Assembly (NCBI GenBank): GCA_027039485.1
Contig: JALWDZ010000016.1
Span: 1-62,517 of the forward strand
Direction of reading: 5' to 3'
DNA length: 62,517 bases
Source of the DNA: Candidatus Shapirobacteria bacterium
GTDB taxonomy: Bacteria > Patescibacteriota > Microgenomatia > UBA12405 > UBA6130
Below the pieces are notes generated by a model. It had not been told where the DNA came from. It did not search any database and saw nothing but the letters and a program-made list of their open reading frames with translations. The position numbers were made by a program, and so were the translations under genes. Every line of letters starts with the position of its first letter. Positions within the stretch are counted from its first letter, which is position 1. Below are positions 1 through 62,517 of the stretch, one piece after another.

Positions 1-107
1 ATAAATCTCCCAGCCGGCCTTAGAAAAAATCTGGAAAACTTTTTTTATTTCTGGCGGCAAGGTAATTGTTGGCAAGCTTTTTCTCATACTGAATTATATA
101 ATAGGTT

Positions 108-1772
108 ATGGCAAATTACCGCTGGCATTTGTTGACGAAGACAATTATTGGTGCCGAAAATCGCCAAGAACTAATAAAAACCCTCCTTCGTAATCGGGGG
201 TTGGAAAACGATAAGGCTTTCTTTTCGCCTCTCCATCCGGGTAAATTTTCTCTTGCTGATCTTGGGGTCGATAACCAGATGGCCGAGAAAAGTTATGCCC
301 GGCTGAATGAGGCCCGGCGGCGGAAAGAAGAAATCGTAGTTTTCGGCGATTACGATGTTGATGGTTTTGTTTCTACAGCTTTGGTTTGGGAAAATTTTTA
401 TCACCACGGATGGCATATTTTGCCAGCTTTACCGCACCGTTTACGAGACGGTTACGGCTTGCGCCCTGAGACAGTCCATCGCCTAAAAGACCAATATCCC
501 CGCCTTAAACTTTTATTGACGGTCGATAACGGCATCAGCGCTTTTGCGGCTGTCAAAGAAGCTAAAAAGTTGGGCCTAGATGTAATTGTTCTCGATCACC
601 ATCTTCGTTTGGGCAAGCAAAAGTTAGCCGCCGATGCCATTATCCATTCAGAGATGGTCTCCGCTGGCGGCTTGGCTTGGTTTTGGCTTCGCCATTGGTT
701 CCAGCCTGATTTGGGCCTTGCCGCCCTTTCGACTATTTCTGATGTTATGCCTTTGCGGGGAGTGAACCGTTCTCTGGTAAAATTTGGCCTGCCGATTTTG
801 GCGGCTACCAAGCGGGTTGGTTTGCGCCAGCTTTTCGAACGGGCTGGGGTGCGTTTTCCTCTCGACACTTATCAGGTGGGTTTTATTATTGCTCCCCGCC
901 TGAATGCTTTTGGGCGCATTGCCGAGCCTTTAGACGCTTTGCGCCTGCTATGCACCCAAAGGTTACCCCGGGGATCAGCATTAGCCCATTTAGCCAATGA
1001 GATAAATAGCCAGCGCCAACAGATGGTTGTCAATGGGCTGGAAAAGGCCCGGCAACAAATTGGCGAACCAACGGAGAAACTATTGGTGGTAGCCGACAAA
1101 GGCTACCATCGAGGCATTTTGGGTTTAATTTCGGCCCGGTTGCTAGAAACTTTTGCCCGGCCAGTTTTGGCAATTCAAATAGGCGAAGAAGTGTCTCATG
1201 GATCGGCCCGATCGGTAGATGGCGTTGATATTACCCGCCTTTTACAGCGAGCGGGCGATTTGCTCTTGGAAGTGGGCGGTCATGAAAAAGCAGCCGGTTT
1301 TAGCCTCCTTACGAAAAACCTGGCGCGTTTTCGCCGGACGGTACAAGAGGTAGCCGCAAATGAGATCGACGAAAAATTTTTGCGCCTAGAAAAGAAAGTT
1401 GACTGTCGCCTCAAGGGTGAAATCATTGACCTAGAACTGGCTAAATTAATTGAGGCAATGGCCCCGTTTGGAGAAGGGAACCCCCAGCCGTTATTTTGGT
1501 GGTCGGCGCGGGTGGCTAGTGTGGAAACAGTGGGACAAAAGAGGCAGCACCTTAAATTACAGCTCTTTGACCCTCAAGTTCCTTTGGAGAAGAGGCGCTA
1601 TTTGAAAACTTTGGGTTTTGGCTTGGGCGATAGGGCGGCTAATATCATCCCCGGTGACACTTTAGATATTCTTTTTACTCCTAAAGTCGATCGTTGGCAG
1701 CAGCGGGAAACGCTAACGCTTTACATTCGCGACTTACGGTTATCAAAGAAACAACTAATAACAAACAACTAA
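108..1772 (+). CDS. recJ: Single-stranded-DNA-specific exonuclease RecJ (DHH/DHHA1 family)
   Basis: 554-aa ORF with DHH-family motifs in RecJ order: GDYDVDG, TVDNG, VLDHH, and C-terminal GGHEKAAGF (DHHA1). Confidence 0.9.
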   Translation: MANYRWHLLTKTIIGAENRQELIKTLLRNRGLENDKAFFSPLHPGKFSLADLGVDNQMAEKSYARLNEARRRKEEIVVFGDYDVDGFVSTALVWENFYHHGWHILPALPHRLRDGYGLRPETVHRLKDQYPRLKLLLTVDNGISAFAAVKEAKKLGLDVIVLDHHLRLGKQKLAADAIIHSEMVSAGGLAWFWLRHWFQPDLGLAALSTISDVMPLRGVNRSLVKFGLPILAATKRVGLRQLFERAGVRFPLDTYQVGFIIAPRLNAFGRIAEPLDALRLLCTQRLPRGSALAHLANEINSQRQQMVVNGLEKARQQIGEPTEKLLVVADKGYHRGILGLISARLLETFARPVLAIQIGEEVSHGSARSVDGVDITRLLQRAGDLLLEVGGHEKAAGFSLLTKNLARFRRTVQEVAANEIDEKFLRLEKKVDCRLKGEIIDLELAKLIEAMAPFGEGNPQPLFWWSARVASVETVGQKRQHLKLQLFDPQVPLEKRRYLKTLGFGLGDRAANIIPGDTLDILFTPKVDRWQQRETLTLYIRDLRLSKKQLITNN

Positions 1773-1787
1773 CAACAAACAACAGAG

Positions 1788-2102
1788 TGGAACTAGGAAC
1801 TAGGAGCTAGGAACTAGGAAAAATAAGCACTAAATCCCAAACCACAAATTTCAAACAAATTCTAATTACCAAAATCCTAAATCCTAAACTCTAAACAATG
1901 TTCAAATGACCAAAATTCAAATGTTCAAAACATTTTTGTCATCTTTCTTTTGTTTTGGTCATTTAGTCATTTGGTAATTTGGTTATTGTTTAGGATTTAG
2001 GTCATTAGGATTTAGGATTTGTTTGGTTATTGGTGCTTGCCTGCCTGCGCAGGCAGGGAATTTGGAATTTGCCCCGATTCCGCCAGCTGGCGGACGTCGG
2101 GG
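1788..2102. repeat. Long low-complexity imperfect hairpin element, copy A, with appended GC-rich hairpin modules
   Basis: The left arm (…aatcctaaatcctaaactctaaacaatgttcaaatgaccaaaattcaaatg…) is mirrored by the right arm (…catttggtaatttggttattgtttaggatttagg…). It begins with a 31-nt string (1788-1818) identical to 20505-20535. It ends with an 18-nt perfect palindrome cctgcctgcgcaggcagg (2040-2057) and the hairpin ccccga..ccgccagctggcgg..tcgggg (2072-2102). Confidence 0.75.
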
Positions 2103-2159
2103 CAAGGTACTTAGAATTTTGTTTGTTTTATGGTTGTTTTCGGTGGTAAAATTGCTCAT

Positions 2160-3521
2160 ATGAAACGCATCTGGGTTGAACAAATAAAAGATCGCTTGGG
2201 CAAAAAAGTTCTCCTTAAGGGCTGGGTGATAGCCAAAAGGGACCACGGCGGGGTAGTTTTTTTAGATCTCCAAGACCGAAGCGGACAAGTCCAGCTGGTT
2301 GGCGGCAAAACCCTGAGCCAATACAATGAAAGCGATGTTTTAGCAGTTGTGGGGACAGTCAAAAAACGTGATCCGCGTTTTGTGAATCCTAAAATAACTA
2401 CCGGAAAGTATGAAATTGCTGTCGAGAAAATTGACCGTTTGGCAAAAAGCGAGCCGTTACCGTTTGATATCCGGGGTGATGGCTATGATATTAAAGAGGA
2501 GGTTCGCTTGCGTTATCGCTATTTGGATCTCCGCCGGCCCCGATTACGGCGCAATCTTCAATTGCGCCATCAGGTAGAACAGCTTTTTCGCCAGCAACTT
2601 TCGCAGCGGGATTTTTGGGAGATAGAGACTCCTTATTTAAGCAAGGCAACGCCAGAGGGAGCCCGGGATTTTTTGGTTCCGTCGCGCCTCCAGCCAGGTA
2701 AATTTTACGCCCTCCCCCAGTCGCCGCAGCAATATAAGCAGTTGTTGATGGTTGCCGGGGTGGAAAGATATTTTCAAATTGTACGTTGTTTTCGGGATGA
2801 GGATTTGCGAGCTGACCGCCAATTTGAATTTACCCAGGTAGATGTTGAGATGTCGTTTGTTACCCGCGATGATGTTTTGGCGACCATTGAAGAAGTAGTT
2901 GTGGCGGTGATGAAAGCTTTAGGGCGAAAGATTAGTCAAGTGCCATTCCCGCGCATTTCCTATCAAGAGGCAATGCGCCGTTTTGGCAGTGATAAATTTG
3001 ATTTGCGCAAGAATAAAAAAAGTGACGAACTGGCTTTTGCCTGGGTAGTTGATTTTCCTCTTTTCGAAAAGACCGAAGACCGAGATATTAGTCCGGTCCA
3101 TCATCCTTTTACCGCACCCCATCCTGAGGACATTCCTCTTTTAGATAAGCAGCCTTTACGGGTGCGTTCTTGGCAATACGACTTGGTTTGTAATGGCCAC
3201 GAAGTGGCGGGGGGAAGCATTCGAATTACTGATCCGCAATTGCAAGCCAAAATTTTTCGCATTTTAGGCCATTCCCAGAAAGAAATCCAAACTAAGTTTG
3301 GGCACCTTTTAAATGCTTTTCGTTATGGTGTTCCTCCTCATGGAGGCATTGCTTTTGGGCTGGATCGCTTATTGGCCATTTTGGCCGGCGAGGATAAAAT
3401 TCGCGAGGTTATTGCTTTTCCAATGACCGCTAAAGGGCGGACGGCAGTTATGGATGCCCCTTCGCCAGTTAGCCAAGCGCAACTCCGCGAGTTAGGGCTT
3501 CAATTAACTAAAAAGTCCTAA
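2160..3521 (+). CDS. aspS: Aspartyl-tRNA synthetase, bacterial-type class II core lacking the GAD insertion domain
   Basis: N-terminal OB fold; motif 2 FRDEDLRADRQFEFTQVDVEMSF; motif 3 GGIAFGLDRL. The start is taken as ATG 2160 (MKRIWVEQ); the track ORF opens at 2130. About 453 aa, against about 590 aa for GAD-containing bacterial AspRS. Confidence 0.9.
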   Translation: MKRIWVEQIKDRLGKKVLLKGWVIAKRDHGGVVFLDLQDRSGQVQLVGGKTLSQYNESDVLAVVGTVKKRDPRFVNPKITTGKYEIAVEKIDRLAKSEPLPFDIRGDGYDIKEEVRLRYRYLDLRRPRLRRNLQLRHQVEQLFRQQLSQRDFWEIETPYLSKATPEGARDFLVPSRLQPGKFYALPQSPQQYKQLLMVAGVERYFQIVRCFRDEDLRADRQFEFTQVDVEMSFVTRDDVLATIEEVVVAVMKALGRKISQVPFPRISYQEAMRRFGSDKFDLRKNKKSDELAFAWVVDFPLFEKTEDRDISPVHHPFTAPHPEDIPLLDKQPLRVRSWQYDLVCNGHEVAGGSIRITDPQLQAKIFRILGHSQKEIQTKFGHLLNAFRYGVPPHGGIAFGLDRLLAILAGEDKIREVIAFPMTAKGRTAVMDAPSPVSQAQLRELGLQLTKKS

Positions 3522-4387
3522 TGATAGGAAGAATATTAGCCTTGGTTTTTCTAGGCCTTAGCTGGTTTCCCCAAAGACATTATTCCCAACCTCATTGGCA
3601 ACCAGCCCCTTTAGCTCTTTCCCGCCAACAAATTGATGGCCATTTAAAAGCAAAAGCTTATCTTTTAATGGATTACCGATCAGGCCAATGGCTGGTTGCC
3701 CATCACCCTCACCAAAAACTTTTGCCTGCTTCGCTAACAAAATTGGTTACCGCTTTGGTGGTGCGGCAATATTTTCCTCTTGACGAAAAGTTAGAAGTCA
3801 GCCGCCCGTATCAAGTTGGCCAAATAGCCCGCTTGCCGGCTGGCCATATTTTTCGGGTGAGAGACTTGCTGAAAGCGATGCTGATCCATTCTGCTAATGA
3901 TGCCGCTTTTGTTTTTGCTGATAGTTATCGGCAGCAAACTGGCAAAGATTTTGTGGGCTTAATGAACCAATGGCTTCGGGACCATGGGTTAACAGAAACT
4001 CATTTTGCTAATTTTGACGGCGAAGAAGACGCTGCCCACTATTCTACCGTGGCCGATTTAGCTAAAATTGGCCGACTTTTTCTAGCTGATGAGTTTTTAG
4101 CTAGCTTGGTAAAGCAAAAAGAAGCAATATTTTTCGACAGCCAGGGCCAGCGGTACGAGTTAGAAACTACCGACAAGCTCTTGGGCATGCCTGGTTTTCA
4201 AGGGGTAAAAACGGGCTGGACAGAAAAGGCCGGCGAATGCTTTTTGGCTTATTATGTTCCCAGCAAACAACCGGCTTTAATAAGTGTAGTTTTGCATAGT
4301 CCAGACCGATTTAAAGAGACGCAAGAATTGGTCAGTTGGCGGCATAATTTTACTTGGCAGGTGCCGCTTCCAGGAAGTCGGGGCTAA
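3521..4387 (+). CDS. D-alanyl-D-alanine carboxypeptidase (serine peptidase S11, PBP5-like)
   Basis: N-terminal hydrophobic segment; SxxK (ASLTKL), SxN (HSANDAA) and KTG (VKTGWT) boxes in canonical order. ATGA overlap with the aspS stop. Confidence 0.85.
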   Translation: MIGRILALVFLGLSWFPQRHYSQPHWQPAPLALSRQQIDGHLKAKAYLLMDYRSGQWLVAHHPHQKLLPASLTKLVTALVVRQYFPLDEKLEVSRPYQVGQIARLPAGHIFRVRDLLKAMLIHSANDAAFVFADSYRQQTGKDFVGLMNQWLRDHGLTETHFANFDGEEDAAHYSTVADLAKIGRLFLADEFLASLVKQKEAIFFDSQGQRYELETTDKLLGMPGFQGVKTGWTEKAGECFLAYYVPSKQPALISVVLHSPDRFKETQELVSWRHNFTWQVPLPGSRG

Positions 4388-5420
4388 TTGCTTCGACGTA
4401 ACCAACAAAGTTGTGGCTACCGGCAAAAACATAAATAGGCTTAAGAAAATTAGTGGCGTAATTGGGGTCAAGATAAGCAAGATAAATTTTGTGGATTTTT
4501 ATTGGCTCTTGGCTTGGGGCATAATTGGCATCAAGATTGGCAAGATGATAGTGCCCTTTTTGGACTTCTGCCCAGGCTTGAGCTAGAGGGAGAAACGGGT
4601 AGGTGGCATATTTTTCCTTATCTATTGTGAAGTGGACAAATTTAACCTCGACGACATTGCGACTGCCATTGCCACTGACCCAGATATTAATATTGGGGTC
4701 TTGCCAGTTGGGAGGGAGAAGGGGCCATTTGTCAATAGCTTGGCGGTGGAAGCTGACGCGGGCTAGATTAGCATCGGCAAGGGCGTGAGCCGGCCGGAGG
4801 CCTTGGGCAGTTAATTTATAAAAGGCCACATCACCAGGCTGGACGAGATCTAATGGCTTTCCAATTAAGTTTTTGAGGTAAGAATAGGCGGTATCTTGAA
4901 TTTGCTGTAAGTTTGGCGGCAAAAGTTGAGTCATTATTGTTTGGTCCTGCTGAAACGGATATTGGTAATGGAAATTGCCTGTCAAGGGGTTTATGGTCAG
5001 CGTTTCTCCGGTTTTTGCCTGGCGATAATAGAGAAGATTTTTGTTGGTTTGGCTTGGCGTTTGGCTAAAACCAAGCTTGCGGGCTAGCTCGTTAGCTTTA
5101 TCAAAAGCCAAAAGGCGGGATTGTTGAGCAATGACAAAGTAAACTCGCCCTTGGTTAGGCAACCGAGGAAGACCACCGCTAACGGTTTCTAGTTGGAATT
5201 TCTGGGGATGCACTTTAGGCTCTTGGAATTTGGTTCGGGGGAGGGTGCCAAAAGCAACATTAGGCGGCGGAGGAGCGGGAGGATGAGCCCGCCGCCAAGT
5301 TTGGTAAACTATTCCCCAGGTTACTCGAAAGAGCAAAAAGCCGACTAGTAGAAAGCCGCTGATTTTGATTGCCCGCCGTGTCCAAAAGGCAACGATTGTT
5401 AGATTGGGCCCGCTATCCAT
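4350..5420 (-). CDS. Hypothetical membrane-anchored protein
   Basis: 356-aa ORF with one N-terminal TM (ISGFLLVGFLLFRVTWGIVY) followed by a Pro-rich stretch. No family recognised. The 3' end overlaps the convergent dacA-like gene by 38 nt. Confidence 0.5.
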   Translation of the reverse strand: MDSGPNLTIVAFWTRRAIKISGFLLVGFLLFRVTWGIVYQTWRRAHPPAPPPPNVAFGTLPRTKFQEPKVHPQKFQLETVSGGLPRLPNQGRVYFVIAQQSRLLAFDKANELARKLGFSQTPSQTNKNLLYYRQAKTGETLTINPLTGNFHYQYPFQQDQTIMTQLLPPNLQQIQDTAYSYLKNLIGKPLDLVQPGDVAFYKLTAQGLRPAHALADANLARVSFHRQAIDKWPLLPPNWQDPNINIWVSGNGSRNVVEVKFVHFTIDKEKYATYPFLPLAQAWAEVQKGHYHLANLDANYAPSQEPIKIHKIYLAYLDPNYATNFLKPIYVFAGSHNFVGYVEAISPDFLEAAPAK

Positions 5421-5455
5421 TTATTTCAGTATAGCATTTAGGGTAAAATAGAAAA

Positions 5456-6745
5456 ATGAAGCCGGTTATTCTTTCTTTCCCGCGGACTATTTACCAATTA
5501 GAAGGCGAAAACTCTTTTCTTGATCCGTGGACATCGTTGAATACAAAAGTCACCTATCAGCACCTGCGCCGCGAAATACTTTTTGCCATTGCTAGAGACG
5601 GAGAGCGTTTTATTTTGCAAGAACCACCTTTAACAGAAAAAAATGTCCTGCGCCATTGGCTTCTAGTGCTTCCCCGGCGAGCCTATACTTTACCTAAGTA
5701 CCCCCACTTTCAACTTTGGTATTTGAGCAAATATTTTACTCCCACCTTAGCACTTTTGCCGAAAGAACAATTGTCCACTTTACCAATTATTATTCATGCT
5801 CTCCAGCAAGCAATTCTTAATTGGCAACGAGATCAAAATTTGCCAGGGCAATTCGTTTTTGGCATTAATGCGACCCCATTTGCCTTTATTAAAAGGAAAG
5901 ATGGCAGTTATTGGCCTGGTGGCCAATCAGTACGAGCGTTTCACCTCTCCTGTTTGCTTTTGCCAGGAAGGGAGTTGATGCAAAAAGAAGCGTTGGCGGA
6001 AAACCGCTTGGGGTTAGTTTACCCCTCTGATTTTGCCTTAAATATTTTAAAATTTTGGTTTCACCTTCCTAATTTGCATGGTTTTATTTTGGGCAATAAG
6101 CCTTACCGCTATCTGTTTACTCGCCGCGGTTTAGTGTTCAAATTTTCTGGTACTAGTAATGGGGGATTAAAGGAAATATTGGCTCTTTTGCGCCGTTTCG
6201 ATCAAATTGCTTACCAGGTGGAGCTTATCTTAATTCGCTCTATGTATAAAGAAAGTGAACATTTTTTGGAAAAGCTAGAAACACTTTTAATTGCTGCTGA
6301 TATAAATGCGTTGGAAAAAGCTCGCCGGCTCCACCTCCGTTTTACCGGCAATTCCCCCTTATTAGCTCTAGAAAAAATTTGGGCTGGCCTTCAAAAGCTT
6401 GATGTGGCTTATGGCCGCCGCCGGCAACTGGCGCCCCGTTTGCGGCGACAGTGGAAGCGGGTAACCTCAAGTTTGTTCCTCAATGACCAGAAAGAGCCGG
6501 CATCGCTGATCAATAATATCACGGTGGTGTTGCGGCCCGGCATGGGCTATGGTTATTTGCAAGAAGCAACCCGAAAAGAGCGCCGGGTTTGGATTATGCC
6601 TCTAGATACTCTCTCTCCCAAAGGGATTATCGAGGCGCGCGGCTTTTCCTTTTCCCGGATAATTACTCAGCACCAGCGGCCGGTTTGGCTCGAGCCTTTA
6701 AAGAAAGACATCAAAAGGCTACTTTTGCCACCAAGCGCTAGCTGA
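5456..6745 (+). CDS. Hypothetical protein with a possible degenerate HIT-like N-terminal region
   Basis: 429-aa ORF. RHWLLVLPRRAY and GGQSVRAFHLSCLLLPG resemble the HxLVIPK and HxHxHxx strands of the genuine HIT protein at 40964 (GHTLVIPKKHY / VPHAHIHLFP), but the histidine triad is mostly lost. This is a weak, by-eye similarity. Confidence 0.45.
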   Translation: MKPVILSFPRTIYQLEGENSFLDPWTSLNTKVTYQHLRREILFAIARDGERFILQEPPLTEKNVLRHWLLVLPRRAYTLPKYPHFQLWYLSKYFTPTLALLPKEQLSTLPIIIHALQQAILNWQRDQNLPGQFVFGINATPFAFIKRKDGSYWPGGQSVRAFHLSCLLLPGRELMQKEALAENRLGLVYPSDFALNILKFWFHLPNLHGFILGNKPYRYLFTRRGLVFKFSGTSNGGLKEILALLRRFDQIAYQVELILIRSMYKESEHFLEKLETLLIAADINALEKARRLHLRFTGNSPLLALEKIWAGLQKLDVAYGRRRQLAPRLRRQWKRVTSSLFLNDQKEPASLINNITVVLRPGMGYGYLQEATRKERRVWIMPLDTLSPKGIIEARGFSFSRIITQHQRPVWLEPLKKDIKRLLLPPSAS

Positions 6746-7258
6746 AGCTGGTGGTGAAAAGAAAACAGGCACCAGCAAAATTTTGTTTTGGTAATGGATA
6801 AAAGTGCCGCCCCGTTCGGCCGAAGTTTTTCCTAAAGTAAAAGTAATTTTTTGCTTGGGGCCAGCAAAGACAACCTGAAGGGATGGCGAGGCTTGGTAAG
6901 AAGTAAAGTCTTTATTTTGGCTAATGAGGTCAGCCTGGGCCAAGTTTTCGCCAATATCCAGAAGACTGTTGATATAGTTAAGATTGGCGCTGCTAGTGGC
7001 TAGGGGGCTAATTATTTGCCAATGGTGCTTTTTTTGAACGATTTTGACTAGAATGTTGTTGGGATAGGCAATTTGTAGCTCAGTAACAGCTTGGCGATTG
7101 ATAGTGGGGAGGGAGAAAGGGGGGCGTTGCCGATAACGCCACCAACCCAAAAAAAGCAAAAGAAGAAGACCGACAAAAATAGCCGCATCGAGGAGGTTAA
7201 TTTTTTTGGCCACGTCGATAATGCCACCAAACCAATAAGCCGGTGAGAATAATGACAA
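6719..7258 (-). CDS. Hypothetical membrane-anchored protein, last gene of the GldG-type ABC operon (DUF4340-like position)
   Basis: 179-aa ORF with an N-terminal TM, located immediately downstream of the GldG-like gene. An alternative GTG start at 7213 would reduce the 62-nt overlap to 17 nt. Confidence 0.45.
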   Translation of the reverse strand: MSLFSPAYWFGGIIDVAKKINLLDAAIFVGLLLLLFLGWWRYRQRPPFSLPTINRQAVTELQIAYPNNILVKIVQKKHHWQIISPLATSSANLNYINSLLDIGENLAQADLISQNKDFTSYQASPSLQVVFAGPKQKITFTLGKTSAERGGTFIHYQNKILLVPVFFSPPASASAWWQK

Positions 7259-8627
7259 GGCTGGGAAGGGCTAGGCTAAGGGCGGCGAGAAGATAGTAAT
7301 TAGCGGAGGTCAGCGGTGGTAAGGGGCGACTAAGGAGGAGTTTGTTGCGCAGTTTGGCTAGCTGGGGGTTATTGCTAACTAAATCGACTAAATCTAAGAA
7401 AAAGGCAAGATTTTCAGGATGGTGGTAAAGGTTTTGGTTCTTAATGAAATCGCTGTCGGCAATTACCGCTAAGCGGCCGGGCTGGTCCCGGTAACCGCCG
7501 AGAACAAATTGTCCCAATTGGTCAGTCTGAGGCACGCTAGTCGGCAAAAGATTATTTGGACTGGCCAGCCAGGCTTGCTTGTCGCTTCGGACCAACCAGT
7601 CAGCCCCTTGATTGAGGGTGATAGGAGTAGCCCAGAAGAAGGTGGTTTTCTGGCTACCGGCTAAGGGAGCATAACGATGATTAATATTTCCTCGGTCAAT
7701 AATGGGCCAAAAGGAATAGAGGGTTAAAAGGGATTGCCCCTGAGAGTTTTGGAAATTAGCAAGGGCAGCATGGCGGCTGGCCACAAATTTTTTTTCTTGG
7801 AAATCAAAGCCTTGTTTTTTTAGCCAATCAGTTAAATTAGTTTTGTTAAGTTGGGGATAAAGCTGGTTGTTAATTTGGTATTTATCAAAAAGAATTAAAA
7901 CGCCGCCGCCTGATTGAAAAAAGGCGGTAAGATTCTTTTGAGACTCGGCTGAAAAGTCAGCCTGGGGATTTATAATCAGCAATGTCTTGATATCGGCTAG
8001 AGGTGGCTGATTTAAACTTACTAATTGGGGAGTGGCAAATTGTTGGAGAGATTTCCAGGCGATGGATAGGTTAAGTGGTTGGGCCGTTTGACCGTCGGTT
8101 ACCCAGCCGAGAGTATTTTTGTTTTTTTGCGTCAATTTGGCAATAGTCGCGGTAAGGCTATATTCGGGGTTGTTAAGGAGTTGTTCTAGAGGAATTACCT
8201 GCTCGCGGTCACGGTAGCTAGCACTGAGGGCAAAATAACCTTGGGTGACTTGGAGTTGATTTTGGTTGATGGCCGAAAATTGCAAGGGGGTAATCCCCAG
8301 GTGATCGGCTATTTGGCGCGCTTGGGAGTCCTTGGTAGGATCGAGGATTTTGATTTGAATTTTGGGATTAAGCTGGCGATAACGGTTGAGGAAAGTTAAC
8401 AGGCGTTGCCGGGGAGTCAAAAATTGGGGAGGGAGTTTTGCCGAGAGAAAAAATTTGATGGTAACAATATCGTCGAGGCGAGACAAGATATCTTTCGTTA
8501 CCGGTGAAAGAGAATAAAAGCGGTTGGCAGTTAGGTCGAGCTGAAAAGGTGCCGAAGACGCCAGAACATTAAGGCCCAAAAGGAGAAATAACAAAATGGC
8601 ATATTTTAGGTTTTTGACGGTTTTCAT
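7197..8627 (-). CDS. ABC-transporter auxiliary component, GldG-like
   Basis: 476-aa ORF with an N-terminal signal/TM and a C-terminal TM (LLAALSLALPSLVIILTGLLVWW). It is translationally coupled downstream of an ABC-2 permease and ATPase, which is the typical GldA/GldF/GldG gene order. Confidence 0.55.
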   Translation of the reverse strand: MKTVKNLKYAILLFLLLGLNVLASSAPFQLDLTANRFYSLSPVTKDILSRLDDIVTIKFFLSAKLPPQFLTPRQRLLTFLNRYRQLNPKIQIKILDPTKDSQARQIADHLGITPLQFSAINQNQLQVTQGYFALSASYRDREQVIPLEQLLNNPEYSLTATIAKLTQKNKNTLGWVTDGQTAQPLNLSIAWKSLQQFATPQLVSLNQPPLADIKTLLIINPQADFSAESQKNLTAFFQSGGGVLILFDKYQINNQLYPQLNKTNLTDWLKKQGFDFQEKKFVASRHAALANFQNSQGQSLLTLYSFWPIIDRGNINHRYAPLAGSQKTTFFWATPITLNQGADWLVRSDKQAWLASPNNLLPTSVPQTDQLGQFVLGGYRDQPGRLAVIADSDFIKNQNLYHHPENLAFFLDLVDLVSNNPQLAKLRNKLLLSRPLPPLTSANYYLLAALSLALPSLVIILTGLLVWWHYRRGQKN

Positions 8628-9334
8628 TGGCGGCGACTTTCCTGAATAATAACTGTGGCTAGCCAGAAGAAAATCAGCCAGGTGAGAAAGAAAAGGGCGT
8701 CGGCCAGAGTCAAGAGGCCGGCGGTAAAATGCTGGTAATGGGTTTGCAAGCTAAGATAAGTTAGCCAGGGGCCTAATTTGGGGAAATGAAGAAGGAGAAA
8801 TTCTTGGCTTAGCAAGTCGTCGCCGAGGAGAAAAAGGAAACCAAGAAAGAAGCCGGCTAAATTGTGACGGCTAAGAGTGGCGAAGAAGAAGCTGGCTAGG
8901 AGATAGGCTAGGAGAAGGAGGCTGGCGGCAAAATAGCCTCCTAGAACAACGCCTTTATCAGGTGAGGCAAGCCAGAAAAGCCCAGCGGCTAGGGGGAAGC
9001 TAAAAAGGATAATGATAAAAAGGAGGCTAAAAGCAGCGGTAATTTTGGCCCCCAGGACAAATGGTTCAGAAAGGGGAAGGCTCTTAAGAATTTCCTGGCG
9101 GTTGTTTTGCCTTTCCTCGTTAATCAAAACAAGAGCTGTTAAAGGGGCAAGAAAGAGAAAGAAAAAAGGCAGATTTTGCCAGAGAGGTTGGAGAGTGGCA
9201 ACTTGGTTAAGTAAGATAGCATTAAAGGAAAGCCAATTATTGAGGAGGACGGCTAATAAAAGAAAGAGAAATGTTAAGGGCTGGCGGATAAGAAAAAGCA
9301 TTTCTTTCTGGTAAAAGGCCAAAAAGCGCTTCAT
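8624..9334 (-). CDS. ABC-2 type transporter permease (GldF-like)
   Basis: 236-aa polytopic hydrophobic ORF whose start and stop both overlap the neighbouring genes. Confidence 0.65.
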   Translation of the reverse strand: MKRFLAFYQKEMLFLIRQPLTFLFLLLAVLLNNWLSFNAILLNQVATLQPLWQNLPFFFLFLAPLTALVLINEERQNNRQEILKSLPLSEPFVLGAKITAAFSLLFIIILFSFPLAAGLFWLASPDKGVVLGGYFAASLLLLAYLLASFFFATLSRHNLAGFFLGFLFLLGDDLLSQEFLLLHFPKLGPWLTYLSLQTHYQHFTAGLLTLADALFFLTWLIFFWLATVIIQESRRQ

Positions 9335-10236
9335 TGGGTTAATTGCTGGAAAACGGTTTCTAACGATTGCCGGCTGGTCTTTAATTGAAGTAGTTGCCAG
9401 CGTGGCTGGCGGCGGATAATTTGCCAGAGAGTATTTTGGAGTTTGTTTAACGGCTGTTGGCTGGTTAATTCAACAGTAAGAACGGCGCCTTGTTTTTGGT
9501 GGCGGACGATAGCAATATGCGCCTTAGCTAGAACCGTCTGGATTGCTTTTAGGGTGGCCCCTTTAACTTGGAGGATGAGAGAGGGCTTTTGGAGAAGCTG
9601 GTTGATGGGCCCGCTGGCAATAATTTTCCCCCGGTGGATGATAACTACCTGTTGGCAAATTGCCTGGACCTCGCTCAGAATATGAGATGAAAAAAGAATT
9701 GTTTTTTTGCTTCGGAGGAGAAATTGGCGCACTTTTTGCTGCTGGTTAGGGTCGAGGCCACTTAGGGGCTCATCGAGAATAACAAGTGAAGGGCGGCCGA
9801 GGAAACTAGCCGCTAAACCGACGCGCTGGCGGTAGCCTTTGGAAAGGTGGCTGAGGGGGCGGGAAAGCTGGTCGGCAAAAAATAATTGCCGGGCCAGCCG
9901 TTGGATATTTGCCCCGAGATGGTTGACGCGGCGGATTTTGCCGATAAAACGGAGATATTCGTGGGGGGTGAGAAAGTCGTAAAGGGGATTGTCTTCGGGG
10001 AGATAACCAAGGTGGAAACGGAAATGCCAGTCGCGAGGCTCAACCGGTTGGCCGCGGAAAAGAATTTGCCCCTGGTTGGCCGCTAAAATGCCGGTGATGA
10101 TGCGCATGGTGGTGGTTTTGCCGGCCCCGTTAGGTCCTAGAAGGCCAGTTATTTTGCCGGCGGGAATTTTAAAAGAAATATCTTTTAGAGCTTGGTGGCG
10201 ACCAAAATTTTTGCTGATATGTTTAAGCTCGAGCAT
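9331..10236 (-). CDS. ABC transporter ATP-binding protein (GldA-like)
   Basis: Walker A GPNGAGKTT, signature LSKGYRQR, Walker B LVILDEP. The start is taken as ATG 10236 (MLELKHISKNF); the track ORF extends to 10275. Confidence 0.85.
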   Translation of the reverse strand: MLELKHISKNFGRHQALKDISFKIPAGKITGLLGPNGAGKTTTMRIITGILAANQGQILFRGQPVEPRDWHFRFHLGYLPEDNPLYDFLTPHEYLRFIGKIRRVNHLGANIQRLARQLFFADQLSRPLSHLSKGYRQRVGLAASFLGRPSLVILDEPLSGLDPNQQQKVRQFLLRSKKTILFSSHILSEVQAICQQVVIIHRGKIIASGPINQLLQKPSLILQVKGATLKAIQTVLAKAHIAIVRHQKQGAVLTVELTSQQPLNKLQNTLWQIIRRQPRWQLLQLKTSRQSLETVFQQLTQ

Positions 10237-10278
10237 TCTAGAATGTTTTATAGCAGATTTTCGTTTGCCGGGCAACTC

Positions 10279-11163
10279 TTAAAAGTGCTCTGGCCAGTGG
10301 GGGTCGGTTTGGACAATTAGATGGAGAAAAACTTTTTTATTGGTGATGAGCTCAATTTCTTTGCGAGCCAAAGTGCCAATTTGTTTTAAAGTGGTGCCAT
10401 TTTTGCCGATAACCATTTTTCGGTAGCGGTCGTTGATTACCAAAATTTCTCCTTCGATGCGGAACATTTTTTCTTCCTCTTTAATTTGGTTGATTTTAAC
10501 GGTGAGAATGTAGGGGACTTCCTGGCGGAGGGTAAGAAAGGCTTTCTCACGGATAATTTCGGCAATAAATTTTTCCGGACTAAGATCAGGCGATTTTTGG
10601 CTCTGAAATTGTTGGGGGTCAAAAAGAGGGGTGGCGGCTAAAGGCAGGTGGAGAAAAATTTGTTCCCGGAGGGTTTCTAAATGGGTGCCCTGAAGGGCGG
10701 AAACAGCTACCGTGGCCGAAAATTCATCGCTAAACACTTCATATTGGTAACGGTAATTGGGCTCCTTAATGTCAATTTTATTGAAAACGAGAATTTTAGG
10801 CTTGGGAAATTGGCGAACCCGGCCGAGAATAATATTTTCTTCGGGGCCGCGGGGACGGCTTTGGTCAATAACATAAAGGGCTAAATCAGCCATTTCCAAG
10901 CTTTGCTTGAGGGAAGTGTTAATTTTTTTATTAAGAAACGGGGCCCGGCGGTGGAAAAGGCCGGGGGTGTCCCAGAAAATAATTTGTCCCCGCTCGTCCC
11001 AATAAACCGCCCGGAGAGTTTCCCGGGTAGTTTGGGGGCGGGGGGTAACGATAGAAACTTTCTGCCCCACTAAAGCATTGATAAGGGTGGATTTGCCGGC
11101 GTTGGGGCGACCAACGACAGCCACCTGGCCGGCTCGGAATTGGTTTGGTGTTTTCTGGGCCAT
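10279..11163 (-). CDS. era: GTPase Era
   Basis: G1 GRPNAGKST, G3 DTPG, G4 NKID, and a C-terminal KH domain (…VIGKNGTTLKQIG…). Confidence 0.9.
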   Translation of the reverse strand: MAQKTPNQFRAGQVAVVGRPNAGKSTLINALVGQKVSIVTPRPQTTRETLRAVYWDERGQIIFWDTPGLFHRRAPFLNKKINTSLKQSLEMADLALYVIDQSRPRGPEENIILGRVRQFPKPKILVFNKIDIKEPNYRYQYEVFSDEFSATVAVSALQGTHLETLREQIFLHLPLAATPLFDPQQFQSQKSPDLSPEKFIAEIIREKAFLTLRQEVPYILTVKINQIKEEEKMFRIEGEILVINDRYRKMVIGKNGTTLKQIGTLARKEIELITNKKVFLHLIVQTDPHWPEHF

Positions 11164-11191
11164 TTGTTATACTCGGAAAGATTATAGCAAT

Positions 11192-11220
11192 TTGACGGCT
11201 AGCAGTCTATATGTTAAACT
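11192..11220 (+). promoter_or_regulatory. Sigma70-like promoter of lon (TTGACG-17-TAAACT)
   Basis: TTGACG at 11192-11197, a 17-nt spacer, then TGtTAAACT ending at 11220. The lon ATG at 11229 lies only 8 nt after the -10 box and has no Shine-Dalgarno sequence. Confidence 0.55.
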
Positions 11221-11228
11221 GCTAAAAA

Positions 11229-13616
11229 ATGATTCTAAAACCGCAATTAAGCGAAAATAAAATCAATATTTTGCCTCTCATTCCCTTGCGTAATGTGGTG
11301 CCTTTCCCCCACGTGGAGCTCAATCTAGTCTTTGGCCGACCACGGACAGTGGCTGCCTTGAATTCAGCTATGCAAGGCCCCAAAAAGGTGATTTTGGTGG
11401 CGCAAAAGAAGCCAGAACTAGAATCTGTCGGTTGGGACGATATCTACCATTTGGGAGTCTTAGCCGAGGTGCGCCAGGTTTTCCAAGCCGATGGCACTCT
11501 TCATGCAGTTGTCCAAGGATTGCGGCGGGTGGGGCTTTTGGAATTAGTCGCTGGTGATGAGTTTGACCAGGTGAAATTTGTGGAGTTGGAAGAAAAGCCT
11601 GATAATAGCCGAGAAGTCCAACTAAAGGCAGCCCATTTAGCCCGGGAATTGCGGCGAGCTTTTAGCCTGGGTAAAGGCCTGGAACCCCTTTTGATGCTCA
11701 AGTTAACCAGTGGTTTGCCTTTGCCAGAGCTGCTGGATCAGGCAAGTTTTGCCCTGGATGCTTCGGTGGCTGAAAAGCAAAAGTTATTGGAGACTCTTTC
11801 TTGGTCGCAACGCTTAGATCTCCTCATTGAATTATTGGGGCGGGAAATTCAGGTTTTGGAATTAGAACAAAAGATTGAGAAAAAGACACGGACCCGCTTT
11901 GAAGAGCATATGAAAAAGACGGTATTAGAGGAGAAAAAGAGAACTATCGAAGATGAGTTGAAAAGCTTAGGGGTGCGCGACAAGACCGATCCTTTGGCAG
12001 AATTGCGCCAGAAATTGCAAAAGGCTAAATTGCCGGCAGCGGTGCGCAAAAAAGCTAATTATGAGTTGAAACGCCTCCAGCAAATGCCGCCCTTTGCTCC
12101 CGAAGCAAGTTATATTCGTACCTATCTGGAAACTTTGGCGGCGTTGCCCTGGGAACCGGCTAAACAGAAGGCTATTTCTTTGAAAAAAGCAGCCCGGATT
12201 TTGAATCAAGACCATTATGGCTTGCGGGAGGTAAAAGCGCGGATTTTGGAATATTTGGCGGTGATGGAGTTGCGCAAGAAGGAGAAGCAGAAGAAGAGAA
12301 AGGGGCAAAAAGCGGAAAAAGGTCCGGCCAACATTCTTTGCTTTATTGGCCCGCCAGGGGTGGGGAAAACCTCATTGGGGCAATCTATTGCCCGGGCCCT
12401 GGGACGAAAGTTTGTCCGGGTTTCTTTGGGAGGCATTCGGGATGAAGCGGAAATCAAAGGGCACCGGCGCACCTATGTTGGGGCGATGCCGGGGCGAATT
12501 ATTCAGGGGATTAAAACCGCCGGAACTAAAAACTTGGTTTTTATGCTTGATGAAGTTGATAAAATTGGCACCGATTTCCGTGGCGATCCGGCGGCAGCTT
12601 TGTTGGAAGTTCTCGATCCCGAACAAAATAAGAACTTTTCTGACCATTATCTCGAAGTGCCTTACGATCTTTCCGACGTTTTCTTTATCTTGACCGGCAA
12701 TATGGTGGATACTATTCCGGCCGCCTTGCGCGACCGTTTAGAAATTATTCACTTTTCCAGCTATACGGCTGAGGAAAAATTACAGATTGCCAAAAAATAT
12801 TTAATCCCTAAGCAGTTGAAAAATCATGGCTTGGAGGGCTATAAAATTCACTTCCAAGATGACGCTCTCCGCCTAATTATCCAAGATTACACTTATGAAG
12901 CGGGGGTCCGTAATTTGGAGCGGGCGATTGCCAAAATTTGCCGCCGGCTGGCGCGGCGGATTGCCGAGAAGAAACCTTATCCGCGAGAGATAACTAAGAT
13001 GGTAGTGCGGCGCTTTTTGGGGCCGAAGGAATTTAACCATGCTTTAAGGGAGCGCAAAAGCGAGGTTGGGGTGGCGACTGGCCTGGCCTGGACTCAGGCG
13101 GGCGGGGAAATTCTTTTTGTAGAGGTTGCTCTGATGCCTGGTGATGGCAAGATTTATTTGACCGGAAAATTGGGAGAAGTGATGCAAGAGTCAGCCCGAG
13201 CGGCTATCTCCTATATTCGCAGCCATTGGCAAATGTTGGGGGTGAAGAAAAATTTCTTTAAAAATTTAGACATCCATATCCATGTTCCCGAAGGGGCGGT
13301 ACCTAAGGACGGGCCGTCGGCCGGAGTAACCATTGCCACTGCTTTATTATCGGCGTTGACTAAAAAGAAAGTGCGGGCTGATGTCGGAATGACGGGAGAA
13401 ATTACTTTGCGAGGGAAGGTTTTGGAAATTGGCGGAGTAAAGGAAAAGGTGTTGGCTGCCCACCGGGCCGGCTTGAAGACCATTATTTTGCCTAAGGCAA
13501 ACAAGAAGGATGTTAGCAAAATCCCAGCTAAGGTGCGCAAATCACTCCAGTTTATCTTTGTCGAAACCCTTGACCAGGTCTTCCAGATAGCGTTTACAAC
13601 CAGCCCAAAAGCATAA
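11229..13616 (+). CDS. lon: ATP-dependent Lon protease
   Basis: N-terminal LON domain, AAA+ Walker A GPPGVGKTS, and a proteolytic Ser-Lys dyad (PKDGPSAGVT … GGVKEKVLAA). Confidence 0.95.
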   Translation: MILKPQLSENKINILPLIPLRNVVPFPHVELNLVFGRPRTVAALNSAMQGPKKVILVAQKKPELESVGWDDIYHLGVLAEVRQVFQADGTLHAVVQGLRRVGLLELVAGDEFDQVKFVELEEKPDNSREVQLKAAHLARELRRAFSLGKGLEPLLMLKLTSGLPLPELLDQASFALDASVAEKQKLLETLSWSQRLDLLIELLGREIQVLELEQKIEKKTRTRFEEHMKKTVLEEKKRTIEDELKSLGVRDKTDPLAELRQKLQKAKLPAAVRKKANYELKRLQQMPPFAPEASYIRTYLETLAALPWEPAKQKAISLKKAARILNQDHYGLREVKARILEYLAVMELRKKEKQKKRKGQKAEKGPANILCFIGPPGVGKTSLGQSIARALGRKFVRVSLGGIRDEAEIKGHRRTYVGAMPGRIIQGIKTAGTKNLVFMLDEVDKIGTDFRGDPAAALLEVLDPEQNKNFSDHYLEVPYDLSDVFFILTGNMVDTIPAALRDRLEIIHFSSYTAEEKLQIAKKYLIPKQLKNHGLEGYKIHFQDDALRLIIQDYTYEAGVRNLERAIAKICRRLARRIAEKKPYPREITKMVVRRFLGPKEFNHALRERKSEVGVATGLAWTQAGGEILFVEVALMPGDGKIYLTGKLGEVMQESARAAISYIRSHWQMLGVKKNFFKNLDIHIHVPEGAVPKDGPSAGVTIATALLSALTKKKVRADVGMTGEITLRGKVLEIGGVKEKVLAAHRAGLKTIILPKANKKDVSKIPAKVRKSLQFIFVETLDQVFQIAFTTSPKA

Positions 13617-13631
13617 ATTTTGGCCAAAAAA

Positions 13632-13733
13632 AGAGCCTGAAGATTTACGAGAATAAAAAGAAGAAAAGAGTGGTTTTATGTTGCGCTCGTTGCAACGTGT
13701 CTTTTTCCTTTTTTATTCTCTACTTCAGGCTTT
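13632..13733. other. Long imperfect hairpin (about 100 nt) between lon and the small GC-rich ORF; possible bidirectional terminator or structured RNA
   Basis: agcctgaag…gagaataaaaag…aaaagag pairs with ctttttcc…tttttattctc…cttcaggct, with a small tip hairpin gttgc/gcaac. On the minus strand the hairpin is followed by a T7 run (13625-13631 on the plus strand is A7). Confidence 0.55.
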
Positions 13734-13857
13734 CTTGCACTTTTGACTCGAAGACTAAATCCACAAAGTGGATTTACTAAAAGAAACGACTGATAACGGA
13801 ACCAACCGTACCCTTTCGGGCCCCTCCTTGCTTGAGGTTTAAGATATTATTTTATTC

Positions 13858-14115
13858 TCACTCAATTGTTCCATGAAAAATCCGTCTGCCGTCGGGCATT
13901 TGCCAGTACCACTCCGACTGTTCGCCCTCTTGGACGAAATCGACCTTCTCGCCACGTCGCCGTGCAAGAGTAACTTCGCCAGGAATCCAGCGCGCGCCGT
14001 TTCGAAAATCGTCTACGTCTGACTGTGGCATCATGGCACCTACATCACGGCCTTGTTCGCCACCAAGGGCGTTAGCCAGCGCTGCAAAAGCAGCCATGAA
14101 ATCATCCCGCTCCAT
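13858..14115 (-). CDS. Hypothetical small acidic protein (85 aa), compositionally atypical
   Basis: Strong SD (AAGGAGGTG) 5 nt upstream of the ATG. Hand-counted G+C is about 56%, against about 45% in sampled neighbouring genes. No family recognised. Confidence 0.6.
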   Translation of the reverse strand: MERDDFMAAFAALANALGGEQGRDVGAMMPQSDVDDFRNGARWIPGEVTLARRRGEKVDFVQEGEQSEWYWQMPDGRRIFHGTIE

Positions 14116-14304
14116 CGAAACACCTCCTTTTAGATTTTAGATTATTTTTACTACCCCCCGAATGGATAGCTTTCTGAACACTATCGGGTAATGTCCAGGA
14201 AGCTACCCACTCGGGTAAGGAGGCGGTTTTGGGCTGACTGTAAAAGTGCAAGAATGTAACAAAAACAAATGTTGCACAGCCTTTTGTACTTATTTGTTTT
14301 TGTT
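14116..14304 (-). promoter_or_regulatory. Long structured 5' leader of the 85-aa ORF
   Basis: On the minus strand, in order: a perfect 13-bp 5'-terminal hairpin (14258-14270 / 14292-14304); a 13-nt arm (14242-14254) complementary to 13732-13744 in the 3' UTR; CCGCCTCCTTA (14216-14226), which is complementary to the SD (14123-14129); and a hairpin of about 59 nt (14157-14215). Confidence 0.5.
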
Positions 14305-14309
14305 GAGCA

Positions 14310-14338
14310 AGTATAACATACTATAGGTTGTTTTGCAA
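14310..14338 (-). promoter_or_regulatory. Sigma70-like promoter (TTGCAA-17-TATACT) reading towards the 85-aa ORF
   Basis: On the minus strand: TTGCAA at 14338-14333, an exact 17-nt spacer, and TATACT at 14315-14310. Confidence 0.5.
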
Positions 14339-14355
14339 CTCAAAGTGGGGATGGC

Positions 14356-14431
14356 TGGTGACCCCACCCGGATTCGAACCGGGGTTTTCGCCGTGAGAGG
14401 GCGATGTCCTAAACCGCTAGACGATGGGGCC
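14356..14431 (-). tRNA. tRNA-Glu (anticodon CUC), CCA encoded
   Basis: Manual cloverleaf: acceptor GGCCCCA/TGGGGTC, D stem GTCT/GGAC, anticodon arm TCGCC-CTCTCAC-GGCGA, 4-nt variable loop, T arm CCCGG-TTCGAAT-CCGGG, discriminator A, then CCA. 76 nt. Confidence 0.9.
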
Positions 14432-14486
14432 GGTGAATTATTTTAGCATAATGAGAGATGCGGCCGAGCTGGCAGCAAATAAAAAA

Positions 14487-14731
14487 GGAGCTAGGAATAA
14501 TAAATCCTAAATCCTAATGACCAAAATCCTAAACAAATCCAAAATTCAAATGATCAAATAACCAAAACAAAGGAAAAAGATAAAGAAAAAGAAATGTTTT
14601 GAACATTTGAATTTTGGTCATTTGGTAATTGTTTAGAATTTAGGATTTAGGATTTTGGTAATTAGAATTTATTTGTAATTTGGTGCTTGGAATTTGGAAT
14701 TTTCCTGTGTAGGCAGGGAATTTGGGATTTT
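14487..14731. repeat. Long low-complexity hairpin element, copy B
   Basis: aaatcctaaatcctaatgaccaaaatcctaaacaaatccaaaattcaaatg… is mirrored by …catttgaattttggtcatttggtaattgtttagaatttaggatttagg. About 90% identical to copy D over roughly 70 nt by eye. Ends with cctgtgtaggcaggg. Confidence 0.75.
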
Positions 14732-14752
14732 TCAAAATCAGTGTAATTTTGA

Positions 14753-15469
14753 ATGTTACAATTGGCTATGAAAAAAATCCGCTTAGTTTTGCGCCGTTGG
14801 TTCCATCCCCGCCTAAGCAATAAAACGGTTAAAGTAGGGAAAAAGAAACCTGCCCTCTTGTTTTACAATCCGCCACCTCAGCGGGCTTTTATCTTTGGCG
14901 CGGGGACAGGCTTTATTTTTTTGGGCCTCATCCTGGCCGTTATTTGGTATTTCCCCCTTTTGACTGCTTTCTGGCATTATAAATTTTCCCCGCCACCGTC
15001 GATACCGACAAACAAGAAAATTGCCAAAATTGACTACCAGAACTTTTTTATCTTTATCCCCAAGATCAAAGCTAAAGCAAAAGTTTTTGCCAACACCCCG
15101 GTAGACGACCGCCAAGTTTATATGAAAGTCCTGCACCAGGGAGTGGCCCATGCTAAGGGGACAAGCTTCCCTGGCCAAGGTGGGGTTATTTACCTTTTTG
15201 CCCATTCGACTAATAGCCCTTTTTACGCTACCCGGCTTAACGCTGTTTTCATGCTTCTCCATTATCTCCAGCCGGGCGATTTGGTGGTCATCTATTTTAG
15301 CGGCCGGCAGTATCGTTATCGGGTGGTGAAAAAATTGATTGTTAGCCCTCACGACGTCCAATACCTTCATTTCCGCCCTCTTGATGGCCGGGAAACTTTA
15401 ATTTTACAAACTTGTTATCCGCCGGGTACCACCTGGAAGCGCCTTCTTGTTTTTGCCACCAGAGTTTGA
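14753..15469 (+). CDS. Sortase family transpeptidase
   Basis: N-terminal TM; catalytic His (VIYLFAHS), TLxTC box (TLILQTCYP) and conserved Arg (RLLVFATR). An alternative start is at 14768. Confidence 0.85.
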   Translation: MLQLAMKKIRLVLRRWFHPRLSNKTVKVGKKKPALLFYNPPPQRAFIFGAGTGFIFLGLILAVIWYFPLLTAFWHYKFSPPPSIPTNKKIAKIDYQNFFIFIPKIKAKAKVFANTPVDDRQVYMKVLHQGVAHAKGTSFPGQGGVIYLFAHSTNSPFYATRLNAVFMLLHYLQPGDLVVIYFSGRQYRYRVVKKLIVSPHDVQYLHFRPLDGRETLILQTCYPPGTTWKRLLVFATRV

Positions 15470-15493
15470 CAATTCTTCCGCTTGTGTTATAAT
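15466..15493 (+). promoter_or_regulatory. Near-consensus sigma70 promoter (TTGACA-16-TGtTATAAT) for the DUF11/LPQAG protein
   Basis: TTGACA at 15466-15471 overlaps the sortase stop codon. A 16-nt spacer is followed by an extended -10, TGtTATAAT, ending at 15493. Confidence 0.6.
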
Positions 15494-15510
15494 ACCTATA
15501 ATTAGAGATT

Positions 15511-16137
15511 ATGTCTGATCAAACAATGAAAAAATTAATAGCTATTTTGTTTTCGGCAATTTTTGTTTTTGCCTTTGGCTTAATGCCAATAACCAGCCGG
15601 GCCTACATTTATAATAATGGCCAGCCCGGATCCCAGTTGGTGGTTGATAAGCAGATTAAAGCAGTAACCGACAACAATTGGCATGAAAATTTAGCCAGTC
15701 CAATTTTTCACCGCGGCGATTTGATCGACTTTCGGATTATTGTCCGCAACAGTGGCGACCAAGATTTGCACAATATTCAAGTGCGTGATAATTTGCCAAA
15801 TTATGTCGTCCCTATCTTTTATCCGGGTGATTATAATGCTAGCCAAGAGGCTATTAGCTGGCAGATTGACCAACTTTCAGCTGGCCAGGAAGTGGTGAAA
15901 ACTTTGCGGGTTCAGGTAGATAAAAAGGCGAACTTGCCTAACCAACCGTTGGCCCTGACCAATCAGGTGGTGGCCAGCAACGGTAACTTGAGCGACAACG
16001 ACCAGGCGTCCTTTAAAGTAGCCGCTAAAAATTTGCCCCAGGCAGGCGGTAATATAGCTGTTTCCGGGGGAATAATTTTTGGCCTTTTAGCTCTAGGATA
16101 TCTGGCCCGCAAATTTGGCCGCGGCGAACTGTTCTGA
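15511..16137 (+). CDS. Surface protein with a DUF11-like repeat domain and an LPXTG-type sorting signal (LPQAG)
   Basis: Signal peptide, a DUF11-like core (FRIIVRNSGDQDLHNIQVRDNLP), and a C-terminal LPQAG motif followed by a hydrophobic stretch and a basic tail (ARKFGRG). Confidence 0.8.
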   Translation: MSDQTMKKLIAILFSAIFVFAFGLMPITSRAYIYNNGQPGSQLVVDKQIKAVTDNNWHENLASPIFHRGDLIDFRIIVRNSGDQDLHNIQVRDNLPNYVVPIFYPGDYNASQEAISWQIDQLSAGQEVVKTLRVQVDKKANLPNQPLALTNQVVASNGNLSDNDQASFKVAAKNLPQAGGNIAVSGGIIFGLLALGYLARKFGRGELF

Positions 16138-16281
16138 GTTTGCTGTTTTGCCTAATTGAAAAATCGGGCTGAAATTACCAGCGAGTCTTATTTATTATTC
16201 CTCTTCCAGTCATTCTAAGTATTAGCAAAGTCCCAAAACGTAATGTTGGGGTTTGTGATTTAATTGTTTAGTTGTGCCCTC

Positions 16282-16454
16282 GTCATCCTGAACGAAGCCG
16301 AAGGCGGAGTGAAGCCCCAAGACGTTCCGCCTCCGCCAGCTGGCGGACGTCGGGGTAAAGATCTAGCGAAGCGCAATTCTATTACTTAAATTTGACGAGA
16401 TAACACTCATGCGCCTTCGGCTAGATCCTTCGTCGCTTCGCTCCTCAGGATGAC
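16282..16454. repeat. GC-rich hairpin-module element bounded by GTCATCCTGA / TCAGGATGAC inverted termini, copy 1
   Basis: gtcatcctgaacgaagccgaaggcg … cgccttcggctagatccttcgtcgcttcgctcctcaggatgac. It contains ccgccagctggcggacgtcgggg, which is also present in element A (2080-2102). Confidence 0.7.
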
Positions 16455-16522
16455 ACAGGGTTGAAATTAATATTGGGTTAGATAAGAACTCTCTTCTGAT
16501 CCGATTTTTAATTGACTTTTGC

Positions 16523-16551
16523 TTGACAGGGGAAAAGCGGCATTTTATACT
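16523..16551 (+). promoter_or_regulatory. Consensus-like sigma70 promoter (TTGACA-17-TATACT) upstream of the greA leader
   Basis: TTGACA at 16523-16528, a 17-nt spacer, and TATACT at 16546-16551. Confidence 0.6.
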
Positions 16552-16560
16552 ATCTTCACG

Positions 16561-16614
16561 ATGTGCAATTCCCAGTATTTGTGGTATTTTGGCCTTTGTA
16601 TTTCTTGCCCCTAG
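16561..16614 (+). CDS. Candidate 17-aa leader peptide (MCNSQYLWYFGLCISCP) of the greA attenuator
   Basis: The ATG lies 9 nt after the -10 box with no SD (leaderless-type). The TAG stop (16612-16614) overlaps the first strand of the antiterminator. Not in the ORF track because it is under 60 aa. Confidence 0.35.
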   Translation: MCNSQYLWYFGLCISCP

Positions 16615-16641
16615 CGGGGTAATGGCTAAGATTTAGTTGTT

Positions 16642-16664
16642 ACCCCGCTGCAGCGGGGTTTTTT
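16642..16664 (+). terminator. Intrinsic terminator in the greA leader
   Basis: ACCCCGC-TGCA-GCGGGGT stem-loop followed by a T run (16659-16664), 20 nt before the greA start. Confidence 0.7.
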
Positions 16665-16684
16665 AATTGTTTCCGGGAGGAATA

Positions 16685-17143
16685 ATGACTGTTTTGCTAA
16701 CCAAAAAAGGATACGAAGCGTTAAAGAAGAAATTAGCTGCCCTGCAAAAGAAGCGGGCTAAGTTGGTGCGAGAAATGGAATTGGCCCGCCAGGAAGGCGA
16801 TCTGGCAGAAAATTTCGCCTATCATCAATTGCGGGAAGCAGTGACGATGGTAACCCAGGAAATTGAAGACTTAGAAGCTAAATTAGCCCAAGCGAAAGTA
16901 GTTGCCAATGGTTCGGCTGGTGCCGTTAGCATTGGCAGCCGGGTAACGGTAGAAGTGAATGGCCAGGAGCGGGTGATAGAAATCGTTGGCGACGGCGAAA
17001 GCGATCCTCTTAAAGGAAAAATTTCTTACCAAACTCCTTTAGGCAAAGCCCTGTTAGGCAAAAAGGCGGGGGACAAGGCAATTTTGGAGACGCCGGGAGG
17101 CCAGAAGGAGTACCGGGTTGTTCGGGTGGAAGTAATAAGCTAA
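16685..17143 (+). CDS. greA: Transcription elongation factor GreA
   Basis: N-terminal coiled coil (LTKKGYEALKKKLAALQKKR…) and a C-terminal globular domain. The start is taken as ATG 16685, preceded by GGGAGGA. Confidence 0.9.
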   Translation: MTVLLTKKGYEALKKKLAALQKKRAKLVREMELARQEGDLAENFAYHQLREAVTMVTQEIEDLEAKLAQAKVVANGSAGAVSIGSRVTVEVNGQERVIEIVGDGESDPLKGKISYQTPLGKALLGKKAGDKAILETPGGQKEYRVVRVEVIS

Positions 17144-17152
17144 AATAAAGAA

Positions 17153-18607
17153 ATGGCCGAACAACGCTTAGCTAGTCTCCGCCGCCAACGGTTGGAAAAA
17201 TTAAAGCAGCTGCAGGAGTTGGGTGTTAATCCCTATCCTTCTCAATTTGAAAAGCAAATTGATTGCGTCTCTGCCCAGCAAAAATTAGGCCAACGGGTTC
17301 AAACGGCCGGCCGAATTATGGCTATCCGCGGGCATGGCGGCTTGGTTTTCATGGATTTGGTTGATGCTAGCGGCAAAATTCAGCTTTGGTTACAGAAGGA
17401 TAAGACGGCCAATTATGAGCTTGTCCGCCTTTTAGACCGGGGCGATTTCTTGGGGGTAAAGGGAAAGGTTGGCAAAACTAAAGCCGGCGAAATTTCAATT
17501 CAGGTTGAAAAATTTTGGCTTTTGGCAAAATCATTGCGGCCATTACCGGCAAAGTGGTATGGTTTGCGCGATGTAGAAAGCCGTTACCGCCAACGCTATC
17601 TTGATTTGATTATGAATTCCCAGGTGCGTCAGGTTTTTGTAGTTCGGAGCCAAATTGTCCGTTATCTGCGGGAATTTTTAGACCGCCATGGATTTCTGGA
17701 GGTAGAAACGCCAATTTTGCAACCGATCTATGGCGGAGCAGCGGCCCGGCCGTTTATTACCCGCCATCATGCCCTGGAAGCTGATTTCTATTTGCGAATT
17801 TCTAATGAGCTCTATCTCAAGCGTTTGTTGGTGGGCGGCTTTGAAAAAGTCTATGAAATCAGCCGCGATTTTCGTAACGAGGGGATTGACAGGTTTCATA
17901 ATCCGGAATTCACCCAAATTGAATTTTATTGGGCTTATGCCGATTACCAGAAATTAATGGAATTTAGCGAGAAAATGCTAGTTGGTTTGGTTAAAACACT
18001 GACCGGAAAAACAATCCTAACTTATCAGGGGCAAAAACTAAATTTTCAACCACCTTGGCCGCGCCTAGATTTTGACCAGGAGCTAAAAAAGGAGCTTGGC
18101 TTCTCGGTGCTCGATTTCCAAACAGTAAAAGAATTGAGAAAAGAGTTACGGAAGCGAAAGATAAAATTAGAAGAAGAGAAAACGGAAACTTTGGGGCGGC
18201 TTTATGACCGGCTTTATAAAAAATACCTACGGCCAAAAATAAAAGGGCCGGCGTTCGTGGTGGATTATCCGGCGGCGATGATTGCTTTGGCGAAGCGGAA
18301 AGAGGCCGACCCCCGCAAAATTGCCTCTTTCCAGTTGCTGATTCAGGGAACAGAATTAATTAAAGCGTATAATGAGCTTAATGACCCGTTAGACCAGCGA
18401 GCGCGTTGGCAGGCGGAGGAAAAATTGGCCCGGCGGGGAGCTGAAGAAACGGAACGGCTTGATGAGGATTACCTCCGGGCGTTAGAATATGGCATGCCGC
18501 CAACAGCAGGTTGGGGATTAGGGATTGATCGGCTGACAATGTTTTTAACTGATCAGCTAACTTTGAAAGATGTTATTTTATTTCCTACCTTAAGGCCTTT
18601 ACCATGA
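17153..18607 (+). CDS. lysS: Lysyl-tRNA synthetase (class II)
   Basis: OB-fold N-terminus, class II motifs (…FRNEGIDRFHNPEFTQIEFY…, …GWGLGIDRL…). 484 aa. Confidence 0.95.
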   Translation: MAEQRLASLRRQRLEKLKQLQELGVNPYPSQFEKQIDCVSAQQKLGQRVQTAGRIMAIRGHGGLVFMDLVDASGKIQLWLQKDKTANYELVRLLDRGDFLGVKGKVGKTKAGEISIQVEKFWLLAKSLRPLPAKWYGLRDVESRYRQRYLDLIMNSQVRQVFVVRSQIVRYLREFLDRHGFLEVETPILQPIYGGAAARPFITRHHALEADFYLRISNELYLKRLLVGGFEKVYEISRDFRNEGIDRFHNPEFTQIEFYWAYADYQKLMEFSEKMLVGLVKTLTGKTILTYQGQKLNFQPPWPRLDFDQELKKELGFSVLDFQTVKELRKELRKRKIKLEEEKTETLGRLYDRLYKKYLRPKIKGPAFVVDYPAAMIALAKRKEADPRKIASFQLLIQGTELIKAYNELNDPLDQRARWQAEEKLARRGAEETERLDEDYLRALEYGMPPTAGWGLGIDRLTMFLTDQLTLKDVILFPTLRPLP

Positions 18608-19191
18608 GCTCGCGTGAAGATTTGCTTAAAATTCTCGACAAATATTTTGAAAATAAAAATTTGGTGAAGCATATGCTGGCGACTGAGGCGGCGATGGGGG
18701 GGCTGTATGACTACTTTAAAGCCCAGCGGCCTGACGAAGTAAAAGAATCTCGCCAAGAGTGGACTACCGCTGGCCTTCTCCACGACCTTGATTATCAAGA
18801 TAATGTTTCCATGGAAAAACACGGCCTGGTGACGCCCGATATTTTAGCCCGAGAGGGGGCCGCGGTGCCGGAAACAGTCTTGCGGGCAATTGCCGCCCAT
18901 AATTGGAAAAATACCCGGGTGATGCCTCAAACCTTGATGGAGTGGTCCCTTTTTGGTTGTGACGAATTGACGGGGTTAATCGTGGCCACCGCCCTAGTTT
19001 TGCCCAGCCACAAATTGGCAGATGTTAAAACCGAGAATGTCCTTAACCGGTTTCGGGAGAAAAGTTTTGCTCGGGGAGTAAACCGTGACGATATCCGCTT
19101 GGGCGCCGAAAAATTGGGCTTACCGGTGGAGAAATTAGTGGCGATTGTTTTAAAGGCGATGCAAGGTATTAGCCAAGATTTAGGCTTGTAA
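18604..19191 (+). CDS. HD-domain phosphohydrolase
   Basis: H…HD signature (VKHMLATE … LLHDLDY). 195 aa. Overlaps the lysS stop. Confidence 0.6.
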   Translation: MSSREDLLKILDKYFENKNLVKHMLATEAAMGGLYDYFKAQRPDEVKESRQEWTTAGLLHDLDYQDNVSMEKHGLVTPDILAREGAAVPETVLRAIAAHNWKNTRVMPQTLMEWSLFGCDELTGLIVATALVLPSHKLADVKTENVLNRFREKSFARGVNRDDIRLGAEKLGLPVEKLVAIVLKAMQGISQDLGL

Positions 19192-19193
19192 TT

Positions 19194-20456
19194 ATGCTCG
19201 ATCCAAAATTTGTCCGCCAGAATGTTGCTTTGGTCAAAGAAAATCTTCGCCGGCGAGGGTTGGCGGCTAATTTGGTAGACCACTGGCTTGCTTGGGACCA
19301 AAAGCGCCGCCGACTAGAAGAACAATTGCAGGAATTGCGGGCGGAGCGGAATAAAGCTCGAGCCCGGCAAAAAGCTAAGCCTAGCCAAAAAGATATTGAA
19401 AAAGCCCGCCGGCGGCGGGAAGAAATCCAAAAGAAGGAAAAGAAGTTGCGGGGGGTAATGGCCGAATGGGAAGCGGCCCTGCGCCTTTTACCCAATATGG
19501 CTGCTCCTGATGTTCCGACTGGAAAAAGCGCTGCTGATAACGTAGTTGTCCGCCAATGGAGGGAAAAGCCAAAGTTTTCTTTTCCTCCTCAAGATTATTT
19601 AACTTTGGCAGAGCGGTTGGGGATTATTGATGTTAAAAACGCCGGCAAAATTTCCGGGCCGCGGTTTGGTTTTTTGGTTGCCGAGGGAGCCTTGTTAGAA
19701 CTGGCTTTAATAGAATACTCGTTTCACCTTGCTTTGAAAAACGGTTTTGTGCCGATTATTCCCCCGGTATTGCTTAAGAAGCAGTTTGAGGCAGCCCTTG
19801 GTTATGGTGAGCACGGCGGTTGGGACGACATGTATGTTCTGGAAAAGGACAATTTGGTCCTGACGGCAACGACCGAGCACGCTTTGGTAGCCCGCCACGC
19901 TGATGACCTGTTTGCTGAAAAGGATTTGCCCCGGCGTTATGTTGGTTTTTCGAGCGCTTTTCGCCGGGAAGCAGGCAGTTATGGGCGAGATACGCGAGGT
20001 ATTTTTCGGGTCCACCAATTTGACCAAACAGAATTCATTTCTTTTACCCGTCCCGAAGATTCTGACCGGGAGCAAGAATTTTTGGTGGGTTTAGAGGAAG
20101 AATTAATGCAAGGGTTAAAATTGCCTTATCGGGTAGTGAAAATGTGTAGCGCTGATTTGGCTCAGCCACAATGGCGCCGCTACGATCTTGAGGTTTGGTT
20201 GCCGGGACAAAAGCAATACCGCGAGACCCATTCGGCCAGCAATTGTACCGATTATCAGGCCCGGCGGTTGAACATTCGCTTCCGTCGTCGTGATGGCCGG
20301 CGGGAGTATGTCCATATTTTAAATGCGACCGGTTTAGCGATCGGCCGAACGATTATCGCCATTTTAGAAAACTACCAACAAAAAGATGGTTCGGTGGTAA
20401 TCCCTGAGGTATTGCAAAAATGGGTCGGGAAGGAAAAGATTAAAAATGAGAAGTGA
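19194..20456 (+). CDS. serS: Seryl-tRNA synthetase
   Basis: N-terminal tRNA-binding coiled coil, motif 2 FRREAGSYGRDTRGIFRVHQF, motif 3 GLAIGRT. Confidence 0.95.
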   Translation: MLDPKFVRQNVALVKENLRRRGLAANLVDHWLAWDQKRRRLEEQLQELRAERNKARARQKAKPSQKDIEKARRRREEIQKKEKKLRGVMAEWEAALRLLPNMAAPDVPTGKSAADNVVVRQWREKPKFSFPPQDYLTLAERLGIIDVKNAGKISGPRFGFLVAEGALLELALIEYSFHLALKNGFVPIIPPVLLKKQFEAALGYGEHGGWDDMYVLEKDNLVLTATTEHALVARHADDLFAEKDLPRRYVGFSSAFRREAGSYGRDTRGIFRVHQFDQTEFISFTRPEDSDREQEFLVGLEEELMQGLKLPYRVVKMCSADLAQPQWRRYDLEVWLPGQKQYRETHSASNCTDYQARRLNIRFRRRDGRREYVHILNATGLAIGRTIIAILENYQQKDGSVVIPEVLQKWVGKEKIKNEK

Positions 20457-20780
20457 AAAGTTTAAGTGAAAAGTGAAAAAGAAGTTAAAGTGAAAAGTTT
20501 AAAATGGAACTAGGAACTAGGAGCTAGGAACTAGGTTAGAGGAACTTGGAACTTGGTTAGGGTATCAGAGTATCAGGTTAACTTTCTCTGTTCTTCTGAT
20601 CTCTGATTCTCTTTCCCTGATTACCTGGTTCTTCCTGATATTCTACAATTTAATTTTTTTCTTACTGAGTTCTGAGTTCTAAGTTCTGAATGTTTAGGAT
20701 TTGGGTCATTAGGATTTAGGATTTGCCTGCCCCTACCGAAAGGGGGTTTGTAATTTGTGATTTGTGATTTGGAATTTTTT
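20457..20780. repeat. Nested low-complexity palindromic element, copy C (microsatellite-like arms)
   Basis: It starts at the serS stop. Blocks of short tandem units (aagtgaaaag; ggaactag; ggaacttg; gtatcag) are answered downstream by ctgat-, gagttct- and ttaggat-type units. It shares an exact 31-mer (20505-20535) with copy A. Confidence 0.7.
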
Positions 20781-20831
20781 TTGGAGGGATGCTTTGGAAT
20801 GGTGAGGAATAGGAACAGTGTATAATTGAAT

Positions 20832-23534
20832 ATGCTTCAATTTGTCAAGAGGCTTTTTGACTATAACGAAAAGGAACTGCGCCGTTTGCGCCGGCTAGTA
20901 GCGGAAATAAATAAGCGCGAGGCAGCGGTGAAAAAACTCACCGACAAAAAGTTGGCGGCCAAAACAGACGAATTTCGCGACCGCCTTCGCCGGGGAACGC
21001 CAATAGAGCGACTTATCCCCGATGCCTTTGCCGTGGTGCGGGAAGCGGCCCGGCGGACGGTAGGGATGCGCCACTACGATGTCCAGCTGATGGCGGCAAT
21101 TGCTTTGTTTGAGGGTAAAGTAGCTGAGCAAAAAACTGGTGAAGGAAAAACATTGTCGGCAACACCGGCCCTTTATTTGCGAGCTTTGGAAGGCAAGGGA
21201 GCCCATTTAGTAACGGTAAATGATTATCTGGCTCGCCGCGATGCTGGTTGGATGGCTCCCATTTTTCATTTTTTAGGCCTTTCGGTGGGGTGTATCATTC
21301 CCCAAAAATCATTTCTCTATGACCCCCAATATCAAGGGCAATCGGAAGATGAACGGCTGCGCCACCTAAAACCGGTTAACCGCCACCAGGCTTACCAAGC
21401 TGATATTACTTACGGAACCAATAACGAATTCGGCTTTGACTATCTGCGTGACAATATGGCCCAATCTTTAGGGGAAATGGTTCAGCGCCCTCACCACTTT
21501 GCTATTGTTGACGAGGTAGATTTTGCCTTGATTGATGAAGCCCGAACGCCGCTGATTATTTCTTCGCCAGCCGGTGGTTCGACGGAAAAATACCGCCGCT
21601 TTGCCCAAATAGCCGACCAGTTGGAAGTGGAAACGGATTACATTTTGGACGAAAAAGCCCGGACAGCTATGTTGACGGAATACGGCATTAAGCGGGTAGA
21701 AAGAATTTTGGGAGTGCAAAACCTTTACGAAAATGATTTCGAAACGGTCCATTACGTTGAGAATGCTCTTAAAGCTAAGGCGCTCTTTCAACGGGACCGT
21801 GATTATGTGGTTAAGGATGGCAAGGTGGTTATTGTTGATGAATTTACCGGTCGGTTAATGCCCGGCCGTCGTTGGTCGGATGGCCTCCATCAGGCAATCG
21901 AAGCCAAAGAGGGGGTACCGGTCCAGCAGGAATCAAAAACTTGGGCCACGATTACTTTCCAAAATTATTTTCGGATGTACTCGGTTTTGGCCGGGATGAC
22001 GGGAACTGCCGCTACCGAGGCCGAAGAATTCAAGAAAATTTATGATTTGGATGTTGTCGTTATTCCTACCAACAAGCCAATGATCCGCCGTGATGAGCCG
22101 GATTTGGTTTATAAAAACCAACGGGCAAAATATGCCGCCATTGCCGCTGAGGTAGAAAAATGCTATCGCCGCGGCCAACCGGTTCTTATCGGAACAACCT
22201 CGATTGAAAAAAATGAGATTGTCAGCAATTTGCTCAAAAAGAAGGGTATTCCCCATCAAGTTTTGAACGCCAAAAACCACGAAAAGGAAGCTGGAGTTAT
22301 TGCCCAGGCGGGGCGGCTTAAAGCGGTGACGGTGGCGACTAATATGGCTGGCCGGGGAGTGGACATTATTTTGGGTGGCGCCATACCCAAAGATAAAGAA
22401 GGCCAGCGGAAATGGCAAGAAGAGCATGATCGGGTTTTGGAATTGGGAGGATTACGGGTAATTGGAACAGAGCGGCACGAGGCTCGGCGGATTGATAACC
22501 AATTGCGGGGCCGAGCTGGCCGCCAGGGTGATCCCGGTTCCTCGGTCTTTTTTGTTGCCCTGGACGACGACTTGATGCGGGTTTTTGGCGGCGAAAAGAT
22601 AGCTTCTTTGATGGGACGCTTTAATATGCCCGAGGATGTGCCCATTTCCCACCGGATGGTGAGCCGGGTAATTGAGCAAATCCAGGTAAAAGTCGAGGGT
22701 TTTAATTTTGATATTCGCAAGAGTCTGGTGGAGTTTGATGATGTAGTTAATCGCCAGCGGGAAGTCATTTATCACCGGCGAAGAAATTATTTAGAGTGGG
22801 CGGAAAAGGAGCCGCAGAAATTGGTGGCCGAGGTGGGCAATCTGCTCCGGGAAGAAGGCGAAGTAATTTGGACAGAAGCCCATGATGTTAACGGCCAGCT
22901 TGACCGCCAGCGCCTAACAGTTGCCGTTGCCGAGTTGCTAACGGAAACGAACGAACTAAAAAAGAAGCTGGCCACAATAAAGTCGCCGGGCCAGTTACAG
23001 CAGCTCCTAGAAACAGCCTGGCGGGCAAAAGTCGAGGAGCTGGGAGAGGCTGGCCAAGAATTGGTAAAAAGCCTTTTGCTTTACACTTTAGACCAGCTTT
23101 GGGTGGATCACCTTACCGCTCTGGATAGCTTGCGGGAGGGAGTCCGTTTGCGGGGTTATGGCCAACGCGACCCGGTGGTCGAGTACCGCCGGGAAAGTTA
23201 CCGGATGTTCCAGCAGCTTTTAGCCCGTTTTCGCAATCGTTTCCTGCGCCGGGTTTTTCACCTCCAAAATTTTCAGTATCAGGCAACAGCGCCCAAGGTT
23301 GGCCAGCACCAAGAGCTTTTAAATTTAGAGGCCTTGGCCCAGGCGGCTTTAACAATGCCCCAGCCGCAAAGTGCCCCATCAACTGTTGCTTCTCCTTCGG
23401 CATCGGCGCCGGTGGTTAAAAAGGTCCGATCGCGGCCGAAAATTGGCCGCAATGATCCCTGTTGGTGCGGTTCGGGGAAAAAGTGGAAGAATTGCCACTA
23501 TCCCGAGCTGCCGCCCGATGATTGGCATGGATAA
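20832..23534 (+). CDS. secA: Preprotein translocase ATPase SecA
   Basis: DEAD motor motifs (MRHYDVQL, TGEGKT, DEVD) and a C-terminal Zn finger, CWCGSGKKWKNCH. ATG 20832 lies 5 nt after TATAAT (20821-20826). Confidence 0.95.
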   Translation: MLQFVKRLFDYNEKELRRLRRLVAEINKREAAVKKLTDKKLAAKTDEFRDRLRRGTPIERLIPDAFAVVREAARRTVGMRHYDVQLMAAIALFEGKVAEQKTGEGKTLSATPALYLRALEGKGAHLVTVNDYLARRDAGWMAPIFHFLGLSVGCIIPQKSFLYDPQYQGQSEDERLRHLKPVNRHQAYQADITYGTNNEFGFDYLRDNMAQSLGEMVQRPHHFAIVDEVDFALIDEARTPLIISSPAGGSTEKYRRFAQIADQLEVETDYILDEKARTAMLTEYGIKRVERILGVQNLYENDFETVHYVENALKAKALFQRDRDYVVKDGKVVIVDEFTGRLMPGRRWSDGLHQAIEAKEGVPVQQESKTWATITFQNYFRMYSVLAGMTGTAATEAEEFKKIYDLDVVVIPTNKPMIRRDEPDLVYKNQRAKYAAIAAEVEKCYRRGQPVLIGTTSIEKNEIVSNLLKKKGIPHQVLNAKNHEKEAGVIAQAGRLKAVTVATNMAGRGVDIILGGAIPKDKEGQRKWQEEHDRVLELGGLRVIGTERHEARRIDNQLRGRAGRQGDPGSSVFFVALDDDLMRVFGGEKIASLMGRFNMPEDVPISHRMVSRVIEQIQVKVEGFNFDIRKSLVEFDDVVNRQREVIYHRRRNYLEWAEKEPQKLVAEVGNLLREEGEVIWTEAHDVNGQLDRQRLTVAVAELLTETNELKKKLATIKSPGQLQQLLETAWRAKVEELGEAGQELVKSLLLYTLDQLWVDHLTALDSLREGVRLRGYGQRDPVVEYRRESYRMFQQLLARFRNRFLRRVFHLQNFQYQATAPKVGQHQELLNLEALAQAALTMPQPQSAPSTVASPSASAPVVKKVRSRPKIGRNDPCWCGSGKKWKNCHYPELPPDDWHG

Positions 23535-23919
23535 ACCAGGTTGGATTTTAATTTTTCGCTGGCTATTATTTTTAGCTTTTGTTGGTGGGGGAATTTTTTT
23601 CTTGGCCCATTATCAGCAAGAAACGCCCGAAAAGGGCGAGGTTGCCGGCAGCCAGGTTAGTACTGGCGGTTTTCCCTTGGTTAAAAAAGTGATAAAGGTA
23701 ATCCCGCCCCAATGGCAAGAAGAGGCTAATCAAAAATTAAATACTTTAATCAAGAAAAAGAAAAAGGAAAATCCTTGGCTGGAAGATGTTGAAAAGAAGG
23801 TAAATCAGGTAGAAATACAAATTAGCCAGTTTCCCCATCAGTCGCAGAAAGAAATAAAGAAGCAATTGATAAAGCAAGCCTGCCAAGAGTTGCTAGAGGA
23901 GGTAGACCGTGAAAAATGA
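23527..23919 (+). CDS. Hypothetical membrane-anchored protein
   Basis: The start is taken as ATG 23527 ([27 protein letters not shown]), overlapping the secA stop. It has one TM and a Lys-rich tail. The longer track ORF (from 23371) lies inside secA. Confidence 0.5.
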
Positions 23920-24982
23920 CCTTAGTTTAACTGAATTGCGCCAGCGTTGGGAGCAGATAAAGCGCAACCTCCGCCTTTCTGAAAAAGAAAAGCGGCTGGC
24001 AGAATTGCAGCAGCAAGCGGCTGGCAATGATTTTTGGCAAGACAGCGCTGCTGCCGGGCAGATAATGCAAGAAATTGGCAACTTAGAACAGTTGCTGGAT
24101 AAAGTGCGCCGCCTGGATGAACAATTAAAAACCCTGGAAGAACTAGCGGGAGAAAAAGAAAGCCAGCTTTTGGTTGAGGAAAAAGAGAAGGTAGCCCAAG
24201 ATCTGGACCAGCTGCGCCAGGAAATGTATCTGAGCGGGCCTTATGACCAGGGTGGGGCTTTGTTGGCGATCCATGCTGGCCAGGGGGGAACTGAAGCGAT
24301 GGATTGGGCAGCCATGCTTCAGCGGATGTATTGGCGGTATGCTAAGAAGCAAGGCTGGCAGGTAGAGGTGGTTGATATGGTGCCCGGAGAAGAAGCGGGG
24401 GTAAAATCGGTGACCCTGCGAATCACCGGCCCCCGCGTCTACGGGCTTTTGAAAAATGAAGCCGGCGTCCACCGTCTAGTGCGCATCTCGCCCTTTAACG
24501 CCCAAAATTTGCGGCAGACATCTTTTGCTAAAGTGGAAGTGTTGCCCCTCTTTTTAAACCAAAATGTAGTTGAAATTCGTGATGAGGATTTGGAATTAGA
24601 AACTTTTCGTGCCGGGGGGCATGGCGGCCAAAATGTCAATAAAGTGGAAACAGCCGTGCGCATTAAGCACCGCCCTAGCGGGATTGTTGTTAGTTGCCAA
24701 TCCCAACGGTCACAAATTCAGAACCGGAAAATTGCCCTGCAAATGTTGGCGGCTAAACTTTGGGAGAGGGAAGAAGAAAAGCGGCGCCAAGAGGAGGCAA
24801 AATTGAAAGGTCAGGCTCTGCCTTCTTGGGGGCGGCAAATTCGTTCCTATGTTTTGCATCCCTACAAGATGGTTAAGGATTTGCGAACTGGCTATGAAAC
24901 CAGCCAGGCTGAGGCGGTCCTCGACGGCGATCTCGACGGTTTTATTGAAGCAGAGTTGGGACTTGCCTCGCCACTTTCGTAA
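23909..24982 (+). CDS. prfB: Peptide chain release factor 2, uninterrupted ORF
   Basis: SPF tripeptide ([16 protein letters not shown]) and GGQ ([10 protein letters not shown]). GTG start. No in-frame UGA or +1 frameshift site is seen. Confidence 0.9.
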
Positions 24983-25090
24983 TGCCTCGTTGCGAAAACT
25001 TTCCTGCTTGTCGTCATATTGTGGGTGTAATATGTTATAGAGCTTGGGGTTGTCAGCAGGTTAATTTTTCGCTACACTGAGAGAAAGGAG

Positions 25091-25519
25091 GTGGCAATGA
25101 AAGATAAAAAGTTTTATTACCAAGTTGGCGGGGTTGCCTTGGCGGTTATTTTGGGCGTTTTGAGCGGTTGGGGATTAACCCAGTTGCGTTCCCAAAAAAC
25201 AACTAGTTCCAAAAGTAAGGGGGCAATAGTCGCTCAGCCTAGTGGCGGAGAGGTAAAAATTGGCCAAACTTACGGGCAAAAAGATGGCGCTTTCAAAGAC
25301 ACGGCAGTGGGAGTATTAGCTAAAAATGATGAGAAAAACAGCGAAGGCACTCACAAGCTTTTGCGCGATGGCGGCCCTTCGCAAACGGTTTATCTTACTT
25401 CATCGGTTTTAGATTTGGACCAGTTTTTGGGGCATAAAATCCAAGTGTGGGGCGAGACATTTTCCTCCCGAAAGGTAGCTTGGCTAATGGATGTTGGCCG
25501 GATAAAGGTTTTGCAATGA
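25091..25519 (+). CDS. Hypothetical membrane-anchored protein, first gene of the ftsEX operon
   Basis: SD GAAAGGAGGTG. 142 aa with an N-terminal TM. The stop overlaps the ftsE start. Confidence 0.5.
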   Translation: MAMKDKKFYYQVGGVALAVILGVLSGWGLTQLRSQKTTSSKSKGAIVAQPSGGEVKIGQTYGQKDGAFKDTAVGVLAKNDEKNSEGTHKLLRDGGPSQTVYLTSSVLDLDQFLGHKIQVWGETFSSRKVAWLMDVGRIKVLQ

Positions 25520-26193
25520 AAATTCAGTTTCAGAAGGTAAGCAAGCAGTTTGGCCCCGTAGCGGCAGTCAAAAATATGAGCTTTGCAATAGAGGAGGGAG
25601 AATTTGTTTTTCTAACCGGGCCATCGGGAGCAGGCAAAACGACTGTTTTGCGCCTAATTAGCGGTTATTACTTTCCTGACGAAGGCGAAGTGACTCTAGA
25701 TGGCAAGCGGCTTACGGCGATGAAAAAGAAGGAGCTTTTGCAATGGCGACAACGGGTTGGAATGGTTTTTCAGGAATTTAAATTGATTCCCCAGATGACG
25801 GTTGGTGAAAATGTGGCCGTGGCTTTGGCATTGCGCCGGGTGCCCAAAAAGGAGCGCGCCGACCAATTGATGAAAGTTTTGGCGACGGTAGGTTTAGAAG
25901 AAAAGAAAGACGCTTTCCCGGCCCAGCTTTCGGGAGGAGAATTACAGCGGGTTTGCTTGGCCCGGGCTTTGGCCATGGAACCGGAAATTTTATTGGCCGA
26001 TGAGCCGACCGGCAATCTCGATCCGGCTTCAAGCTGGAAATTAATGGACTTGTTGCAAAAAATTAATAAGAAGGGGCGGACGGTCATTATGGCTACCCAC
26101 AATGTTGATATTGTGAATTCTCTCCGGGGGCGGGTTATTGCCCTGAAGGAGGGGCGGTTAGTAAGTGATAAAAAGAAAGGAAAATATCAATGA
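25516..26193 (+). CDS. ftsE: Cell-division ABC ATPase FtsE
   Basis: Walker [10 protein letters not shown], signature LSGGELQR, Walker B LLADEP. About 225 aa from ATG 25516. Confidence 0.9.
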
Positions 26194-27059
26194 GTTTTTG
26201 GCAGCGCGTTTGGCATCACCTGCGACGGGGGCCATTCCAAAGTTTGGCGGCAATTCTGGCGACTTTTAGCGTTTTCTTGCTAGCCACGAGCTTTCTTTTT
26301 TTGCTTTTGACTCTTTTAGGGGCAGTGCGTTATTTTGAATCCCGACCTGAATTAAGCGCCTTTCTTAAAGATGATGTTAATCAGCAGCGGGTGGAAGAGT
26401 TGGTAAAAGAATTGCGGCAAACACCGGGAGTTAAAGATGTCCATTATGTTTCCAAAGAAGAAGCGTTGCAAATTTACCGCCGGCTTAATAAAGATAACCC
26501 CCTTCTCTTAGAGATGGTTACCGCCGATGTTCTGCCGGCTTCGATTGAGGTTTCGGCTAATTCGCCTAATAGCCTCCAGCTGGTTGCCGATAAATTGCAA
26601 AAAAATAAAGACCTTTTTGAAGATATTTATTTCCCTAAGCAAGTTATTGCTTTTCTTTCTCACCTGGTCACTACTTTAGAGTGGCTAGGCGGGGGTTTGC
26701 TAATTTTCTTAGGTTTTTATGCCTTAATTACGATTATGGTGGTAGTGGGGATGAAAATTGCCCTCTTTAGCGAAGAAATTGAAATCTTGCGCCTTCTGGG
26801 AGCTAGCGGCCGCTATATTGCCGGGCCCTTTCTTCTCGAGGGTGTTATCTATAATTTGTTTGGGTTTTTTCTGGGTAGCGGCGGTTTAGTGGCTGTGCTT
26901 GCCTTAACGCGAAGGCAACTGATAACTGTTTTCCAGCAACTTTCCTTGCCTCTGCCCGATTGGCGTTGGCTGGCGGCTAGCTTGCTGCTGGAATTCCTAT
27001 TTGCCATTTTTGTTGGCTTCTTGGCTAGCCTTTTGGCAGTCCGCCGCTATCTTAAATGA
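26190..27059 (+). CDS. ftsX: Cell-division permease-like protein FtsX
   Basis: Four-TM topology with a large first extracytoplasmic loop. ATGA coupling to ftsE. Confidence 0.85.
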   Translation: MSFWQRVWHHLRRGPFQSLAAILATFSVFLLATSFLFLLLTLLGAVRYFESRPELSAFLKDDVNQQRVEELVKELRQTPGVKDVHYVSKEEALQIYRRLNKDNPLLLEMVTADVLPASIEVSANSPNSLQLVADKLQKNKDLFEDIYFPKQVIAFLSHLVTTLEWLGGGLLIFLGFYALITIMVVVGMKIALFSEEIEILRLLGASGRYIAGPFLLEGVIYNLFGFFLGSGGLVAVLALTRRQLITVFQQLSLPLPDWRWLAASLLLEFLFAIFVGFLASLLAVRRYLK

Positions 27060-28240
27060 AAAAGCTTGTCTTTTTTCTATTAGTTTCCTTTTTTTGGTTG
27101 TGGCCTAATTTGGCGAGGGCAGCTGACGACCAACAGCAAATCAAGGATTTGACCCAGAAAATAGAAAAGTGGGAACAGCTCATCCAGGAGAGCCGCCACC
27201 AGCAAGAAAGCCTTCAGACGCAACTTCACTATCTGGACAACCAAATTTACCTTACTCAATTGAAGGTTAAGCGGACTCAAGCGGAAATGGAGCTTTTGCG
27301 CGAACAAATAAAAGAATTGGGAGGGAAAATTAACAGCCTGGACACTACTCTCAATCAGATTACCGCTGTTTTTTTGACCCGGGTGGCATCGGATTATAAG
27401 TTGCGCCGGATTAGCCCTCTCGACCTTTTCTTTGCCAATTTGGATTTTGGCCGATTTTATACTTTACAAAAGTACTACCAGGTGTTGCAAAATAATGACC
27501 GGCGGTTAATGTTTAATTTGGAGGAAACTCGCCTGAACTACGATCTCCAAAAAAAGGAAAAGAAAAAGAAACAAGCGGAATTGGCCCGGCTAGAAAAGCA
27601 GTTGGCTAGCCAGCAAAAATTATTGGCCGAACGGAAAGCGAGCAAAGAGCGGCTTTTGGAAGTAACCCGTAATGATGAGCGGCGTTACCAACAACTTTTA
27701 GCGGCCGCCCAAAGGCAGTTGAATGCTTTGCGGTCGTTTGCCGAGCATCGCGGCGGGGGGCTTCTGCCACCCCAACCTAGCCCCGATGGCTGGTATTATA
27801 ACCAGCGGGATGAGCGTTGGGGCAACCAATTTATTGGCGCTTCCGATATGCGCATTTGGGAGGTAGGCTGTTTAGTAACCAGCGTAGCCATGGTTTTTAC
27901 TAAATACGGCAACCACCGTACCCCGGCCGATATTGCCGGTAATGTGGCCTACTTTTTTTCTGACACCGCCTATATGCTTTGGCCTTGGCCGAGCCCGCCC
28001 GGCTATCACCTAGTGAGCCGGGGAGCTGATTTTGCGTTTATTGACCAAGAACTGGCCGCTGGCCGGCCGGTCATTGCCCATCTAAATATTGGCACCGCCG
28101 ATGGCCATTTTGTGGTCCTTAAGAAAAAAGAAGGCAATGATTATATTATGAATGATCCTTGGTACGGGCCCAATTTGAAATTAAGCGACCACTACAGCCG
28201 CTATCAAATAACTTCTGCCAGCGCCTACTTGCCTAATTAA
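27056..28240 (+). CDS. Secreted coiled-coil protein with a C-terminal papain-like (C39-like) cysteine peptidase domain; PcsB/EnvC-analogous position
   Basis: Signal peptide, about 230 aa of heptad-rich sequence, then a candidate Cys box (WEVGCLVTSVAMVF) and His box (ADGHFVVLKKKEGNDYIMNDPW). ATGA coupling to ftsX. Confidence 0.6.
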   Translation: MKKLVFFLLVSFFWLWPNLARAADDQQQIKDLTQKIEKWEQLIQESRHQQESLQTQLHYLDNQIYLTQLKVKRTQAEMELLREQIKELGGKINSLDTTLNQITAVFLTRVASDYKLRRISPLDLFFANLDFGRFYTLQKYYQVLQNNDRRLMFNLEETRLNYDLQKKEKKKKQAELARLEKQLASQQKLLAERKASKERLLEVTRNDERRYQQLLAAAQRQLNALRSFAEHRGGGLLPPQPSPDGWYYNQRDERWGNQFIGASDMRIWEVGCLVTSVAMVFTKYGNHRTPADIAGNVAYFFSDTAYMLWPWPSPPGYHLVSRGADFAFIDQELAAGRPVIAHLNIGTADGHFVVLKKKEGNDYIMNDPWYGPNLKLSDHYSRYQITSASAYLPN

Positions 28241-28277
28241 CTTGCCAGAAAAACGCATTTTGGGGTAAGATGGGGCA

Positions 28278-29375
28278 ATGCCCAGGAAGGTTGTTTTTTG
28301 GCTTTCTGTTTTCTTAATTTTCGGGCGGGCGGCGGCAGCGGCCGACGAGGTTGTCCTCTATAAATTTTCTTCTTACCAAAGCTCTGGCGATTGGGTTGAA
28401 ATAAAAAACCAAAGTAATCAGGTGCAGGATTTAGCTGGTTATCGGGTAGAAGACAGTGCTGGGCATGGCCGGGAAGGCTTTTCTTGCTTGTTGGAGCCTG
28501 GAGGCATCTATTATCTTTCTTTAAACAATTATTTGAACCGTGATGGTGATGCGGTAGTTCTTAAAAAAGATGGCCAAACAATTGATTGTGTTTCTTATGG
28601 TGACAGCCTTTGCCCTAACCAGCAAGAGGCTGATTTGCCCAGCCCGGCGGCTAGCCAGGCGGCTATTTTGGCCGATAGTGGTTGGCAGCTGACCGGCGAC
28701 CTAAGCGTGGTTGATAACAGTAGTTGTCTTACTCCGACACCAACACCAGCACCGACTAATTTGCCAACTTTAACCCCAACTGCTTCGCCTTCCCCGTCGC
28801 TTTCGCCAACGCCGACGTCAGCCCCGAAAGCTGTTTGCCATCTCTTGGGGGCTAAAGATGAAACCGGCCAGGCAATAAACAACGCCAAAATTTATATTGA
28901 TGGTCAATATATTCACCATTACTTGCCAGAGACATTGAATTTTTGCCCCGACTGTTATTGTGATCCTGATCATCAAGTGGCTTGCTCTCTAGGTAGCCAC
29001 CAGATAAAAATTCACCATGATGGTTATCAAGATTGGCAGTGGACCGGTAATTTCGCCGCCGGCACTGATTGCCAGCAACAGCCGATTCTGCGGCACTTGA
29101 TTCCTCCCTCGCCGACATCTTCTCCCTCTTCCTCGCCGGTGCCTTCATTGACACCCCTGCCATTGGTTCTAACTGATGCTAGTGACGAAGCCGTTTTAGG
29201 TTCTGAAAGTGGAGAGGTAAAAGGCGCCCAAGTTTCATCGCCATCTATCCACCAACGAAAAGTAGGCGCCAGTTTAGCCCTACCATTGCTTTTTATTGGT
29301 GCTGGGGTTACGATGATAGGGAGTTATTTTATTTTGACCAAGAAGGAAAAAGAAGAAATTGAGGAAGATTGGTAA
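28278..29375 (+). CDS. Secreted lamin-tail-domain (LTD) protein with a PT-rich linker, a Cys-rich region and a C-terminal TM anchor
   Basis: Signal peptide; LTD-like GDWVEIKNQSNQVQDLAGYRVED; the linker TPTPTPAPTNLPTLTPTASPSPSLSPTPT; and a C-terminal TM followed by an acidic tail. Confidence 0.6.
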   Translation: MPRKVVFWLSVFLIFGRAAAAADEVVLYKFSSYQSSGDWVEIKNQSNQVQDLAGYRVEDSAGHGREGFSCLLEPGGIYYLSLNNYLNRDGDAVVLKKDGQTIDCVSYGDSLCPNQQEADLPSPAASQAAILADSGWQLTGDLSVVDNSSCLTPTPTPAPTNLPTLTPTASPSPSLSPTPTSAPKAVCHLLGAKDETGQAINNAKIYIDGQYIHHYLPETLNFCPDCYCDPDHQVACSLGSHQIKIHHDGYQDWQWTGNFAAGTDCQQQPILRHLIPPSPTSSPSSSPVPSLTPLPLVLTDASDEAVLGSESGEVKGAQVSSPSIHQRKVGASLALPLLFIGAGVTMIGSYFILTKKEKEEIEEDW

Positions 29376-29757
29376 ATACGCACCGGTGCTTCTTTGGATG
29401 CTTTTTATCTTTTATCTTTCTTCGCGGCAGCGGATTACTGTTAGCCAAAGTTATTGGCTTAGTTTTCTCTTTTTTAAAACGCTTCATGTTATCGAATATG
29501 GGGTTCTGTTTCTGCTTTGGGATTTAGCCCTTTTCCCTCGCCGCCGCCGCTGGCGTGAGGCCTTTCTCTTGGCTGTCTTTTATGGCGCCTTAGATGAATT
29601 TCATCAACATTTTGTTCCCACCCGCCATGGTTGCCTAAGAGATGTTTTTATCGATACTTTAGGGATTTTTATTGCTTATTACTGGCTGCGTTTTTGGTGG
29701 GAAGAACGATTGAAAGTCTTGACAAGGCAAAGTCTTGACAAAGTGAAAAAACAGTAG
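29359..29757 (+). CDS. VanZ-like membrane protein
   Basis: Small polytopic ORF with DEFHQHFVPTRHGCLRDVFIDTLG, typical of the VanZ-like family. The start is uncertain (TTG 29359, GTG 29386 or ATG 29398). Confidence 0.65.
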   Translation: MRKIGKYAPVLLWMLFIFYLSSRQRITVSQSYWLSFLFFKTLHVIEYGVLFLLWDLALFPRRRRWREAFLLAVFYGALDEFHQHFVPTRHGCLRDVFIDTLGIFIAYYWLRFWWEERLKVLTRQSLDKVKKQ

Positions 29758-29808
29758 TAATTTTAAGATATGGGAGATGAAATAAGAAGAACGATAACTT
29801 TTTTTATG

Positions 29809-29830
29809 AGCGCCCTTGAGGCGCTTTTTT
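29809..29830 (+). terminator. Intrinsic terminator after the vanZ-like gene
   Basis: AGCGCC-CTTGA-GGCGCT stem-loop followed by T6. Confidence 0.7.
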
Positions 29831-29861
29831 AGTGGTTGAAAATGGAAAGGGGGTGAGATAA

Positions 29862-30446
29862 ATGAAGCGGATATTATTTCAACTCTTTCTCTTGATAAGC
29901 GTTGCTGCCGTTGCAGTCGGAGTAACCCGGGCTTATTTTAGCGACCAGGGTGCCTCTACCAATAACACTTTCGCTGCCGGGACACTAGATTTGAAACTTT
30001 CTGATGATAATGAAACGGTAGCAGATAGCATTACCGAGAGCATTGGAGGCAGTAATATGGCTCCTGGAGGGACACCGGTAACAGGAATTATAAAGTTTCG
30101 CAATAGTGGAACTATAGTAGGCCATGATCTGGCTATAGCTGTAACTAATACTTGCTCGGCGACTGGTATGGCCAAGTATCTGAAATTGACAAAATTAATT
30201 TATGGTTCTAATAATCTCTTAACGACTGCTCTTCAGGATGTAAATAGAAATGGTATTTTAGACTTGGACGACTGGGCTTCCTTGAATGATGGAGCTGGAA
30301 TTGAAGGGTTGACTTTAGCAGATTTAGATGTTGATCACGCATTAACTATTGGTGTCCAGTTAGACACAAGTACGCCAAACACTTTCCAGGGGCAGCATTG
30401 TGTAGTCACGATTAGGGGGACTTTAACACAAGCAACGCCGCAATAA
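29862..30446 (+). CDS. TasA/CalY (camelysin, M73-like) family secreted protein with a SipW-class signal peptide
   Basis: The N-terminus …VGVTRAYFSDQGASTNNTFAAGTLDL carries the characteristic AxFSD…NTFxAGTLDL signature. 194 aa. SD GGGGGTGAG. Confidence 0.75.
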   Translation: MKRILFQLFLLISVAAVAVGVTRAYFSDQGASTNNTFAAGTLDLKLSDDNETVADSITESIGGSNMAPGGTPVTGIIKFRNSGTIVGHDLAIAVTNTCSATGMAKYLKLTKLIYGSNNLLTTALQDVNRNGILDLDDWASLNDGAGIEGLTLADLDVDHALTIGVQLDTSTPNTFQGQHCVVTIRGTLTQATPQ

Positions 30447-30472
30447 TAATTGCCGCTGTTTAAGTAGTCCCC

Positions 30473-32914
30473 ATGGCGGACTACTTAGCCGGTATGGGGC
30501 AATTATTACAAATAGTACAGATGCTTTTAGGGCTCCACCTTTGGGTGGTAATAAGCGGCTCGATGGCGCCGGCAATTAAACCGGGGTCTCTGGTGGTAGC
30601 CGTTCCCTGCCAGCAATATCAAATTGGTGAGATTGTTTCTTACCGGAATCCTCGGGGAGAGATTGTTACCCACCGTTTGATACAGGAAGAAAAGGGAAAA
30701 TTTATTACTCGGGGCGATGCCAATAATGTTGCCGATGCGCCAATTGCTAAACAATCAGTTTTGGGTAAGGCAGTTTTTGTTATTCCGATAGTTGGCTATT
30801 GGTTTTTTAATTTCCACCGCCTTATTTTTTCTTTTCCGCTTATTTTTGGAGGTTTTCTTCTTCTTTTCATTCTTTGGGTTTTGTGGGAAAAAGTTCGCTC
30901 TCGCCATATTTTAGGGAAATTGCTGAATGGTATAGCGTTATTAGCTCTGATGGGAAGTGGTTTGGCGCTAAATATTAGTGCTTCGCAGAGTCTTTTTAGC
31001 GACCAAGGGCAGAGTAGCCAAAACACTTTTACTGCCGGCGATTGGGTGCGGCCGACTTCGGCGATTGATGGGGCCGAAAATGACCAGGGCGATTCAATCA
31101 TGGATGTTGCCAACCAGCCAGTCCACATCCTTTATCATGCCGATGACTCCAGCAGCGGCGTCAACCGGGTAGAATTATGGTTTTCTTATAATGATGGGGC
31201 GTGGCAATATTTTGGTTTGGGCCAAAACGGAGAATTCGTTTTTTCCTTTCCCCACGGCGATGGGGTTTACCGCTTTTTGACGGTGGCGATTGATAATGCC
31301 GGTTGGCGAGAAGATAAAGACGGGAACGGCGTTGATGATAACCGTGATTCGGTGGAATTAGAAAATGTCGCCTCATTTTTGGCAGCTACTGGCGATTTAT
31401 TCCAGCTGCAATACGACAGCCAGCCGCCAACGGTAGCTTGGGTTGTGCCGACACCGGGTGATAATCTTTGGCAAGGCCAACCAGCTCTGGCTAACGGTGA
31501 TTTCCAGCAGGGAATGGAGGGATGGACAGCCGGCGGCAATGGCGATCACCACATTGTTGCTAGCGGGGAAGATTTGGACGGCAATCCAATTGTTGCTGAT
31601 CAAGGTGGCCAGATGTTCGAGTTGGGCTTTCGGAGCCAAGATAAAACCGGCCAAGACTTTCTCCGGCGCTTGATCGAGTTACCGACTAAAGTAGTACCTT
31701 ATTTGCAATTTAGCTACCGGATGTTGAGCGAGGATGTTGTGGATTATGATTGGCTGGCGGTGAAAATAAGCAGCCCCAATCAGGGGGAGAAAACTTTATT
31801 GAAGACGGGCAGCGAGGAAAACGACGACCTCTATAATGGTGACAGTTGGGCTGGCTGGCAAGGGGATTCCGGCTGGCGGCGTTTGACAGCCAACCTTCAA
31901 GCTTTTCAAGGCCAGGAGGTGAACTTAGATTTCTGCCTCCGGAGCCACCAAAACCCAACTGGGCCGGGGCGGAGCTGGGCTTATCTTAGCAATATTGAGC
32001 TTCATTTCTTAGATCCCCGCCTAACAACATCAGCCGAACTGAGCCTGGATGTCCATGACGCGTCGGGGTCGGGGGTGGACCAGGCAACTTACCAGGTAAA
32101 TGACGGCAGTGACGAAGATTTTGAGGGAACGCCCGTTACCCTTGCTAGCGGCGAGGCGACTGTTTCAGCCCAGGCTGTTGATTTAGCCGGCAACAATAGC
32201 GCGCCAACTAAATTAGAGGCCAAAGTGATGGCCGACGTTGTTCTCAATCGCTTTTCCGCTGCCCCGAGCAGTGGCGACGAGTGGGTGGAGCTTTATAACA
32301 ACAGCGACAGCGATCAAGATGTGGCCGGCTGGCAGATTTGCGACGATGGTGGCCACTGCGTTGCCTTAACGGCCGGCAATGCGGTGGGCGGCTCAACAAT
32401 AATTGAAAGCCATACCAGCCAGAAGTTCGAAGATGATTTTTACCTTAATAATAACGGCGACACGATTTATTTGAAGGACGATAGTGGCGTTGTCCAAGAC
32501 AAATTTAGCTATGGCGATCTTAGCAACCAGCATGATCAAATTTGGTCGCGTAATCCCGATGGCTTAGGAAGCTGGCAACTAACGCCGGGAAGCTTAACCG
32601 CTAATATTACTAGCCGTTACAACACGACCGGCAAAATATTATTGACTGTTTACAATCTCCCGGCTGATTATGGCCAGGGTGACCTTCTGGAATACGAAAT
32701 CACTTACACCGATAACCAGGGCTTAGAAAAAGGCATCGCCGGGACGATTCTGCCCGAGGAAGTGGCGGATGGTAAAGCAGACCGGGAGTTTTATTTGGGC
32801 ACTTGTTCAACTGGCGGCACTTGCGTGACTAATGTAATTCCTGCTCATCAAGTAAAATTAACCTTACGCCAGGGAACAACAGTTATTATTAACCAAAAAG
32901 CTTTCGCAATCTAA
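30473..32914 (+). CDS. Fusion protein: SipW/Sec11-type (S26B) signal peptidase I, TM segments, an internal SipW-class signature, and a large exodomain with an LTD
   Basis: Ser box VISGSMAPAI, His box IVTHRLI, TRGDANN box; TM segments at about aa 100-165; ASQSLFSDQGQSSQNTFTAGDW (nt 30977-31045); LTD-like DEWVELYNNSDSDQDVAGWQICDD near the C-terminus. 813 aa. Confidence 0.7.
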   Translation: MADYLAGMGQLLQIVQMLLGLHLWVVISGSMAPAIKPGSLVVAVPCQQYQIGEIVSYRNPRGEIVTHRLIQEEKGKFITRGDANNVADAPIAKQSVLGKAVFVIPIVGYWFFNFHRLIFSFPLIFGGFLLLFILWVLWEKVRSRHILGKLLNGIALLALMGSGLALNISASQSLFSDQGQSSQNTFTAGDWVRPTSAIDGAENDQGDSIMDVANQPVHILYHADDSSSGVNRVELWFSYNDGAWQYFGLGQNGEFVFSFPHGDGVYRFLTVAIDNAGWREDKDGNGVDDNRDSVELENVASFLAATGDLFQLQYDSQPPTVAWVVPTPGDNLWQGQPALANGDFQQGMEGWTAGGNGDHHIVASGEDLDGNPIVADQGGQMFELGFRSQDKTGQDFLRRLIELPTKVVPYLQFSYRMLSEDVVDYDWLAVKISSPNQGEKTLLKTGSEENDDLYNGDSWAGWQGDSGWRRLTANLQAFQGQEVNLDFCLRSHQNPTGPGRSWAYLSNIELHFLDPRLTTSAELSLDVHDASGSGVDQATYQVNDGSDEDFEGTPVTLASGEATVSAQAVDLAGNNSAPTKLEAKVMADVVLNRFSAAPSSGDEWVELYNNSDSDQDVAGWQICDDGGHCVALTAGNAVGGSTIIESHTSQKFEDDFYLNNNGDTIYLKDDSGVVQDKFSYGDLSNQHDQIWSRNPDGLGSWQLTPGSLTANITSRYNTTGKILLTVYNLPADYGQGDLLEYEITYTDNQGLEKGIAGTILPEEVADGKADREFYLGTCSTGGTCVTNVIPAHQVKLTLRQGTTVIINQKAFAI

Positions 32915-34068
32915 TGAAAAAACTATTATTTTTAGGCTGGTTGTTTTTCTTTTGGCCGGCAACTGTTTGGGCGGCTGGCTTAGAAGTGGTGGCTCCCCAG
33001 GGGCCAATTTTTTCTGCCCAAGAAATTTGGTTTCCTGGCCATTCGGTGGGCGGGCAGGGAGAAAAATGGGTGGAATTAAAAAATGACGAAAATGTTTCTA
33101 GTGGCGTTGTGGTTCAGGTGGGTGATAATAATTTTTCGACAGCCCAAGCTAACGGCTTAGCTGAGAAAATTTATTTTTCTATTTACAAAATTGAAAATGG
33201 CACTAGCAGCTGTCTTTATGGTTGCGGCGCTAATGTCCACACTTTAGCTGATTTAGCCCAAACTGGCGCTGAGTTACCGGCTAACCAATTTAGCTTGGCT
33301 CCTGGTGGCCAGGGCAAATTATATTTTTCGGCCACTATGGACTCTTTGGCGGGCAACGAGTACCAGGGCAAAGCAGCAACCTTTACTTTACTGTTTGGCT
33401 CTTTGCCAGTAGCCACGCCGACGCCGACCCCAATCTTGACGCCTACCCCAACTCCAACACCAATTGTAACTTCTACCCCCACACCGACGCCAGCGACGAC
33501 GGCTACATCTTCGCCAACAACCACCGCTAATGGGGGCGGGAAAGCTGGAACAACTACTTGTTCAGATACTGCTCCGCCCGCGCCGCGCAACTTAACTGCT
33601 GTCCCAGCTGGCTATGGCCAGGTGTTGCTCAGTTGGCAGTCGGGAGGCGGCTCGGTGGACCACTATGCCATTGTTTATGGTTTAGCTAGCCACCACTATC
33701 TTTATGGGAATCTTGATGTTGGCAAAGCTGAGCGGTATTTGGTTTCGGGCTTAGCGCTTGGTAAACGTTATTATTTTGCCGTTCGGGCGGCCCACGGTTG
33801 CGCCTGGAGTGGCGATTCCAACGAGGCTACAGTGGCGGCTGGCGGGGCAGCAGCTGGACCAGCTCCCAACCAGCCGGTGCCGGGTTTCCAAGTATTGGGG
33901 AAGAAAACTCCGGAGGGTAAAATTAGTGGGGGAGAAAAACAAGAGGCGGGCTCTACCCTAGGTGCAAAGCGAAAGAAATACAACCTTCCCTGGTTGAAAT
34001 TAAGTTTAGGCCTAGGAGGCACTGGCTTGGCCTTCTCCCTCTTCTGGCTTTGGCGCCGCCGGCGCTAG
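32914..34068 (+). CDS. Secreted protein with a PT linker, an FN3 domain and a C-terminal TM/poly-Arg anchor
   Basis: Signal peptide; the AGNEYQGKAATFTLLFGS strand resembles the NTFQGQHCVVTIRGTL strand of the TasA-like neighbour; TPTPTP linker; FN3-like PRNLTAVPAGYGQVLLSWQ…YYFAVRA; the C-terminus is GLAFSLFWLWRRRR. ATGA coupling. Confidence 0.55.
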   Translation: MKKLLFLGWLFFFWPATVWAAGLEVVAPQGPIFSAQEIWFPGHSVGGQGEKWVELKNDENVSSGVVVQVGDNNFSTAQANGLAEKIYFSIYKIENGTSSCLYGCGANVHTLADLAQTGAELPANQFSLAPGGQGKLYFSATMDSLAGNEYQGKAATFTLLFGSLPVATPTPTPILTPTPTPTPIVTSTPTPTPATTATSSPTTTANGGGKAGTTTCSDTAPPAPRNLTAVPAGYGQVLLSWQSGGGSVDHYAIVYGLASHHYLYGNLDVGKAERYLVSGLALGKRYYFAVRAAHGCAWSGDSNEATVAAGGAAAGPAPNQPVPGFQVLGKKTPEGKISGGEKQEAGSTLGAKRKKYNLPWLKLSLGLGGTGLAFSLFWLWRRRR

Positions 34069-34102
34069 ATTTTCTTCGCTGAGCTTCTTATAATGGGATG
34101 TA

Positions 34103-34933
34103 ATGATCGGAAAACTAAAGGATTGGTTTTTGCCAACAGCTAATAATGGCTGGCGGGCAAAGTTGCTCCATCCCGAGGCGCTAACGGGTTTGGTAATTAT
34201 TATTCTTTTGGGACAATTGGTTTTTCGCCTTTTCCCTTTAACGCATCCTGGGGTTTTAGGCTATTCTTCCGACATTACCCCAGAAAAAATTGTTGCCCTA
34301 ACTAATCGGGTGCGCCAGCAAATGGGCCTGCCAACTTTGCGGGTGAATAAGCTGCTTAATGAGGCTGCCCGGCGCAAAGCGGCAGATATGTTTGCTTTTA
34401 ATTATTGGGCTCATGTTTCTCCATCGGGGCGGACTCCCTGGTCATTTTTTCAGGAAGTAGGTTACCGTTATACTGTTGCCGGCGAGAATTTAGCTAAAGA
34501 TTTTACTGACGCTGATAGCGTCGTCCAGGCTTGGATGGCCTCGCCAACTCACCGCGACAACATCCTTGATGCTCGCTTTCGAGATATTGGCGTGGCGGTG
34601 GTTAGGGGAGAGCTAAATGGGGTAAAAACAACATTAATTGTCCAGCTCTTTGGCGCTCCGATTGGAGCTGAAAATGAAAAAGTCGCCGCTGCGGTGCCGC
34701 CGATGCCTAAGATTCCTCAGGCGGTAGCTGGCGCCAAAATCAATCCTTTCCGGGTAGCAAAAGCAGGAGCAATATTTTTGATTGGTATCTTTCTGGGGGT
34801 ATTAGCTGCCGACAGTTGGTTTGCCCATCGCTATCACCTGTACCGCATGACTGGCCGCAACGCTGCCCATGCTGGTTTGCTTTTAGCTTTGTTGTTATTG
34901 GTTTTATTGGCTCCCCAGGGGCTGATTTATTAG
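34103..34933 (+). CDS. CAP/SCP (PR-1-like) domain membrane-anchored protein
   Basis: N-terminal TM; the CAP-like motifs NEAARRKAADMF…NYWAHVSP…GENLA…VQAWMASPTHRDNIL; and a C-terminal hydrophobic region. Confidence 0.7.
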   Translation: MIGKLKDWFLPTANNGWRAKLLHPEALTGLVIIILLGQLVFRLFPLTHPGVLGYSSDITPEKIVALTNRVRQQMGLPTLRVNKLLNEAARRKAADMFAFNYWAHVSPSGRTPWSFFQEVGYRYTVAGENLAKDFTDADSVVQAWMASPTHRDNILDARFRDIGVAVVRGELNGVKTTLIVQLFGAPIGAENEKVAAAVPPMPKIPQAVAGAKINPFRVAKAGAIFLIGIFLGVLAADSWFAHRYHLYRMTGRNAAHAGLLLALLLLVLLAPQGLIY

Positions 34934-34941
34934 GAGAAGCA

Positions 34942-35205
34942 ATGCACCGAGAAATTAAGAAATATCCTCTTGACTTTGCTATCCTTTTTGCTAGCTTTTT
35001 GTTGGTTTTGGTCTTCTTCCTTTATTTTCGCTTTTCTCTTTCTGTGGAAAAACGGCTGCTTGTTAGTTTGGTGAGTTTTTATTTGCTTTGGGGAATAGGG
35101 CATCATTGGTATCACCGTGACTTATCTTTGCGGGTTTTAGGAGAATATCTCCTTTTTGCGTTTTTGGCTCTTCTTTTGGGCTGGTCAGTCTTTCGCTTTG
35201 GTTAA
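34942..35205 (+). CDS. Small hypothetical membrane protein (87 aa)
   Basis: ATG 34942 is preceded by AGGAG. Three hydrophobic segments. The longer track ORF (from 34816) overlaps the CAP gene. Confidence 0.45.
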   Translation: MHREIKKYPLDFAILFASFLLVLVFFLYFRFSLSVEKRLLVSLVSFYLLWGIGHHWYHRDLSLRVLGEYLLFAFLALLLGWSVFRFG

Positions 35206-36209
35206 ATTTTGACTAGCAAGATAGCCAAGCCGCTGGCAATAGGGATGAGGATGTTGTCATTTATTTTATGACCCCTGATTTTTGGTTCACTAAACTCAAA
35301 AAGGGCCGTTACCAAGCTGCCTGATAAGGCTGCTAGCGGGGAAACATAAGGAAGAGCAATTAAAAACGAGGCCCCGGCAGCAGCTAATGTTGCCTCCAGC
35401 CGCTTTTGTTGGGGAGGAAGATGGAAAAACGATCCGACCAGAGCGTTCACCGAATCGCCAACGGCAAGATAAAGAATAGCCGCACTAGCAATTGGCGAGG
35501 GGAAAAGGAGATAGGCCAGAAAGGCACTTAAGGTAAAGAAAAATGGTCCCCAAAGTTGCTGTTTGCCTGATCGTTCAAAATAATTGATCAATAGCCGAAA
35601 TTTATGCGGAAGAATAGGGAAAAGTATTATAATACTACAAATTATAATCAAAAGAAGCAAAAATAACCATTGCATTGGCATTTGGAGGCCCATCAAGGCT
35701 ACTAGGGTAAGGCCATAAAAGAGGTGAAAAATTTTTCGCCGGGCGTTGGCCTTGGCAAAGGAACTGAAATTTTGCCGGTGGCGAGTTAAAAAAATAAGGG
35801 CCCAAAAAATGAGAGTAGCTAGGCTAAAACCGGCAATAATGTCGCGGGGGTAATGGAGGCCAAAGTAAACTCGAGAAAAGGCAATAATTGCCAAGATACT
35901 GAACCAAAGCCAGCTTAGTTTAGGGAAAAGGTAGCTCATTACCCAGGCAAAAAAGGTTGCCAGGCCAGCGTGGAGGGAAGGAAAGCTGTAGTCACTGGGG
36001 ATATTGGTTTTTACCCCCAAAATATGAGGGTTAAGTCGGTAAGGCCGGGGCACGGTGGTTATTTGTTTGGTTAGCTGAACCAAAAAGAGGACGAGGGCGT
36101 TTCCGGCGGTTAAGAAGCCAACTAAGGGCCAATTATTGCGCCAAAAAGCCCAAAGGAATGGAAGAATGACTAAAGCTATTAGAACTAAAGGGGAATTAAG
36201 CCAGGTCAT
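35202..36209 (-). CDS. Fusion: PAP2-family (polyprenyl-diphosphate/phosphatidate) phosphatase with a dolichol/polyprenol-kinase-like CTP-dependent domain
   Basis: The N-terminal half has the PAP2 tripartite motif KQITTVPRP … PSLH … SRVYFGLHYPRD. The C-terminal half has AVGDSVNALVG and NDNILIPIASG, reminiscent of the dolichol-kinase/phytol-kinase family. Confidence 0.6.
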   Translation of the reverse strand: MTWLNSPLVLIALVILPFLWAFWRNNWPLVGFLTAGNALVLFLVQLTKQITTVPRPYRLNPHILGVKTNIPSDYSFPSLHAGLATFFAWVMSYLFPKLSWLWFSILAIIAFSRVYFGLHYPRDIIAGFSLATLIFWALIFLTRHRQNFSSFAKANARRKIFHLFYGLTLVALMGLQMPMQWLFLLLLIIICSIIILFPILPHKFRLLINYFERSGKQQLWGPFFFTLSAFLAYLLFPSPIASAAILYLAVGDSVNALVGSFFHLPPQQKRLEATLAAAGASFLIALPYVSPLAALSGSLVTALFEFSEPKIRGHKINDNILIPIASGLAILLVKI

Positions 36210-36892
36210 TTCTTAATTTTGATATGCTGTCGCCGCCATTGGTAAATTTGTTGGTGGTTGCCGGAAAGAAGAACTTTTGGGACTTTCCAGCCCTGAAAAT
36301 TTGCTGGCCGGGTATATTGGGGATATTCCAGAAGCGCGGCTGTTTTTTGCCCTTTTATTTTTTCGAGCCCCGGTGAAAATGACTCCATTTGCCAGGCCGT
36401 TTCTGTTTTAAGGACGCCAGGCAAGAGGCGGTTAACAACATCCACCAAAACCATGGCGGCCAGTTCCCCTCCAGAAAGGATATAGTTGCCAATGGAAATG
36501 TCTTCGTTTACCAGGTGAAGGCGGATTCTTTCATCAACTCCTTCATAGTGCCCGCAAATTAGAACTAAGCGCGGTAATTGTGCCAATTTTTGGGCTTTTT
36601 GTTGGGTTAAAGTTTTTCCTTTGGCAGAGAGCAAAACAACTTTGGTATTTTTAGATGAGGGAAGAGCTTTTAAGTCTTTTAGGGCGTGGTAAACGGGCTC
36701 GACGCGAAGGATCATACCTGGCCCGCCACCGTAGGGGTGGTCGTCAACGGTGCCATATTTATCTAGTGCCCAGCGGCGGAGATTGTGAATTTCAAGCTGG
36801 AGGATTTTTTTAGAGCGGGCTTTTTTGATCATGCTCCATTCTCGAAAGGGCTCAAAAAGCTCCGGGAAAAGGGTAATAATGTCGATTTTCAT
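36206..36892 (-). CDS. trmD: tRNA (guanine37-N1)-methyltransferase TrmD
   Basis: MKIDIITLFPE start, YGGGPGM loop, and the SPOUT-knot C-terminal half (ISIGNYILSGGE). Confidence 0.95.
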   Translation of the reverse strand: MKIDIITLFPELFEPFREWSMIKKARSKKILQLEIHNLRRWALDKYGTVDDHPYGGGPGMILRVEPVYHALKDLKALPSSKNTKVVLLSAKGKTLTQQKAQKLAQLPRLVLICGHYEGVDERIRLHLVNEDISIGNYILSGGELAAMVLVDVVNRLLPGVLKTETAWQMESFSPGLEKIKGQKTAALLEYPQYTRPANFQGWKVPKVLLSGNHQQIYQWRRQHIKIKK

Positions 36893-36974
36893 TTTGCCTT
36901 ATATTAGCAAATTTAGAATGAGGAAGAAAATTATGAAGATAATTAAAACAGCAATGATGATATAATTAAGGCAA

Positions 36975-37047
36975 CGGGGATTGGCGCAATTGGTAGCGCG
37001 CACGATTCGGGTTCGTGAGGCTGGCGGTTCGAATCCGCCATCCCCGA
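36975..37047 (+). tRNA. tRNA-Pro (anticodon CGG), CCA not encoded
   Basis: Manual cloverleaf: acceptor CGGGGAT/ATCCCCG, D arm GCGC-AATTGGTA-GCGC, anticodon arm CACGA-TTCGGGT-TCGTG (G37 after G36), T arm GGCGG-TTCGAAT-CCGCC, discriminator A. Confidence 0.9.
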
Positions 37048-37062
37048 CTAGAAATATATACC

Positions 37063-37301
37063 TTAAATTCCAAATTTCAAGCACCAAATCACAAACCTGC
37101 CCCGACGTAATGTCGGGGCAAATCCTAAATCCTAATGACCCAAATCCTAAACAAATCCAAATTATCTAATGATCAAATGACCAAAACAAAAGAAAGATAA
37201 TAAAGATGTTTTGAACATTTGAATTTTGAACATTTGATATTGTTTAGGATTTAGAATTTTGGTAATTAGAATTTGCCTGTCCCGACGTTCGTCGGGGCAG
37301 G
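37063..37301. repeat. Long low-complexity hairpin element, copy D, flanked by CCCCGACG…CGTCGGGG hairpins
   Basis: cctgccccgacgtaatgtcggggca, then aatcctaaatcctaatgacccaaatcctaaacaaatcc… mirrored by …tgaacatttgatattgtttaggatttagaattttgg, then cctgtcccgacgttcgtcggggcagg. The left end is the reverse complement of the right end of copy B. Confidence 0.75.
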
Positions 37302-37319
37302 TGTTATACTTGCTTGACG

Positions 37320-38096
37320 ATGGCTACTGATTCTGATGTTGAAGTTTTAACTTTAAACCAAATAAAAGCCGGCCGGGCAATAGCAAGAGCTTTTCCTAGG
37401 AAGAAAAATTTAGAGCACTCTTTATGTTTGTTAGCTGCGGCAGGCACGGCGCTTAATTTTATTTTTCAAAGGCGCCTTATCAACGAAACAGAGGCCGACG
37501 GAGGACTTTCTTTAGAAAAAATATACCAGGTTCTCTTGCCGCTTAATGGCCGGTTTGCTAATTCTAAGCTGCCGCGTGGTTTTCTTTTGACCGATGCCCT
37601 AGGCAATATGTACCACCATGTGGTAATAGCTTTGGCCAATGCTTTAGGTTTGGAAGGCATTTCGGTAGGCAATGTTACTAGCTTAAGTTCTTTAAAGCCA
37701 TATATCCAGCCGGGAAAAAAGGCTGTGATAGTTTCTTTGAGAAATGATTTTATTTGGGAACAAACTTTAAAAATGCAGCTGCCTAAAACATTGAATTGGC
37801 GAAAGGGAAGGCATATAGTTGCTATTTTAGGGTTTAGCGGGAACAAGGTAACAATTGCCGACTCTTTTAATTGGCGGCAGCCTGAAAAGAGAAGAGGGGT
37901 GGTGGTGCAGTTACCGCTAAACGTAGCAGAATCTTATTTAAAAGATGAGTCTAATCGCGCTAATCAGGCTATTATTTTTAGCCGCGACATTTTAGGAAAC
38001 TTGCCCTTTAGGCAGAATAATATTTTTATTCCCCCGGAAGTTATTGCCCACCTCCAAAAAACCCTTAATTTAGAGAGGTTTGAAAGGAAAGTTTAG
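37320..38096 (+). CDS. Hypothetical protein, possibly a papain-like (C39-like) fold
   Basis: 258 aa with no signal peptide. EHSLCLLAAAGTALNF and GRHIVAILGFSGNKVTIADSF loosely resemble the Cys/His boxes of the ftsX-linked peptidase. TGtTATACT (37302-37310) lies 9 nt before the ATG. Confidence 0.35.
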   Translation: MATDSDVEVLTLNQIKAGRAIARAFPRKKNLEHSLCLLAAAGTALNFIFQRRLINETEADGGLSLEKIYQVLLPLNGRFANSKLPRGFLLTDALGNMYHHVVIALANALGLEGISVGNVTSLSSLKPYIQPGKKAVIVSLRNDFIWEQTLKMQLPKTLNWRKGRHIVAILGFSGNKVTIADSFNWRQPEKRRGVVVQLPLNVAESYLKDESNRANQAIIFSRDILGNLPFRQNNIFIPPEVIAHLQKTLNLERFERKV

Positions 38097-39191
38097 GTTT
38101 GGCTGGCGGTCGAGCAAATTAATATTTTTAACAAATTCGCCTTTTTGGGCTTTGAAAAATGCCGCGATGCCGATCATGGCGGCGTTATCCCCAATGAGGC
38201 GGCGCGAAAAAGGAACAAAAACGGGCACTTGATACTTCTTAGCGACCAGGCGTATTTGCTGGCGAACATAAAGGTTATTAATAACCCCACCGCCGAGAAA
38301 AATTTGCTTGGGGCGGTAAGTTTCTAGGGCTCTTTTTAATTTAATAGTGATTGCTTTAGCTAGAGTTGCCTGAAAGTCAGCGGCAAAATCGGCCAGAAAC
38401 TGGCGGTCTTTTTCCTTTTTGGGGATGGCTCGTAGTTTGTAGAGGCAGGCTGTTTTTAATCCCGAGAAACTAAAGTTCAGTGAGGAATCGCGAGCCATGG
38501 GAACTGGTAATTGGAAGTGGCGGGGATTGCCTTGGCGAGCTAACTCTTCAATGATTGGGCCGCCGGGATAGCCAAGGTCAAGCATCTTCGCTACCTTGTC
38601 GAATGCCTCGCCGGCAGCGTCGTCAAGAGTCTCGCCTAAAAGTTGATAGTCACCTATTTTTTTGACTAAAACCAGCTGGGTATGCCCGCCAGAAATAAGC
38701 AAACCAAGGGTGGGCATTTTTTTTATTGACGGTTCTCCTTTGGGAACGTGCGCTTTAGCATTTTGCGCCAAAGGCGAAAGTAGATGGCCCTCCATGTGAT
38801 TTACGGCGATGAGTGGTATCCGATGTTTTTTGGCTAATTCTTTAGCTTTTTTAATCCCTACTTCAAGGGCAATGGCTAATCCTGGGCCTTGGGTTACGGC
38901 AATAGCGTCAATTGTCTTCCAGTTAATTCGCCAAGGCAGCCGAAAACGCTTGCTGTTGGCATTGGCTCTGGCCAGGGCTAATTGGATAACTTCTCCCAGA
39001 TGCTTTTGGTGTTCTTTCCGGGCTAGGTCGGGCACCACACCTCCCCAGGGACGGTGGACATCGACTTGGGACCAGATAATATTGCTTAAGACCCTTCGCC
39101 CAACAGTCACCGCCGCCGCCGTTTCGTCGCAAGAAGTGTCGATAGAAAGGATTTTGTAGCTGCCTCGGTGGTTTATATTTTGCCTAGCCAT
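38070..39191 (-). CDS. tsaD: tRNA N6-adenosine threonylcarbamoyltransferase TsaD
   Basis: ILSIDTSCDETAAAV, metal-binding AVNHMEGH, GGVINN. The start is taken as ATG 39191; the track ORF extends into the repeat region up to 39236. Confidence 0.9.
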   Translation of the reverse strand: MARQNINHRGSYKILSIDTSCDETAAAVTVGRRVLSNIIWSQVDVHRPWGGVVPDLARKEHQKHLGEVIQLALARANANSKRFRLPWRINWKTIDAIAVTQGPGLAIALEVGIKKAKELAKKHRIPLIAVNHMEGHLLSPLAQNAKAHVPKGEPSIKKMPTLGLLISGGHTQLVLVKKIGDYQLLGETLDDAAGEAFDKVAKMLDLGYPGGPIIEELARQGNPRHFQLPVPMARDSSLNFSFSGLKTACLYKLRAIPKKEKDRQFLADFAADFQATLAKAITIKLKRALETYRPKQIFLGGGVINNLYVRQQIRLVAKKYQVPVFVPFSRRLIGDNAAMIGIAAFFKAQKGEFVKNINLLDRQPNLNFPFKPL

Positions 39192-39244
39192 AGGTTCATT
39201 TATTTTATCATTAGGCGCCGGATCTCGAACGAACACCCTCCCGC

Positions 39245-39383
39245 GTCATCCTGAACCTGCCCCGATGTCTGTCGGGGCGGGTTTCAGGATCTTCAGGGGG
39301 TGGTAGGCCAACCATGTAAATCAAACACCCAGCTGAAGATTCTGAACCCCCTCCGACGTAACGTCGGAGGGTTTCAGAATGAC
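39245..39383. repeat. GC-rich hairpin-module element bounded by GTCATCCTGA / TCAGAATGAC, copy 2 (three consecutive hairpins)
   Basis: atcctgaacctgccccgatgtctgtcggggcgggtttcaggat; cttcaggggg…cccagctgaag; attctgaaccccctccgacgtaacgtcggagggtttcagaat. Confidence 0.7.
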
Positions 39384-39591
39384 GGGGAAGACAGATCGGA
39401 TATGCCTGAACCATGATTTTTCCCGCTTAGCTTCTGCCTTTAGGGATTCTCATTCTATTAAACTAAAGGAGAAATATTCGTTTGAAACTTGACGGTTAAG
39501 CACTTTGTGTGGAGTTATCCTCTTTTGCTGGGGTTACCCTGGAGACGGGCGTGCAATTGGCCACTTCTCCCTTTTTTGCTATAATCATCTT

Positions 39592-39885
39592 ATGATAGAC
39601 AGAAAGCAAATCATTAAAAAAATTTCTTCCCAGAAAGTCTTTTTGGCAAACAAGTATTTTGTCAAAGAGATTGGTGTTTTTGGCTCAGTGGCTAGAGGTG
39701 AACAAAGAGCCAGCAGTGATGTGGATATTTTAGTTAATTTTGCTAAACCTATTAGCTTGTTTGACTTTATTCGCTTAGAAAATTATCTTTCTTCCTTATT
39801 AGGAGTTAAAGTTGATCTTGTTTCTAAAACTGGTCTTAAACATGCCATTAAAAATGAAATTTTAAATCAAACTATTTATGTTTAG
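39592..39885 (+). CDS. Nucleotidyltransferase (MNT/MntA-type antitoxin)
   Basis: GVFGSVARGEQRASSDVDILV (GSxxRG…DxD). ATG 39592 lies 6 nt after TATAAT (39580-39585). The longer track ORF starts at 39505. Confidence 0.8.
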   Translation: MIDRKQIIKKISSQKVFLANKYFVKEIGVFGSVARGEQRASSDVDILVNFAKPISLFDFIRLENYLSSLLGVKVDLVSKTGLKHAIKNEILNQTIYV

Positions 39886-39955
39886 AAATATTGACGTATA
39901 TCTTGATGATATTTGGGAATCGATTCGTAAAATCGAGACGCAAGTTGAGAGTTAA
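39878..39955 (+). pseudogene. Truncated HEPN/DUF86 (HepT-type toxin) remnant, 25 codons
   Basis: The ATG overlaps the MNT stop (ATGTTTAG), as in intact MNT-HEPN pairs. MFRNIDVYLDDIWESIRKIETQVES matches the DUF86 N-terminus (YLxDIxxxIxxIE) but stops before any Rx4H motif. Confidence 0.6.
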
Positions 39956-40066
39956 TTACTACGAAGCGCAGATTATCATAAGTAGTGAAAATAGTTGTTC
40001 AATTTGATTGAGTTTAATCTTATGGAGTATAATGCTTTATATTAAAATAAATAGAAACTTGATATC

Positions 40067-40525
40067 TTGTTGAAAATTATGATTGTTCACATCTTTATTA
40101 CGATACTTTTATATCTTGTTTTAATGTCAATAAGTGCAACTTTATTAGGTATTTTGGTCAGAAGCTTTTTCGTTGGGTCAAGTTTTAACAATAAAGAGAT
40201 AGGCAATAACAAATATATTAAACGAGAGATAAGAAAATACAAGCATATCGGCGGATGGACAGGTATTGTAGCGCTGTTTTTAATATTTGCTTATTTTTAT
40301 ACAACTTTCTATTTTTGGAACATAGGGGTGACCATGGTGGCTTTAGTGATTATGCTGGGAAGATTGCCGGATCTATTATGGGAAATAAAATCTGGTCGTT
40401 TGTTAAAAGGAATGACGTTTGGTCAGGCGAAGTCCATATTGCCAAATAATAGGTGGGCTCTTATTGTCAATTTCTTAGTTTGGGCTTCTCTTCCAGCTTT
40501 ATATTTTTTTCTTTATCTTTTTTAG
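40067..40525 (+). CDS. Hypothetical polytopic membrane protein in an AT-rich island
   Basis: 152-aa ORF with four hydrophobic segments. Local G+C is about 27-30% by hand sample. No family recognised. Confidence 0.4.
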   Translation: MLKIMIVHIFITILLYLVLMSISATLLGILVRSFFVGSSFNNKEIGNNKYIKREIRKYKHIGGWTGIVALFLIFAYFYTTFYFWNIGVTMVALVIMLGRLPDLLWEIKSGRLLKGMTFGQAKSILPNNRWALIVNFLVWASLPALYFFLYLF

Positions 40526-40562
40526 AGGTGGGCTTTTATTTGAAAAACGAAAATAGGGCAAG

Positions 40563-40838
40563 ATGTTAGAGAAAAAAGAGGATGCGCAGACCACGTTTTT
40601 TAAAACTCTTACTTGGTATTTTAGCAGGAAGCAAACACCAATAGGATTTTTCCGCACGATCGGTGATATTAGAGATAAGCTGCAAGAGTTGAACAAAATT
40701 TTAGATGAGGCAAATCAGTCACAAGATAGATTAACTTCCGCATTAAATAAGATTACCCTTTGGGGTGTTATTATTGCTGCTGCAACCCTAGCGTGGTCAA
40801 TGGTAGAATTTTTCCTAAGTAGGGTTATACTAAGGTAG
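40563..40838 (+). CDS. Hypothetical tail-anchored small protein in an AT-rich island
   Basis: 91 aa, with a predicted helical N-terminal part and a C-terminal TM (LWGVIIAAATLAWSMVEFFL). Confidence 0.35.
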   Translation: MLEKKEDAQTTFFKTLTWYFSRKQTPIGFFRTIGDIRDKLQELNKILDEANQSQDRLTSALNKITLWGVIIAAATLAWSMVEFFLSRVILR

Positions 40839-40914
40839 AATTGGCAAGAGTGAAGCCAAAAAAATACAAGGATTAGGAAATCTTTTTGGTAATTATTTGT
40901 ATAGCAACAAATAT

Positions 40915-40934
40915 AAATAAATAAATAAATAAAT
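40915..40934. repeat. (AAAT)5 microsatellite
   Basis: Five perfect tandem aaat units just upstream of the HIT gene. Confidence 0.8.
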
Positions 40935-40963
40935 AAAATGAAATGTTTGCTAGATTGTTTTAA

Positions 40964-41386
40964 ATGACCAATTGCGTTTTTTGTAAAATTGTTGCCGGAG
41001 AGCTTCCTTGTTTCAAGATTTATGAAGATGAGCATTTTTTGGCCTTTTTAGACATTAATCCCTGGGTGGAAGGCCATACTTTGGTTATCCCCAAAAAGCA
41101 TTACCGTTGGGTTTGGGATTTGCCCAGTAAGGAGACGGCGCGGCCAGGCGAACCGACGATAGAGGAGTACTTTGCTGTGGTCCATAAAATCGCTAATCAT
41201 TACCGCCAAGTTTTAGGGACGGAATTTGTGATGAGTTGGGTTTATGGTTGGGATGTCCCCCACGCCCATATCCACCTTTTTCCGGCCTCGCGGGGCAAAA
41301 TTGCTTTTTATCCCAAGCAAAAACTTCCCGGACTTTCTCCCGAAAAAGGCCGCCAATTAGCAGAGAGGCTAAAGGTAGAGAATTAG
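40964..41386 (+). CDS. HIT-family (histidine triad) nucleotide hydrolase/transferase
   Basis: CVFCKI, GHTLVIPKKHY, and the histidine triad HAHIHLFP. Confidence 0.9.
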   Translation: MTNCVFCKIVAGELPCFKIYEDEHFLAFLDINPWVEGHTLVIPKKHYRWVWDLPSKETARPGEPTIEEYFAVVHKIANHYRQVLGTEFVMSWVYGWDVPHAHIHLFPASRGKIAFYPKQKLPGLSPEKGRQLAERLKVEN

Positions 41387-42468
41387 TCTGTAAAGTGAAT
41401 CCGGCGGCGGCGGGGGCCGAGATGCCTGATGTCAACCCAAACAATTTTTACTTGCTGATTCTTAGCTAAGTTTTCCAGGAAATGCTTCCCCTTTTGGATC
41501 CACTCAATGGCGATAACATTGCCGGGGCGAAGATAGTCGGTGAGAAAATTAAGGTTTTCTTGCCGGCCGGCAATCCGCCAGGCATCAATATGGTAAAAAG
41601 TGCCCTTTAACTTCCCCGATTTATAGGGATATTCTTTGGTAATAATGAAAGTGGGTGAGGTAATAGGTTGGGTGATGTTCAAAGCTTGGCCTAATCCCTT
41701 GGCAAATTGGGTTTTGCCAGCCCCAAGTTCCCCTTGAAGAGCAAATAGGAGTGTTTTCTGCTCCAGGATATGGAAATGTTTTTTGAGAAGATGACGGGCC
41801 AATTTTTGGGTTTCCTCGGGAGAATTGGTGATCACGCTTTTGGTGCCTAATTCAGCCAAATCAACTTTGCCCTGCCGCAGGATAGTTGGTTCATTGAGAG
41901 TGGTATCCACTACTGCTGAAGGAGGTCGCGGCGGCAAACGGCCAGAGTCAATAATATAGTCAACTAAATTTTGCTTTTTAGGAGAGAGCTGGCCTAGAAT
42001 ATCATCGATTGTGTAGGGGATTTTTCCGCCGCTAGTATTGGCGGCCGTGGCAGTGATGGGCTTACCGAAGGCAGCAATAAGTTCTTGGGCAAGAGGATAA
42101 GCAGGAATACGAACGCCTAGCGTTTTGTTTTTAGCCTCCAAGCGGGAATCGACCTTGCCCCGGCTGAAAGAAATTACAGTGATGGGGCCGGGAAGAAGAT
42201 TCTGGTAAATGTTTTTGGCAGTGGCGTTTATTTCGACATAACGTTTGGCCATGGTTAAATTGGCAACGGCTATCGAAATTGGCCCCGGCCGGCGTTGGCT
42301 TTTAAAAGCTAAAATTTTATCCACGGCTTTGGGGTTGGTAGCATCTCCTCCCAGGCCGTAGCAAGTTTCGGTGGGATAGACTACAATGCCGCCGTTTTTT
42401 AGGCTTTGAATTATCTTGTCTTTAGCGGAGGGGCCCTTGGCTAAATTTTTGGCGGAAACTATTTTCAT
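41383..42468 (-). CDS. Fusion of L-threonylcarbamoyladenylate synthase (TsaC/YrdC domain) and t6A ATPase TsaE (YjeE)
   Basis: The N-terminal half has PTETCYGLG, LLPGPITVI, GVRIP, TATAANTSG and PSAVVDTT. The C-terminal half has the P-loop GELGAGKTQFAKGLG, SPTFII and YHIDAWRI. Confidence 0.8.
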   Translation of the reverse strand: MKIVSAKNLAKGPSAKDKIIQSLKNGGIVVYPTETCYGLGGDATNPKAVDKILAFKSQRRPGPISIAVANLTMAKRYVEINATAKNIYQNLLPGPITVISFSRGKVDSRLEAKNKTLGVRIPAYPLAQELIAAFGKPITATAANTSGGKIPYTIDDILGQLSPKKQNLVDYIIDSGRLPPRPPSAVVDTTLNEPTILRQGKVDLAELGTKSVITNSPEETQKLARHLLKKHFHILEQKTLLFALQGELGAGKTQFAKGLGQALNITQPITSPTFIITKEYPYKSGKLKGTFYHIDAWRIAGRQENLNFLTDYLRPGNVIAIEWIQKGKHFLENLAKNQQVKIVWVDIRHLGPRRRRIHFTD

Positions 42469-42506
42469 TTTGCAAAATTATACCTTAAGGGGTAAGATGA
42501 AGGAAA

Positions 42507-43670
42507 ATGGAAAAGCAAAAAAAGCCGGTCGCGGTGGTCATCATTCCCACCTACAATGAGGCCAAAACGATCGGCAAAATGGTAAAGTATCTTTTCCGGC
42601 GGACTTTTCCGATGATAAAACATTGGCAGATGAAGCTGTTGGTTGTGGACGATACTTCGCCTGACGGCACTTACAAGATTGTCCAAAAGCTGCAAAAAAA
42701 ATACCCTGACCTTTACCTTTATTTAAATCCCCGCAAGATGGGTATTGGTTATGCCTATGTGATGGGTTTTAAGTATGCCATGAAGGAATTGAACGCTGAT
42801 GTGGTTATCGAATTTGACGGCGATTTCCAACATCCGCCGGACACAATTCCGGCAATGCTGAAAGAGATAGAAAAAGGCGCTGATTATGTTTTAGGATCGC
42901 GAAAAATTCCCGGCGGGTCAGTTCCCAAAGCTTGGGGGTTTAAACGCAAACTGTTTACTTATGTGGGCGGCTTTGTGGCTCGTCTGATTCTCTTTTTTCC
43001 TAGCAAGGCATTTTGGCAAATTACCGATCCGACTACCGGCCTGAAAGCTTCCCGGGTAAAAGGTTTTGTGGACCGCTTGGATATGGATCATCTTTATTCG
43101 TATAAATTTGGTTATAAACTGGAATTTCTTTACAAGATGGTAAAGTTGGGGGCTAAAGTAAAAGAAATTCCTTTAAAATTCCAATTGCGCCGGGCTGGGG
43201 AATCGAAAATAGCGCCCGATACGGCTAAGGACATTTTCCGGACGGTTATCCTTCTCCGTTGGCATGACCAAACGACCCAAAGTTTTCTTAAGTTTGCCAC
43301 CGTGGGCTTTATTGGCTATTTGGTTAATGCTGTGGGCTTGGAAATTTTTTATCGGTTGGGGCTCGCCCCAAATTGGGCCGCGGCGGCGGGGGCCGAACTG
43401 GCCATTATTTCCAATTTTACTTTCAATAATATTTGGACGTTTTCCTATAAAAAGATTACCGGCTTAAGGGCAGTTATAACTAAATTTATAACTTTCAACC
43501 TTACCTCGGCCGGGGCGGTAGTTATTCAATTTTTTGTGGTTGGTTGGGGAACAAAATTGACTGGCGACCAATGGCGGCAGCTATGGCTAGTCATTGCTAT
43601 TGTTTTCTTCATTGTGCCTTATAACTGGCTAATGTATAACAAGATCATTTGGAGAAAGCAGCGTCCCTAG
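42507..43670 (+). CDS. GT2 polyprenol-phosphate glycosyltransferase (Dpm1-like) fused to a GtrA-like membrane domain
   Basis: VVIIPTYNE, VVDDTSPDGT, DGDFQHPP; the C-terminal four-TM region is GtrA-like (FLKFATVGFIGYLVNAVGLEIF). Confidence 0.8.
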   Translation: MEKQKKPVAVVIIPTYNEAKTIGKMVKYLFRRTFPMIKHWQMKLLVVDDTSPDGTYKIVQKLQKKYPDLYLYLNPRKMGIGYAYVMGFKYAMKELNADVVIEFDGDFQHPPDTIPAMLKEIEKGADYVLGSRKIPGGSVPKAWGFKRKLFTYVGGFVARLILFFPSKAFWQITDPTTGLKASRVKGFVDRLDMDHLYSYKFGYKLEFLYKMVKLGAKVKEIPLKFQLRRAGESKIAPDTAKDIFRTVILLRWHDQTTQSFLKFATVGFIGYLVNAVGLEIFYRLGLAPNWAAAAGAELAIISNFTFNNIWTFSYKKITGLRAVITKFITFNLTSAGAVVIQFFVVGWGTKLTGDQWRQLWLVIAIVFFIVPYNWLMYNKIIWRKQRP

Positions 43671-44749
43671 AAATAGGGTGTCCAATCGCTGATGGGGGCG
43701 ATGTTGAATTGGATGAAGTGGATAGCGTAAAGGTAAATTGCGGGCAGAAGGAGAAGAAAAACAATTTTGAATTCTTTCTTGGCTAGAACAGGGGCAAAGG
43801 CAATGATCCAAAAGGGGTAAAGAGGGGCAGAATAACGGGAAATGTCGCGGTGGCCGATGAGTAGGGTGGCGATATAAAAGAGGAGGGGAAAGGTGGCAAT
43901 GATATCTGCCCGGTATTTCTTCAAAAGATAAAGTACCGCTAAACCGCCCAATAAATAGATATAAACGATATCTTCCAGCCAAATTGTTCCAATCCAGCGT
44001 TGGTGAGGGGTAATAAAGACTTGAAAGGGCAGCCAGGAGAGGTGAATGTTGTCGCCGGAATGGAAATAAGCCCAAAAATCGCCGGTTTGTTTTTGGTAAA
44101 GAAAGAAAATAGGAATAATAATTGCCGGGCCGAGGAGAAGAGGCCATTTTTTAAGCCACTGGCGCCAATGGAATCGCTCTTGCAGGAAAATTGTTAGGGC
44201 GAAGGCAGTAAAAAGAATAATAGCCGGGGTTTTGACAGCTTGGGCTATGGCTAAGCTGATGCCGGCAAGGAGATAATTTCTCTTCTTAAATTGGAGAATG
44301 GCCAAAAGGAGAAAGCCGATAAACCAAGGTTCAGGGGCGCCAATGGTATGCAGAACCAACATTCGGGCGGGGATAAAAAGAAGGAGGCTAGCGAGCCAGA
44401 ATGGTTGGGGCAAGTTTAAAAAATGGAGAAGGTGGTAAAAAACAAGGACCATAAAGAGAGTGCCCAGAAGGGTGCTAAAAAGCATTGCCCACCAGCCGGG
44501 CATTACTGATCGAAAGAGGCGGATAGTTAGAGGAAATCCCGGCAGATGGGCCGGGTAGTATTCCAAAGGCAGGGGAAGAGAAAAGTGAGTTCGGATACAA
44601 GCGGGATTATAGCCGCATTTGGCAATAACCATATAGTTGGGACCGTCATAGTTGGCATAGAGATGGGTTAGCTGGTGGCGGGAGGCAAAATAACCCCAAA
44701 TAGGAAGGACACTTAGAAGAGCTAAAGCTAAGAGGAGAATTGGTTTCAT
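43667..44749 (-). CDS. Polytopic membrane protein, probable GT-C-type glycosyltransferase
   Basis: 360 aa, about 9-10 TM segments, embedded among GT2 genes. Family not resolved by eye. Confidence 0.45.
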   Translation of the reverse strand: MKPILLLALALLSVLPIWGYFASRHQLTHLYANYDGPNYMVIAKCGYNPACIRTHFSLPLPLEYYPAHLPGFPLTIRLFRSVMPGWWAMLFSTLLGTLFMVLVFYHLLHFLNLPQPFWLASLLLFIPARMLVLHTIGAPEPWFIGFLLLAILQFKKRNYLLAGISLAIAQAVKTPAIILFTAFALTIFLQERFHWRQWLKKWPLLLGPAIIIPIFFLYQKQTGDFWAYFHSGDNIHLSWLPFQVFITPHQRWIGTIWLEDIVYIYLLGGLAVLYLLKKYRADIIATFPLLFYIATLLIGHRDISRYSAPLYPFWIIAFAPVLAKKEFKIVFLLLLPAIYLYAIHFIQFNIAPISDWTPYF

Positions 44750-44779
44750 GGTTGATTTATGATAGCATAAAGGGGAAAA

Positions 44780-45520
44780 ATGGGGGCTAAAAATTGGCTT
44801 TTGCCAGAACTTTCGGTTTTCTTTCCGGCTTACAATGAGGAAAAGAATATTGGCTCAACGGTGCGTAAGGCAATTAGTGTTTTAGAAAAAATAACTCCCC
44901 GTTGGGAAGTGATTGTGGTTGACGATGGCAGCCAGGACCAAACTGGTGCGGTAGTCAAAAAAATTGCCAGTAAATACCCACGGGGGAAAATTCGCCTCAT
45001 TGTCCATCATCCTAACCGCGGCTACGGGGCAGCTTTAAAAAGCGGTTTTTACAATGCCCGTTACCAGTGGATTGCTTTTACTGATGCCGATGGCCAGTTT
45101 GATTTTCGGGATATTCGTAATTTAATTGCTAAACAAAAGAAAACGAAAGCCGATCTGGTTATTGGCTATTATCTAGGCCGCAAAGTTCCCTTTTATCGCG
45201 TTTGGGGATCACGGGTATGGGAGTTAGCGGTTTGGCTGCTTTTTGGCCTCAAGGTAAAAGATATTGATTGTGGTTTTAAATTAATCCGAAAAAAGGTGAT
45301 TGCTACGATTCCTCATCTAGAAGCGGAGAGGGGGCCGTTCATCTCGTCAGAATTTCTTATCAAGGCCAAGCGGGCTGGTTTCAGAATTGTTCAGGTTGGC
45401 GTGCATCATTTTCCCCGCCGCGAGGGAGCAGCAACTGGGAGCAGTCCCAAGGTAGTCTTGGCTGGTTTGCGCGATTTATTGGTCTTTTGGTGGAAACTGC
45501 ATTTTCGAAAAGACAGATGA
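44780..45520 (+). CDS. GT2 glycosyltransferase (polyprenol-phosphate sugar synthase-like)
   Basis: SVFFPAYNEEKNI, VVDDGSQDQT, FTDADGQFD. Confidence 0.8.
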   Translation: MGAKNWLLPELSVFFPAYNEEKNIGSTVRKAISVLEKITPRWEVIVVDDGSQDQTGAVVKKIASKYPRGKIRLIVHHPNRGYGAALKSGFYNARYQWIAFTDADGQFDFRDIRNLIAKQKKTKADLVIGYYLGRKVPFYRVWGSRVWELAVWLLFGLKVKDIDCGFKLIRKKVIATIPHLEAERGPFISSEFLIKAKRAGFRIVQVGVHHFPRREGAATGSSPKVVLAGLRDLLVFWWKLHFRKDR

Positions 45521-46974
45521 AAGCTTTTTGGCGAGAATCTTGGTTTTGGCTAGGGTTGACCCTCTTGCTAGCTGCTTTCTTGCGCTTTTATCGCTTTCCG
45601 GCTTATATGGAATTTTTGGGAGACCAAGGGAGGGATGTTTTGTTGGTGGCCCGCTTTCTAAAGTATGGCGACTTGATGTTTATCGGCCCGCAAACATCGA
45701 TTGGCAATATGTATTTGGGGCCCTGGTATTACTATCTCATGGCCCCGTTTCTCTGGCTAGCCCATTTTAATCCGGTTGGTCCAGCCATAATGGTAATTCT
45801 TTTTGGCCTGGTGGCAGTTTGGTTAGTCGGGAAAGTGGGCAAGGAATGGCTAGATGAACAGACAGGCTTTATAGCCGCTCTTCTTGCTGCCGTTTCTCCG
45901 GTACTTGTTTATTATTCTATTTTTTCTTGGAATCCAAACATCATGCCTTTTTTTGCCCTTTTATCGATGTGGCTGCTTTGGCGCATTTGGCAGAGACATG
46001 AATATTACAAGTTAATTTGGCTGGCTGTTTCTTTGGCAATGGTTCTTAACTCTCACTATTTAGGCTTGCTTCTATTTCCCATAGTGGGATTTTTTTGGCT
46101 TTGGGCGTTAAAAGATGTCTGGCGCGAGAGAGAGAAAAGAAAGCTTTTTGCGCGGTTTTCCATTATCGCCGGCTTGGTATTTTTATTTTTCTTGTCTCCG
46201 TTGGTGCTTTTTGACTTAAAGCACAATTTTACCAACGCCCGGGCTTTTGAAAAATTTTTTGCCGCCCGACAAACAACAGTAAATTTTAAATTTTATAAGG
46301 GGTTTTTGCGTTTGCCGGCAATTTTCAACCAACTTTATAGCCAACTTTTAGTTCGGCAAGATTATTGGCCGCTGGCTTTTGGGGTTTTTCCTCTGCTCCT
46401 GTGGGGAATTTGGCGAGAAAGGAAGAATAAGGCTGTTTGGCTGTTGACTCTCTGGCTGGCAGTCGGTCTTTTAGGCTTAGCTAACTATAAACAACATGTC
46501 TATGCCCATTATTATGGCTTTCTTTATCCAGCGGCGGTTATTCTTTTGGCAATTTCTTTGCGTCACCTTTGGCGATTTTTGCGTTGGCCGTTATTAGTAG
46601 GGTTGGTGGGTTTATCTTTATGGCATTGGCACGGCCGTTTCCCGCCAAATTATCAGCTTGCCCGCGCCCAAAAGGTAGCCAGTTTTATTTTGGATAAAAG
46701 TCGGGGGGATAAATTCGCTCTGGCTTTGATTGCCGAACAAAATTATGATGCTCCTTATCGCTACTTTCTCCTTTTACACAAAGCGCCATTGGTAGAATTA
46801 CACCAAGAAATGCCGCGACAGCTTTTTGTGATTTGTGAGCCATGGGGGAAGGTAAATTGTAATCCGATTGGACATCCAAAATGGCAAATTGCTGCTTTTG
46901 GTTGGGCGAAAATTGAAAAACAGTGGGAAATTAGTGGTGTAAAAATTTTTCGCTTGGTACATTTAAAACATTAG
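45517..46974 (+). CDS. ArnT/PMT-like (GT-C) membrane glycosyltransferase
   Basis: About 485 aa and polytopic. The first-loop motif GDQGRDVLLVA…IGPQTS…YLGPWYYYLMAP is paralogous to that of 49224..50819. ATGA coupling to the upstream GT2. Confidence 0.6.
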   Translation: MKAFWRESWFWLGLTLLLAAFLRFYRFPAYMEFLGDQGRDVLLVARFLKYGDLMFIGPQTSIGNMYLGPWYYYLMAPFLWLAHFNPVGPAIMVILFGLVAVWLVGKVGKEWLDEQTGFIAALLAAVSPVLVYYSIFSWNPNIMPFFALLSMWLLWRIWQRHEYYKLIWLAVSLAMVLNSHYLGLLLFPIVGFFWLWALKDVWREREKRKLFARFSIIAGLVFLFFLSPLVLFDLKHNFTNARAFEKFFAARQTTVNFKFYKGFLRLPAIFNQLYSQLLVRQDYWPLAFGVFPLLLWGIWRERKNKAVWLLTLWLAVGLLGLANYKQHVYAHYYGFLYPAAVILLAISLRHLWRFLRWPLLVGLVGLSLWHWHGRFPPNYQLARAQKVASFILDKSRGDKFALALIAEQNYDAPYRYFLLLHKAPLVELHQEMPRQLFVICEPWGKVNCNPIGHPKWQIAAFGWAKIEKQWEISGVKIFRLVHLKH

Positions 46975-46994
46975 AGTACTAAAATAAAAAAACA

Positions 46995-47654
46995 ATGGAA
47001 AACAAAAAGTTTCAAATGGATTTAGCTGCTATTTACAATAAGGATGCAGCAAGGAGAAAGAAAGCTAGCGAAAGACCTCTATGGAAGAAGCGTTTACGAA
47101 GCATGTTTGCTCATCTTTTAAGAAAACGCGGGAAAACGACTATTTTGGAGTTGGGTGCCGGGGTGGGTTGGGATACTAGTTGGTTTCAAAAGCAGGGTTT
47201 TGAGGTTTTGGCAACCGATATTTCTCCTGCCATGCTGGAAAAGTGTCGCGAACAAGGTTTGAAAACGCGCCTCTTGGATATTTACAAACTTTCTTCGCTT
47301 TCTTCTTTATGGGGAGGAGTATACACCTTGAATGTTTTGCTTCATATTCCACGTCGCGATTTGCCCGGAATTGTAAGGCAAATATATAACCATTTAGAAA
47401 GCGGAGGAGTGTTCTTTTGGGGGTGCTATACTCGGGGCAAAGATGAAGAGGTGTGGCTAGAGGATAAGATACAAAACTTGCCGCCGAGGTTTTTCTCTTT
47501 TCTAAGTGACGATACTCTAAAGCAATTAGCTGAAGAAGGTGGATTTCGGGTCATCGATTTTCAAAAGTTGGGAGGGGATGTTATTGGGAGAACGCCTGCC
47601 GAAAAGAAAACATTTGCTTTTCAAGGGTTGTTTTTGGAAAAGAATTCGCTGTGA
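46995..47654 (+). CDS. Class I SAM-dependent methyltransferase
   Basis: Motif I ILELGAGVGWDT, an acidic post-I residue (VLATDIS), and motif II/III spacing. Confidence 0.7.
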   Translation: MENKKFQMDLAAIYNKDAARRKKASERPLWKKRLRSMFAHLLRKRGKTTILELGAGVGWDTSWFQKQGFEVLATDISPAMLEKCREQGLKTRLLDIYKLSSLSSLWGGVYTLNVLLHIPRRDLPGIVRQIYNHLESGGVFFWGCYTRGKDEEVWLEDKIQNLPPRFFSFLSDDTLKQLAEEGGFRVIDFQKLGGDVIGRTPAEKKTFAFQGLFLEKNSL

Positions 47655-47777
47655 TATAGATATCTCTTGGCTAGAATTTGATCGGGCGTTCTGGATATGG
47701 GGAGCTCTAGGAGGCGAGGACAAATTACTTCTCCCAAAAAATTCGTAACAGTGCTATGCTAAAGATAGCTTTTAGTA

Positions 47778-48224
47778 ATGGATGTTTTTAAAATGTACCA
47801 TGTTGCTATTTTGAATAAATCGTGGCATTTATTGGAGAAGATTGCCTCTGGAGAGAAAACGGTTGAATCGCGATGGTATAAATTCCGGTATCCGCCGTGG
47901 AATAAAGTGAAACCCGGCGACACTCTTTGGTTTAAAAATTCGGGAGAACCAGTAAAGTTAAAAGCTAGAGTAACCAAAGTATTACAGTTTGAAAATTTGG
48001 ATGAAGAGAAAATAAAAAAAATAAGAGAAAAATACGCTAGGCTGTTGGGATTAAGTAAAGAACAGGCTAGCGTAATTGGAGATTATTTTCGGGGCAAAAA
48101 GTATTGCATCCTTATTTTTTTTGATGATGTGGAGCAAGTAAGACCATTTAGGATAGATAAGCGCGGTTTTGGTAGCGCTGCGGCTTGGTTGGTGGTGGAC
48201 AATATAGAAAAGATTAGATTATAA
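47778..48224 (+). CDS. ASCH (PUA-like) domain protein
   Basis: 148 aa. The pattern …LLEKIASGEKTVESRW…GDTLWFK is typical of ASCH beta-barrels. By-eye call. Confidence 0.45.
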   Translation: MDVFKMYHVAILNKSWHLLEKIASGEKTVESRWYKFRYPPWNKVKPGDTLWFKNSGEPVKLKARVTKVLQFENLDEEKIKKIREKYARLLGLSKEQASVIGDYFRGKKYCILIFFDDVEQVRPFRIDKRGFGSAAAWLVVDNIEKIRL

Positions 48225-48236
48225 TAATTAAATCAG

Positions 48237-48779
48237 GTGAAGATCTTGTTGGCTAGTACCAGTAAGCATAAACTAAGTGCAGTGAGAACAGCGGCAAGCA
48301 AACTGTTTGCTGGTGATGTTAGGGTGGAGGGTTATGCGAGTTCTTCGGCAATTGGTGAACAACCAGTGGGATGGGAAGAGACAATAAAAGGAGCTGTTAA
48401 CAGGTTGAGCTTCTTAAAAAGAAAAATAAAGAGAGAGGGGCTAGATTATGATTATCTGGTTGCGATTGAAAATGGAATAGTTCCACTAGAAGTGAAGAGG
48501 CAAAAGAGATGGTTTGATGTGGGAATTATCTTGGCAGAAGATAGGAAAGGTTGCTTAGGTGCTGGTTTTACTTCATCAGTAGAAATGCCAAGAGAGTTGG
48601 TGAGTAAAGCTAAAAAGTTGGGTTTTGCTGGGAATACAGTGGCTAAACTTTTGGCGGAGGAAGTTGGTGGCGATGCAACCGATCCCCACGCAATTCTAAC
48701 AGGAGGCAGATTTACCAGAATAGATTTCCTTTCTCAAGGATTAGAATCTGTACTAAGCCAGCTGTTAGTAGAATATTGA
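48237..48779 (+). CDS. Inosine/xanthosine triphosphatase-like protein (YjjX/NTPase I-T family)
   Basis: The layout MKILLASTSKHKLSAV…SSSAIGEQPVGWEETIKGAVNR…YLVAIENGI parallels E. coli YjjX. GTG start. Confidence 0.55.
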   Translation: MKILLASTSKHKLSAVRTAASKLFAGDVRVEGYASSSAIGEQPVGWEETIKGAVNRLSFLKRKIKREGLDYDYLVAIENGIVPLEVKRQKRWFDVGIILAEDRKGCLGAGFTSSVEMPRELVSKAKKLGFAGNTVAKLLAEEVGGDATDPHAILTGGRFTRIDFLSQGLESVLSQLLVEY

Positions 48780-49208
48780 TTATTTTATCTTTGATAAATC
48801 ATTGTTTATGATTATTGGTTCCATGGCGAGAATTTCTTCCTTATAGAATTCAAGTTCTGGTATTGGGTGGAAAAGAAAAATTTTCTTTCTTAAAACATAA
48901 GCGAAGCCCATTTCTAAGAACGAATTAGCTCCAATGTAGTTTTTTACATCCTTTTTATTTAAATTTACTACCAAAATGGCGTCACTAGCTTTTATTTTCT
49001 GATAGTGTTTGCGGATAAGATTATGCTTCTTCTTTCGCTCTGCCCCTTCTTCTCCATGAAGAGTTCCGGGGACGAAATTTAATTTCCCCTCGATATGCTC
49101 CTTTACGCCTTCTGGTAAATATACCTGGTGGCCTAATTTTTCTAATTTTTTGGCCACCCTCCACATTTCGTCAGCGAATTTCATGGAGCCGCAAATAGTG
49201 ATTCTCAT
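48780..49208 (-). CDS. Nucleoside 2-deoxyribosyltransferase-like protein
   Basis: 142 aa. MRITICGSMKF…ASDAILVVN…GANSFLEMGFA resembles the flavodoxin-like NDT superfamily. By-eye call. Confidence 0.4.
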   Translation of the reverse strand: MRITICGSMKFADEMWRVAKKLEKLGHQVYLPEGVKEHIEGKLNFVPGTLHGEEGAERKKKHNLIRKHYQKIKASDAILVVNLNKKDVKNYIGANSFLEMGFAYVLRKKIFLFHPIPELEFYKEEILAMEPIIINNDLSKIK

Positions 49209-49223
49209 TTTAAAAATTATAGC

Positions 49224-50819
49224 ATGGTTACGGGTTCTTTTCCGTTCATGCTAGAATTTTTTATGAAATGGCGGCGACTGTTTGAGATGGATGTTATTAG
49301 AATTATTAGGAAAAATAAGTGGTTAATTTTGCTTTTGGTGGTTTGGTTAGGCGGATTGGGGGTACGGGTATATCGGCAAGGAGATTTGCTGGGTTTTTAT
49401 TATGACCAGGGGCGGGATGCCCTTCAGGTGGCTAAAATCCTTGCTGCTAAAAATTTTCCGGCAATTGGGCCGACAACTGGCCTAGCAGGTATTTTTCTTG
49501 GCCCTTTTTGGTTCTATTTTTTGGCCCCCTTATACTTTATCGGCCGGGGCGATCCAGCCGTGGCGGCGGCTTTGGTGGGGGTAGTTGACAGTTTAACAAT
49601 ACTTTTGCTTTATGGGCTGGGGAAAAAATTTGTCAATGAAAAGGTGGGGTTGATAGCAGCTTTTCTTTGGGCCTTTTCTTATTGGCTCATTCGTTCGGCG
49701 CGGTGGTTTTCGAATCCGTCTCCTTTACCCTTTTTTACCGTCCTTTTGTTTTGGAGCTTGGGAGAATGGCTCTTGCGGCAAAGAGCAAAATGGTTTTTGG
49801 CTGTTGCCCTTTGGTTGGCAATTAGCCTACAATTGGAAGCGGCGAGCGCTATTTTTTATTTCCCGGCCATTTTTCTCTTAGCTCTTATTTTCCGGCATCG
49901 GGTAAAATTCGGTTCTGCGAACAAGTATCTTTGGGGCGGAGTTGCCGTTTTCTTTTTTTCCCTTTTGCCGCAAGCTGCTTTTGAAATAAAAAATAAGTTT
50001 TTAATGACCCGGAATTTTTGGGGTTTTTTGACTGGTAAAGTAAATACCGAAAGCGGCCGCAGTTGGGCTTGGCCAACATTTTCTATCATAAAGGAGCGTT
50101 TGATTTGGTATCACCATGTTTTCTTTGCCCAATTTGACCCGAATCTCCGTTGGCCTTTTTGGCTGGTTTTACTTTTTTGGCTTTTCTTTTTGTTGGTGTT
50201 GCTGCGGTCCCGCAATAACTTTCTTCGCCTGATTTTTCTTTTTGTTTTAACGCCGCTGTTTTTTCTGCTTTTCTTTGTTGGCAATTATGGCCATCTTTAT
50301 GATTATTATTTGACTGGCTTTTTGCCGGGATTTATTTTCCTTCTGGCTTATGTTTTAGCCCAGCTGCCGCTGGCAATTTTGTTTATCATCCTTTTGTATT
50401 TTTCCTGGCAAAATGGGCTCTTAACTCGCAATTATTTAATTGCCGGTGTTGACGGGCCTACCCACATTACTCTTGGCAACCAAAAGCAAATTATCCGTTG
50501 GGTTTGCCAAGATGCTGGCCGGCAAAGCTTTAATGTTGACGTTTATGTGCCGCCGGTAGTTCCTTACGCTTGGGACTATCTTTGGCGGTGGTATGGCTGC
50601 CAAAAATTGCATTGTTGTCCGGCCAAAAAGCACGTTTCCCGGCTTTATACCATTTGGGAAGTGGACCCTCCTCACCCAGAAAGGTTAAAGGCTTGGTTGG
50701 AAAGACAAGCGGGAATTGGTAAAATCGAAAAGCAGGTAAGATTGGGAGGCATTGGTGGCGAAAGACGAAAACGCTATGAACAAAAAAGTTTATCTATCGG
50801 TAGTCATCCCTTGTTATAA
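49224..50819 (+). CDS. ArnT/PMT-like (GT-C) membrane glycosyltransferase, paralog of 45517..46974
   Basis: Polytopic. YDQGRDALQVA…IGPTTG…FLGPFWFYFLAPLY is a shared motif. The start is uncertain; several in-frame ATGs lie between 49224 and 49290. Confidence 0.6.
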   Translation: MVTGSFPFMLEFFMKWRRLFEMDVIRIIRKNKWLILLLVVWLGGLGVRVYRQGDLLGFYYDQGRDALQVAKILAAKNFPAIGPTTGLAGIFLGPFWFYFLAPLYFIGRGDPAVAAALVGVVDSLTILLLYGLGKKFVNEKVGLIAAFLWAFSYWLIRSARWFSNPSPLPFFTVLLFWSLGEWLLRQRAKWFLAVALWLAISLQLEAASAIFYFPAIFLLALIFRHRVKFGSANKYLWGGVAVFFFSLLPQAAFEIKNKFLMTRNFWGFLTGKVNTESGRSWAWPTFSIIKERLIWYHHVFFAQFDPNLRWPFWLVLLFWLFFLLVLLRSRNNFLRLIFLFVLTPLFFLLFFVGNYGHLYDYYLTGFLPGFIFLLAYVLAQLPLAILFIILLYFSWQNGLLTRNYLIAGVDGPTHITLGNQKQIIRWVCQDAGRQSFNVDVYVPPVVPYAWDYLWRWYGCQKLHCCPAKKHVSRLYTIWEVDPPHPERLKAWLERQAGIGKIEKQVRLGGIGGERRKRYEQKSLSIGSHPLL

Positions 50820-51537
50820 CGAGGAGGCAAATTTGCGCCGGGGCGTCCTTGAGGAGGTTTGGCAATTTCTTAAAAAACAAAAGTTTTCTTGGGAAGTTTT
50901 GGTCTCTGATGACGGCTCCTCGGATAAAAGCCTATCTTTAGCCCAAAAATTTGCTCGTCATCATCCTGGTTTTAAAGTTTTAGCCAATGAACACGGCGGC
51001 AAGCCATGGGCTGTTTGGCAGGGGATTAGGGCCGCTTCTGGGGAAATAATTCTTTTCACCGACATGGACCAATCGACGCCTCTCAAAGAAATAAAAAAAC
51101 TGTTGCCCTGGTTTAAAAGGGGTTTTGATATTGTCATTGGGTCGCGGGGGAAAACTCGGAAGGATGCTCCTTGGTTGCGCAAACTCATGGCTTTTGTCTT
51201 TCTAACTGGCCGGCGATTGATACTTTTGCGGGATATTAAGGATACCCAGTGTGGCTTCAAGGCCTTGCGGCGGTTGGTGGCTCAGCGATTATTCCCCAAG
51301 CTGCAATTTTTCCGCCGAAAACAGGAAGGGATAAAAGGCTGGCGAGTTTCTGCTTTTGATGTCGAACTTTTATTTTTGGCTAAGAAAGCTGGTTATCGTA
51401 TAAAGGAAGTAAAAGTAGCCTGGCAAGACCGTGATATTACCCAAGGGAAAGGAAAAAATTTTCTCCGCGAGTCAAAAGAGATGCTTTCGGAAATTTTGCG
51501 CATTAAATGGAATAATTGGCTGGGGCGTTATGGCTAA
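50776..51537 (+). CDS. GT2 glycosyltransferase (polyprenol-phosphate sugar synthase-like)
   Basis: LSVVIPCYNEEANL, VSDDGSSDKS, FTDMDQSTP. The start is taken as ATG 50776. Confidence 0.8.
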   Translation: MNKKVYLSVVIPCYNEEANLRRGVLEEVWQFLKKQKFSWEVLVSDDGSSDKSLSLAQKFARHHPGFKVLANEHGGKPWAVWQGIRAASGEIILFTDMDQSTPLKEIKKLLPWFKRGFDIVIGSRGKTRKDAPWLRKLMAFVFLTGRRLILLRDIKDTQCGFKALRRLVAQRLFPKLQFFRRKQEGIKGWRVSAFDVELLFLAKKAGYRIKEVKVAWQDRDITQGKGKNFLRESKEMLSEILRIKWNNWLGRYG

Positions 51538-53029
51538 AAAGAAAAAAATTTTTCTCCTTCTTTTGGCAGCTGGCCTATTTCTTTTTAGTCGGCTTTACAA
51601 CCTAACGGCGTTCCCTATCTTTTGTGACGAGGCTATTTATATTCGCTGGGCTCAGGTGCTTAAAAGCATCCATTCGCTTTGGTGGGTTCCTCTTTCAGAC
51701 GGCAAACAGCCCCTTTTTATGTGGTTGGCGGCGATTACCTTAAGCATTTTTTCTGATCCATTATTTGCCGGTCGGTTGGTCTCTGTTCTTGCTGGACTTG
51801 GAGAAGCCTGGCTGGTTTGGCGATTAGGCAGATTACTACATCTCCGTCGCTCCTGGCTAGCTTATTTTATTTATCTTCTTCTCCCATTTTTCCTCTTTTT
51901 CAACCGCCTGGCTTTAGTTGATAGCCTGCTTTCCTTTTGGATTACCCTTTCCTTTTACCTGGCCTTTCTCTTAGCAGAAAAGCGGAAGAGTTGGTTGGCT
52001 ATTCTTTTGGGAATTAGTTTAGGCGCCGCCTGGCTAACTAAAAGCCCGGGGGAAATTTTTATTTTTGTTGTTCCTCTGGCAGGAACGTTGTGGCTGCTTC
52101 TAGGACAGGAGATAGGGGAAATGCGCCGCCGTTCGTTTTGGTTGCTCGAGGGTCTATTTGCCTTATCGTCACTAATTGCTTTTAGCCTTTACAACCTTCT
52201 CCGCTTAGCGCCAGTTTTTTATATGATCAGCCGCCGTAACCGGGATTATCTATGGGGTTGGCAATATCTCCGCCAGCATCCCTTTGGCCCCCTTTTGGCT
52301 CATTTGGGCGATCTCGGTCGTTATTATCTGCATTATTTGACCTGGCCAGGAGCGCTTTTTGCCCTTTTAGGCTTTTTGCTTTTGTTAAAAAAGAAAAATT
52401 GGCCGGTTTTGGCAGTTTTATTGCTTTGGTGGCTGCCAGTTATTCCCATGTTGGCGGTGGCAAAAGTTTTTACTGCCCGTTATGTGCTTTTTTCGGCTTT
52501 GCCTTTGCTATTGTCAATAGGAATAGCTGTTGATTGGCTTTGGCGTTGGCAATGGGGGAAAGGCTTGATTTTAGTGGCTGCTTTACCAGCATTAGTTTTT
52601 ATGAAAAATTTGTGGCAAGTAAATCCCCATTTATCTCTTCCGCGAGATGAATATCGTGGTTACCTGGAAGCCTGGACGGCCGGAGAAGGCATCCGGCCAA
52701 TAGCCCGCTATTTGCAAAATTTACCGCCCCAAACAAAAGCAGTAGTTGGCACCGAGGGCTTTTTTGGCACCTTACCTAATGGGTTGCAAATTTATTTTGA
52801 CCAATCGCCCAATATTACCGTTATTGGGGTCGGAGTGGATATCGATAAGGTTTCCTCCTCGTTGCTGAATGCCAAGAAGGCCGGTAACCGCGTTTTTCTG
52901 GTGGCCAATGCTAGCCGTTTCCATCTCCAAAACCCCCAGAAAAAGGGACTGGTGCTGATAAAAAGTTTCCCTAAACCGGGTGGAGACAAGTTATTATTTT
53001 GGGAATTGAAAAATGTTCAAAAAATGTGA
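51530..53029 (+). CDS. ArnT/PMT_2-like (GT-C) membrane glycosyltransferase
   Basis: FCDEAIYIRWAQ first-loop motif. About 12 TM segments and a C-terminal soluble domain. The start ATG 51530 overlaps the GT2 stop. Confidence 0.65.
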   Translation: MAKKKKIFLLLLAAGLFLFSRLYNLTAFPIFCDEAIYIRWAQVLKSIHSLWWVPLSDGKQPLFMWLAAITLSIFSDPLFAGRLVSVLAGLGEAWLVWRLGRLLHLRRSWLAYFIYLLLPFFLFFNRLALVDSLLSFWITLSFYLAFLLAEKRKSWLAILLGISLGAAWLTKSPGEIFIFVVPLAGTLWLLLGQEIGEMRRRSFWLLEGLFALSSLIAFSLYNLLRLAPVFYMISRRNRDYLWGWQYLRQHPFGPLLAHLGDLGRYYLHYLTWPGALFALLGFLLLLKKKNWPVLAVLLLWWLPVIPMLAVAKVFTARYVLFSALPLLLSIGIAVDWLWRWQWGKGLILVAALPALVFMKNLWQVNPHLSLPRDEYRGYLEAWTAGEGIRPIARYLQNLPPQTKAVVGTEGFFGTLPNGLQIYFDQSPNITVIGVGVDIDKVSSSLLNAKKAGNRVFLVANASRFHLQNPQKKGLVLIKSFPKPGGDKLLFWELKNVQKM

Positions 53030-54764
53030 GCATTGGCGAAAATTGTTGTTGAGGCCATACTATAAAATTTGGACGATTATGCAAAGTCATGCCTATTTGA
53101 GTGGCATTTTCCTTGTTATTTTAGCTAGCCTCTTGGCAAGCCGCTGGCTGTTTAAGCCGGGTTATTTTGTTATGCACGATGACCTCCAGATGATGCGCCA
53201 GCTAGAAATGGAAAAGTGTTTCTATGATGGGCAATTGCCATGCCGCTGGGTACCGGATATGGGTTTTGGCTACGGCTATCCGCTTTTTAATTTTTATCCA
53301 CCGCTGCCGTATTATGTGGGAATGCTCTTCCGTTTTTTGGGATTTCATTTTACGACTACCGCTAAGCTCCTTTTTTCTCTTCAATTTGTTCTTTCGGGAA
53401 TAACAATGTTCCTTTTGGCAACTGATTTGTGGGGCCTGGCCGGCGGAGTGCTAAGTGCTATTTTTTATCTTTGGGCGCCTTACCATTCGGTTGATGTTTT
53501 TGTTCGTGGCGCCATGAATGAGGCCTGGGCTTTTGTTTGGTTCCCGCTGATTTTTTGGAGTTTGCGCCGGCTTATCCAAACCGGCAAAAATAAATATCTT
53601 TACTGGCTCAGTTTTTCCTATGCTGCTTTGCTCTTAACCCACAATATTATGGTGATGATTTTTACCCCAGCCTTGTTGCTTTGGGCTTTATATTGTTGGT
53701 GGGAGAGCGGTCATTGGCCTTGGCGTGATTGGCATCTTTTCGGGAAACAAGTTTTGGCTGGTTTTTGGGCTTTAGCCTTGGCGGCATTTTTTACCATTCC
53801 TATTCTTTTTGAGAAAAAATTTACCCACATTAACAGCATGTTTTCTGGTTATTTCGACTGGCGGGCGCATTTTGTCTCTCTTTATCAATTGTTTATTACT
53901 CGATTTTGGGGTTGGGGGCCTTCCCTTTGGGGGCCAAAAGATGGAATGTCGTTTTCTTTAGGGCATCTACATTGGTTGGGAGTTGTTGGCGTAGTTTTAG
54001 TGGCTGGCTGGTTTTTCTGGCGGCGTAAGTTGAGCAAAACCACTTTTGTTTTCTTGTGGGGGGGAGCATTATTGTCTCTGGGTTATGTTTTTCTTTGCCA
54101 CGAGCGGTCGGTGCCGGTCTGGAAAATCTTGACCCCTTTGCAAATGGCCCAATTTCCTTGGCGGTTGCTAGCCGGGTGGGTTTTCTTTTCCTCCTTATTA
54201 ATTGGTTTTTTGGGAAAAATTTTACCGCGTTGGGTTCTGGCATTACTTATCCTGGCGGTAATTGGCTGGAATTGGTCTTTTTTCCGCCCGGCGGCAATGG
54301 GGCCATTAACTGATGCGGAAAAATTTAGCGGCAAGGCCTGGGAATTCCAACAGACAGCCGGCATTTATGATTATTTGCCCAAAACTGTCCCCCGGGCGCC
54401 AACTAGCGCCCCCAAAACAAGCTGGGAATTGTTGTCCGGCCAAGCTGAAGGGCAGGTGGTGGTTAAGAAAACTAATTATTGGCTTTGGCAAGGGAAAGCC
54501 AAAACCAAAAGCAAGCTACGTTTTAATTTATTTTACTTTCCTGGCTGGCGAGTTTGGCTGGACCAAAAACCTTGGCCCTGGCAAGTTGGCAAGGACCTAG
54601 GACGGATTATTGTCGATATTCCCCCCGGCAAACATCGTCTCGATTTGCGCTTTACCAATACTCCGGTGAGAGCAATAACTAATTTTATTTCTTTGTTAGC
54701 TTGGTGGGGGTTACTTTTTGTGGCTACGAAAAAATGGTTTCTGAAAAAGACTTGGGAAAAATAA
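53013..54764 (+). CDS. Large polytopic membrane protein, GT-C/YfhO- or PTPS-related-like
   Basis: HDDLQMMRQLEMEKCFYDGQLPCRWVPDMGFGYGYPLFNFYPPLPYY loop, more than 10 TM segments, and a C-terminal beta-rich domain. An alternative start is at 53079. Confidence 0.4.
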   Translation: MFKKCEHWRKLLLRPYYKIWTIMQSHAYLSGIFLVILASLLASRWLFKPGYFVMHDDLQMMRQLEMEKCFYDGQLPCRWVPDMGFGYGYPLFNFYPPLPYYVGMLFRFLGFHFTTTAKLLFSLQFVLSGITMFLLATDLWGLAGGVLSAIFYLWAPYHSVDVFVRGAMNEAWAFVWFPLIFWSLRRLIQTGKNKYLYWLSFSYAALLLTHNIMVMIFTPALLLWALYCWWESGHWPWRDWHLFGKQVLAGFWALALAAFFTIPILFEKKFTHINSMFSGYFDWRAHFVSLYQLFITRFWGWGPSLWGPKDGMSFSLGHLHWLGVVGVVLVAGWFFWRRKLSKTTFVFLWGGALLSLGYVFLCHERSVPVWKILTPLQMAQFPWRLLAGWVFFSSLLIGFLGKILPRWVLALLILAVIGWNWSFFRPAAMGPLTDAEKFSGKAWEFQQTAGIYDYLPKTVPRAPTSAPKTSWELLSGQAEGQVVVKKTNYWLWQGKAKTKSKLRFNLFYFPGWRVWLDQKPWPWQVGKDLGRIIVDIPPGKHRLDLRFTNTPVRAITNFISLLAWWGLLFVATKKWFLKKTWEK

Positions 54765-56197
54765 AAAAGAAAGCTTTTCGGGGAGCCGGGGTATTAATTC
54801 TTCGCAATCTTATCGGCCAGCCAATTTCTTTTTTGGGCTTCGTTTTTCTTTCCGCTCTTCTTAAGAGATGGGAACTGGGTATTTTTTGGGCCGTTTCGGA
54901 AGTGGTTGGTTTTTTGGGTTATTTTTCTGACATTGGCTTGGCCGCGGCCTTAATTCAAAAAAAAGAAAAGCCTGGATTAAAAGAGATAAGGGCTACCTTT
55001 ACCGTCCAGCAAATCCTTGTTGTTTTAGCAATCATTGTTTCTGTTTTGCTTCTGCCCTGGCTGGAACAAAAGTTTCATTTTGGCGGCTCAGCGGTTTGGC
55101 TGTTTTATGCCCTTTTGGGAGGATTTTTTTTAGCATCTCTAAAAACTATCCCCTCGGTGCTTTTAGAAAGAGAAATGGCCTTCGAGAAAATTGCCCTAGT
55201 AGATCTAAGCGAACAGATAACCTTTACCACCCTGGCGGTAATTTTAGCTTGGCAAGGTTTTGGGTTGTACAGCTGGGCGGCGGCGGTAATTGGCCGGGCA
55301 ATTGTCGGCGTAACTTTAATGTATCTTTTCGCCCCCTGGCCCCTTGGCTTTAATTTTCATTTAAAAGCAATCAAAGATTTGCTCCACTTTGGGGTTCCTT
55401 TTCAAACAAACTCCCTTTTGGCGTTAGCAAAAGATCGGGTGATGAATATTGTTCTCTGGGGTATTTTAGGGAGCGATGGAATCGGAATTTTAGGCTGGTC
55501 GCAGCGTTGGGCCCAATTTCCGCTGCGCTTTTTTATGGACCAAGTTATCCGGGTAACTTTTCCCGCCTATTCTCGCCTTCAAACTCGCCGGCAATGGTTA
55601 CGCCGGGCTTTGGCCAAGAGCATTAGCCTGCTTGCCTTTTTGGCATTTCCTTTATTGGCGGGCTTAGCGTTAGTGATGCCTTGGGTGGTCCAGCTTTGGC
55701 CTAAATATCATAAATGGCAGGTGGCCTTGGTGCCTTTTTGGTTTTATATTGTCAATGCTGGTTTTGGTTTGGTAACCACTCCAATTACCAACGCTTTTAA
55801 CGCTATTGGTAAGGTTCATTGGACTTTTTATTTGATGGTTTTCTGGACATCGCTGACTTGGCTTTTAGTCCCTTTTTTGGCTAAGTTTTGGGGGGTAAAC
55901 GGGGCCGCTTTCGGTTTGATGCTAGTCTCGGCAACTTCGGTGGGCGTTTGGTATTGGGCGCACCGTTCTTTGGGTCTTTCTATCATCGCTGTTCTTTGGC
56001 GCCCGTTTCTGGCTACGGCAAGCATGATGGCAATAATTTTGCTCCTGATGACAAGTTTGCCGCCGACATTAGTTAATTTGTTGTTAATAATTGTTATTGG
56101 CGGTAGCCTTTATCTTAGTTTGGCCTGGTTGCTAGCCCGCGATGAATTGTTTTGGCTTTATTCTTCTCTTCGGCAGACGCTTAAAAATGAAACTTAA
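54734..56197 (+). CDS. Wzx-like polysaccharide/oligosaccharide flippase (MOP superfamily)
   Basis: About 487 aa with 12-14 TM segments, and the N-terminal KKKAFRGAGVLILRNLIGQPISF typical of polysaccharide biosynthesis (Wzx) proteins. Confidence 0.6.
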   Translation: MVSEKDLGKIKKKAFRGAGVLILRNLIGQPISFLGFVFLSALLKRWELGIFWAVSEVVGFLGYFSDIGLAAALIQKKEKPGLKEIRATFTVQQILVVLAIIVSVLLLPWLEQKFHFGGSAVWLFYALLGGFFLASLKTIPSVLLEREMAFEKIALVDLSEQITFTTLAVILAWQGFGLYSWAAAVIGRAIVGVTLMYLFAPWPLGFNFHLKAIKDLLHFGVPFQTNSLLALAKDRVMNIVLWGILGSDGIGILGWSQRWAQFPLRFFMDQVIRVTFPAYSRLQTRRQWLRRALAKSISLLAFLAFPLLAGLALVMPWVVQLWPKYHKWQVALVPFWFYIVNAGFGLVTTPITNAFNAIGKVHWTFYLMVFWTSLTWLLVPFLAKFWGVNGAAFGLMLVSATSVGVWYWAHRSLGLSIIAVLWRPFLATASMMAIILLLMTSLPPTLVNLLLIIVIGGSLYLSLAWLLARDELFWLYSSLRQTLKNET

Positions 56198-57863
56198 AGA
56201 AAAATTGCTTTTGGCCTTTTTGATTTTTTTAGGTAGCGGCATTTGGTGGTCAACTATGGCCCGCAGCGGTTATCTTTATAGTTTTGGACTGGGGTTTTGG
56301 GGGCCAAACGGGCATGATGGCGTTTGGCATTTGGCGTTGATGCAGCAAACGGTGCGCCACCTTCCGCCCCGCAATCCAGTTTTTGCCGGAACAATGCTGC
56401 AAAACTATCACTGGGGATTTGATTTTCTCGCTGGCTGGACGGCTAAATTATTATCGCTTTCATTTTTAGATGTGTATTTTCGCTTATTTCCCCTCTTTTT
56501 AGCCATTTCGATTGGCCTTTTAAGTTTTTATTTGGGGAAGATAATTACCAAGGATTATTGGGTCGGTTTTTGGTTTGCCTTTTTAAACTATTTTGCCGGG
56601 TCTTTAGGATGGGTGGTAACTTTACTGCGCAATGGCACTCTTGGCGGCGAATCGCTTTTTTGGTCAATGCAGTCGGTTTCAACTCTAATTAATCCCCCTT
56701 ACGCTTTATCGCTAGTTTTTCTACTGGCAGGTTTCATTTTGTGGTATTGTTGGTATCGCCATTTAACCTGGATAAAGCTTTTTTTGTTAGGCGTTATGTT
56801 TGGGAGTTTGGTAATAATAAAAGCTTATGCTAGCGTTTTGTTTTTTTTGACAATTGGCACTTTAGTTCTCTTTGCAAGCGTGCGAAAGAGATGGCAGGAA
56901 GCGAAAATCTTTTTAAAAATTCTCATTGCTAGCGGGATATTTACCTTTTCGATTTTGCTTTTTGAGAGTCAAAAAGGTAGCTGGCCATTTATTTGGCAAC
57001 CTTTTTGGTTTGTGAGAACCCTTTTTGAGGCGAGAGATAGGCTGTACTGGCCCAAGTTGGGGATGATGTGGTGGACATTAAGAGTAAGGTGGTGGACAAG
57101 CGAAAAGTTGTGGCTATTAGTATTGGGCGGCAGCATTCTCTTTCTATTAGGTAATTTTAACACCCGTATATTAGGGGCACTTAGGAGGGTGAATGAGGGA
57201 TGGGATTACGTTTTTGGTGTTTTGGTCTTTTGGGGAATTTTTATTCCTCTGTTTTTTGTCCAAAAAGGGACAGCCTGGAATACGATTCAATTTTTCTACT
57301 ATGCCTTATTTTTTGCTAATTTATTTTTGGCTAATTATTTGACTAAATTGACCAGGAAAAGGCATTTTCTTTTGGCTCTTCTAATACTTCTGCCGCTTTT
57401 ACCAGGTAATTTAGGCACAATCAAAATTTATCTTGGTTTTCCTCCACCGGCAATGTTGTCAACGAGAGAAATCGAGGGTCTGAAGTTTTTGGCTAAACAG
57501 CCAGAAGGGGTAGTTTTAACTTTTCCTTATAATAAATTTGCCCAAAATGGTCTGCGACCCCCTTTGCCGCTTTATTTATACGAAAGCACTAGTTATGTGG
57601 CCGCTTTCACCGGCCAGCCGGTATTTTTAGAAGACGAGATGAATTTGGATATTACCGGTTATCCTTGGCAGGAAAGGAAAACCCAAGTTAAGCAGTTTTT
57701 CCAGAGCCGGGATGCAATTTGGGCGCGCGGGTTTCTGATAAACAATAAAATTAGTTATATCTATTTAGTTGGTGGGCAAAAGTTCCCCTTGCCTCCGGGT
57801 GATTTGGGAGTGAAGATGATTTTTAATAACGGACAGGTTAAAATATACCAGGTGATGAGATAA
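56187..57863 (+). CDS. Large polytopic membrane protein (polymerase/GT-C-like), function unknown
   Basis: About 558 aa with more than 12 TM segments. The start overlaps the flippase stop. No family recognised by eye. Confidence 0.35.
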   Translation: MKLKEKLLLAFLIFLGSGIWWSTMARSGYLYSFGLGFWGPNGHDGVWHLALMQQTVRHLPPRNPVFAGTMLQNYHWGFDFLAGWTAKLLSLSFLDVYFRLFPLFLAISIGLLSFYLGKIITKDYWVGFWFAFLNYFAGSLGWVVTLLRNGTLGGESLFWSMQSVSTLINPPYALSLVFLLAGFILWYCWYRHLTWIKLFLLGVMFGSLVIIKAYASVLFFLTIGTLVLFASVRKRWQEAKIFLKILIASGIFTFSILLFESQKGSWPFIWQPFWFVRTLFEARDRLYWPKLGMMWWTLRVRWWTSEKLWLLVLGGSILFLLGNFNTRILGALRRVNEGWDYVFGVLVFWGIFIPLFFVQKGTAWNTIQFFYYALFFANLFLANYLTKLTRKRHFLLALLILLPLLPGNLGTIKIYLGFPPPAMLSTREIEGLKFLAKQPEGVVLTFPYNKFAQNGLRPPLPLYLYESTSYVAAFTGQPVFLEDEMNLDITGYPWQERKTQVKQFFQSRDAIWARGFLINNKISYIYLVGGQKFPLPPGDLGVKMIFNNGQVKIYQVMR

Positions 57864-57878
57864 TCACTAATTGTGAAA

Positions 57879-58811
57879 ATGAGGCCGCTAATTTCTGTTG
57901 TTGTCAATACTTTAAATGAGGAAAAGAATCTTCCCCGTTGCCTCCAATCGGTGAAGAACTTTGCCGATGAGATTGTGGTGGTGGATATGCACAGTGATGA
58001 CCGCACCCGGGCGATTGCCGAAGAATTTGGGGCTCGGGTATTTCTTTACAGCCGAGTAGGTTATGTAGAACCAGCCCGCAATTTTGCCATTAGCAAGGCA
58101 AAAGGGCGCTGGATTTTAATTTTGGATGCCGATGAAAAAATTGGCCGCACTTTAGCCCGCAAACTTCGCCAAATTGCCAGCAAGCCCCGCCAAGATATTG
58201 ATTATGTTCTGATTCCTCGGAAAAATATTATCTTTGGCAAGTGGATTCAAAATTCGCGCTGGTGGCCTGATTATCTGCCCCGTTTTTTTAAGAAAGGAAA
58301 GGTAAAATGGCCCAAGCAAATTCACCAAAAACCGATTTTGAAAGGGAAAATTTATACTTTGCCTGACAGCGAGCGCTTTGCCATTCTCCATTATAACTAT
58401 CGCACTCTCGACCAATTTTTAGACCGCAGCCGCCGTTATGCTGAGGTGCAGGCAAATGAGTTGATTAAAGAAAAAAAGTATGTTTTGAATTATAGCGACT
58501 TACTCTTAAAACCCTTGGGTGAATTTTTAAGCCGTTTTTTTGCCGGCCAGGGCTATCGCGATGGTGTTCACGGCTTGGCTTTAGCCCTTTTGCAGAGTTA
58601 CGCCACGGCTTTAGTTTACTTAAAGGTTTGGGAAAAACAGCGTTTTAAGGAGCGCAATGTCGAACCGCACAAATTAAGCCAGCTTTTCCGGCAGGCCTTG
58701 GGGGAGGCGCTTTATTGGTTTAACCGCTGGCGGTGGGGTGACCAGCAGGGGTTAAGGCAGTGGCCGGGCCGGCTTTTGGCAAGATGGCAGCAGTGGTGGC
58801 TTAGCCGATGA
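57879..58811 (+). CDS. GT2 glycosyltransferase
   Basis: ISVVVNTLNEEKNL, VVDMHSDDRT, ILDADE. Paralogous to 60683..61447. An alternative GTG start is at 57873. Confidence 0.8.
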   Translation: MRPLISVVVNTLNEEKNLPRCLQSVKNFADEIVVVDMHSDDRTRAIAEEFGARVFLYSRVGYVEPARNFAISKAKGRWILILDADEKIGRTLARKLRQIASKPRQDIDYVLIPRKNIIFGKWIQNSRWWPDYLPRFFKKGKVKWPKQIHQKPILKGKIYTLPDSERFAILHYNYRTLDQFLDRSRRYAEVQANELIKEKKYVLNYSDLLLKPLGEFLSRFFAGQGYRDGVHGLALALLQSYATALVYLKVWEKQRFKERNVEPHKLSQLFRQALGEALYWFNRWRWGDQQGLRQWPGRLLARWQQWWLSR

Positions 58812-59806
58812 AAACAAAGATTGCGATTATTCTCCTGTCGTACAATGCCGAACGGTTTCTCGAAAAAGCCCTATTTTCTTTTCTGGCCCAATTTTCTCCC
58901 CAGCTTTGGCAAAAATTGCCAGAGGTGGAATGGCGCCAGAAGATAAAAATGCCCCAATGGCCGCTAAAGCATGAGGTGACTTTGGTAGTGATCGATAATG
59001 CTTCCCAAGATGGGTCGGTTCTCGTTGCCCAACGGGCCCAAAAATTGGCTGAGGTGATAAAGGGGGCTAACATTCACCTTATTCGAAATGCGGCCAATTT
59101 AGGCTTTGCTGCCGGTAATAATGTTGGCATTAATTGGGCTTTGCGGCAAGGTTTTGAATATATTGGCCTTCTTAATAATGATGTTTTGGTGGGCAACCGT
59201 TTTTGGGAGCCGCTAGTCCAATTTTTAGCTAAGCATCGGCGAGCAGGGGTGGCGACTACTAAGATATTTTTTGCTCCCGGTTATGAATACCAACAAAAAT
59301 ATCGCTCCGCCGAAAAAGGTCGAGTTGTTTGGGCGGTGGGGGGCAAAATTGACTGGGCCAATGTGGTGGGAACCAATAGGGGAGTGGATGAAGTTGATAA
59401 GGGGCAATACGAGAGGCCAGCCGAGGTCGATGTTGCCAGCGGCTGTTTGCTTTTAGCAAAGAGAGAGGTTTGGAAAAAAGTTGGGCTTTTAGATAATCGT
59501 TACTTTATGTACTACGAGGATGCCGATTGGTCGCAACGAGTTAAGCGGCAGGGCTGGCAGGTCTGGTACGTACCTGGGGGCGTGATTTGGCATTTTAATG
59601 CTGGCTCATCCCAGGTGGGGGGATCCTTGCAGGATTATTTTATAACCCGGAATCGACTGCTTTTTGGCATGCGTTGGGCGCCTTGGCGGGCAAAGTTGGC
59701 CCTTTTGCGGGAAAGTGTCCGCCTACTGTTCTCGGGGCGGGAATGGCAACGGAGGGGAATTAGGGATTTTTATCTCCGCCGTTTTGGCCGGGGGAGTTGG
59801 AGATAA
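58808..59806 (+). CDS. GT2 glycosyltransferase (rhamnosyltransferase-like)
   Basis: IAIILLSYNAE, VIDNASQDGS, GFAAGNN, LLNNDV, YYEDADW. Confidence 0.8.
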   Translation: MKTKIAIILLSYNAERFLEKALFSFLAQFSPQLWQKLPEVEWRQKIKMPQWPLKHEVTLVVIDNASQDGSVLVAQRAQKLAEVIKGANIHLIRNAANLGFAAGNNVGINWALRQGFEYIGLLNNDVLVGNRFWEPLVQFLAKHRRAGVATTKIFFAPGYEYQQKYRSAEKGRVVWAVGGKIDWANVVGTNRGVDEVDKGQYERPAEVDVASGCLLLAKREVWKKVGLLDNRYFMYYEDADWSQRVKRQGWQVWYVPGGVIWHFNAGSSQVGGSLQDYFITRNRLLFGMRWAPWRAKLALLRESVRLLFSGREWQRRGIRDFYLRRFGRGSWR

Positions 59807-60212
59807 GATATTTTTGAATATGCTGAACAAATTGAGAAAGATCGGCTAGTTTCTTGTCCAAATCGTTATAAGCAAGCTGATAGTCGATTTGAGTGTATTC
59901 GTGGACAAGGATATTTCTTAGCCCCACAGCTTTTCCTAATTGTTTTGCCAATTGGTAGGGAATAATATTCTGCTTGGCTAGTAGCTGAAACAAGGCAGCA
60001 GAGGTTTCTGCCGGGCCCAATTTTTCAGTAGCTACAATATGGGCGGCAATATCAATACATGTTTCGATTGCTTTTTGCATTCGTCGATCGACAAGATCCC
60101 GAATGTCTTCGTCGCCGGTAATCATTTCCATGGTTAGGTCCATATTTTTTAGTTTTCTAATTGAATGTTCGAGGTTTTCTAGGTAGCGATAAATGATATT
60201 TTTATTGACCAT
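59760..60212 (-). CDS. HEPN/DUF86 toxin (HepT-type)
   Basis: Rx4H motif in GLRNILVHEY. 150 aa. Overlaps the upstream MNT gene by 11 nt. Confidence 0.8.
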   Translation of the reverse strand: MVNKNIIYRYLENLEHSIRKLKNMDLTMEMITGDEDIRDLVDRRMQKAIETCIDIAAHIVATEKLGPAETSAALFQLLAKQNIIPYQLAKQLGKAVGLRNILVHEYTQIDYQLAYNDLDKKLADLSQFVQHIQKYLISNSPGQNGGDKNP

Positions 60213-60627
60213 AAGTACCTTCTTTGAGCCGCTGGTTTAAATAATGATGAAAGATATCACGCAAATGTTGACTATCGTAATAAAGTTTCATAATTCGTGT
60301 TTCTAACTGGATCCGCTCTGTTTGGTTGCGGGCAAAAAGGAGCTTTCCTTTTAGTAATTGGAAAAGGAAGAGGGGGTCAGTATCTTGAAGATTAGCAATT
60401 CTAAGATCAAGATTGGGATGGCGAACAAACTGACTAATCTTTTGATAAAGGGAACCAAAAGAACGGGGGTCAAAATTTTTGTCGACCAACAAAACGATGT
60501 CGAGGTCGCTGTCATTACGCTCTCGTTTTTCGGCTACCGAGCCGATGAAATAAGCGGCCAAAACGCTGGGATAGTTTTGAAGGACGCCCCCAAGAGCTTT
60601 TTGGTTAATAATCCTATTGACTCCCAT
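60202..60627 (-). CDS. Nucleotidyltransferase antitoxin (MntA-type)
   Basis: GSVAEKRERNDSDLDIVLL (GSxxx…DxD). 141 aa. Confidence 0.8.
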   Translation of the reverse strand: MGVNRIINQKALGGVLQNYPSVLAAYFIGSVAEKRERNDSDLDIVLLVDKNFDPRSFGSLYQKISQFVRHPNLDLRIANLQDTDPLFLFQLLKGKLLFARNQTERIQLETRIMKLYYDSQHLRDIFHHYLNQRLKEGTYGQ

Positions 60628-60682
60628 AATTTATTGTAACAGAAATGTGGGAGATTGAGAATAGAAATGTTAAACTACAACT

Positions 60683-61447
60683 GTGAGATTGAGCGTAATA
60701 ATTATTGCCAAAAATGAAGAAAAGCTAATTGGGGATGCTATTCGCTCGGCTAAATTTGCTGACGAGGTCATTGTCATTGATACCGGTTCCAGCGACAAAA
60801 CTCCATTGATAGCTAAAAAATTAGGCGCGCGGGTAATTAAAATGCCCAGCCAGAAATTAGCCTTTGCGCATTGGCGGACTGAGGCAATTAAAAAGGCAAA
60901 GGGCGCCTGGATTTTTTATCTTGATGCTGACGAACGGATTACGCCGAAATTGAGAAATGCAATTCTAAAGATTATAAAGCAACCCCCTGAAAAAAATGTG
61001 GTTGCTTACGCTGTTCCCAGAAAAAATTATTATTTGGGCCGCCGGGTGCGTTGGGGAGGTTCTTGGCCAGATTATGTTAAGCGCTTGTTTTGGAAAGAAG
61101 CGTTAAAAAAGTGGTCGGGCAAACTTCACGAAGAGCCTGTTTTCGAAGGCAAATTAGAAATTTTGCCAGCTCCGTTAAAACACTATACCCATCGCGATTT
61201 GACTTCGATGGTTGCCAAAACAATTGCCTGGTCCCGGTTAGAAGCCGAGGAATTATACCGGGCCCATCATCCGCCGGTGACTTGGTGGCGGATTTTAAGA
61301 ATAATGTTAACCGAATTATGGCAGCGGGGCATTAAGCAACAAGGTTTTCGCGATGGGACGGTTGGGGTAATTGAGGTAATTTTTCAAATGTTCAGCCGTT
61401 TTGTTACCTATGCCCGATTATGGGAGAAGCAAAATTCTAAATCCTAA
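60683..61447 (+). CDS. GT2 glycosyltransferase
   Basis: LSVIIIAKNEE, VIDTGSSDKT, YLDADE. GTG start 6 nt after TGtTAAACT (60668-60676). The last codons and the stop lie inside the hairpin-element arm. Confidence 0.75.
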   Translation: MRLSVIIIAKNEEKLIGDAIRSAKFADEVIVIDTGSSDKTPLIAKKLGARVIKMPSQKLAFAHWRTEAIKKAKGAWIFYLDADERITPKLRNAILKIIKQPPEKNVVAYAVPRKNYYLGRRVRWGGSWPDYVKRLFWKEALKKWSGKLHEEPVFEGKLEILPAPLKHYTHRDLTSMVAKTIAWSRLEAEELYRAHHPPVTWWRILRIMLTELWQRGIKQQGFRDGTVGVIEVIFQMFSRFVTYARLWEKQNSKS

Positions 61448-61903
61448 TTACCTAAATCCTAAACAATGACCAAATACCAAAATTCCAAACAATATAATTT
61501 AGAAGAGAGGACTTTTATTTTTGCCCAACAAGTAAGGAAGTTTGTTTCGCAGATTAAGAAGGATTTTGGGGTTATCGATGATATCAAACAATTGGTTAGA
61601 TCATCAGGCTCGGTAGCGGCTAATTACATTGAAGCTAATGAAGCTTTAAGTAAGAAAGATTTTGTGCATAGAATCAAAATTTGTCGCAAAGAAGCTAAAG
61701 AGACTAAGCTATGGCTTAAACTATTACGGCTTTCTTCATCCATGGAGGAAAAAGAAAGAGAGAGGCTAATAGGGGAAGTTACTGAATTGATGAAAATTTT
61801 TGGCGCCATATTGGAAAAATGTCGCTATAATTAGTTTAGAACATTAGAAAATTTGAAATTTGGTTATTGTTTAGAAAATTAGAATTTAGAGATTAGGATT
61901 TTT
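61432..61903. mobile_element. Full-length low-complexity hairpin element, copy E, carrying the four-helix-bundle gene in its loop
   Basis: The left arm attctaaatcctaattacctaaatcctaaacaatgaccaaatacc and the right arm gaaatttggttattgtttagaaaattagaatttagagattaggattt are homologous to the arms of copies A, B and D. Mobility is not demonstrated. Confidence 0.5.
61466..61834 (+). CDS. Four-helix-bundle protein (23S rRNA intervening-sequence protein family)
   Basis: LEERTFIFAQQVRKF…LVRSSGSVAANYIEANEALSKKDFVHRIKICRKEAKETKLWLKLL matches the hallmark motifs of this family. 122 aa. Confidence 0.85.
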   Translation: MTKYQNSKQYNLEERTFIFAQQVRKFVSQIKKDFGVIDDIKQLVRSSGSVAANYIEANEALSKKDFVHRIKICRKEAKETKLWLKLLRLSSSMEEKERERLIGEVTELMKIFGAILEKCRYN

Positions 61904-61910
61904 GCCTTTG

Positions 61911-62517
61911 ATGAAATCTTTAATTTACGATCCTTATCTTGATACTCTTGGCGGCGGGGAACGTTATTGCCTGACGGTAGCCGAGTGCTTGCTTAAAAAA
62001 GGTTGGCAGGTGGATTTGTTTTGGGATAGCGACGCCGAAATAAAAAAAGCTCTTAAGAGGTTTGATCTCCGAATAGAACAAGTTGGCTTGGTAGGCAAAA
62101 AACCGACGGCTTTATCTTTGTGGGAAAAATTTGAGCTGGAAAGGCACTACGATTTGATTTTTTGGCTTTCTGACGGCAGCTTGCCTTTTCTTTGGGGAAG
62201 AAAAAATATTCTTCATTTCCAAGTTCCTTTTAATAACATTAAGCCGCAGGCACCTTGGCGAAAAATTTGGCAAAGAATCAAATTGGGGCGGATAAAAGCA
62301 ATAGTTTGCAATTCTCAATTTACTAAGCAAGTTGTCGACGCTCAGTTGGGTGTAAATTCTATTATTCTGTATCCTCCCGTCGATGTGGAAAAGTTTGCCT
62401 TAGGGAAAAAGAAAAAGAAGAACATTATTTTAGCGGTAGGACGTTTTGAAGAGACAATGCAGGCAAAAAGGCAGGATATTTTAATAAAGGCGTTCCAAAA
62501 AATGATCGATAAAGGAT
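61911..62517 (+). CDS. GT4-family (GT-B fold) glycosyltransferase, 3'-truncated by the window end
   Basis: Manual translation from ATG 61911: MKSLIYDPYLDTLGGGERYCLTVAECLLKKGWQVDLFWDS…CNSQFTKQ…ILAVGRFEETMQAKRQDILIKAF. Open to the end of the window; not in the ORF track. Confidence 0.7.
   Translation, partial: MKSLIYDPYLDTLGGGERYCLTVAECLLKKGWQVDLFWDSDAEIKKALKRFDLRIEQVGLVGKKPTALSLWEKFELERHYDLIFWLSDGSLPFLWGRKNILHFQVPFNNIKPQAPWRKIWQRIKLGRIKAIVCNSQFTKQVVDAQLGVNSIILYPPVDVEKFALGKKKKKNIILAVGRFEETMQAKRQDILIKAFQKMIDKG

Follow-up and report, generated by a model that had tools for sequence, protein, structure and literature searches.

Messenger RNAs of the hok/sok type, which encode type I toxins, combine fold-back inhibition with sequestration of the Shine-Dalgarno (SD) sequence, have a mok-like overlapping leader ORF, and are controlled by a cis antisense RNA. 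The hok-type toxin is a hydrophobic membrane protein of about 50 aa or fewer with one transmembrane (TM) segment. The 3′ ends of tRNA genes are common integration sites. To our knowledge, only a handful of bacterial mRNAs with paired 5′ and 3′ UTRs (hok, icaR, and hbs) have been studied experimentally, and we know of almost nothing on post-transcriptional control, or on gene acquisition by small genomes, in CPR bacteria. Two of these mRNAs are close to the case considered here. [quoted passage not shown] Integrative islets targeted to tRNA genes are exemplified by the tycheposon arrays (bioRxiv 10.1101/2020.12.28.424599).

What is new in the locus described here is an mRNA with predicted pairing of its 5′ and 3′ UTRs, with comparative support, which is carried on a mobile cassette and comes from CPR bacteria. 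The window is a stretch of 62,517 nt from a Candidatus Shapirobacteria bacterium, an uncultivated, Microgenomates-like member of the Candidate Phyla Radiation (CPR). In it, a cassette of ~740 bp (739 nt), whose sole ORF encodes 85 aa, lies between the stop codon of lon and the 3′ end of a tRNA-Glu gene. We consider it fairly probable that this cassette is an autonomous, horizontally inserted, moron-like transcription unit, and that its mRNA has protected ends and represses its own translation. Its parts, from the tRNA gene to lon, are the following.

14356..14431, minus strand (the same strand as the 85-aa ORF): tRNA-Glu(CUC), identified by ARAGORN and Rfam; its 3′ end is the deduced insertion site, with GTTCGAATCCGGGTGGGGTCAC as the predicted candidate att sequence
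14310..14338, minus strand: sigma-70-like promoter TTGCAA-17-TATACT, with a predicted transcription start near 14303
14258..14304, minus strand: 5′-terminal hairpin with a perfect 13-bp stem (14258-14270 / 14292-14304), z = -3.3
14242..14254, minus strand: 5′ arm of helix A, UUCUUGCACUUUU, one half of a perfect 13-nt repeat
14251-14102, minus strand: leader ORF with TTG start, the only ORF in the leader
14217..14225, minus strand: anti-SD CCUCCUU (14223-14217) in the 5′ strand of the clamp, CGCCUCCUU; the pairing is extendable to 9 bp
14157..14215, minus strand: hairpin C, a conserved 59-nt leader hairpin inside the clamp, GAGUGGGUAGC...GCUAUCCAUUCGGG
14121..14129, minus strand: SD AAGGAGG (14129-14123) in the 3′ strand of the clamp, AAGGAGGUG
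13858-14115, minus strand: 85-aa ORF with ATG start and an acidic product
13823..13829, minus strand: second, SD-like AAGGAGG, in the 3′ UTR; the leader anti-SD might pair with it as well, and neither L064 nor L067 conserves it
13810..13821, minus strand: E1, a GAAA-tetraloop hairpin, GCCC-GAAA-GGGU
13788..13809, minus strand: E2 motif, ACGG-loop-CCGU followed by UAUCAGUC, conserved in sequence
13757..13775, minus strand: short hairpin AAAUCCAC-UUU-GUGGAUUU, just upstream of the 3′ arm of helix A
13732..13744, minus strand: 3′ arm of helix A, AAAAGUGCAAGAA, directly abutting the terminator hairpin
13626..13730, minus strand: predicted terminator F, a hairpin of about 96-100 nt (13635-13730), GCCUGAAG...CUUCAGGC, and a U run
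13596..13616, plus strand: last 7 codons of lon, TTSPKA*
11229-13616, plus strand: lon, facing the cassette terminator

The lon/tRNA-Glu junction was compared among related genomes (homologous loci carry L numbers). In three syntenic relatives the site is empty, and the tRNA-Glu abuts or overlaps the lon stop codon: its 3′ end lies 0-37 nt from this codon versus 739 nt in the window (L083, L080, and L081/L082, with Lon 87%, 82%, and 76% identical to the window copy). The fourth relative, L078/L079 (Lon 91%), has at this site a different, unrelated cassette of 770 bp between perfect repeats (22-23 nt) of the tRNA 3′ end. L064 is the only fragment which shares the window cassette at this junction, and it has one extra ORF. 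By these three kinds of allele (site empty, filled by this cassette, or filled by another), the cassette was inserted at the 3′ end of tRNA-Glu, as the first-pass annotation had supposed; the empty sites contradict conservation of the same cassette at this junction across the lineage. The TTSPKA* end of lon is not alignable to the cassette-free relatives and is common to L064, and so it probably marks the right-hand junction of the insertion.

Members of the gene family adjoin the 3′ ends of tRNA or tmRNA genes in several contexts that are independent of one another. The L033 member is part of a unit with 18-nt tRNA-Met repeats at its boundaries, and these units are stacked in tandem. Other copies adjoin a serine recombinase (L011), a tyrosine integrase, or a Bro-N protein; recombinases adjoin homologues in L011 and L010 only. 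Some family copies sit between adk and secY. No conserved neighbour genes were seen among the first 12 loci fetched. For the window cassette and L064 we found no tRNA-derived flanking direct repeat (attL/attR), the best local alignment scoring 17 against a shuffle mean of 15, and no degenerate att repeat on the lon side of the window cassette. There is also no integrase within the 739 nt.

Foreign origin had also been read from base composition. The ORF is indeed richer in G+C than the window (55.4% versus 45.4%) and is among the top 2.6% of 258-nt windows. However, this excess sits in codon positions 1 and 2, and GC3 is native (51% versus 52% in lon), so that the excess reflects amino-acid composition and is not a signature of foreign DNA. 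If the composition is native, then we can ask: Is this an ordinary, vertically inherited lineage-specific gene, with inverted repeats that arose by chance in A+T-rich intergenic DNA? The presence of the L064 cassette at the same junction would agree with such an origin, and after mononucleotide shuffling of the region (1.1 kb), 8% of the sequences do contain a perfect inverted repeat of at least 13 nt, so single repeats are not rare. But the site is empty in three relatives and holds another cassette in the fourth, and the same helices, altered by compensatory changes, are found again where the genomic surroundings are unrelated, which makes vertical inheritance scarcely credible. The 13-nt repeats are judged to be real because they are conserved in homologous loci, not because they are rare.

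The promoter is the only sigma-70-like match in 13400-14800, but alone it is not significant because 2.3 matches are expected by chance. It is kept in L064 as TTGCAG-17-TATATT and in further loci as TTGACTTT-17-TAnnnT. With predicted ends at ~14303 and ~13626, the RNA would be about 680 nt long, or about 420 nt minus the ORF. A 701-nt transcript folds at -245 kcal/mol versus -196 ± 8 for shuffles (z = -6.07), and its minimum-energy fold includes every pairing listed in the first-pass annotation. The elements themselves are likewise present as it had described them: the acidic minus-strand ORF with its strong SD, the promoter, the 5′-terminal and 59-nt leader hairpins, the bracketing 13-nt inverted repeat, the leader CCUCCUU exactly complementary to the SD, the ~100-nt 3′-UTR hairpin with its U run, and the GAAA-tetraloop hairpin. 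The proposed long-range structure with SD sequestration is conserved, as predicted pairing, with compensatory changes in the long-range helices of homologous loci, and the same helices came out when leader and 3′ UTR of 7 loci were each folded independently for minimum energy. In 7 of 8 loci a hairpin stands between helix A and the predicted -10 box; these hairpins are unrelated in sequence, with z values from -1.6 to -5.0. One more inverted repeat, 13593-13610 / 14227-14244 (16/18), was treated as probably chance because 14% of shuffles have it and L064 lacks it.

Helix A, the 13-nt repeat which brackets the ORF, is predicted to pair the 5′ and 3′ UTRs in 7 loci. RNAduplex was dropped because on long flanks it pairs everything and is uninformative; in the ungapped duplex scan used instead, helix A scores highest of all duplexes joining the 5′ segment to the 3′ UTR at 6 of 9 loci. 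In alignments whose register was set by hand and which include 7-9 loci only, 65.5% of cells are paired in helix A (37-46% in slid registers) and 74% in the clamp (39-50% in slid registers); for each, 0 of 500 shuffles reach the covariation score. Compensatory variants of helix A occur in L011, L017, and L020. Its core, UCUUGCAC/GUGCAAGA, is almost invariant and covariation is found only at the edges; the support for this helix is therefore mostly conservation. The second 5′/3′ helix, helix B, is clear in L064, L011, and L020, and the window copy is without it.

A core conserved in sequence, and not merely in pairing, would also be expected of repeats that work at the DNA level, whether as sites for a recombinase or for inversion or as the inverted ends of a mobile unit, and L011 does adjoin a serine recombinase. 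Several facts make this very unlikely. The homology across genomic contexts spans promoter to terminator and thus reaches outside the repeats, and gene and leader are oriented alike in all loci. Changes at the repeat edges and in helix B are compensatory substitutions and register shifts, which fits RNA pairing and not a site recognised by a protein.

In the clamp, the anti-SD covaries with the 3′ flank of the SD. Hairpin C, which the clamp encloses, has 93.6% of its cells paired versus 27-50% in slid registers, again with 0 of 500 shuffles reaching the score. RNAalifold predicts 27 pairs in it, 11 with compensatory double changes, and its stem mixes sequence-conserved segments, GUGGGUAGC/GCUAUCCAU, with covarying ones. 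Over all 55 distinct loci, complementarity between the SD and the 3′ UTR did not reach significance (p = 0.13). In one long-form subclade, a covarying CGCUCCU directly follows the stop codon and may be a 3′-UTR anti-SD.

The other elements of the 3′ UTR are conserved in different ways. The stem of E1 covaries (ACUC/GAGU in L064, CGAC/GUCG in L017, CUUC/GAAG in L020, and CUUGC/GCGAG in L065), and E2 is conserved in sequence in the window copy, L064, L067, L017, L020, L012, and L065. An equivalent of the short hairpin at 13757..13775 is present also in L064, L067, and L065. In terminator F the stem base is conserved and the inner stem has compensatory changes in L064, L067, and L011; facing the 3′ end of lon, it may end transcription of both genes.

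The 85-aa ORF has 13 close homologues, and its family includes 181 clusters at 50% identity (E ≤ 1e-3), every one of which comes from CPR bacteria or from phages of these. A strong SD and an ATG start are seen at nearly all of 63 loci, the start caller choosing the candidate with the best SD. In comparison with L067, substitutions are distributed over the codon positions as 8/8/41, and 33 are synonymous versus 13 nonsynonymous. The ORF is a real protein-coding gene under purifying selection, and it is usually single-copy. The AF2 models have pLDDT values of 79 for the short form and 89 for the long form. That of the 85-aa product consists of three helices and three strands with no TM segment; the family's product is read as a soluble acidic alpha/beta protein of 85-140 aa. 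An invariant TLARR(R)G helix is found in the protein, which is Arg-rich. The long forms (113-143 aa) have four conserved Cys, a motif which is possibly zinc-binding; the window copy is a short form without it.

Sequence profiles of Pfam, PHROGs, PADLOC, NCBIfam, and PDB gave no match for the short and long forms of the small protein, nor for the variable ORFs of related cassettes or the L078 cassette protein. Foldseek found nothing better than E = 0.2 in PDB (both models) and BFVD (short-form model only), and no known RNA-binding fold was detected in these fold searches. The models and the empty searches agree with the initial view that the protein has no TM segment and belongs to no recognised family. 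The family is an uncharacterised one, widespread among CPR bacteria and on the mobile elements of these.

The very strong fold z-score, the conserved UTR elements, and the lack of a Pfam match could suggest a structured non-coding RNA that happens to hold an ORF, and an RNA element with a passenger ORF was one of the initial proposals. The distribution of the parts is the opposite of what this idea needs. The ORF, with its third-position-biased substitutions, is the most widely conserved element (~180 clusters), and the protein occurs without the RNA module in L013-L015 and in the long-form clades. Because the ORF is conserved more widely than the RNA architecture, the passenger idea does not fit; with no Rfam match either, a non-coding RNA is highly improbable here.

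The RNA architecture (5′ hairpin, closing helix, clamp with hairpin C, and GNRA hairpin) recurs with covariation in 7-9 related loci. It is confined to the subclade nearest to the window copy, most family members having other UTRs, and L066 has kept helix A and lacks hairpin C. In the relatives, the leader is followed by a variable first ORF and only then by the small gene; the product of this ORF has 89 aa and is soluble in L064, and has 82 aa in L065 and 198 aa in L011. The window cassette has no extra ORF there. The first ORF of L065 reads as two TM segments. The RNA module and the small gene stay together while the first ORF varies. Since the leader of the relatives precedes this variable ORF, the module would act at the level of the cassette and would not be specific for the small protein.

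A covariance-model search of the locus against Rfam 15, at gathering and permissive thresholds, matched the tRNA alone (next best E ≥ 0.04, far below gathering), and a leader HMM found no second copy within the window. Pattern scans of IMG/VR gave 10 matches for hairpin C, all chance ones inside coding DNA, 58 for the E2 motif, which is about the chance expectation, and 0 for the helix A/B leader pattern.

Could the cassette be a hok-type toxin-antitoxin or addiction module, as was suggested at first? Its mRNA would then be stable, folded back and inert, with the toxin released by processing and restrained by an antisense RNA. The predicted 5′-3′ fold-back with SD sequestration, the compact unit with its own promoter and terminator, and the location on mobile DNA recall such systems, and the 82-aa first ORF of L065 could be taken for a membrane toxin by its two-TM reading. 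The product of the small gene itself points elsewhere: it is soluble, acidic, alpha/beta, 85-140 aa long and without TM, and it belongs to a widespread, usually single-copy family under purifying selection. In the leaders of L064 and L065, stop codons fall within the sole leader ORF (14251-14102), which is therefore not a conserved mok-like ORF. A crude scan of 13400-14800 found no sigma-70-like site on the plus strand which could serve as an antisense promoter, and neither Rfam toxin/antitoxin RNAs nor PADLOC were matched. We give a type I toxin only a very small chance.

Under the preferred reading, a self-repressed and end-protected transcription unit, the cassette would be transcribed from its own promoter, and both ends of the mRNA would be buried in helices, which may shield them from end-dependent RNases. 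With the ribosome-binding site paired, basal translation would be low and would need opening of the clamp. The clamp could be opened by a factor acting in trans, of which the small Arg-rich protein on hairpin C is one possible example, or by RNA processing or temperature. In relatives, the leader would govern the variable first ORF upstream of the small gene, and so the module may work on the whole cassette.

A sharper version of this scheme, which does not replace it, takes the leader as an operator or sensor: the small Arg-rich protein binds hairpin C or the E motif and autoregulates, or a ligand or temperature opens the clamp. The conserved-sequence segments of hairpin C beside covarying ones form a pattern typical of protein or tertiary contacts; the invariant TLARR(R)G helix and the co-occurrence of RNA module and small gene despite first-ORF variation agree with this. 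The fold searches without a known RNA-binding fold, the leader missing in most family members, and L066 with helix A and without hairpin C do not, and we regard this version as possible but doubtful. Going further, leader, 3′ UTR, and partner small protein could form a portable 'RNA cradle' with cargo ORFs slotted between them, the protein binding hairpin C or the E motif and gating translation of the cassette. This is unlikely; if true, it would be a mobile post-transcriptional switch made of RNA and protein, as yet undescribed and restricted to CPR bacteria and the phages of these, and it might serve in conflict or immunity.

The self-repressed unit, as we read it, offers several leads: an unannotated small-protein family (~180 clusters) whose fold is confidently predicted but unmatched, a defined tRNA-Glu/lon integration hotspot with its three kinds of alleles, and a compact RNA (about 680 nt) directly open to probing and reporter assays.

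How does the cassette compare with the systems described at the beginning? With hok/sok it shares 5′-3′ self-pairing and cis sequestration of the ribosome-binding site (both predicted here), a compact unit, its own promoter, and mobile DNA. It differs from hok/sok in the soluble acidic 85-aa product, the lack of a conserved overlapping leader ORF and of sequence or Rfam similarity, and the antisense promoter, which the crude scan did not find. The hbs mRNA likewise encodes a small protein, and in both cases the leader is structured and the SD strong; the long-range 5′/3′-UTR helix of hbs, with 14 bp, is close in length to the 13 bp predicted here. However, gene, organism, and sequences are unrelated, and the present case has in addition a predicted anti-SD clamp and extra conserved 3′-UTR hairpins. 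As in icaR, the SD would pair within one molecule, with a predicted effect on translation, and the 3′ UTR has conserved elements; in contrast to icaR, the partner of the SD would here be a stretch of the leader upstream of it, and the distant part of the 5′ leader would pair with the 3′ UTR.

From morons and tRNA islets the window copy differs by the absence of a tRNA repeat and integrase, its CPR host, its size of ~0.74 kb, and its conserved RNA architecture, a feature not described for morons or tycheposon-type elements. It is otherwise like them: promoter, gene, and terminator form one autonomous unit, inserted at the 3′ end of a tRNA gene and present or absent among close relatives. The resemblance extends to the partial-tRNA repeats which flank the L078 and L033 examples and to the tandem stacks in L033.

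The interval between lon and tRNA-Glu(CUC) in the window is 739 nt long. It contains, on the minus strand, every element listed by the first-pass annotation; the rechecked coordinates are as follows.

Elements of the cassette and its borders
11229-13616, plus strand: lon, bordering the cassette
14356-14431, minus strand: tRNA-Glu(CUC), bordering the cassette
14338-14310, minus strand: promoter TTGCAA-17-TATACT
14258-14270 / 14292-14304, minus strand: perfect 13-bp hairpin at the predicted 5' end
14242-14254 / 13732-13744, minus strand: helix A, a perfect 13-nt long-range inverted repeat
14223-14217, minus strand: anti-SD CCUCCUU, opposite the SD across the 59-nt hairpin
14157-14215, minus strand: hairpin C, 59 nt, between anti-SD and SD
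14129-14123, minus strand: SD AAGGAGG
14115-13858, minus strand: 85-aa ORF
13821-13810, minus strand: GAAA-tetraloop hairpin (E1)
13730-13635, minus strand: terminator hairpin of ~96 nt with U run

All these pairings appear in the minimum-energy structure of the window transcript, and the whole-transcript fold reaches -245 kcal/mol versus -196 +/- 8 in shuffles (z = -6.07). Nevertheless, the window sequence by itself is suggestive, because the promoter match is no better than chance (1 found vs 2.3 expected) and a single perfect 13-nt inverted repeat arises in 8% of shuffles of the A+T-rich 1.1-kb region; it is the comparative data that decide. The 3' UTR also has a non-conserved SD-like AAGGAGG (13829-13823), a potential competitor for the anti-SD.

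Is the cassette acquired? Its G+C content had been taken as a sign of foreign origin. The ORF has 55.4% G+C vs 45.4% for the window (top 2.6% of windows), but its GC3 is 51% vs 52% in lon; the first two codon positions therefore account for the excess, the encoded protein being rich in Gly, Ala, Arg, Asp and Glu. G+C is not evidence for foreign origin of the ORF.

The junction itself argues for acquisition. Syntenic relatives were found via Lon homologues, with the gene order ABC-Era-Lon-tRNA-Glu-sortase-CLIPPER-GreA-LysRS. From the lon stop to the tRNA-Glu 3' end there is no gap in locus L083 (Lon 87% identical to the window), where the two overlap; 37 nt separate them in L080 (82%) and 4 nt in L081/L082 (76%). 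The closest syntenic relative, L078/L079 (Lon 91% identical), has a 770-nt gap with a different cassette. By this comparison the window cassette is an insertion, as the first-pass annotation had proposed.

The L078/L079 cassette (L078 4789-5586) is not homologous to that of the window. It has its own TATACT promoter, and its 156-aa product carries a TM segment at the N terminus. Its borders are a perfect direct repeat of 22-23 nt from the tRNA-Glu 3' end (GTTCGAATCCGGGTGGGGTCAC), one copy of which provides lon's last codons and stop; such a repeat is the signature of site-specific integration. L064, which covers only a short fragment of lon, has the window's cassette and one extra ORF at this junction; neither it nor the window has a tRNA-derived repeat. 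The tRNA fragment of L064 is identical to that of L080, and nucleotide identity between window and L064 is 91% in the small ORF and 77% in the adjacent 62 nt of lon. In both, Lon ends in the tail T-S-x-K-A*, which cassette-free relatives lack, and the right-hand insertion junction probably lies within the last seven lon codons. Beyond the tRNA, where the tRNA-Glu and sortase genes diverge, the window has a ~175-nt imperfect palindrome (14496-14673, 25% G+C) of AAATCCTAA-type units; its arms reach 35 nt, and it includes a perfect core of 16 nt and a 26-nt stretch at 92%; the matching spacer of L083 is likewise A+T-rich and repeat-looking.

The 85-aa protein had 13 relatives in a word-indexed search, and a full HMM scan across 1.84 billion representatives gave 181 clusters at E<=1e-3, 120 of them at E<=1e-10. 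We fetched 67 loci from CPR/Patescibacteria MAGs (Kaiser-, Zambryskii- and Saccharibacteria, Paceibacterota), metagenomes and two IMG/VR contigs. Almost every copy starts with ATG after a strong SD, and the family shares an invariant core, IPGEVTLARR-G...F...W-W...H. Its commonest form is ~135 aa long with added conserved Cys (C-x3-C ... C-P-x-C-G-N); the window protein is a short form without them. Between the window and its relatives, third codon positions carry most substitutions (8/8/41 by codon position against L067, where 33 codon changes are synonymous and 13 nonsynonymous). These comparisons mark the ORF as a genuine gene from an uncharacterised family.

AlphaFold models (short form fair, pLDDT 79; long form confident, pLDDT 89, pTM 0.79) both have three helices followed by a small beta-sheet. 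No match was obtained in Pfam, NCBIfam, PHROGs, PADLOC or PDB sequence profiles, nor with Foldseek against PDB and BFVD. The protein, as first described, has neither a TM segment nor a recognised family; the toxin-like reading finds no toxin-like feature to stand on. Some large proteins (P0142, P0148, P0153, P0158 and others, ~800-1700 aa) each have 9-11 family-profile matches, limited to the C-terminal beta-hairpin segment (profile positions ~48-113), so the WYW-x-MPDG hairpin may be akin to a repeat unit.

A leader HMM found window-type leaders in L064, L065, L011, L016, L017 and L020 and partial ones in L012 and L001, which are the loci with proteins nearest to the window protein; the window has a single copy. 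Independent folding of leader and 3' UTR in seven loci gave one shared plan, 5' to 3': helix A, helix B, the anti-SD/SD clamp, hairpin C, E1 (a GNRA hairpin), E2 (a conserved ACGG-loop-CCGU-UAUCAGUC motif) and a long terminator. Helix A joins the 5' UTR to the 3' UTR directly beside the terminator. Helix B, a second 5'/3' helix, is present in most loci (CUACGGAAAGUU/AACUUUCCGUAG in L064) and missing from the window copy. In 7/8 loci the stretch from the predicted -10 box to helix A includes a hairpin of unrelated sequence. The window segment corresponding to the helix B arm (14227-14244) forms a 16/18 inverted repeat with the last lon codons (13593-13610), past the terminator; this is probably chance, as good a repeat arising in 14% of shuffles and L064 lacking it.

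Pairing was evaluated on 7-9 sequences, with the helix A and clamp alignments registered by hand: paired cells made up 93.6% in hairpin C (27-50% in slid registers), 74% in the clamp (39-50%) and 65.5% in helix A (37-46%), and 0/500 shuffles reached the covariation score in each case. In hairpin C, 11/27 pairs changed on both sides. The anti-SD tracks the SD 3' flank (CGCCUCCUU/AAGGAGGUG in the window, AUUUCUCC/GGAGAAAU in L016, UUCCUUC/GGAGGAA in L020), and E1 stems covary (GCCC/GGGU, ACUC/GAGU, CGAC/GUCG, CUUC/GAAG). Helix A has compensatory or register-shifted variants (CUCUUGCAC/GUGCAAGAG in L011, UUUUUGCACG/CGUGCAAAAG in L017, UUUUUCUCUUGC/GCAAGAGAAAAG in L020); its 8-bp core is almost invariant, so the core signal is conservation, not covariation. 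Of the pairings proposed at first pass, hairpin C, the clamp and the helix A edges have covariation support, and on these alignments the RNA architecture is conserved. Homology among loci spans promoter to terminator, hence the conserved module is the whole transcription unit. In the promoters of L016, L066, L065 and L011 a CCTATAAC/CCTATAGC motif abuts the conserved TTGACTTT -35 box upstream; the window and L064 instead have CCTATA in the spacer from -35 to -10.

In three loci a variable first ORF lies between leader and small gene: 89 aa, acidic and soluble in L064 (453-722), 82 aa and reading as two-TM in L065 (331-579), and ~198 aa in L011 (1562-2158), with a related fragment at L067 3-152. 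None has a family match in Pfam, PHROGs, PADLOC or NCBIfam. The clamp in these loci sequesters the SD of the first ORF, and in L065 the E motif stands between the two ORFs. The window cassette looks like a minimal version, with the leader fused straight to the small gene; its sole leader-internal ORF is not conserved.

Family members at other sites likewise occupy mobile or inserted settings. Some lie directly 3' of same-strand tRNA-Trp, tRNA-Arg and tmRNA genes, or adjoin a large serine recombinase (L011), a Bro-N protein (L016) or, at 0.6 kb, a tyrosine integrase (L010, an IMG/VR contig). In L033 the member belongs to a unit with 18-nt tRNA-Met repeats at its borders. Here (1537-5817) the tRNA-Met 3'-terminal 18-mer (GTCCTGTCCCCGCTACCA) recurs at 1765, 3629 and 5800 in a tandem array of cassettes without integrases, one with a prepilin-like gene and a long-form member, the next with a ~194-aa ORF, HAD-hydrolase-like by eye, and other ORFs. 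A long-form member in L039 (2134-4943) is a lone gene between the housekeeping genes adk (adenylate kinase) and secY.

With both mRNA ends held in helices, one junction gathering 5' hairpin, helix A and terminator, and the ribosome-binding site paired, the message is predicted to be long-lived yet poorly translated. For how the clamp might open, autoregulatory binding of the small protein to hairpin C is an attractive hypothesis, since this hairpin has stem segments of conserved sequence and an Arg-rich helix is invariant in the protein.

Two comparable mRNAs have been studied by experiment. B. subtilis hbs has a 14-bp helix between its 5' and 3' UTRs that modulates RNase Y cleavage (PMC5737220), and in S. 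aureus icaR 3'-UTR/SD pairing prevents initiation and makes an RNase III site (PMC3868564). Four long-form loci of another subclade (L019, L021, L023, L038) have, within the first ~20 nt past the stop, a CGCUCCU-type motif complementary to the SD region and covarying with its flank (AGGAGCG/CGCUCCU, AGGAGCA/UGCUCCU; a 14-nt match in L021), which hints at icaR-like pairing there; over all loci SD/3'-UTR complementarity is not significant (p = 0.13). The hok-type logic suggested at first holds for the working design, but its defining features fail: a hydrophobic toxin and a conserved leader ORF are missing, and no antisense promoter was detected. In genomic terms the cassette resembles a phage moron or tRNA-targeted islet (cf. 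tycheposon arrays, bioRxiv 10.1101/2020.12.28.424599), although the window copy has neither att repeat nor integrase. It combines two familiar types of object, a moron-like mobile cassette and an mRNA whose 5' and 3' UTRs clasp it, with an uncharacterised protein and an RNA motif that is not in Rfam, in a poorly explored phylum.

Follow-up and report, generated by a model that had tools for sequence, protein, structure and literature searches.

A signal peptidase-exoprotein fusion of 813 residues in a three-gene, putative TasA-like fibre locus of a CPR bacterium

Among the described systems closest to the locus reported here is the tapA-sipW-tasA operon of Bacillus subtilis, in which the genes for the substrates adjoin that for a dedicated ER/archaeal-type Ser/His signal peptidase. 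SipW cuts both TasA and TapA, and phenylalanine at P2' is typical of SipW substrates (PMC10269814). These substrates carry a signal followed by xF[SN]D...F.[AS]G, which becomes the donor strand β0 after cleavage. One of them, TasA, is a jelly-roll polymer subunit that polymerises through its N-terminal β0 (A28-S41), the F29 of which occupies a conserved pocket; another, TapA, has a non-TasA body that bears the strand and is required solely to start the fibre, its mature form beginning with AFHDI and residues 44-57 being sufficient to nucleate (PMC9674648, PMC10151520). The sipW-bsaA-bsaB-bsaC operon of Clostridium perfringens also follows sipW with TasA-like matrix proteins and a large accessory secreted protein, thought to require SipW, and the model proposed for it has subunits assembling while tethered by their signal peptides before SipW frees them (PMC11580942). 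Archaeal bundling pili (AbpA/AbpB of Pyrobaculum calidifontis) are TasA-like donor-strand filaments whose TapA-like partner is proposed to supply the first strand and distal adhesin domains (PMC9245690). A further analogy, drawn in PMC10151520, is with chaperone-usher pili, in which start, repeating and terminating or anchoring subunits are distinguished by having one or both of a donor strand and an acceptor groove.

We analysed a window of 62,517 nucleotides from a CPR bacterium and found a three-gene, putative TasA-like fibre locus on the forward strand, the middle gene of which encodes an 813-residue peptidase-exoprotein fusion. A VanZ-family membrane protein (29359..29757, +; VanZ 52.9 bits, vanZ_1 68.6 bits) is conserved as an upstream neighbour and is present too in the related loci L003 and L084, and a CAP/YkwD-domain protein with hydrophobic segments at its N and C termini (34103..34933, +; CAP 66.4 bits) is a conserved downstream neighbour in L002, L003, L014, L085 and L086. 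The profile searches bore out the flanking LTD, VanZ and CAP genes that the earlier note had proposed. A consensus scan placed terminator-like hairpins with T-runs at 29808..29826 (+), upstream of the unit and 3' of the VanZ gene, and at 34049..34069 (+), a nine-pair hairpin at the end of gene 3 that is the strongest site on the plus strand. These two strongest plus-strand sites sit exactly at the borders of the three-gene unit while overall site counts are not above those in shuffles, which weakly suggests that they may bracket the three genes.

Gene 1 (29862..30446, +) encodes a TasA/camelysin-like protein of 194 residues, the putative major fibre subunit, whose N terminus reads MKRILFQLFLLISVAAVAVGVTRAYFSDQGASTNNTFAAGTLDL. 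It scores above threshold with Pfam Peptidase_M73 (28.2 bits, cut-off 22.5) and TIGR04088 cognate_SipW (22.8 bits for the whole protein and 26.8 bits for the N terminus alone, cut-off 19), and these two matches uphold both the SipW-dependent TasA/CalY-type N terminus and the TasA-like setting claimed previously. A SipW-cognate signal (aa 1-24, nt 29862-29933, +; predicted cut TRA|YF) is followed by a β0-like donor strand, YFSDQGASTNNTFAAG (nt 29934-29981, +), and a jelly-roll body (aa 41-194). The best matches in a PDB sequence search were weak ones to TasA (5of1/8aur, E 0.5), and the gene 1 sequence contains no HExxH motif. A TasA-like gene lies immediately 5' of the fused gene in all six fused loci examined.

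Gene 2 (30473..32914, +; 813 aa) opens with a peptidase module (aa 1-145, 30473..30907, +) that scores 73.9 bits against TIGR02228 sigpep_I_arch, above the curated cut-off of 51.85. The module comprises an N-terminal anchor (aa 9-27), a Ser box, VISGSMAP (aa 26-33, nt 30548-30571, +), a His box, VTHRLI (aa 65-70, nt 30665-30682, +), the sequence RGDANNVAD (aa 80-88, nt 30710-30736, +) and a second transmembrane helix (aa 116-138, nt 30818-30886, +). Across 81 fused proteins, M31, H67, R68, G81, D82 and D88 are invariant and S28, G29 and S30 are at least 90% conserved; this conservation of catalytic residues, with the TIGR02228 match, confirms the ER/archaeal-type signal-peptidase core that had been read from its Ser, His and RGDANN boxes. 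The Bacillus SipW model NF046067 aligns with aa 18-142 (54.4 bits, equivalog cut-off 190), and the standalone SipW of L084 with aa 20-141.

Hydropathy places the fusion junction and an internal signal peptide at 30887..30991 (+), made up of a putative cytoplasmic loop, EKVRSRHILGK (aa 139-149), an h-region, LLNGIALLALMGSGLAL (aa 150-166), and a c-region, NISASQS (aa 167-173), with a predicted cleavage site between S173 and L174 (nt 30991|30992, +). Net charge in the stretch that precedes the h-region averages +2.8 across 92 fused proteins and is positive in 90% of them. A crude hydropathy count from the GDAN box to the cleavage site gives two hydrophobic segments, neither more nor fewer, in only 50 of these 92 proteins; such counts are inflated by the conserved IPxLGY strand region, which is itself hydrophobic. 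Among 100 fused proteins, from clusters below 50% identity, position -3 is occupied by T (63), S (33), A (3) or V (1) and position -1 by A (62), S (33), G (3) or C (2). Because residues at both positions are small in all 100, with adjoining columns varying freely, cleavage at the internal site is likely.

At the end of the internal segment stands LFSDQGQSSQNTFTAG, which copies the SipW-cognate N terminus of gene 1. This second signature, ASQSLFSDQGQSSQNTFTAGDW (aa 170-191), spans nt 30980-31045; BLASTP and conservation support its presence, and the start given for it earlier, 30977, was 3 nt early. Within it lies the donor-strand-like motif LFSDQGQSSQNTFTAGDW (aa 174-191, nt 30992..31045, +). 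The best BLASTP match between genes 1 and 2 pairs aa 8-40 with aa 157-189 (15/33 identical, E 5e-05), a likeness in sequence that exceeds chance, and four homologues, the most divergent of them at 36% identity, all retain F175, D177, N184, F186, A188, G189 and W191. Scanned alone, the segment matches only TIGR04088, below the cut-off (14.1 bits versus 19, E 0.04). When mapped onto TasA and TapA as described in PMC10151520 and PMC9674648, the motif appears equivalent to TasA β0 (A28-S41) and the mature TapA N terminus. It is coil (pLDDT 25-28) in an AF2 model of the fused protein that is poor overall (pLDDT 46.9).

The 622 residues C-terminal to the motif form the exodomain body (aa 192-813, 31046..32914, +), with an Ig-like domain (about aa 195-290), a beta-rich middle domain (about aa 340-515), an OmpL47-type domain (aa 519-585, nt 32027-32227, +; 45.2 bits), the lamin-tail domain (LTD) recognized previously (aa 587-681, nt 32231-32515, +; 49.3 bits, cut-off 34.3) and a conserved C-terminal domain (aa 700-813). 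Other parts gave only weak, sub-threshold matches (Big_7, InhA-like MAM), and secondary structure is all-beta in the low-confidence model. We found no TasA-like jelly roll in the exodomain and no match of gene 2 to the TapA profile TIGR04087. Peptidase_M73 is matched by only two of 81 fused proteins and TIGR04087 by one (3.7e-20), and 41 carry an LTD. Past the 'AG' of the motif, 39 of 100 fused proteins read xWxxPTPT and only three have the jelly-roll TLDL strand. The exodomain is not TasA-like; it carries only the donor-strand segment and is thus TapA-like in logic.

Gene 3 (32914..34068, +; 384 aa), the start of which overlaps the gene 2 stop (TAATG), encodes a putative membrane-anchored, acceptor-only subunit. 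An ordinary signal peptide (aa 1-20, VWA|AG) precedes a TasA-like jelly-roll domain without β0 (aa 21-165, nt 32974-33408, +), a PT linker (aa 166-215), FN3 (aa 223-305, nt 33580-33828, +; fn3 31.9 bits) and a C-terminal transmembrane helix (aa 357-379) followed by RRRR. Coordinates and fn3 match agree with the coupled third gene first noticed; its role as an accessory is not borne out, as the body appears to be TasA-like and to lack the donor strand. The N-domain matched nothing in a Pfam/NCBIfam scan, and in a structure search matches to gene 3 were swamped by FN3. Its likeness to TasA comes from one profile-profile comparison of alignments built in this analysis, in which hhalign set 9 sequences of the N-domain family against 29 SipW-cognate TasA-like proteins (probability 96.7-97.5%, E 3.7e-10 / 3.1e-11). 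The alignment begins past the signal and the FSD..N columns, which suggests that exactly β0 is missing; pLDDT of the N-domain in an AF2 model is 72-91. Gene 3 adjoins sipW/exoprotein genes, whether fused or split, in L002, L003, L014, L084, L085 and L086.

Together, these data lead us to favour, with moderate confidence, a natural in-frame fusion with a self-released TapA-like initiator or tip, a gene 1 polymer and an anchored gene 3 terminator. Gene 2 joins a dedicated SipW-type (Ser/His, archaeal/ER-type) peptidase to a secreted LTD protein with a SipW-class signal that is normally encoded by the downstream gene. TM1 would run from inside to outside, leaving the catalytic domain outside, and TM2 back in, to a K/R-rich cytoplasmic loop at the fusion point; the internal h-region would then lead out again, placing the cleavage site and a 640-aa exodomain outside. 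Cleavage after S173 (SQS|LFSD) would be carried out by the peptidase domain of the same or an adjacent molecule, and the freed exodomain would expose LFSDQGQSSQNTFTAG as its new N terminus, a counterpart of the TasA/TapA β0 donor strand. More speculatively, the strand-only exodomain might, like TapA, donate its strand to the first gene 1 subunit, which has both strand and jelly roll, priming and capping a donor-strand-exchange fibre with Ig-like and LTD domains at the distal end. Gene 1 might then polymerise, and the strandless jelly roll of gene 3, on its membrane-anchored PT/FN3 stalk, might accept the last free strand and tie the fibre to the cell. Fusion might ensure that each initiator is made with, and beside, one copy of a peptidase that all SipW-class subunits would need. 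Fibre polarity and the tip and anchor roles are extrapolated from Bacillus TasA/TapA.

The fusion is real. In related genomes the two genes are separate and share just 4 nt (ATGA); a single indel, or a lost stop codon, could therefore have joined them during sequencing or assembly, but such an artefact has a negligible probability. Three further independent assemblies (81, 60 and 32-36% identity; four in all, with the same neighbours) contain the same continuous ORF, and about 100 of the best 150 representative clusters, built at 50% identity from NCBI, JGI, ENA and Logan, share its plan of peptidase, TM helix, positive loop, h-region and [TS]x[AS]|[YF]FSD..N.F.AG. The junction is, in addition, conserved as protein (K140, L134). 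These observations refute the artefact reading at the family level and settle, without recourse to reads, the check that had been proposed; they also answer the suggested survey, as the fused form is common in CPR bacteria and annotated simply as 'signal peptidase I'. We found no characterised fused form, and no paper on this arrangement, in the literature searched, in line with the earlier note. Above all, unfused orthologous modules, with HMMs and conservation, support an in-frame fusion of a SipW-type peptidase to an exoprotein with its own SipW-class signature. In L085, L084, L008 and L006 a sipW overlaps the exoprotein gene by ATGA, and L085 and L084 pair a standalone sipW with LTD exoproteins of 677 and 796 aa that align with gene 2 residues 164-798 and 219-813 (E 4e-76 and 9e-81) and are orthologous to its exodomain. 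The L085 exoprotein opens with the same signal and motif as the internal segment of gene 2, and the gene 2 junction is collinear with the K-rich SipW tail, stop and M-K-K n-region of split loci. Fused and split states are interleaved, which argues that both yield the same mature products; with the perfect conservation of small residues at -3 and -1, this favours self-release of the exodomain.

It is also conceivable, although unlikely, that the internal segment is a permanent third membrane helix, the peptidase processing only gene 1 and similar substrates and the exodomain staying tethered to the enzyme as a membrane-anchored adhesin or fibre-nucleation platform. An h-region of 17-21 residues is compatible with a transmembrane helix, the motif falls below the TIGR04088 cut-off, and Bacillus TapA is reportedly membrane or cell associated (PMC10151520). 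Small -3 and -1 residues between variable columns, orthology to true N-terminal signal peptides in split loci and frequent switching, hard to square with different mature products, argue against this, and gene 3 already provides a dedicated membrane anchor. We give still less credence to three independent SipW-dependent surface proteins (an S-layer-associated adhesin, a small TasA-like protein and an anchored FN3 protein) that form no common donor-strand fibre and share the motif only as a peptidase recognition element. FSD..N.F.AG belongs by definition to the SipW-cognate signal model TIGR04088, LTD, Ig-like and OmpL47-type domains are generic surface modules, and no fibre evidence for CPR bacteria was found in the papers searched. 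However, the same residues are a structural donor strand in Bacillus, and the complementary set (strand only, strand plus body, body only) is kept as a triplet in at least seven loci, which would be unexpected of independent proteins, as would a gene 3 product with an ordinary signal peptide that lacks exactly β0.

The favoured reading, a previously undescribed peptidase-substrate fusion, offers a directly testable model for fibre start and anchoring. Chaperone-usher pili consist of unrelated proteins with the opposite strand/groove arrangement at the tip, require a chaperone and an outer-membrane usher and have no signal-peptidase fusion. The AbpA/AbpB operon has neither a fusion nor a dedicated peptidase gene nearby (PMC9245690). 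The Clostridium perfringens operon has separate genes, isopeptide bonds that lock BsaA and a vWA domain in the accessory protein, and no anchored strandless subunit is described for it. Compared with Bacillus subtilis, the host is a CPR bacterium, peptidase and initiator-like substrate are a single polypeptide, and the peptidase lies far under the SipW equivalog cut-off (54 bits versus 190); the initiator body (620 aa; Ig-like, OmpL47-type and LTD) has no homology to TapA, and gene 3, with its strandless TasA-like body, FN3 stalk and anchor, has no counterpart. Also close are the unfused CPR modules (L085, L084, L008, L006 and L022). Their genes are orthologous and in the same order: a sipW ending in the same K-rich tail, an exoprotein that opens with the shared signal and motif, then gene 3 and the CAP gene. 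They differ in having two genes with an ATGA overlap where this locus has one ORF.

Re-examination of the sequence reproduced exactly the reading frames that the earlier note had described: gene 1 (29862-30446, + strand, 194 aa), gene 2 (30473-32914, + strand, 813 aa) and gene 3 (32914-34068, + strand), which encodes a PT linker, an FN3 domain, a C-terminal helix and RRRR. The stop codon of gene 2 overlaps the start codon of gene 3 (TAATG). Terminator-like hairpins at 29808-29826 and 34049-34069 lie exactly at the borders of this unit, which is weak evidence. Besides gene 2, no second SipW-type gene was found in the window. The flanking lamin-tail domain (LTD), VanZ and CAP genes that had been claimed were recovered by a Pfam scan.

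The opening of gene 2, which contains VISGSMAP, VTHRLI and RGDANNVAD, matched TIGR02228, the model for archaeal/ER-type signal peptidase I (MEROPS S26B), over aa 24-110 with a score of 73.9 bits (cut-off 51.85), so the peptidase core of this type that had been read from the sequence is supported by HMM. Sec11/SipW-type enzymes rely on serine and histidine as catalytic residues, without a lysine general base, and on a conserved aspartate of a GDxN box. These residues are present in gene 2 (SGS30M, TH67R and GD82ANNVAD88); in 81 fused sequences, H67, D82 and D88 never vary and S30 is kept in at least 90%. Judged by its sequence, gene 2 belongs to the archaeal/ER-type signal peptidase I family. 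Its alignment with the Bacillus SipW equivalog NF046067 covers aa 18-142 and scores 54.4 bits, which is below the cut-off of 190; gene 2 is 'SipW-type' only by its fold, its C-terminal transmembrane (TM) helix (model positions 35-170 of 189) and its gene context. Gene 2 is hydrophobic at about aa 9-27, 116-138 and 150-166, and EKVRSRHILGK separates the last two of these stretches.

Several lines of evidence point to a substrate site within the same chain. The second signature in gene 2, ASQSLFSDQGQSSQNTFTAGDW, occupies aa 170-191 (nt 30980-31045). When the internal segment was scanned alone, TIGR04088 (SipW-dependent-type signal peptide) was the sole family match, at 14.1 bits (E 0.04) and under the cut-off of 19. 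The best BLASTP alignment of gene 1 with the whole 813-aa protein pairs aa 8-40 with aa 157-189 (15/33 identical, E 5e-05); four full-length homologues, with identities as low as 36%, all keep F175, D177, N184, F186, A188, G189 and W191; and the segment is orthologous to the genuine N-terminal signal of the exoprotein in L085, a related locus where sipW and the exoprotein are two genes. In 100 fused proteins, position -3 is T in 63, S in 33, A in 3 and V in 1, and position -1 is A in 62, S in 33, G in 3 and C in 2; +1 is Y, F or L, with F at +2 in 79 proteins, D at +4 in 85 and N at +11 in 92, and the h-region columns vary freely. The stretch ahead of the h-region carries a net positive charge in 90% of 92 fused proteins, with a mean of +2.8. 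The pattern is the classic -3/-1 rule combined with a TasA-type phenylalanine at P2', a trait that PMC10269814 attributes to TasA-type substrates. The predicted cut in gene 2 is SQS|LFSD, between S173 and L174, and in the fused proteins the median distance from the catalytic serine to the predicted cut is 158 residues. The SipW C terminus and the signal n-region would both be cytoplasmic, so that each half of gene 2 would bring its own topology. An AF2 model of the 813-aa protein from a 4-sequence alignment placed helices at 2-19, 121-140 and 144-172 and left residues 173-194 disordered, with a pLDDT of 46.9 that is too poor for fold search or active-site docking. We consider it likely that gene 2 releases its own exodomain, the part that follows the internal motif.

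The fusion itself is certain. The possibility that assembly had joined two separate genes was rejected, because the same ORF is present in other assemblies and in about 100 of the best 150 representatives of the family. Full-length homologues were found in three other assemblies, with identities of 81% (Candidatus Microgenomates MAG), 60% (Candidatus Shapirobacteria MAG) and 32-36% (JGI metagenome), each preceded directly by a TasA-like gene that encodes about 195 aa. A profile of gene 2 aa 1-240, searched against 1.84 billion representative proteins, yielded 32,785 matches at E <= 0.001; among the best 150, a length of 300 aa or more was seen in 95, and about 100 contain the same internal segment, an h-region followed by [TS]x[AS][YF]FSDxExSxxNxFxAG. 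The survey of related genomes proposed in the earlier note therefore found the fusion to be widespread. All 81 fused proteins that were scanned match SipW and archaeal-type peptidase models, and 41 have an LTD. TIGR04088 was detected in 23 of them at a whole-protein E <= 0.01, which is looser than the curated cut-off, Peptidase_M73 in only two and TapA (TIGR04087) in one (3.7e-20). Where they are named, the fused proteins are annotated as 'signal peptidase (I)', including one from Candidatus Gottesmanbacteria. The TIGR04087-matching protein is probably P0143, a 379-aa fused peptidase from a Logan assembly and the best local BLAST match to what we take to be the TapA sequence; it would be a literal SipW-TapA fusion.

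As a contrast set, we used 80 SipW loci from species-representative genomes, obtained by a 4-sequence alignment search and consisting mostly of unfused Firmicutes genes. Fusions among these loci were confined to CPR bacteria (Microgenomates, Shapirobacteria twice and Andersenbacteria), whereas the Firmicutes and Actinobacteria genes were 160-220 aa long and unfused. A different join was seen in Pseudobutyrivibrio sp. YE44 (L063:3959-5254), where a SipW-type signal peptidase that also matches Peptidase_S26 has a C-terminal Sortase domain (33.7 bits, cut-off 26.6). The join comes after the peptidase C-terminal TM helix, a K-rich loop and a further TM helix, in the same cytoplasmic-tail position as in the window, and a gene from an uncultured Lachnospiraceae (L066:3905-5248) looks the same by eye. 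It would add a second type to the pilus-enzyme fusions.

Related CPR loci in which the two halves are split show where the join lies. L085 runs from the end of sipW through an ATGA overlap into a 677-aa LTD protein starting MIKKFFLTTWLAFFAFTLLVDPTGASFKDKEQSKFSVSAGEWTRPES, followed by a gene 3 homologue and a CAP gene; L084 contains VanZ, a TasA-like gene, sipW (207 aa) and, after an ATGA overlap, a 796-aa LTD protein and a gene 3 homologue. The LTD protein of L085 aligns from its signal c-region to its end with residues 164-798 of gene 2 (31% identity, E 4e-76), and in L084 the SipW aligns with residues 20-141 and the LTD protein with residues 219-813 (E 9e-81). Because the junctions are collinear ('...LRKKKE*MIKKFF...' in a split form, '...LLDKKKSSKSRIIF...' in a fused form), the join connects the K/R-rich cytoplasmic tail of SipW to the n-region of the substrate signal. 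In L008 (Paceibacterota), L006 (Saccharibacteria) and L022 (Moraniibacteria), sipW is likewise followed directly by a large gene with this signal, and past its signal, the fused protein P0009 shares 58% identity with the L008 protein. The nearest fused protein is P0136 for split L084 (707 bits) and P0033 for split L085 (about 615 bits), whereas with the clade of the window both reach scores of only about 250 bits. The two states are thus interleaved, which indicates that fusion or fission occurred more than once and suggests that both states give the same mature products.

Gene 1 begins with a hydrophobic segment followed by TRAYFSDQGASTNNTFAAGTLDL. It matched PF12389 Peptidase_M73 (TasA/camelysin) at 28.2 bits (cut-off 22.5) and TIGR04088 at 22.8 bits, or 26.8 bits for the N terminus alone (cut-off 19). 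The predicted cut site is TRA|YFSD, and the 'AG' is followed by TLDL, the first body strand. In a comparison of the gene 1 family with PDB sequences, TasA ranked first, at only E 0.5. The reading of gene 1 as a camelysin-type metalloprotease was rejected, as it lacks an HExxH motif and the TasA/camelysin family is now understood to consist of fibre subunits.

In TasA fibres, the N-terminal donor strand beta0 (A28-S41) completes the sheet of the next subunit, with F29 in a conserved pocket; mature TapA begins AFHDI, has no TasA body, and its residues 44-57 suffice to nucleate fibres (PMC9674648, PMC10151520). By analogy, L174-A188 of gene 2 corresponds to the entire beta0, including F175 and D177. 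After 'AG', gene 2 continues with DWVRPTS and then with unrelated Ig-like and LTD domains. Its OmpL47-type domain covers aa 519-585, and its lamin-tail domain (PF00932; 49.3 bits, cut-off 34.3) covers aa 587-681. A Pfam scan found no Peptidase_M73 in the exodomain and only sub-threshold matches of its other parts to Big_7 and InhA-like MAM, and the gene 2 protein had no match to TapA/YqxM TIGR04087. Across the fused family, 'AG' is followed by xWxxPTPT in 39/100 proteins and by an LDL-type strand in only 3/100, so fused substrates are typically strand-only. The gene 2 exodomain is TapA-like in logic only.

Gene 3 has an ordinary signal peptide (VWA|AG). With hhalign, its N-domain aligned with a family of 29 SipW-cognate TasA-like proteins collected here at a probability of 96.7-97.5% (E 3.7e-10 / 3.1e-11), and the alignment starts only after the signal and beta0 columns. 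These deeper alignments replaced a first comparison with the gene 1 family, based on 3-4 sequences each, which gave a probability of only 2.4%. The N-domain was modelled by AF2 with a pLDDT of 72-91 and had no match to Peptidase_M73 even at E 10. Foldseek was uninformative on this domain, because every top match of the gene 3 model in the PDB was an FN3 protein, and the gene 3 family profile found only FN3 matches among PDB sequences. Gene 3 homologues accompany the fused or split pair in L002, L003, L014, L084, L085 and L086.

We also made several observations on the surrounding genes. Upstream, 27056-28240 (+) encodes an N-terminal coiled coil with weak EnvC/PcsB-like matches and a C-terminal Peptidase_C39_2 domain; it is directly downstream of, and translationally coupled to, an ftsE/ftsX-like ABC pair (25447-27059), and its product resembles a cell-wall hydrolase or activator associated with FtsEX, in which the C39-like catalytic domain would be unusual. 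The gene for a second lamin-tail-domain protein (28278-29375, +) ends in a stop codon that overlaps the start of the VanZ gene, and L003 has a similar-sized upstream gene; the protein combines an ordinary signal peptide and PT/PS-rich linkers with a TM anchor at its C terminus. Following the CAP-domain gene is a small conserved gene (34816-35205, +) with counterparts at L002:5246-5509, L003:6667-6930 and L085:4370-4633; these relatives encode 87 aa with a weak DUF5656 match and are always 3' of the CAP gene downstream of the module. A 260-aa ORF without a Pfam match (37314-38096, +) lies between trmD and tsaD, where L002 and L003 also have an ORF of about that size. Finally, 49224-57863 (+) consists of overlapping genes for proteins of about 500-580 aa, and its coding strand is strongly T-rich (AT skew -0.2 to -0.27). 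Two of the genes are PMT_2 glycosyltransferase paralogues and one encodes a Polysacc_synt_3 flippase; two large ORFs (53013-54764 and 56142-57863) have no Pfam match. The run is probably a surface-glycan cluster.

The observation of the peptidase-exoprotein fusion is confirmed, and the earlier interpretation of it is supported. The gene 2 exodomain has a predicted donor strand and Ig-like, OmpL47-type and LTD domains in place of a TasA-like body, gene 1 has both strand and body, and gene 3 has a putative TasA-like body without a strand, on a PT/FN3 stalk with a membrane anchor; the three genes therefore form a complementary set. By analogy with TasA fibres, the gene 2 exodomain may be the initiator or tip, gene 1 the polymer and gene 3 the anchored terminator. 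This tip/polymer/anchor arrangement is the simplest fit to the three genes and is plausible, if short of an even bet. More tentative still is the fuller proposal that a chain made of a peptidase and its own substrate cleaves itself and launches a donor-strand primer, which would start and cap a TasA-type pilus, and that a strand-less, anchored TasA-like subunit would terminate the pilus and tie it to the cell. Such a system would be a complete three-part pilus, free of chaperone and sortase; it would be restricted to ultra-small CPR bacteria and might serve in host attachment. Because the three proposed roles fall to three separate genes, the model is directly testable.

The start, polarity and cell attachment of TasA-type fibres remain questions for Bacillus. 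The architecture described here is common in CPR/Patescibacteria, a group in which surface appendages and attachment to hosts are poorly known. Gene 2 would offer a simple natural system for studying how substrates are presented to an ER-type signal peptidase, including cleavage in cis versus in trans. To our knowledge, no characterised signal peptidase shares one polypeptide with its own substrate, and the full-text literature searched describes neither a fused SipW nor TasA systems from CPR bacteria. The fusion is widespread and unrecognised rather than unique, and annotation as 'signal peptidase I' alone hides a widespread putative fibre or adhesin system. The closest known system is the Bacillus tapA-sipW-tasA operon; the sipW-bsaABC operon of C. 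perfringens (PMC11580942) and the archaeal AbpA/AbpB pili (PMC9245690) are also related. The module in the window differs from these systems in the fusion of peptidase and substrate, in a putative initiator body that is unrelated and much larger, and in an anchored subunit that lacks the strand.

Follow-up and report, generated by a model that had tools for sequence, protein, structure and literature searches.

A widespread intervening-sequence-type hairpin element, probably moving horizontally, and its ORF-less copies

We interpret the segment at 61431-61903 of the window (the whole 62.5 kb stretch of DNA analysed here) as one copy of a widespread, horizontally moving hairpin element of the intervening sequence (IVS) type, which has given rise to derivatives without an open reading frame (ORF); we put the probability of this reading at about 0.8. 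The element lies between GT2 and GT4 sugar-transferase genes. Its parts and its relatives in the window are listed below, with fold scores (z) relative to dinucleotide shuffles.

61431-61903, + strand: ORF-bearing hairpin element, discrete, ~470 nt.
61431..61465, + strand: outer part of the 5′ arm, CTAAAnn heptads; supported by the inverted repeat and an nhmmer 5′-arm profile match at 61431-61494.
61466..61834, + strand: four-helix-bundle gene, 122 aa, S23p / 23S rRNA IVS protein / Avd-like.
61835..61903, + strand: 3′ arm, nnTTTAG heptads mirroring the 5′ arm; supported by the inverted repeat and an nhmmer match at 61822-61906.
1852..2025, + strand: ORF-less copy 1; 5′ arm with ATGACCAAAATTCAAATGTTCAAAAC, 19-nt loop, 3′ arm; z = -8.9; arm-profile match.
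14499..14673, - strand: ORF-less copy 2; ATGACC-bearing arm on the minus strand; z = -4.9; arm-profile match.
37113..37281, probably - strand: ORF-less copy 3; z = -9.6; arm-profile match.
20693..20725, no strand assigned: solitary 3′-arm-like fragment, tttaggatttgggtcattaggatttaggattt, inside another composite low-complexity spacer; tentative member.

The inverted arms at 61431-61489 and 61844-61902 extend over 59 nt and are 71% complementary, in agreement with the original prediction that such arms flank the ORF. The complementary ends that form a long stem around the insert in an IVS are thus present, and the whole ORF-bearing segment folds with z = -4.9. As was also predicted, the first codons (ATGACCAAATACCAAAATTCCAAACAA) lie within the 5′ arm, so that codons 1-10 (61466-61495) double as its inner part. 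The upstream GT2 gene (60683..61447) likewise takes its final codons and its stop (61445-61447) from this arm, and the downstream GT4 gene starts at a new ATG at 61911, 7 nt past the end of the 3′ arm. Compared with a relative at the same junction (L093), the window element lacks the heptad caaattc before its ATG. The neighbours of the element are glycosyltransferases and a HepT/MNT pair. An Rfam search of the whole window returned two tRNAs and no rRNA gene, as the original prediction had stated; this copy is therefore not at an rRNA helix tip but at the GT2-GT4 junction.

Profile searches bear out the assignment of the 122-aa ORF to the four-helix-bundle proteins: it matches PF05635 23S_rRNA_IVP (E 9e-15; 55.2 bits, with the cutoff at 33.8) and TIGR02436 'four helix bundle protein' (E 9e-20; 70.9 bits, with the cutoff at 24), as well as PDB 2rld (E 7e-18). 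Its AF2 model (pLDDT 91) has helices at residues 12-28, 34-58, 63-86 and 92-121, with the arm-encoded residues 1-10 forming a disordered tail, and Foldseek matches the model to 2rld, 2gsc and 4dwl at TM 0.7-0.8. Of the solved relatives, 2rld contains five chains and 2gsc forms a homopentamer (PMC4990558); by analogy, and speculatively, the protein is probably a pentameric nucleic-acid-binding ring like these relatives. Its dN/dS is 0.05-0.13 in 10 of the 11 measurable pairs (0.05 for the window ORF against L093) and 0.32 in the remaining one, and judged from these ratios the protein is under strong purifying selection. Neither domain profiles nor Foldseek yielded a match to a recombinase or nuclease family or fold, and PADLOC found no defence-system match. 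The helical bundle being its sole gene, the long form of the element does not encode a transposase.

Both arms consist of 7-nt units in series, with the form C-N-A-A-A-n-n in the 5′ arm and its mirror image in the 3′ arm; N is T, G or C (CTAAA, CGAAA, CCAAA), and the type is nearly pure within one element. The 5′ arm is ~45 nt long and the 3′ arm ~65 nt, with arrays of 45-70 nt across the family. Between the window and L093 the arms are ~98% identical, while the ORF has a pS of 0.35; the ORF is 96% identical and the neighbouring GT2 gene only 87%. Together with the dN/dS ratios, these values show that gene and arms are both kept by selection. The unit type covaries between the two arms (T:A versus G:C at four heptads), and in 27 of 35 cases the ORF-bearing and ORF-less copies of one locus have the same arm type. 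Host GC content was ruled out as the cause of T-type versus G-type arms (Spearman 0.17, p 0.18). The arms contain nothing that resembles a promoter or a terminator.

The arms may work as an RNA stem or as DNA sites. They might be transposon-type terminal inverted repeats, recognised in double-stranded DNA by the four-helix-bundle protein or by an enzyme of the host, with movement by cutting or copying of DNA and an RNA hairpin that is merely incidental. Several null results speak for this possibility, which we consider doubtful but cannot dismiss. The sense strand shows no excess of G-U-compatible mismatches (207 versus 237), which counts against a selected RNA stem, and the folding energies of the sense and antisense strands are equal, so that neither measure reveals a strand asymmetry. 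RNAalifold recovered only an 8-bp anchor helix from 36 ORF-less hairpins; 77.5% of the 30 outer pairs counted are paired, versus 76.4% in shuffles, without fine-scale covariation; and the 5′ arm of an element is matched no better by its own 3′ arm than by those of other elements that share its type. Beyond the shared consensus, these alignments give no evidence for a selected RNA stem, and arm-to-arm covariation is limited to the T/G unit type, as if one protein read both ends. The near-purity of the unit type within an element, which host GC leaves unexplained, is likewise compatible with protein sites in DNA. On the other side, the copies within 16S and 23S genes must fold as RNA helix extensions if ribosomes are to assemble, and a DNA transposon would not need the strong sense co-orientation with host transcription that we observe: the upstream neighbour is co-oriented in 67 versus 9 cases (88%) and the downstream neighbour in 62 versus 10, and the 5′ end of the element is usually only a few nt away from the upstream stop. 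A DNA transposon is also disfavoured by a protein without a known nuclease or recombinase fold and, more weakly, by the lack of a detectable target-site duplication. No such duplication is evident where near-identical copies in different contexts end, but with A/T-rich flanks and strongly diverged filled and empty sites this null result is only a weak argument, here and against movement of the IVS-type element.

The ORF-less copies in the window were located with nhmmer 5′- and 3′-arm profiles built solely from the elements of other genomes. Within the 62.5 kb these profiles match only at 1870-2021, 14500-14705, 37110-37277 and 61431-61906 (E 1e-4 to 3e-7); the fragment at 20693..20725 is only a tentative member because the profiles miss it at E<1e-3. 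The three ORF-less copies are colinear and 84-87% identical, loops included. Chance resemblance between low-complexity arms, which would have refuted the original prediction, is thus excluded by colinear homology and by the selection of four sites with foreign profiles. The three predicted elements hold up as hairpins and as homologues, while the spans first claimed for them do not: the true cores are narrower (about 1852-2025, 14499-14673 and 37113-37281), and the sequence claimed beyond them holds other small repeats. Copy 1 is nested within further small repeats (1773-2129), copy 2 adjoins tRNA-Glu (14356-14431), and copy 3 lies 65 nt past tRNA-Pro (36975-37048) with a GC-rich mini-hairpin on each side. 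The window also contains low-complexity spacers made of different units. Long and short forms share their terminal inverted repeats, and the ORF-less copies retain the ATGACC start and first codons and then skip to the 3′ arm. This arrangement fits derivatives that would have arisen by internal deletion and later multiplied. Multiplication of ORF-less copies with the start remnant is itself shown, by the three in this window and hundreds in metagenomes. The ATGACC remnant also supports the proposed relation of one ORF-bearing to several ORF-less, MITE-like copies, in which 'autonomous' remains an analogy only.

Outside the window, the 21-nt core of the ORF-less copies occurs at least 120 times in metagenomes, nearly always without the gene, and six times inside rRNA genes (L134 in 16S; L144, L165, L167, L202 and L208 in 23S). 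The rRNA copies are arm-only, sit at helix tips and in some cases also retain the ATGACC remnant. The link between the element family and rRNA intervening sequences is thereby shown directly, although this organism's own rRNA is not included, and the predicted existence of an IVS-like hairpin family outside rRNA gains support from arm-only kin with the same core inside it. None of 91 ORF-bearing loci contained 23S motifs. Additional arm-only copies accompany 24 of the 80 ORF-bearing loci, and of 82 matches, 65 lack an ORF in their vicinity and only 1 adjoins an ORF. Cargo other than the four-helix-bundle ORF is sometimes found between the arms (L022, L025, L117, L146).

The predominance of ORF-less copies (65 of the 82 matches) raises the possibility that the arm-only hairpin is primary, a REP/MITE-like palindrome moved in trans by an unrelated enzyme or spread by recombination, and that the four-helix-bundle gene is its passenger. 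The other cargo at L022, L025, L117 and L146 can be read in the same way, as can L095, a relative in which the window's own GT2-GT4 locus holds a different element (58% identical in aa, with CCAAA arms, beside a flanking GT2 at 75%), a mismatch that suggests cassette replacement through the arms. We nevertheless consider a passenger gene unlikely. In essentially every copy, whatever the phylum, the arm provides the start codon and the first ~10 codons; ORF-less copies, some of them in rRNA, keep the ATGACC remnant, so the direction points from ORF-bearing to ORF-less; and wherever the protein occurs, purifying selection on it is strong.

The same ORF with the same arms was found in dozens of phyla, at ~80 loci, the arms being nearly always present, which removes the objection that the ORF might never be arm-associated in other genomes. 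Carriers include Gammaproteobacteria, Saccharibacteria, Desulfobacterota, Chlorobi, Planctomycetota, Chloroflexota, Verrucomicrobiota, Bacteroidota, Nitrospirota, many CPR lineages and ANME-1 archaea. Two loci, L030 and L033, are 92% identical over 472 nt, and L006 (ANME-1) and L026 (Desulfobacteraceae) are 87.6% identical over 477 nt, across domains. Similarity ends at the ends of the arms, 43-48 nt upstream of the ATG and 62-66 nt downstream of the stop. The GT2-GT4 junction itself is filled in the window, L093 and L095 and empty in L096/L097; in the empty-site relative GT2 and GT4 overlap by 28 nt, and GT2 ends in ...WEMQQNDC before its stop, versus ...WEKQNSKS in the window. This difference confirms that the arm supplies the end of the window's GT2 gene, and the comparison shows that the unit entered the glycosyltransferase operon between GT2 and GT4. 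The empty junction and the near-identical units in different phyla also rule out the refuting case of identical elements at identical orthologous sites. Filled and empty sites are only 71-75% identical at the aa level, too diverged for an exact junction, which counts against the IVS-type reading.

Other observations limit how mobile the element can be taken to be. No known transposase, integrase or reverse transcriptase was found in or beside it, which counts against a mobile reading; no copies were found in IMG/VR viral contigs, and plasmids held only distant, 37%-identical Nostoc homologues. In Planctomycetota the element occupies a single conserved locus with homologous flanks, which marks some copies as long-standing residents and not as active movers. 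An ordinary, vertically inherited resident gene of the host with structured UTRs, beside scattered hairpins that are unrelated low-complexity spacers, would suit this one conserved Planctomycetota locus and the window's other spacers of different units, but it is scarcely credible, being already contradicted by sharply bounded copies that are 88-92% identical in nt between phyla and between domains, by foreign-genome arm profiles that select exactly four window sites, by the empty orthologous site and by copies inside rRNA genes.

For the IVS-type element we propose the following course, which is inferred. The element would have no promoter of its own and would depend for its transcription on sense read-through from a host gene, and in the transcript the two arms would zip into a long imperfect helix, in which gains and losses of units may be tolerated because 5 of 7 positions pair in any heptad register. 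Such a helix would place the ORF in the loop and rejoin the flanking host RNA, the geometry of an rRNA IVS; cleavage by RNase III has not been shown here. RNase III is mostly absent from archaea, and processing therefore cannot be identical in every host. The ORF-less copies would be non-autonomous derivatives, although spread driven by the protein has not been shown, and more speculatively the protein may recognise the heptad arrays and aid upkeep or spread of the element. A bolder version, which we offer as a long shot, is that the ring protein is the element's own mobility or maintenance factor, reading cognate T, G or C arms, and that the family is a transposase-free class colonising hairpin tips in rRNA and operons, maybe via an RNA intermediate, for which the Avd-like protein would bring in a reverse transcriptase in trans.

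Hairpins of this kind have practical consequences, since they can mislead gene calling (the GT2 stop comes from an arm, and an ORF call in L093 is over-extended) as well as repeat finders, CRISPR finders and rRNA annotation. In the open-access literature we did not find arm sequences of this type, or such flanks around four-helix-bundle genes, described.

Among known systems, transposon/MITE pairs, REPIN/RAYT, Correia, ERIC and Rickettsia palindromic elements resemble the present family in their inverted ends, in combining a long gene-bearing form with many short deleted hairpins, and in their intergenic location, co-transcription with the host and nesting with small palindromes. The present family differs from them in having no transposase or RAYT-type gene and no detected target-site duplication, and in its arms of short tandem units, its hosts across bacterial phyla and archaea, and its copies in rRNA helices. 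The Avd protein of diversity-generating retroelements (PDB 4dwl, 8ub7) shares the four-helix-bundle fold and the superfamily, and is a pentameric scaffold that binds nucleic acid and reverse transcriptase, with an RNA that has pairing flanking segments (PMC10053308). Sequence identity to Avd is only ~14%, and we found no reverse transcriptase or template/variable repeats nearby, so the element does not qualify as a diversity-generating retroelement; our findings do give context to the large 'stand-alone' branch of the Avd superfamily. The closest parallel is the 23S rRNA IVS of Leptospira, Coxiella burnetii, Xanthomonas and Brucella and of CPR 16S and 23S rRNA. It shares with the present element a sense S23p (PF05635) ORF with a poor or absent Shine-Dalgarno sequence in a long stem-loop, the existence of ORF-less forms and a patchy distribution with signs of horizontal transfer, and it is likewise suspected to be selfish (PMC4990558, PMC11270868). 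Such IVSs have complementary ends, are cut by RNase III, with excision known for Coxiella, Leptospira and Salmonella, and have long been suspected to be mobile; how they arose, how they spread and what their protein does have resisted explanation since the early 1990s (PMC4990558). In CPR, insertions in both 16S and 23S contain 23S_rRNA_IVP ORFs (PMC11270868). In contrast to these, the window copy and its ~80 relatives lie between protein-coding genes, their arms are 45-70-nt heptad arrays conserved across phyla where the IVS has a 28-bp lineage-specific stem, and the start codon and first ~10 codons belong to the arm. The rRNA copies thus appear to be one habitat of a larger, sharply defined family that lives mostly between protein-coding genes, crosses phylum and domain boundaries and sheds many gene-less hairpins.

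The arm profiles, colinear copies and rRNA-embedded relatives described here support the original prediction of a family of hairpin elements of the rRNA intervening sequence (IVS) type that lives outside rRNA and has both ORF-bearing and ORF-less forms. How the element moves and what its protein does are inferences. The ORF-bearing copy has the following parts:

60683-61447, GT2 glycosyltransferase gene upstream of the element; its last codons and stop come from arm sequence
61431-61489, 5' inverted arm, 59 nt, 71% complementary to the 3' arm
61466-61834, + strand, four-helix-bundle ORF, 122 aa, matching PF05635 ("23S rRNA intervening sequence protein") and TIGR02436 ("four helix bundle protein")
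61844-61902, 3' inverted arm, 59 nt

Judged from its sequence, the ORF is a clear member of both protein families. The 5' arm contains its ATG and about ten codons, and single-strand folding of 61431-61903 beats dinucleotide shuffles (z -4.9). No promoter-like or terminator-like sites occur in the arms, and Rfam finds only two tRNAs, and no rRNA gene, in the window. The anatomy foreseen for this locus is thus confirmed: an ORF between inverted arms, arm sequence supplying both its first codons and the end of GT2, and no rRNA gene in the window.

Homologues at 55-70% amino acid identity are very numerous and fall into at least 7,997 clusters when grouped at 90%; clustering at 50% leaves very few, with only 10 representatives at E<=1e-30. 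A genome scan for the gene gave 80 loci, in Gammaproteobacteria, Saccharibacteria and many other CPR lineages, Desulfobacterota, Chlorobiaceae, Planctomycetota, Chloroflexota, Verrucomicrobiota, Bacteroidota, Nitrospirota and Brocadia, and the gene is also present in ANME-1 (Methanophagales) archaea. Nearly all copies are flanked by the same arms, with the consensus AAAT.CgAAa..CgAAat.CgAAAt.CgAAACAAAttcaAATGACc.AAat.cAAAAttCaAAACa on the 5' side and gtTTt...aTTtgaATTTtGaatTTGTTTcGgATTTcGa.aTTcGaATTTaGaATTTaa on the 3' side, from which we read each arm as repeats of a 7-nt unit, C-N-A-A-A-n-n on the 5' side and mirrored on the 3' side. Of 65 elements, 44 have their last unit exactly two units (14 nt) ahead of the ATG. 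A 37%-identical four-helix-bundle gene on the Nostoc flagelliforme plasmid pNFSY05 (L098) has (AATTCAAA)x4 on its upstream and (TTTGAATT)x4 on its downstream side (1410-1440, 1866-1900); a different subfamily therefore has arms of like style, and simple-repeat inverted arms may be general for the wider protein family. The repeat beside this Nostoc gene is also found upstream of jamI in Lyngbya (PMC2799420).

Several individual loci deserve mention. In the close relative L093, the public call for the four-helix protein (4228-4659, 143 aa) begins 63 nt too early and runs through the arm into the end of GT2, a case of gene callers misled by arm sequence. Two other loci have about 450-530 nt extra between ORF and 3' arm (L022, ORF 2501-2863 and arm 3393-3460; L025, ORF 2501-2854 and arm 3290-3363), and the loop may therefore hold additional cargo; in L022 the extra sequence opens with an ATG directly after the ORF stop. 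A Pirellulales contig (L048, 2277-2762) carries a second 5'/3' arm pair, about 340 nt apart and 1.7 kb from the first element, which is probably another ORF-bearing element; its unit type, meaning the base at N, is CGAAA against CTAAA in the first.

For nhmmer, one profile per arm was built from 58 elements of other genomes, leaving the window out. Over 62.5 kb they match at four places only (E 1e-4 to 3e-7):

1870-2021, + strand, ORF-less copy 1
14500-14705, - strand, ORF-less copy 2
37110-37277, probably - strand, ORF-less copy 3
61431-61906, ORF-bearing element

The first three are long hairpins in intergenic DNA (z -8.9, -4.9 and -9.6), oriented here by a start-codon remnant. In these orientations an alignment shows them to be colinear and 84-87% identical, their 19-27-nt loops included, with the layout ...CTAAACAAT..CAAATGACCAAAATTCAAATGTTCAAAAC in the 5' arm, the loop, and then GTTTTGGTCATTTG...TTGTTTAGGATTTAGG. 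This layout is both arms of the ORF-bearing form minus the gene body. The similarity is homology: low-complexity chance resemblance is ruled out by the restriction of the foreign-genome matches to these four sites and by the colinear alignment.

Two of the three ORF-less hairpins adjoin tRNA genes: copy 2 lies 68 nt past the coordinate end (5' side) of tRNA-Glu (14356-14431, -) and copy 3 lies 65 nt past the 3' end of tRNA-Pro (36975-37048, +). Small GC-rich palindromes of a second family (cctgccccgacg...cgtcggggcagg, with variants; 37096-37120, 37276-37302, 2039-2058, 2071-2103, 14703-14719 and 20723-20745) bracket or neighbour the heptad-arm hairpins, and similar mini-hairpins are inserted within the arms of five elements elsewhere (L020, L056, L079, L145, L213). 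The window also has a composite low-complexity spacer at 20457-20825, built of gtgaaaa, ggaactagg and ctgagtt units, with a weak overall fold (z -1.4) and a solitary arm-like fragment at its end; its ggaactagg unit recurs next to copies 1 and 2 (1790-1818, 14487-14495).

The pairing pattern fits either of two readings of the arms: a "slippery zipper" RNA/DNA stem that tolerates gain and loss of units, or protein-binding sites arranged as inverted arrays. With the arms anchored and set against each other without gaps, pairing is found in 77-100% of elements at five unit positions out of seven, but in only 20-50% at the two variable ones; at N, four successive units are T:A in roughly half the elements and G:C in the others. 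Mean Watson-Crick pairing is 0.670. Exchanging 3' arms between loci gives 0.640 +/- 0.009, with none of 1000 swaps as high as the real value, and a register shift of 1-3 nt gives 0.22-0.39. The 5' arm of an element is matched no better by its own 3' arm than by the 3' arms of other elements, and the pair count in 36 ORF-less hairpins, 77.5%, barely exceeds the 76.4% of shuffles (42 of 500 reach it). Neither strand shows a G-U mismatch bias, and both fold equally. There is no arm-to-arm co-evolution beyond unit type: the palindromy arises because both arms follow one family-wide unit consensus in mirror orientation, which guarantees that about 5/7 of positions pair whatever the heptad register. 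Within an element the units are almost all of one type, with a minor-type fraction of 0.095 in ORF-bearing and 0.171 in ORF-less copies (p 0.015). Host GC does not account for unit type and was rejected as its cause.

The AlphaFold model of the window protein has four helices (pLDDT 91), and the structures it matches best are 2rld and 2gsc, pentamers of the S23 family, then Avd (4dwl, 8ub7), an accessory protein of diversity-generating retroelements, in agreement with the published link between PF05635 and Avd (PMC10053308). Residues 1-10, which are arm-encoded, are disordered in the model, and their codons seem constrained by the nucleic acid and not by the fold. Of 11 pairs in which dN/dS could be measured, 10 give 0.05-0.13 and one gives 0.32. 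Between the window and L093 the ORF protein is 96% identical and the adjacent GT2 87%; each arm shows about one difference, besides one heptad lost before the ATG in the window copy, and pS at synonymous sites of the ORF is 0.35. On these comparisons, selection acts on both gene and arms.

All-against-all blastn indicates that the element is a discrete unit that moves between lineages. Elements from different phyla are 78-92% identical in nucleotides, and the similarity begins 43-48 nt before the ATG and stops 62-66 nt past the stop. A Dehalococcoidales copy (L030) and a Thermodesulfobacteriota copy (L033) share 92% over 472 nt, and an ANME-1 copy (L006, 2953-3428) shares 87.6% over 477 nt with one from Desulfobacteraceae (L026), which suggests recent transfer between these lineages, known to live as syntrophic partners. 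The L026 start codon is AGG, and that copy may be decaying. In Planctomycetota the element occupies a single conserved locus with homologous flanks, which makes some copies stable residents. When near-identical copies are compared, no target-site duplication is visible at element boundaries, and a search of IMG/VR viral contigs found no relatives.

At the window's own locus, between GT2 and GT4, the element is also found in the closest relatives L093 and L094 (GT2 87% amino acid identity) and in L095 (75%). It is missing from L096 and L097 (71%), where the end of GT2 and the beginning of GT4 overlap by 28 nt. The filled genomes have in common a new GT4 start, ATGaRAkCTTTAAT, and the insertion is therefore old. 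The L095 element encodes a protein 58% identical to the window's, has CCAAA and not CTAAA arms, and is no nearer to the window's element than archaeal copies are, suggesting that one element was replaced by another at the same site. A HepT-like/MNT (Polbeta nucleotidyltransferase) toxin-antitoxin pair lies on the opposite strand within the glycosyltransferase gene string (59760-60627, -). It is present in the window, L093 and L094 and absent from L095, and L096 has a PMT_2 gene instead; this patchy presence makes it a second variable insertion at the locus.

Arm-only copies are common elsewhere. Extra ones lie within 2.5 kb at 24 of 80 loci, sharing unit type with the ORF-bearing copy in 27 of 35 cases. 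JGI metagenome contigs contain at least 120 exact occurrences of CAAAATTCAAATGTTCAAAAC, the 21-nt core of the ORF-less copies in the window. In the first 80 loci listed, 65 of 82 core matches lie off contig ends with no four-helix ORF within 200 nt, and only one adjoins an ORF; many of the metagenome copies keep ATGACC. Six of the hairpins among the matches listed lie inside rRNA genes, as confirmed with Rfam models:

L134, 16S, tip of the helix between the ~1100 and ~1190 motifs
L144, 23S, near the 3' end
L165, L167 and L202, 23S, just 5' of the ~1780 motif
L208, 23S

All six cap a GC-rich extension stem in a near-continuous hairpin (the bases of L165, L202 and L208 are GC-rich stems) and are 72-78% identical to the window copies. 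The proposed link to IVSs is thereby made directly, and it accords with the 23S_rRNA_IVP ORFs reported from insertions in 16S and 23S of CPR bacteria (PMC11270868).

In a set of about 80 elements, 67 upstream neighbours share the element's strand against 9 that do not, the downstream figures are 62 against 10, and the element's 5' end is mostly a few nucleotides from the upstream stop codon. From this placement, and the lack of promoter-like or terminator-like sites in the arms, we infer that the element is transcribed by sense-strand read-through. Already known were IVSs in rRNA that carry an S23p ORF, have complementary ends, are excised by RNase III and are suspected of being mobile (PMC4990558). 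Relative to these, we found no description in the searchable literature of conserved heptad-unit arms, of mainly extra-ribosomal, operon-embedded siting, of a ~470-nt unit with sharp boundaries spread across domains, or of abundant arm-only derivatives joining intergenic and rRNA copies. The inferred read-through resembles that of IVSs in rRNA operons, which are likewise transcribed on the sense strand from outside. Both have an S23p-type ORF and complementary ends, but the window element belongs to a mainly extra-ribosomal, operon-embedded family with conserved heptad arms (compare PMC4990558).
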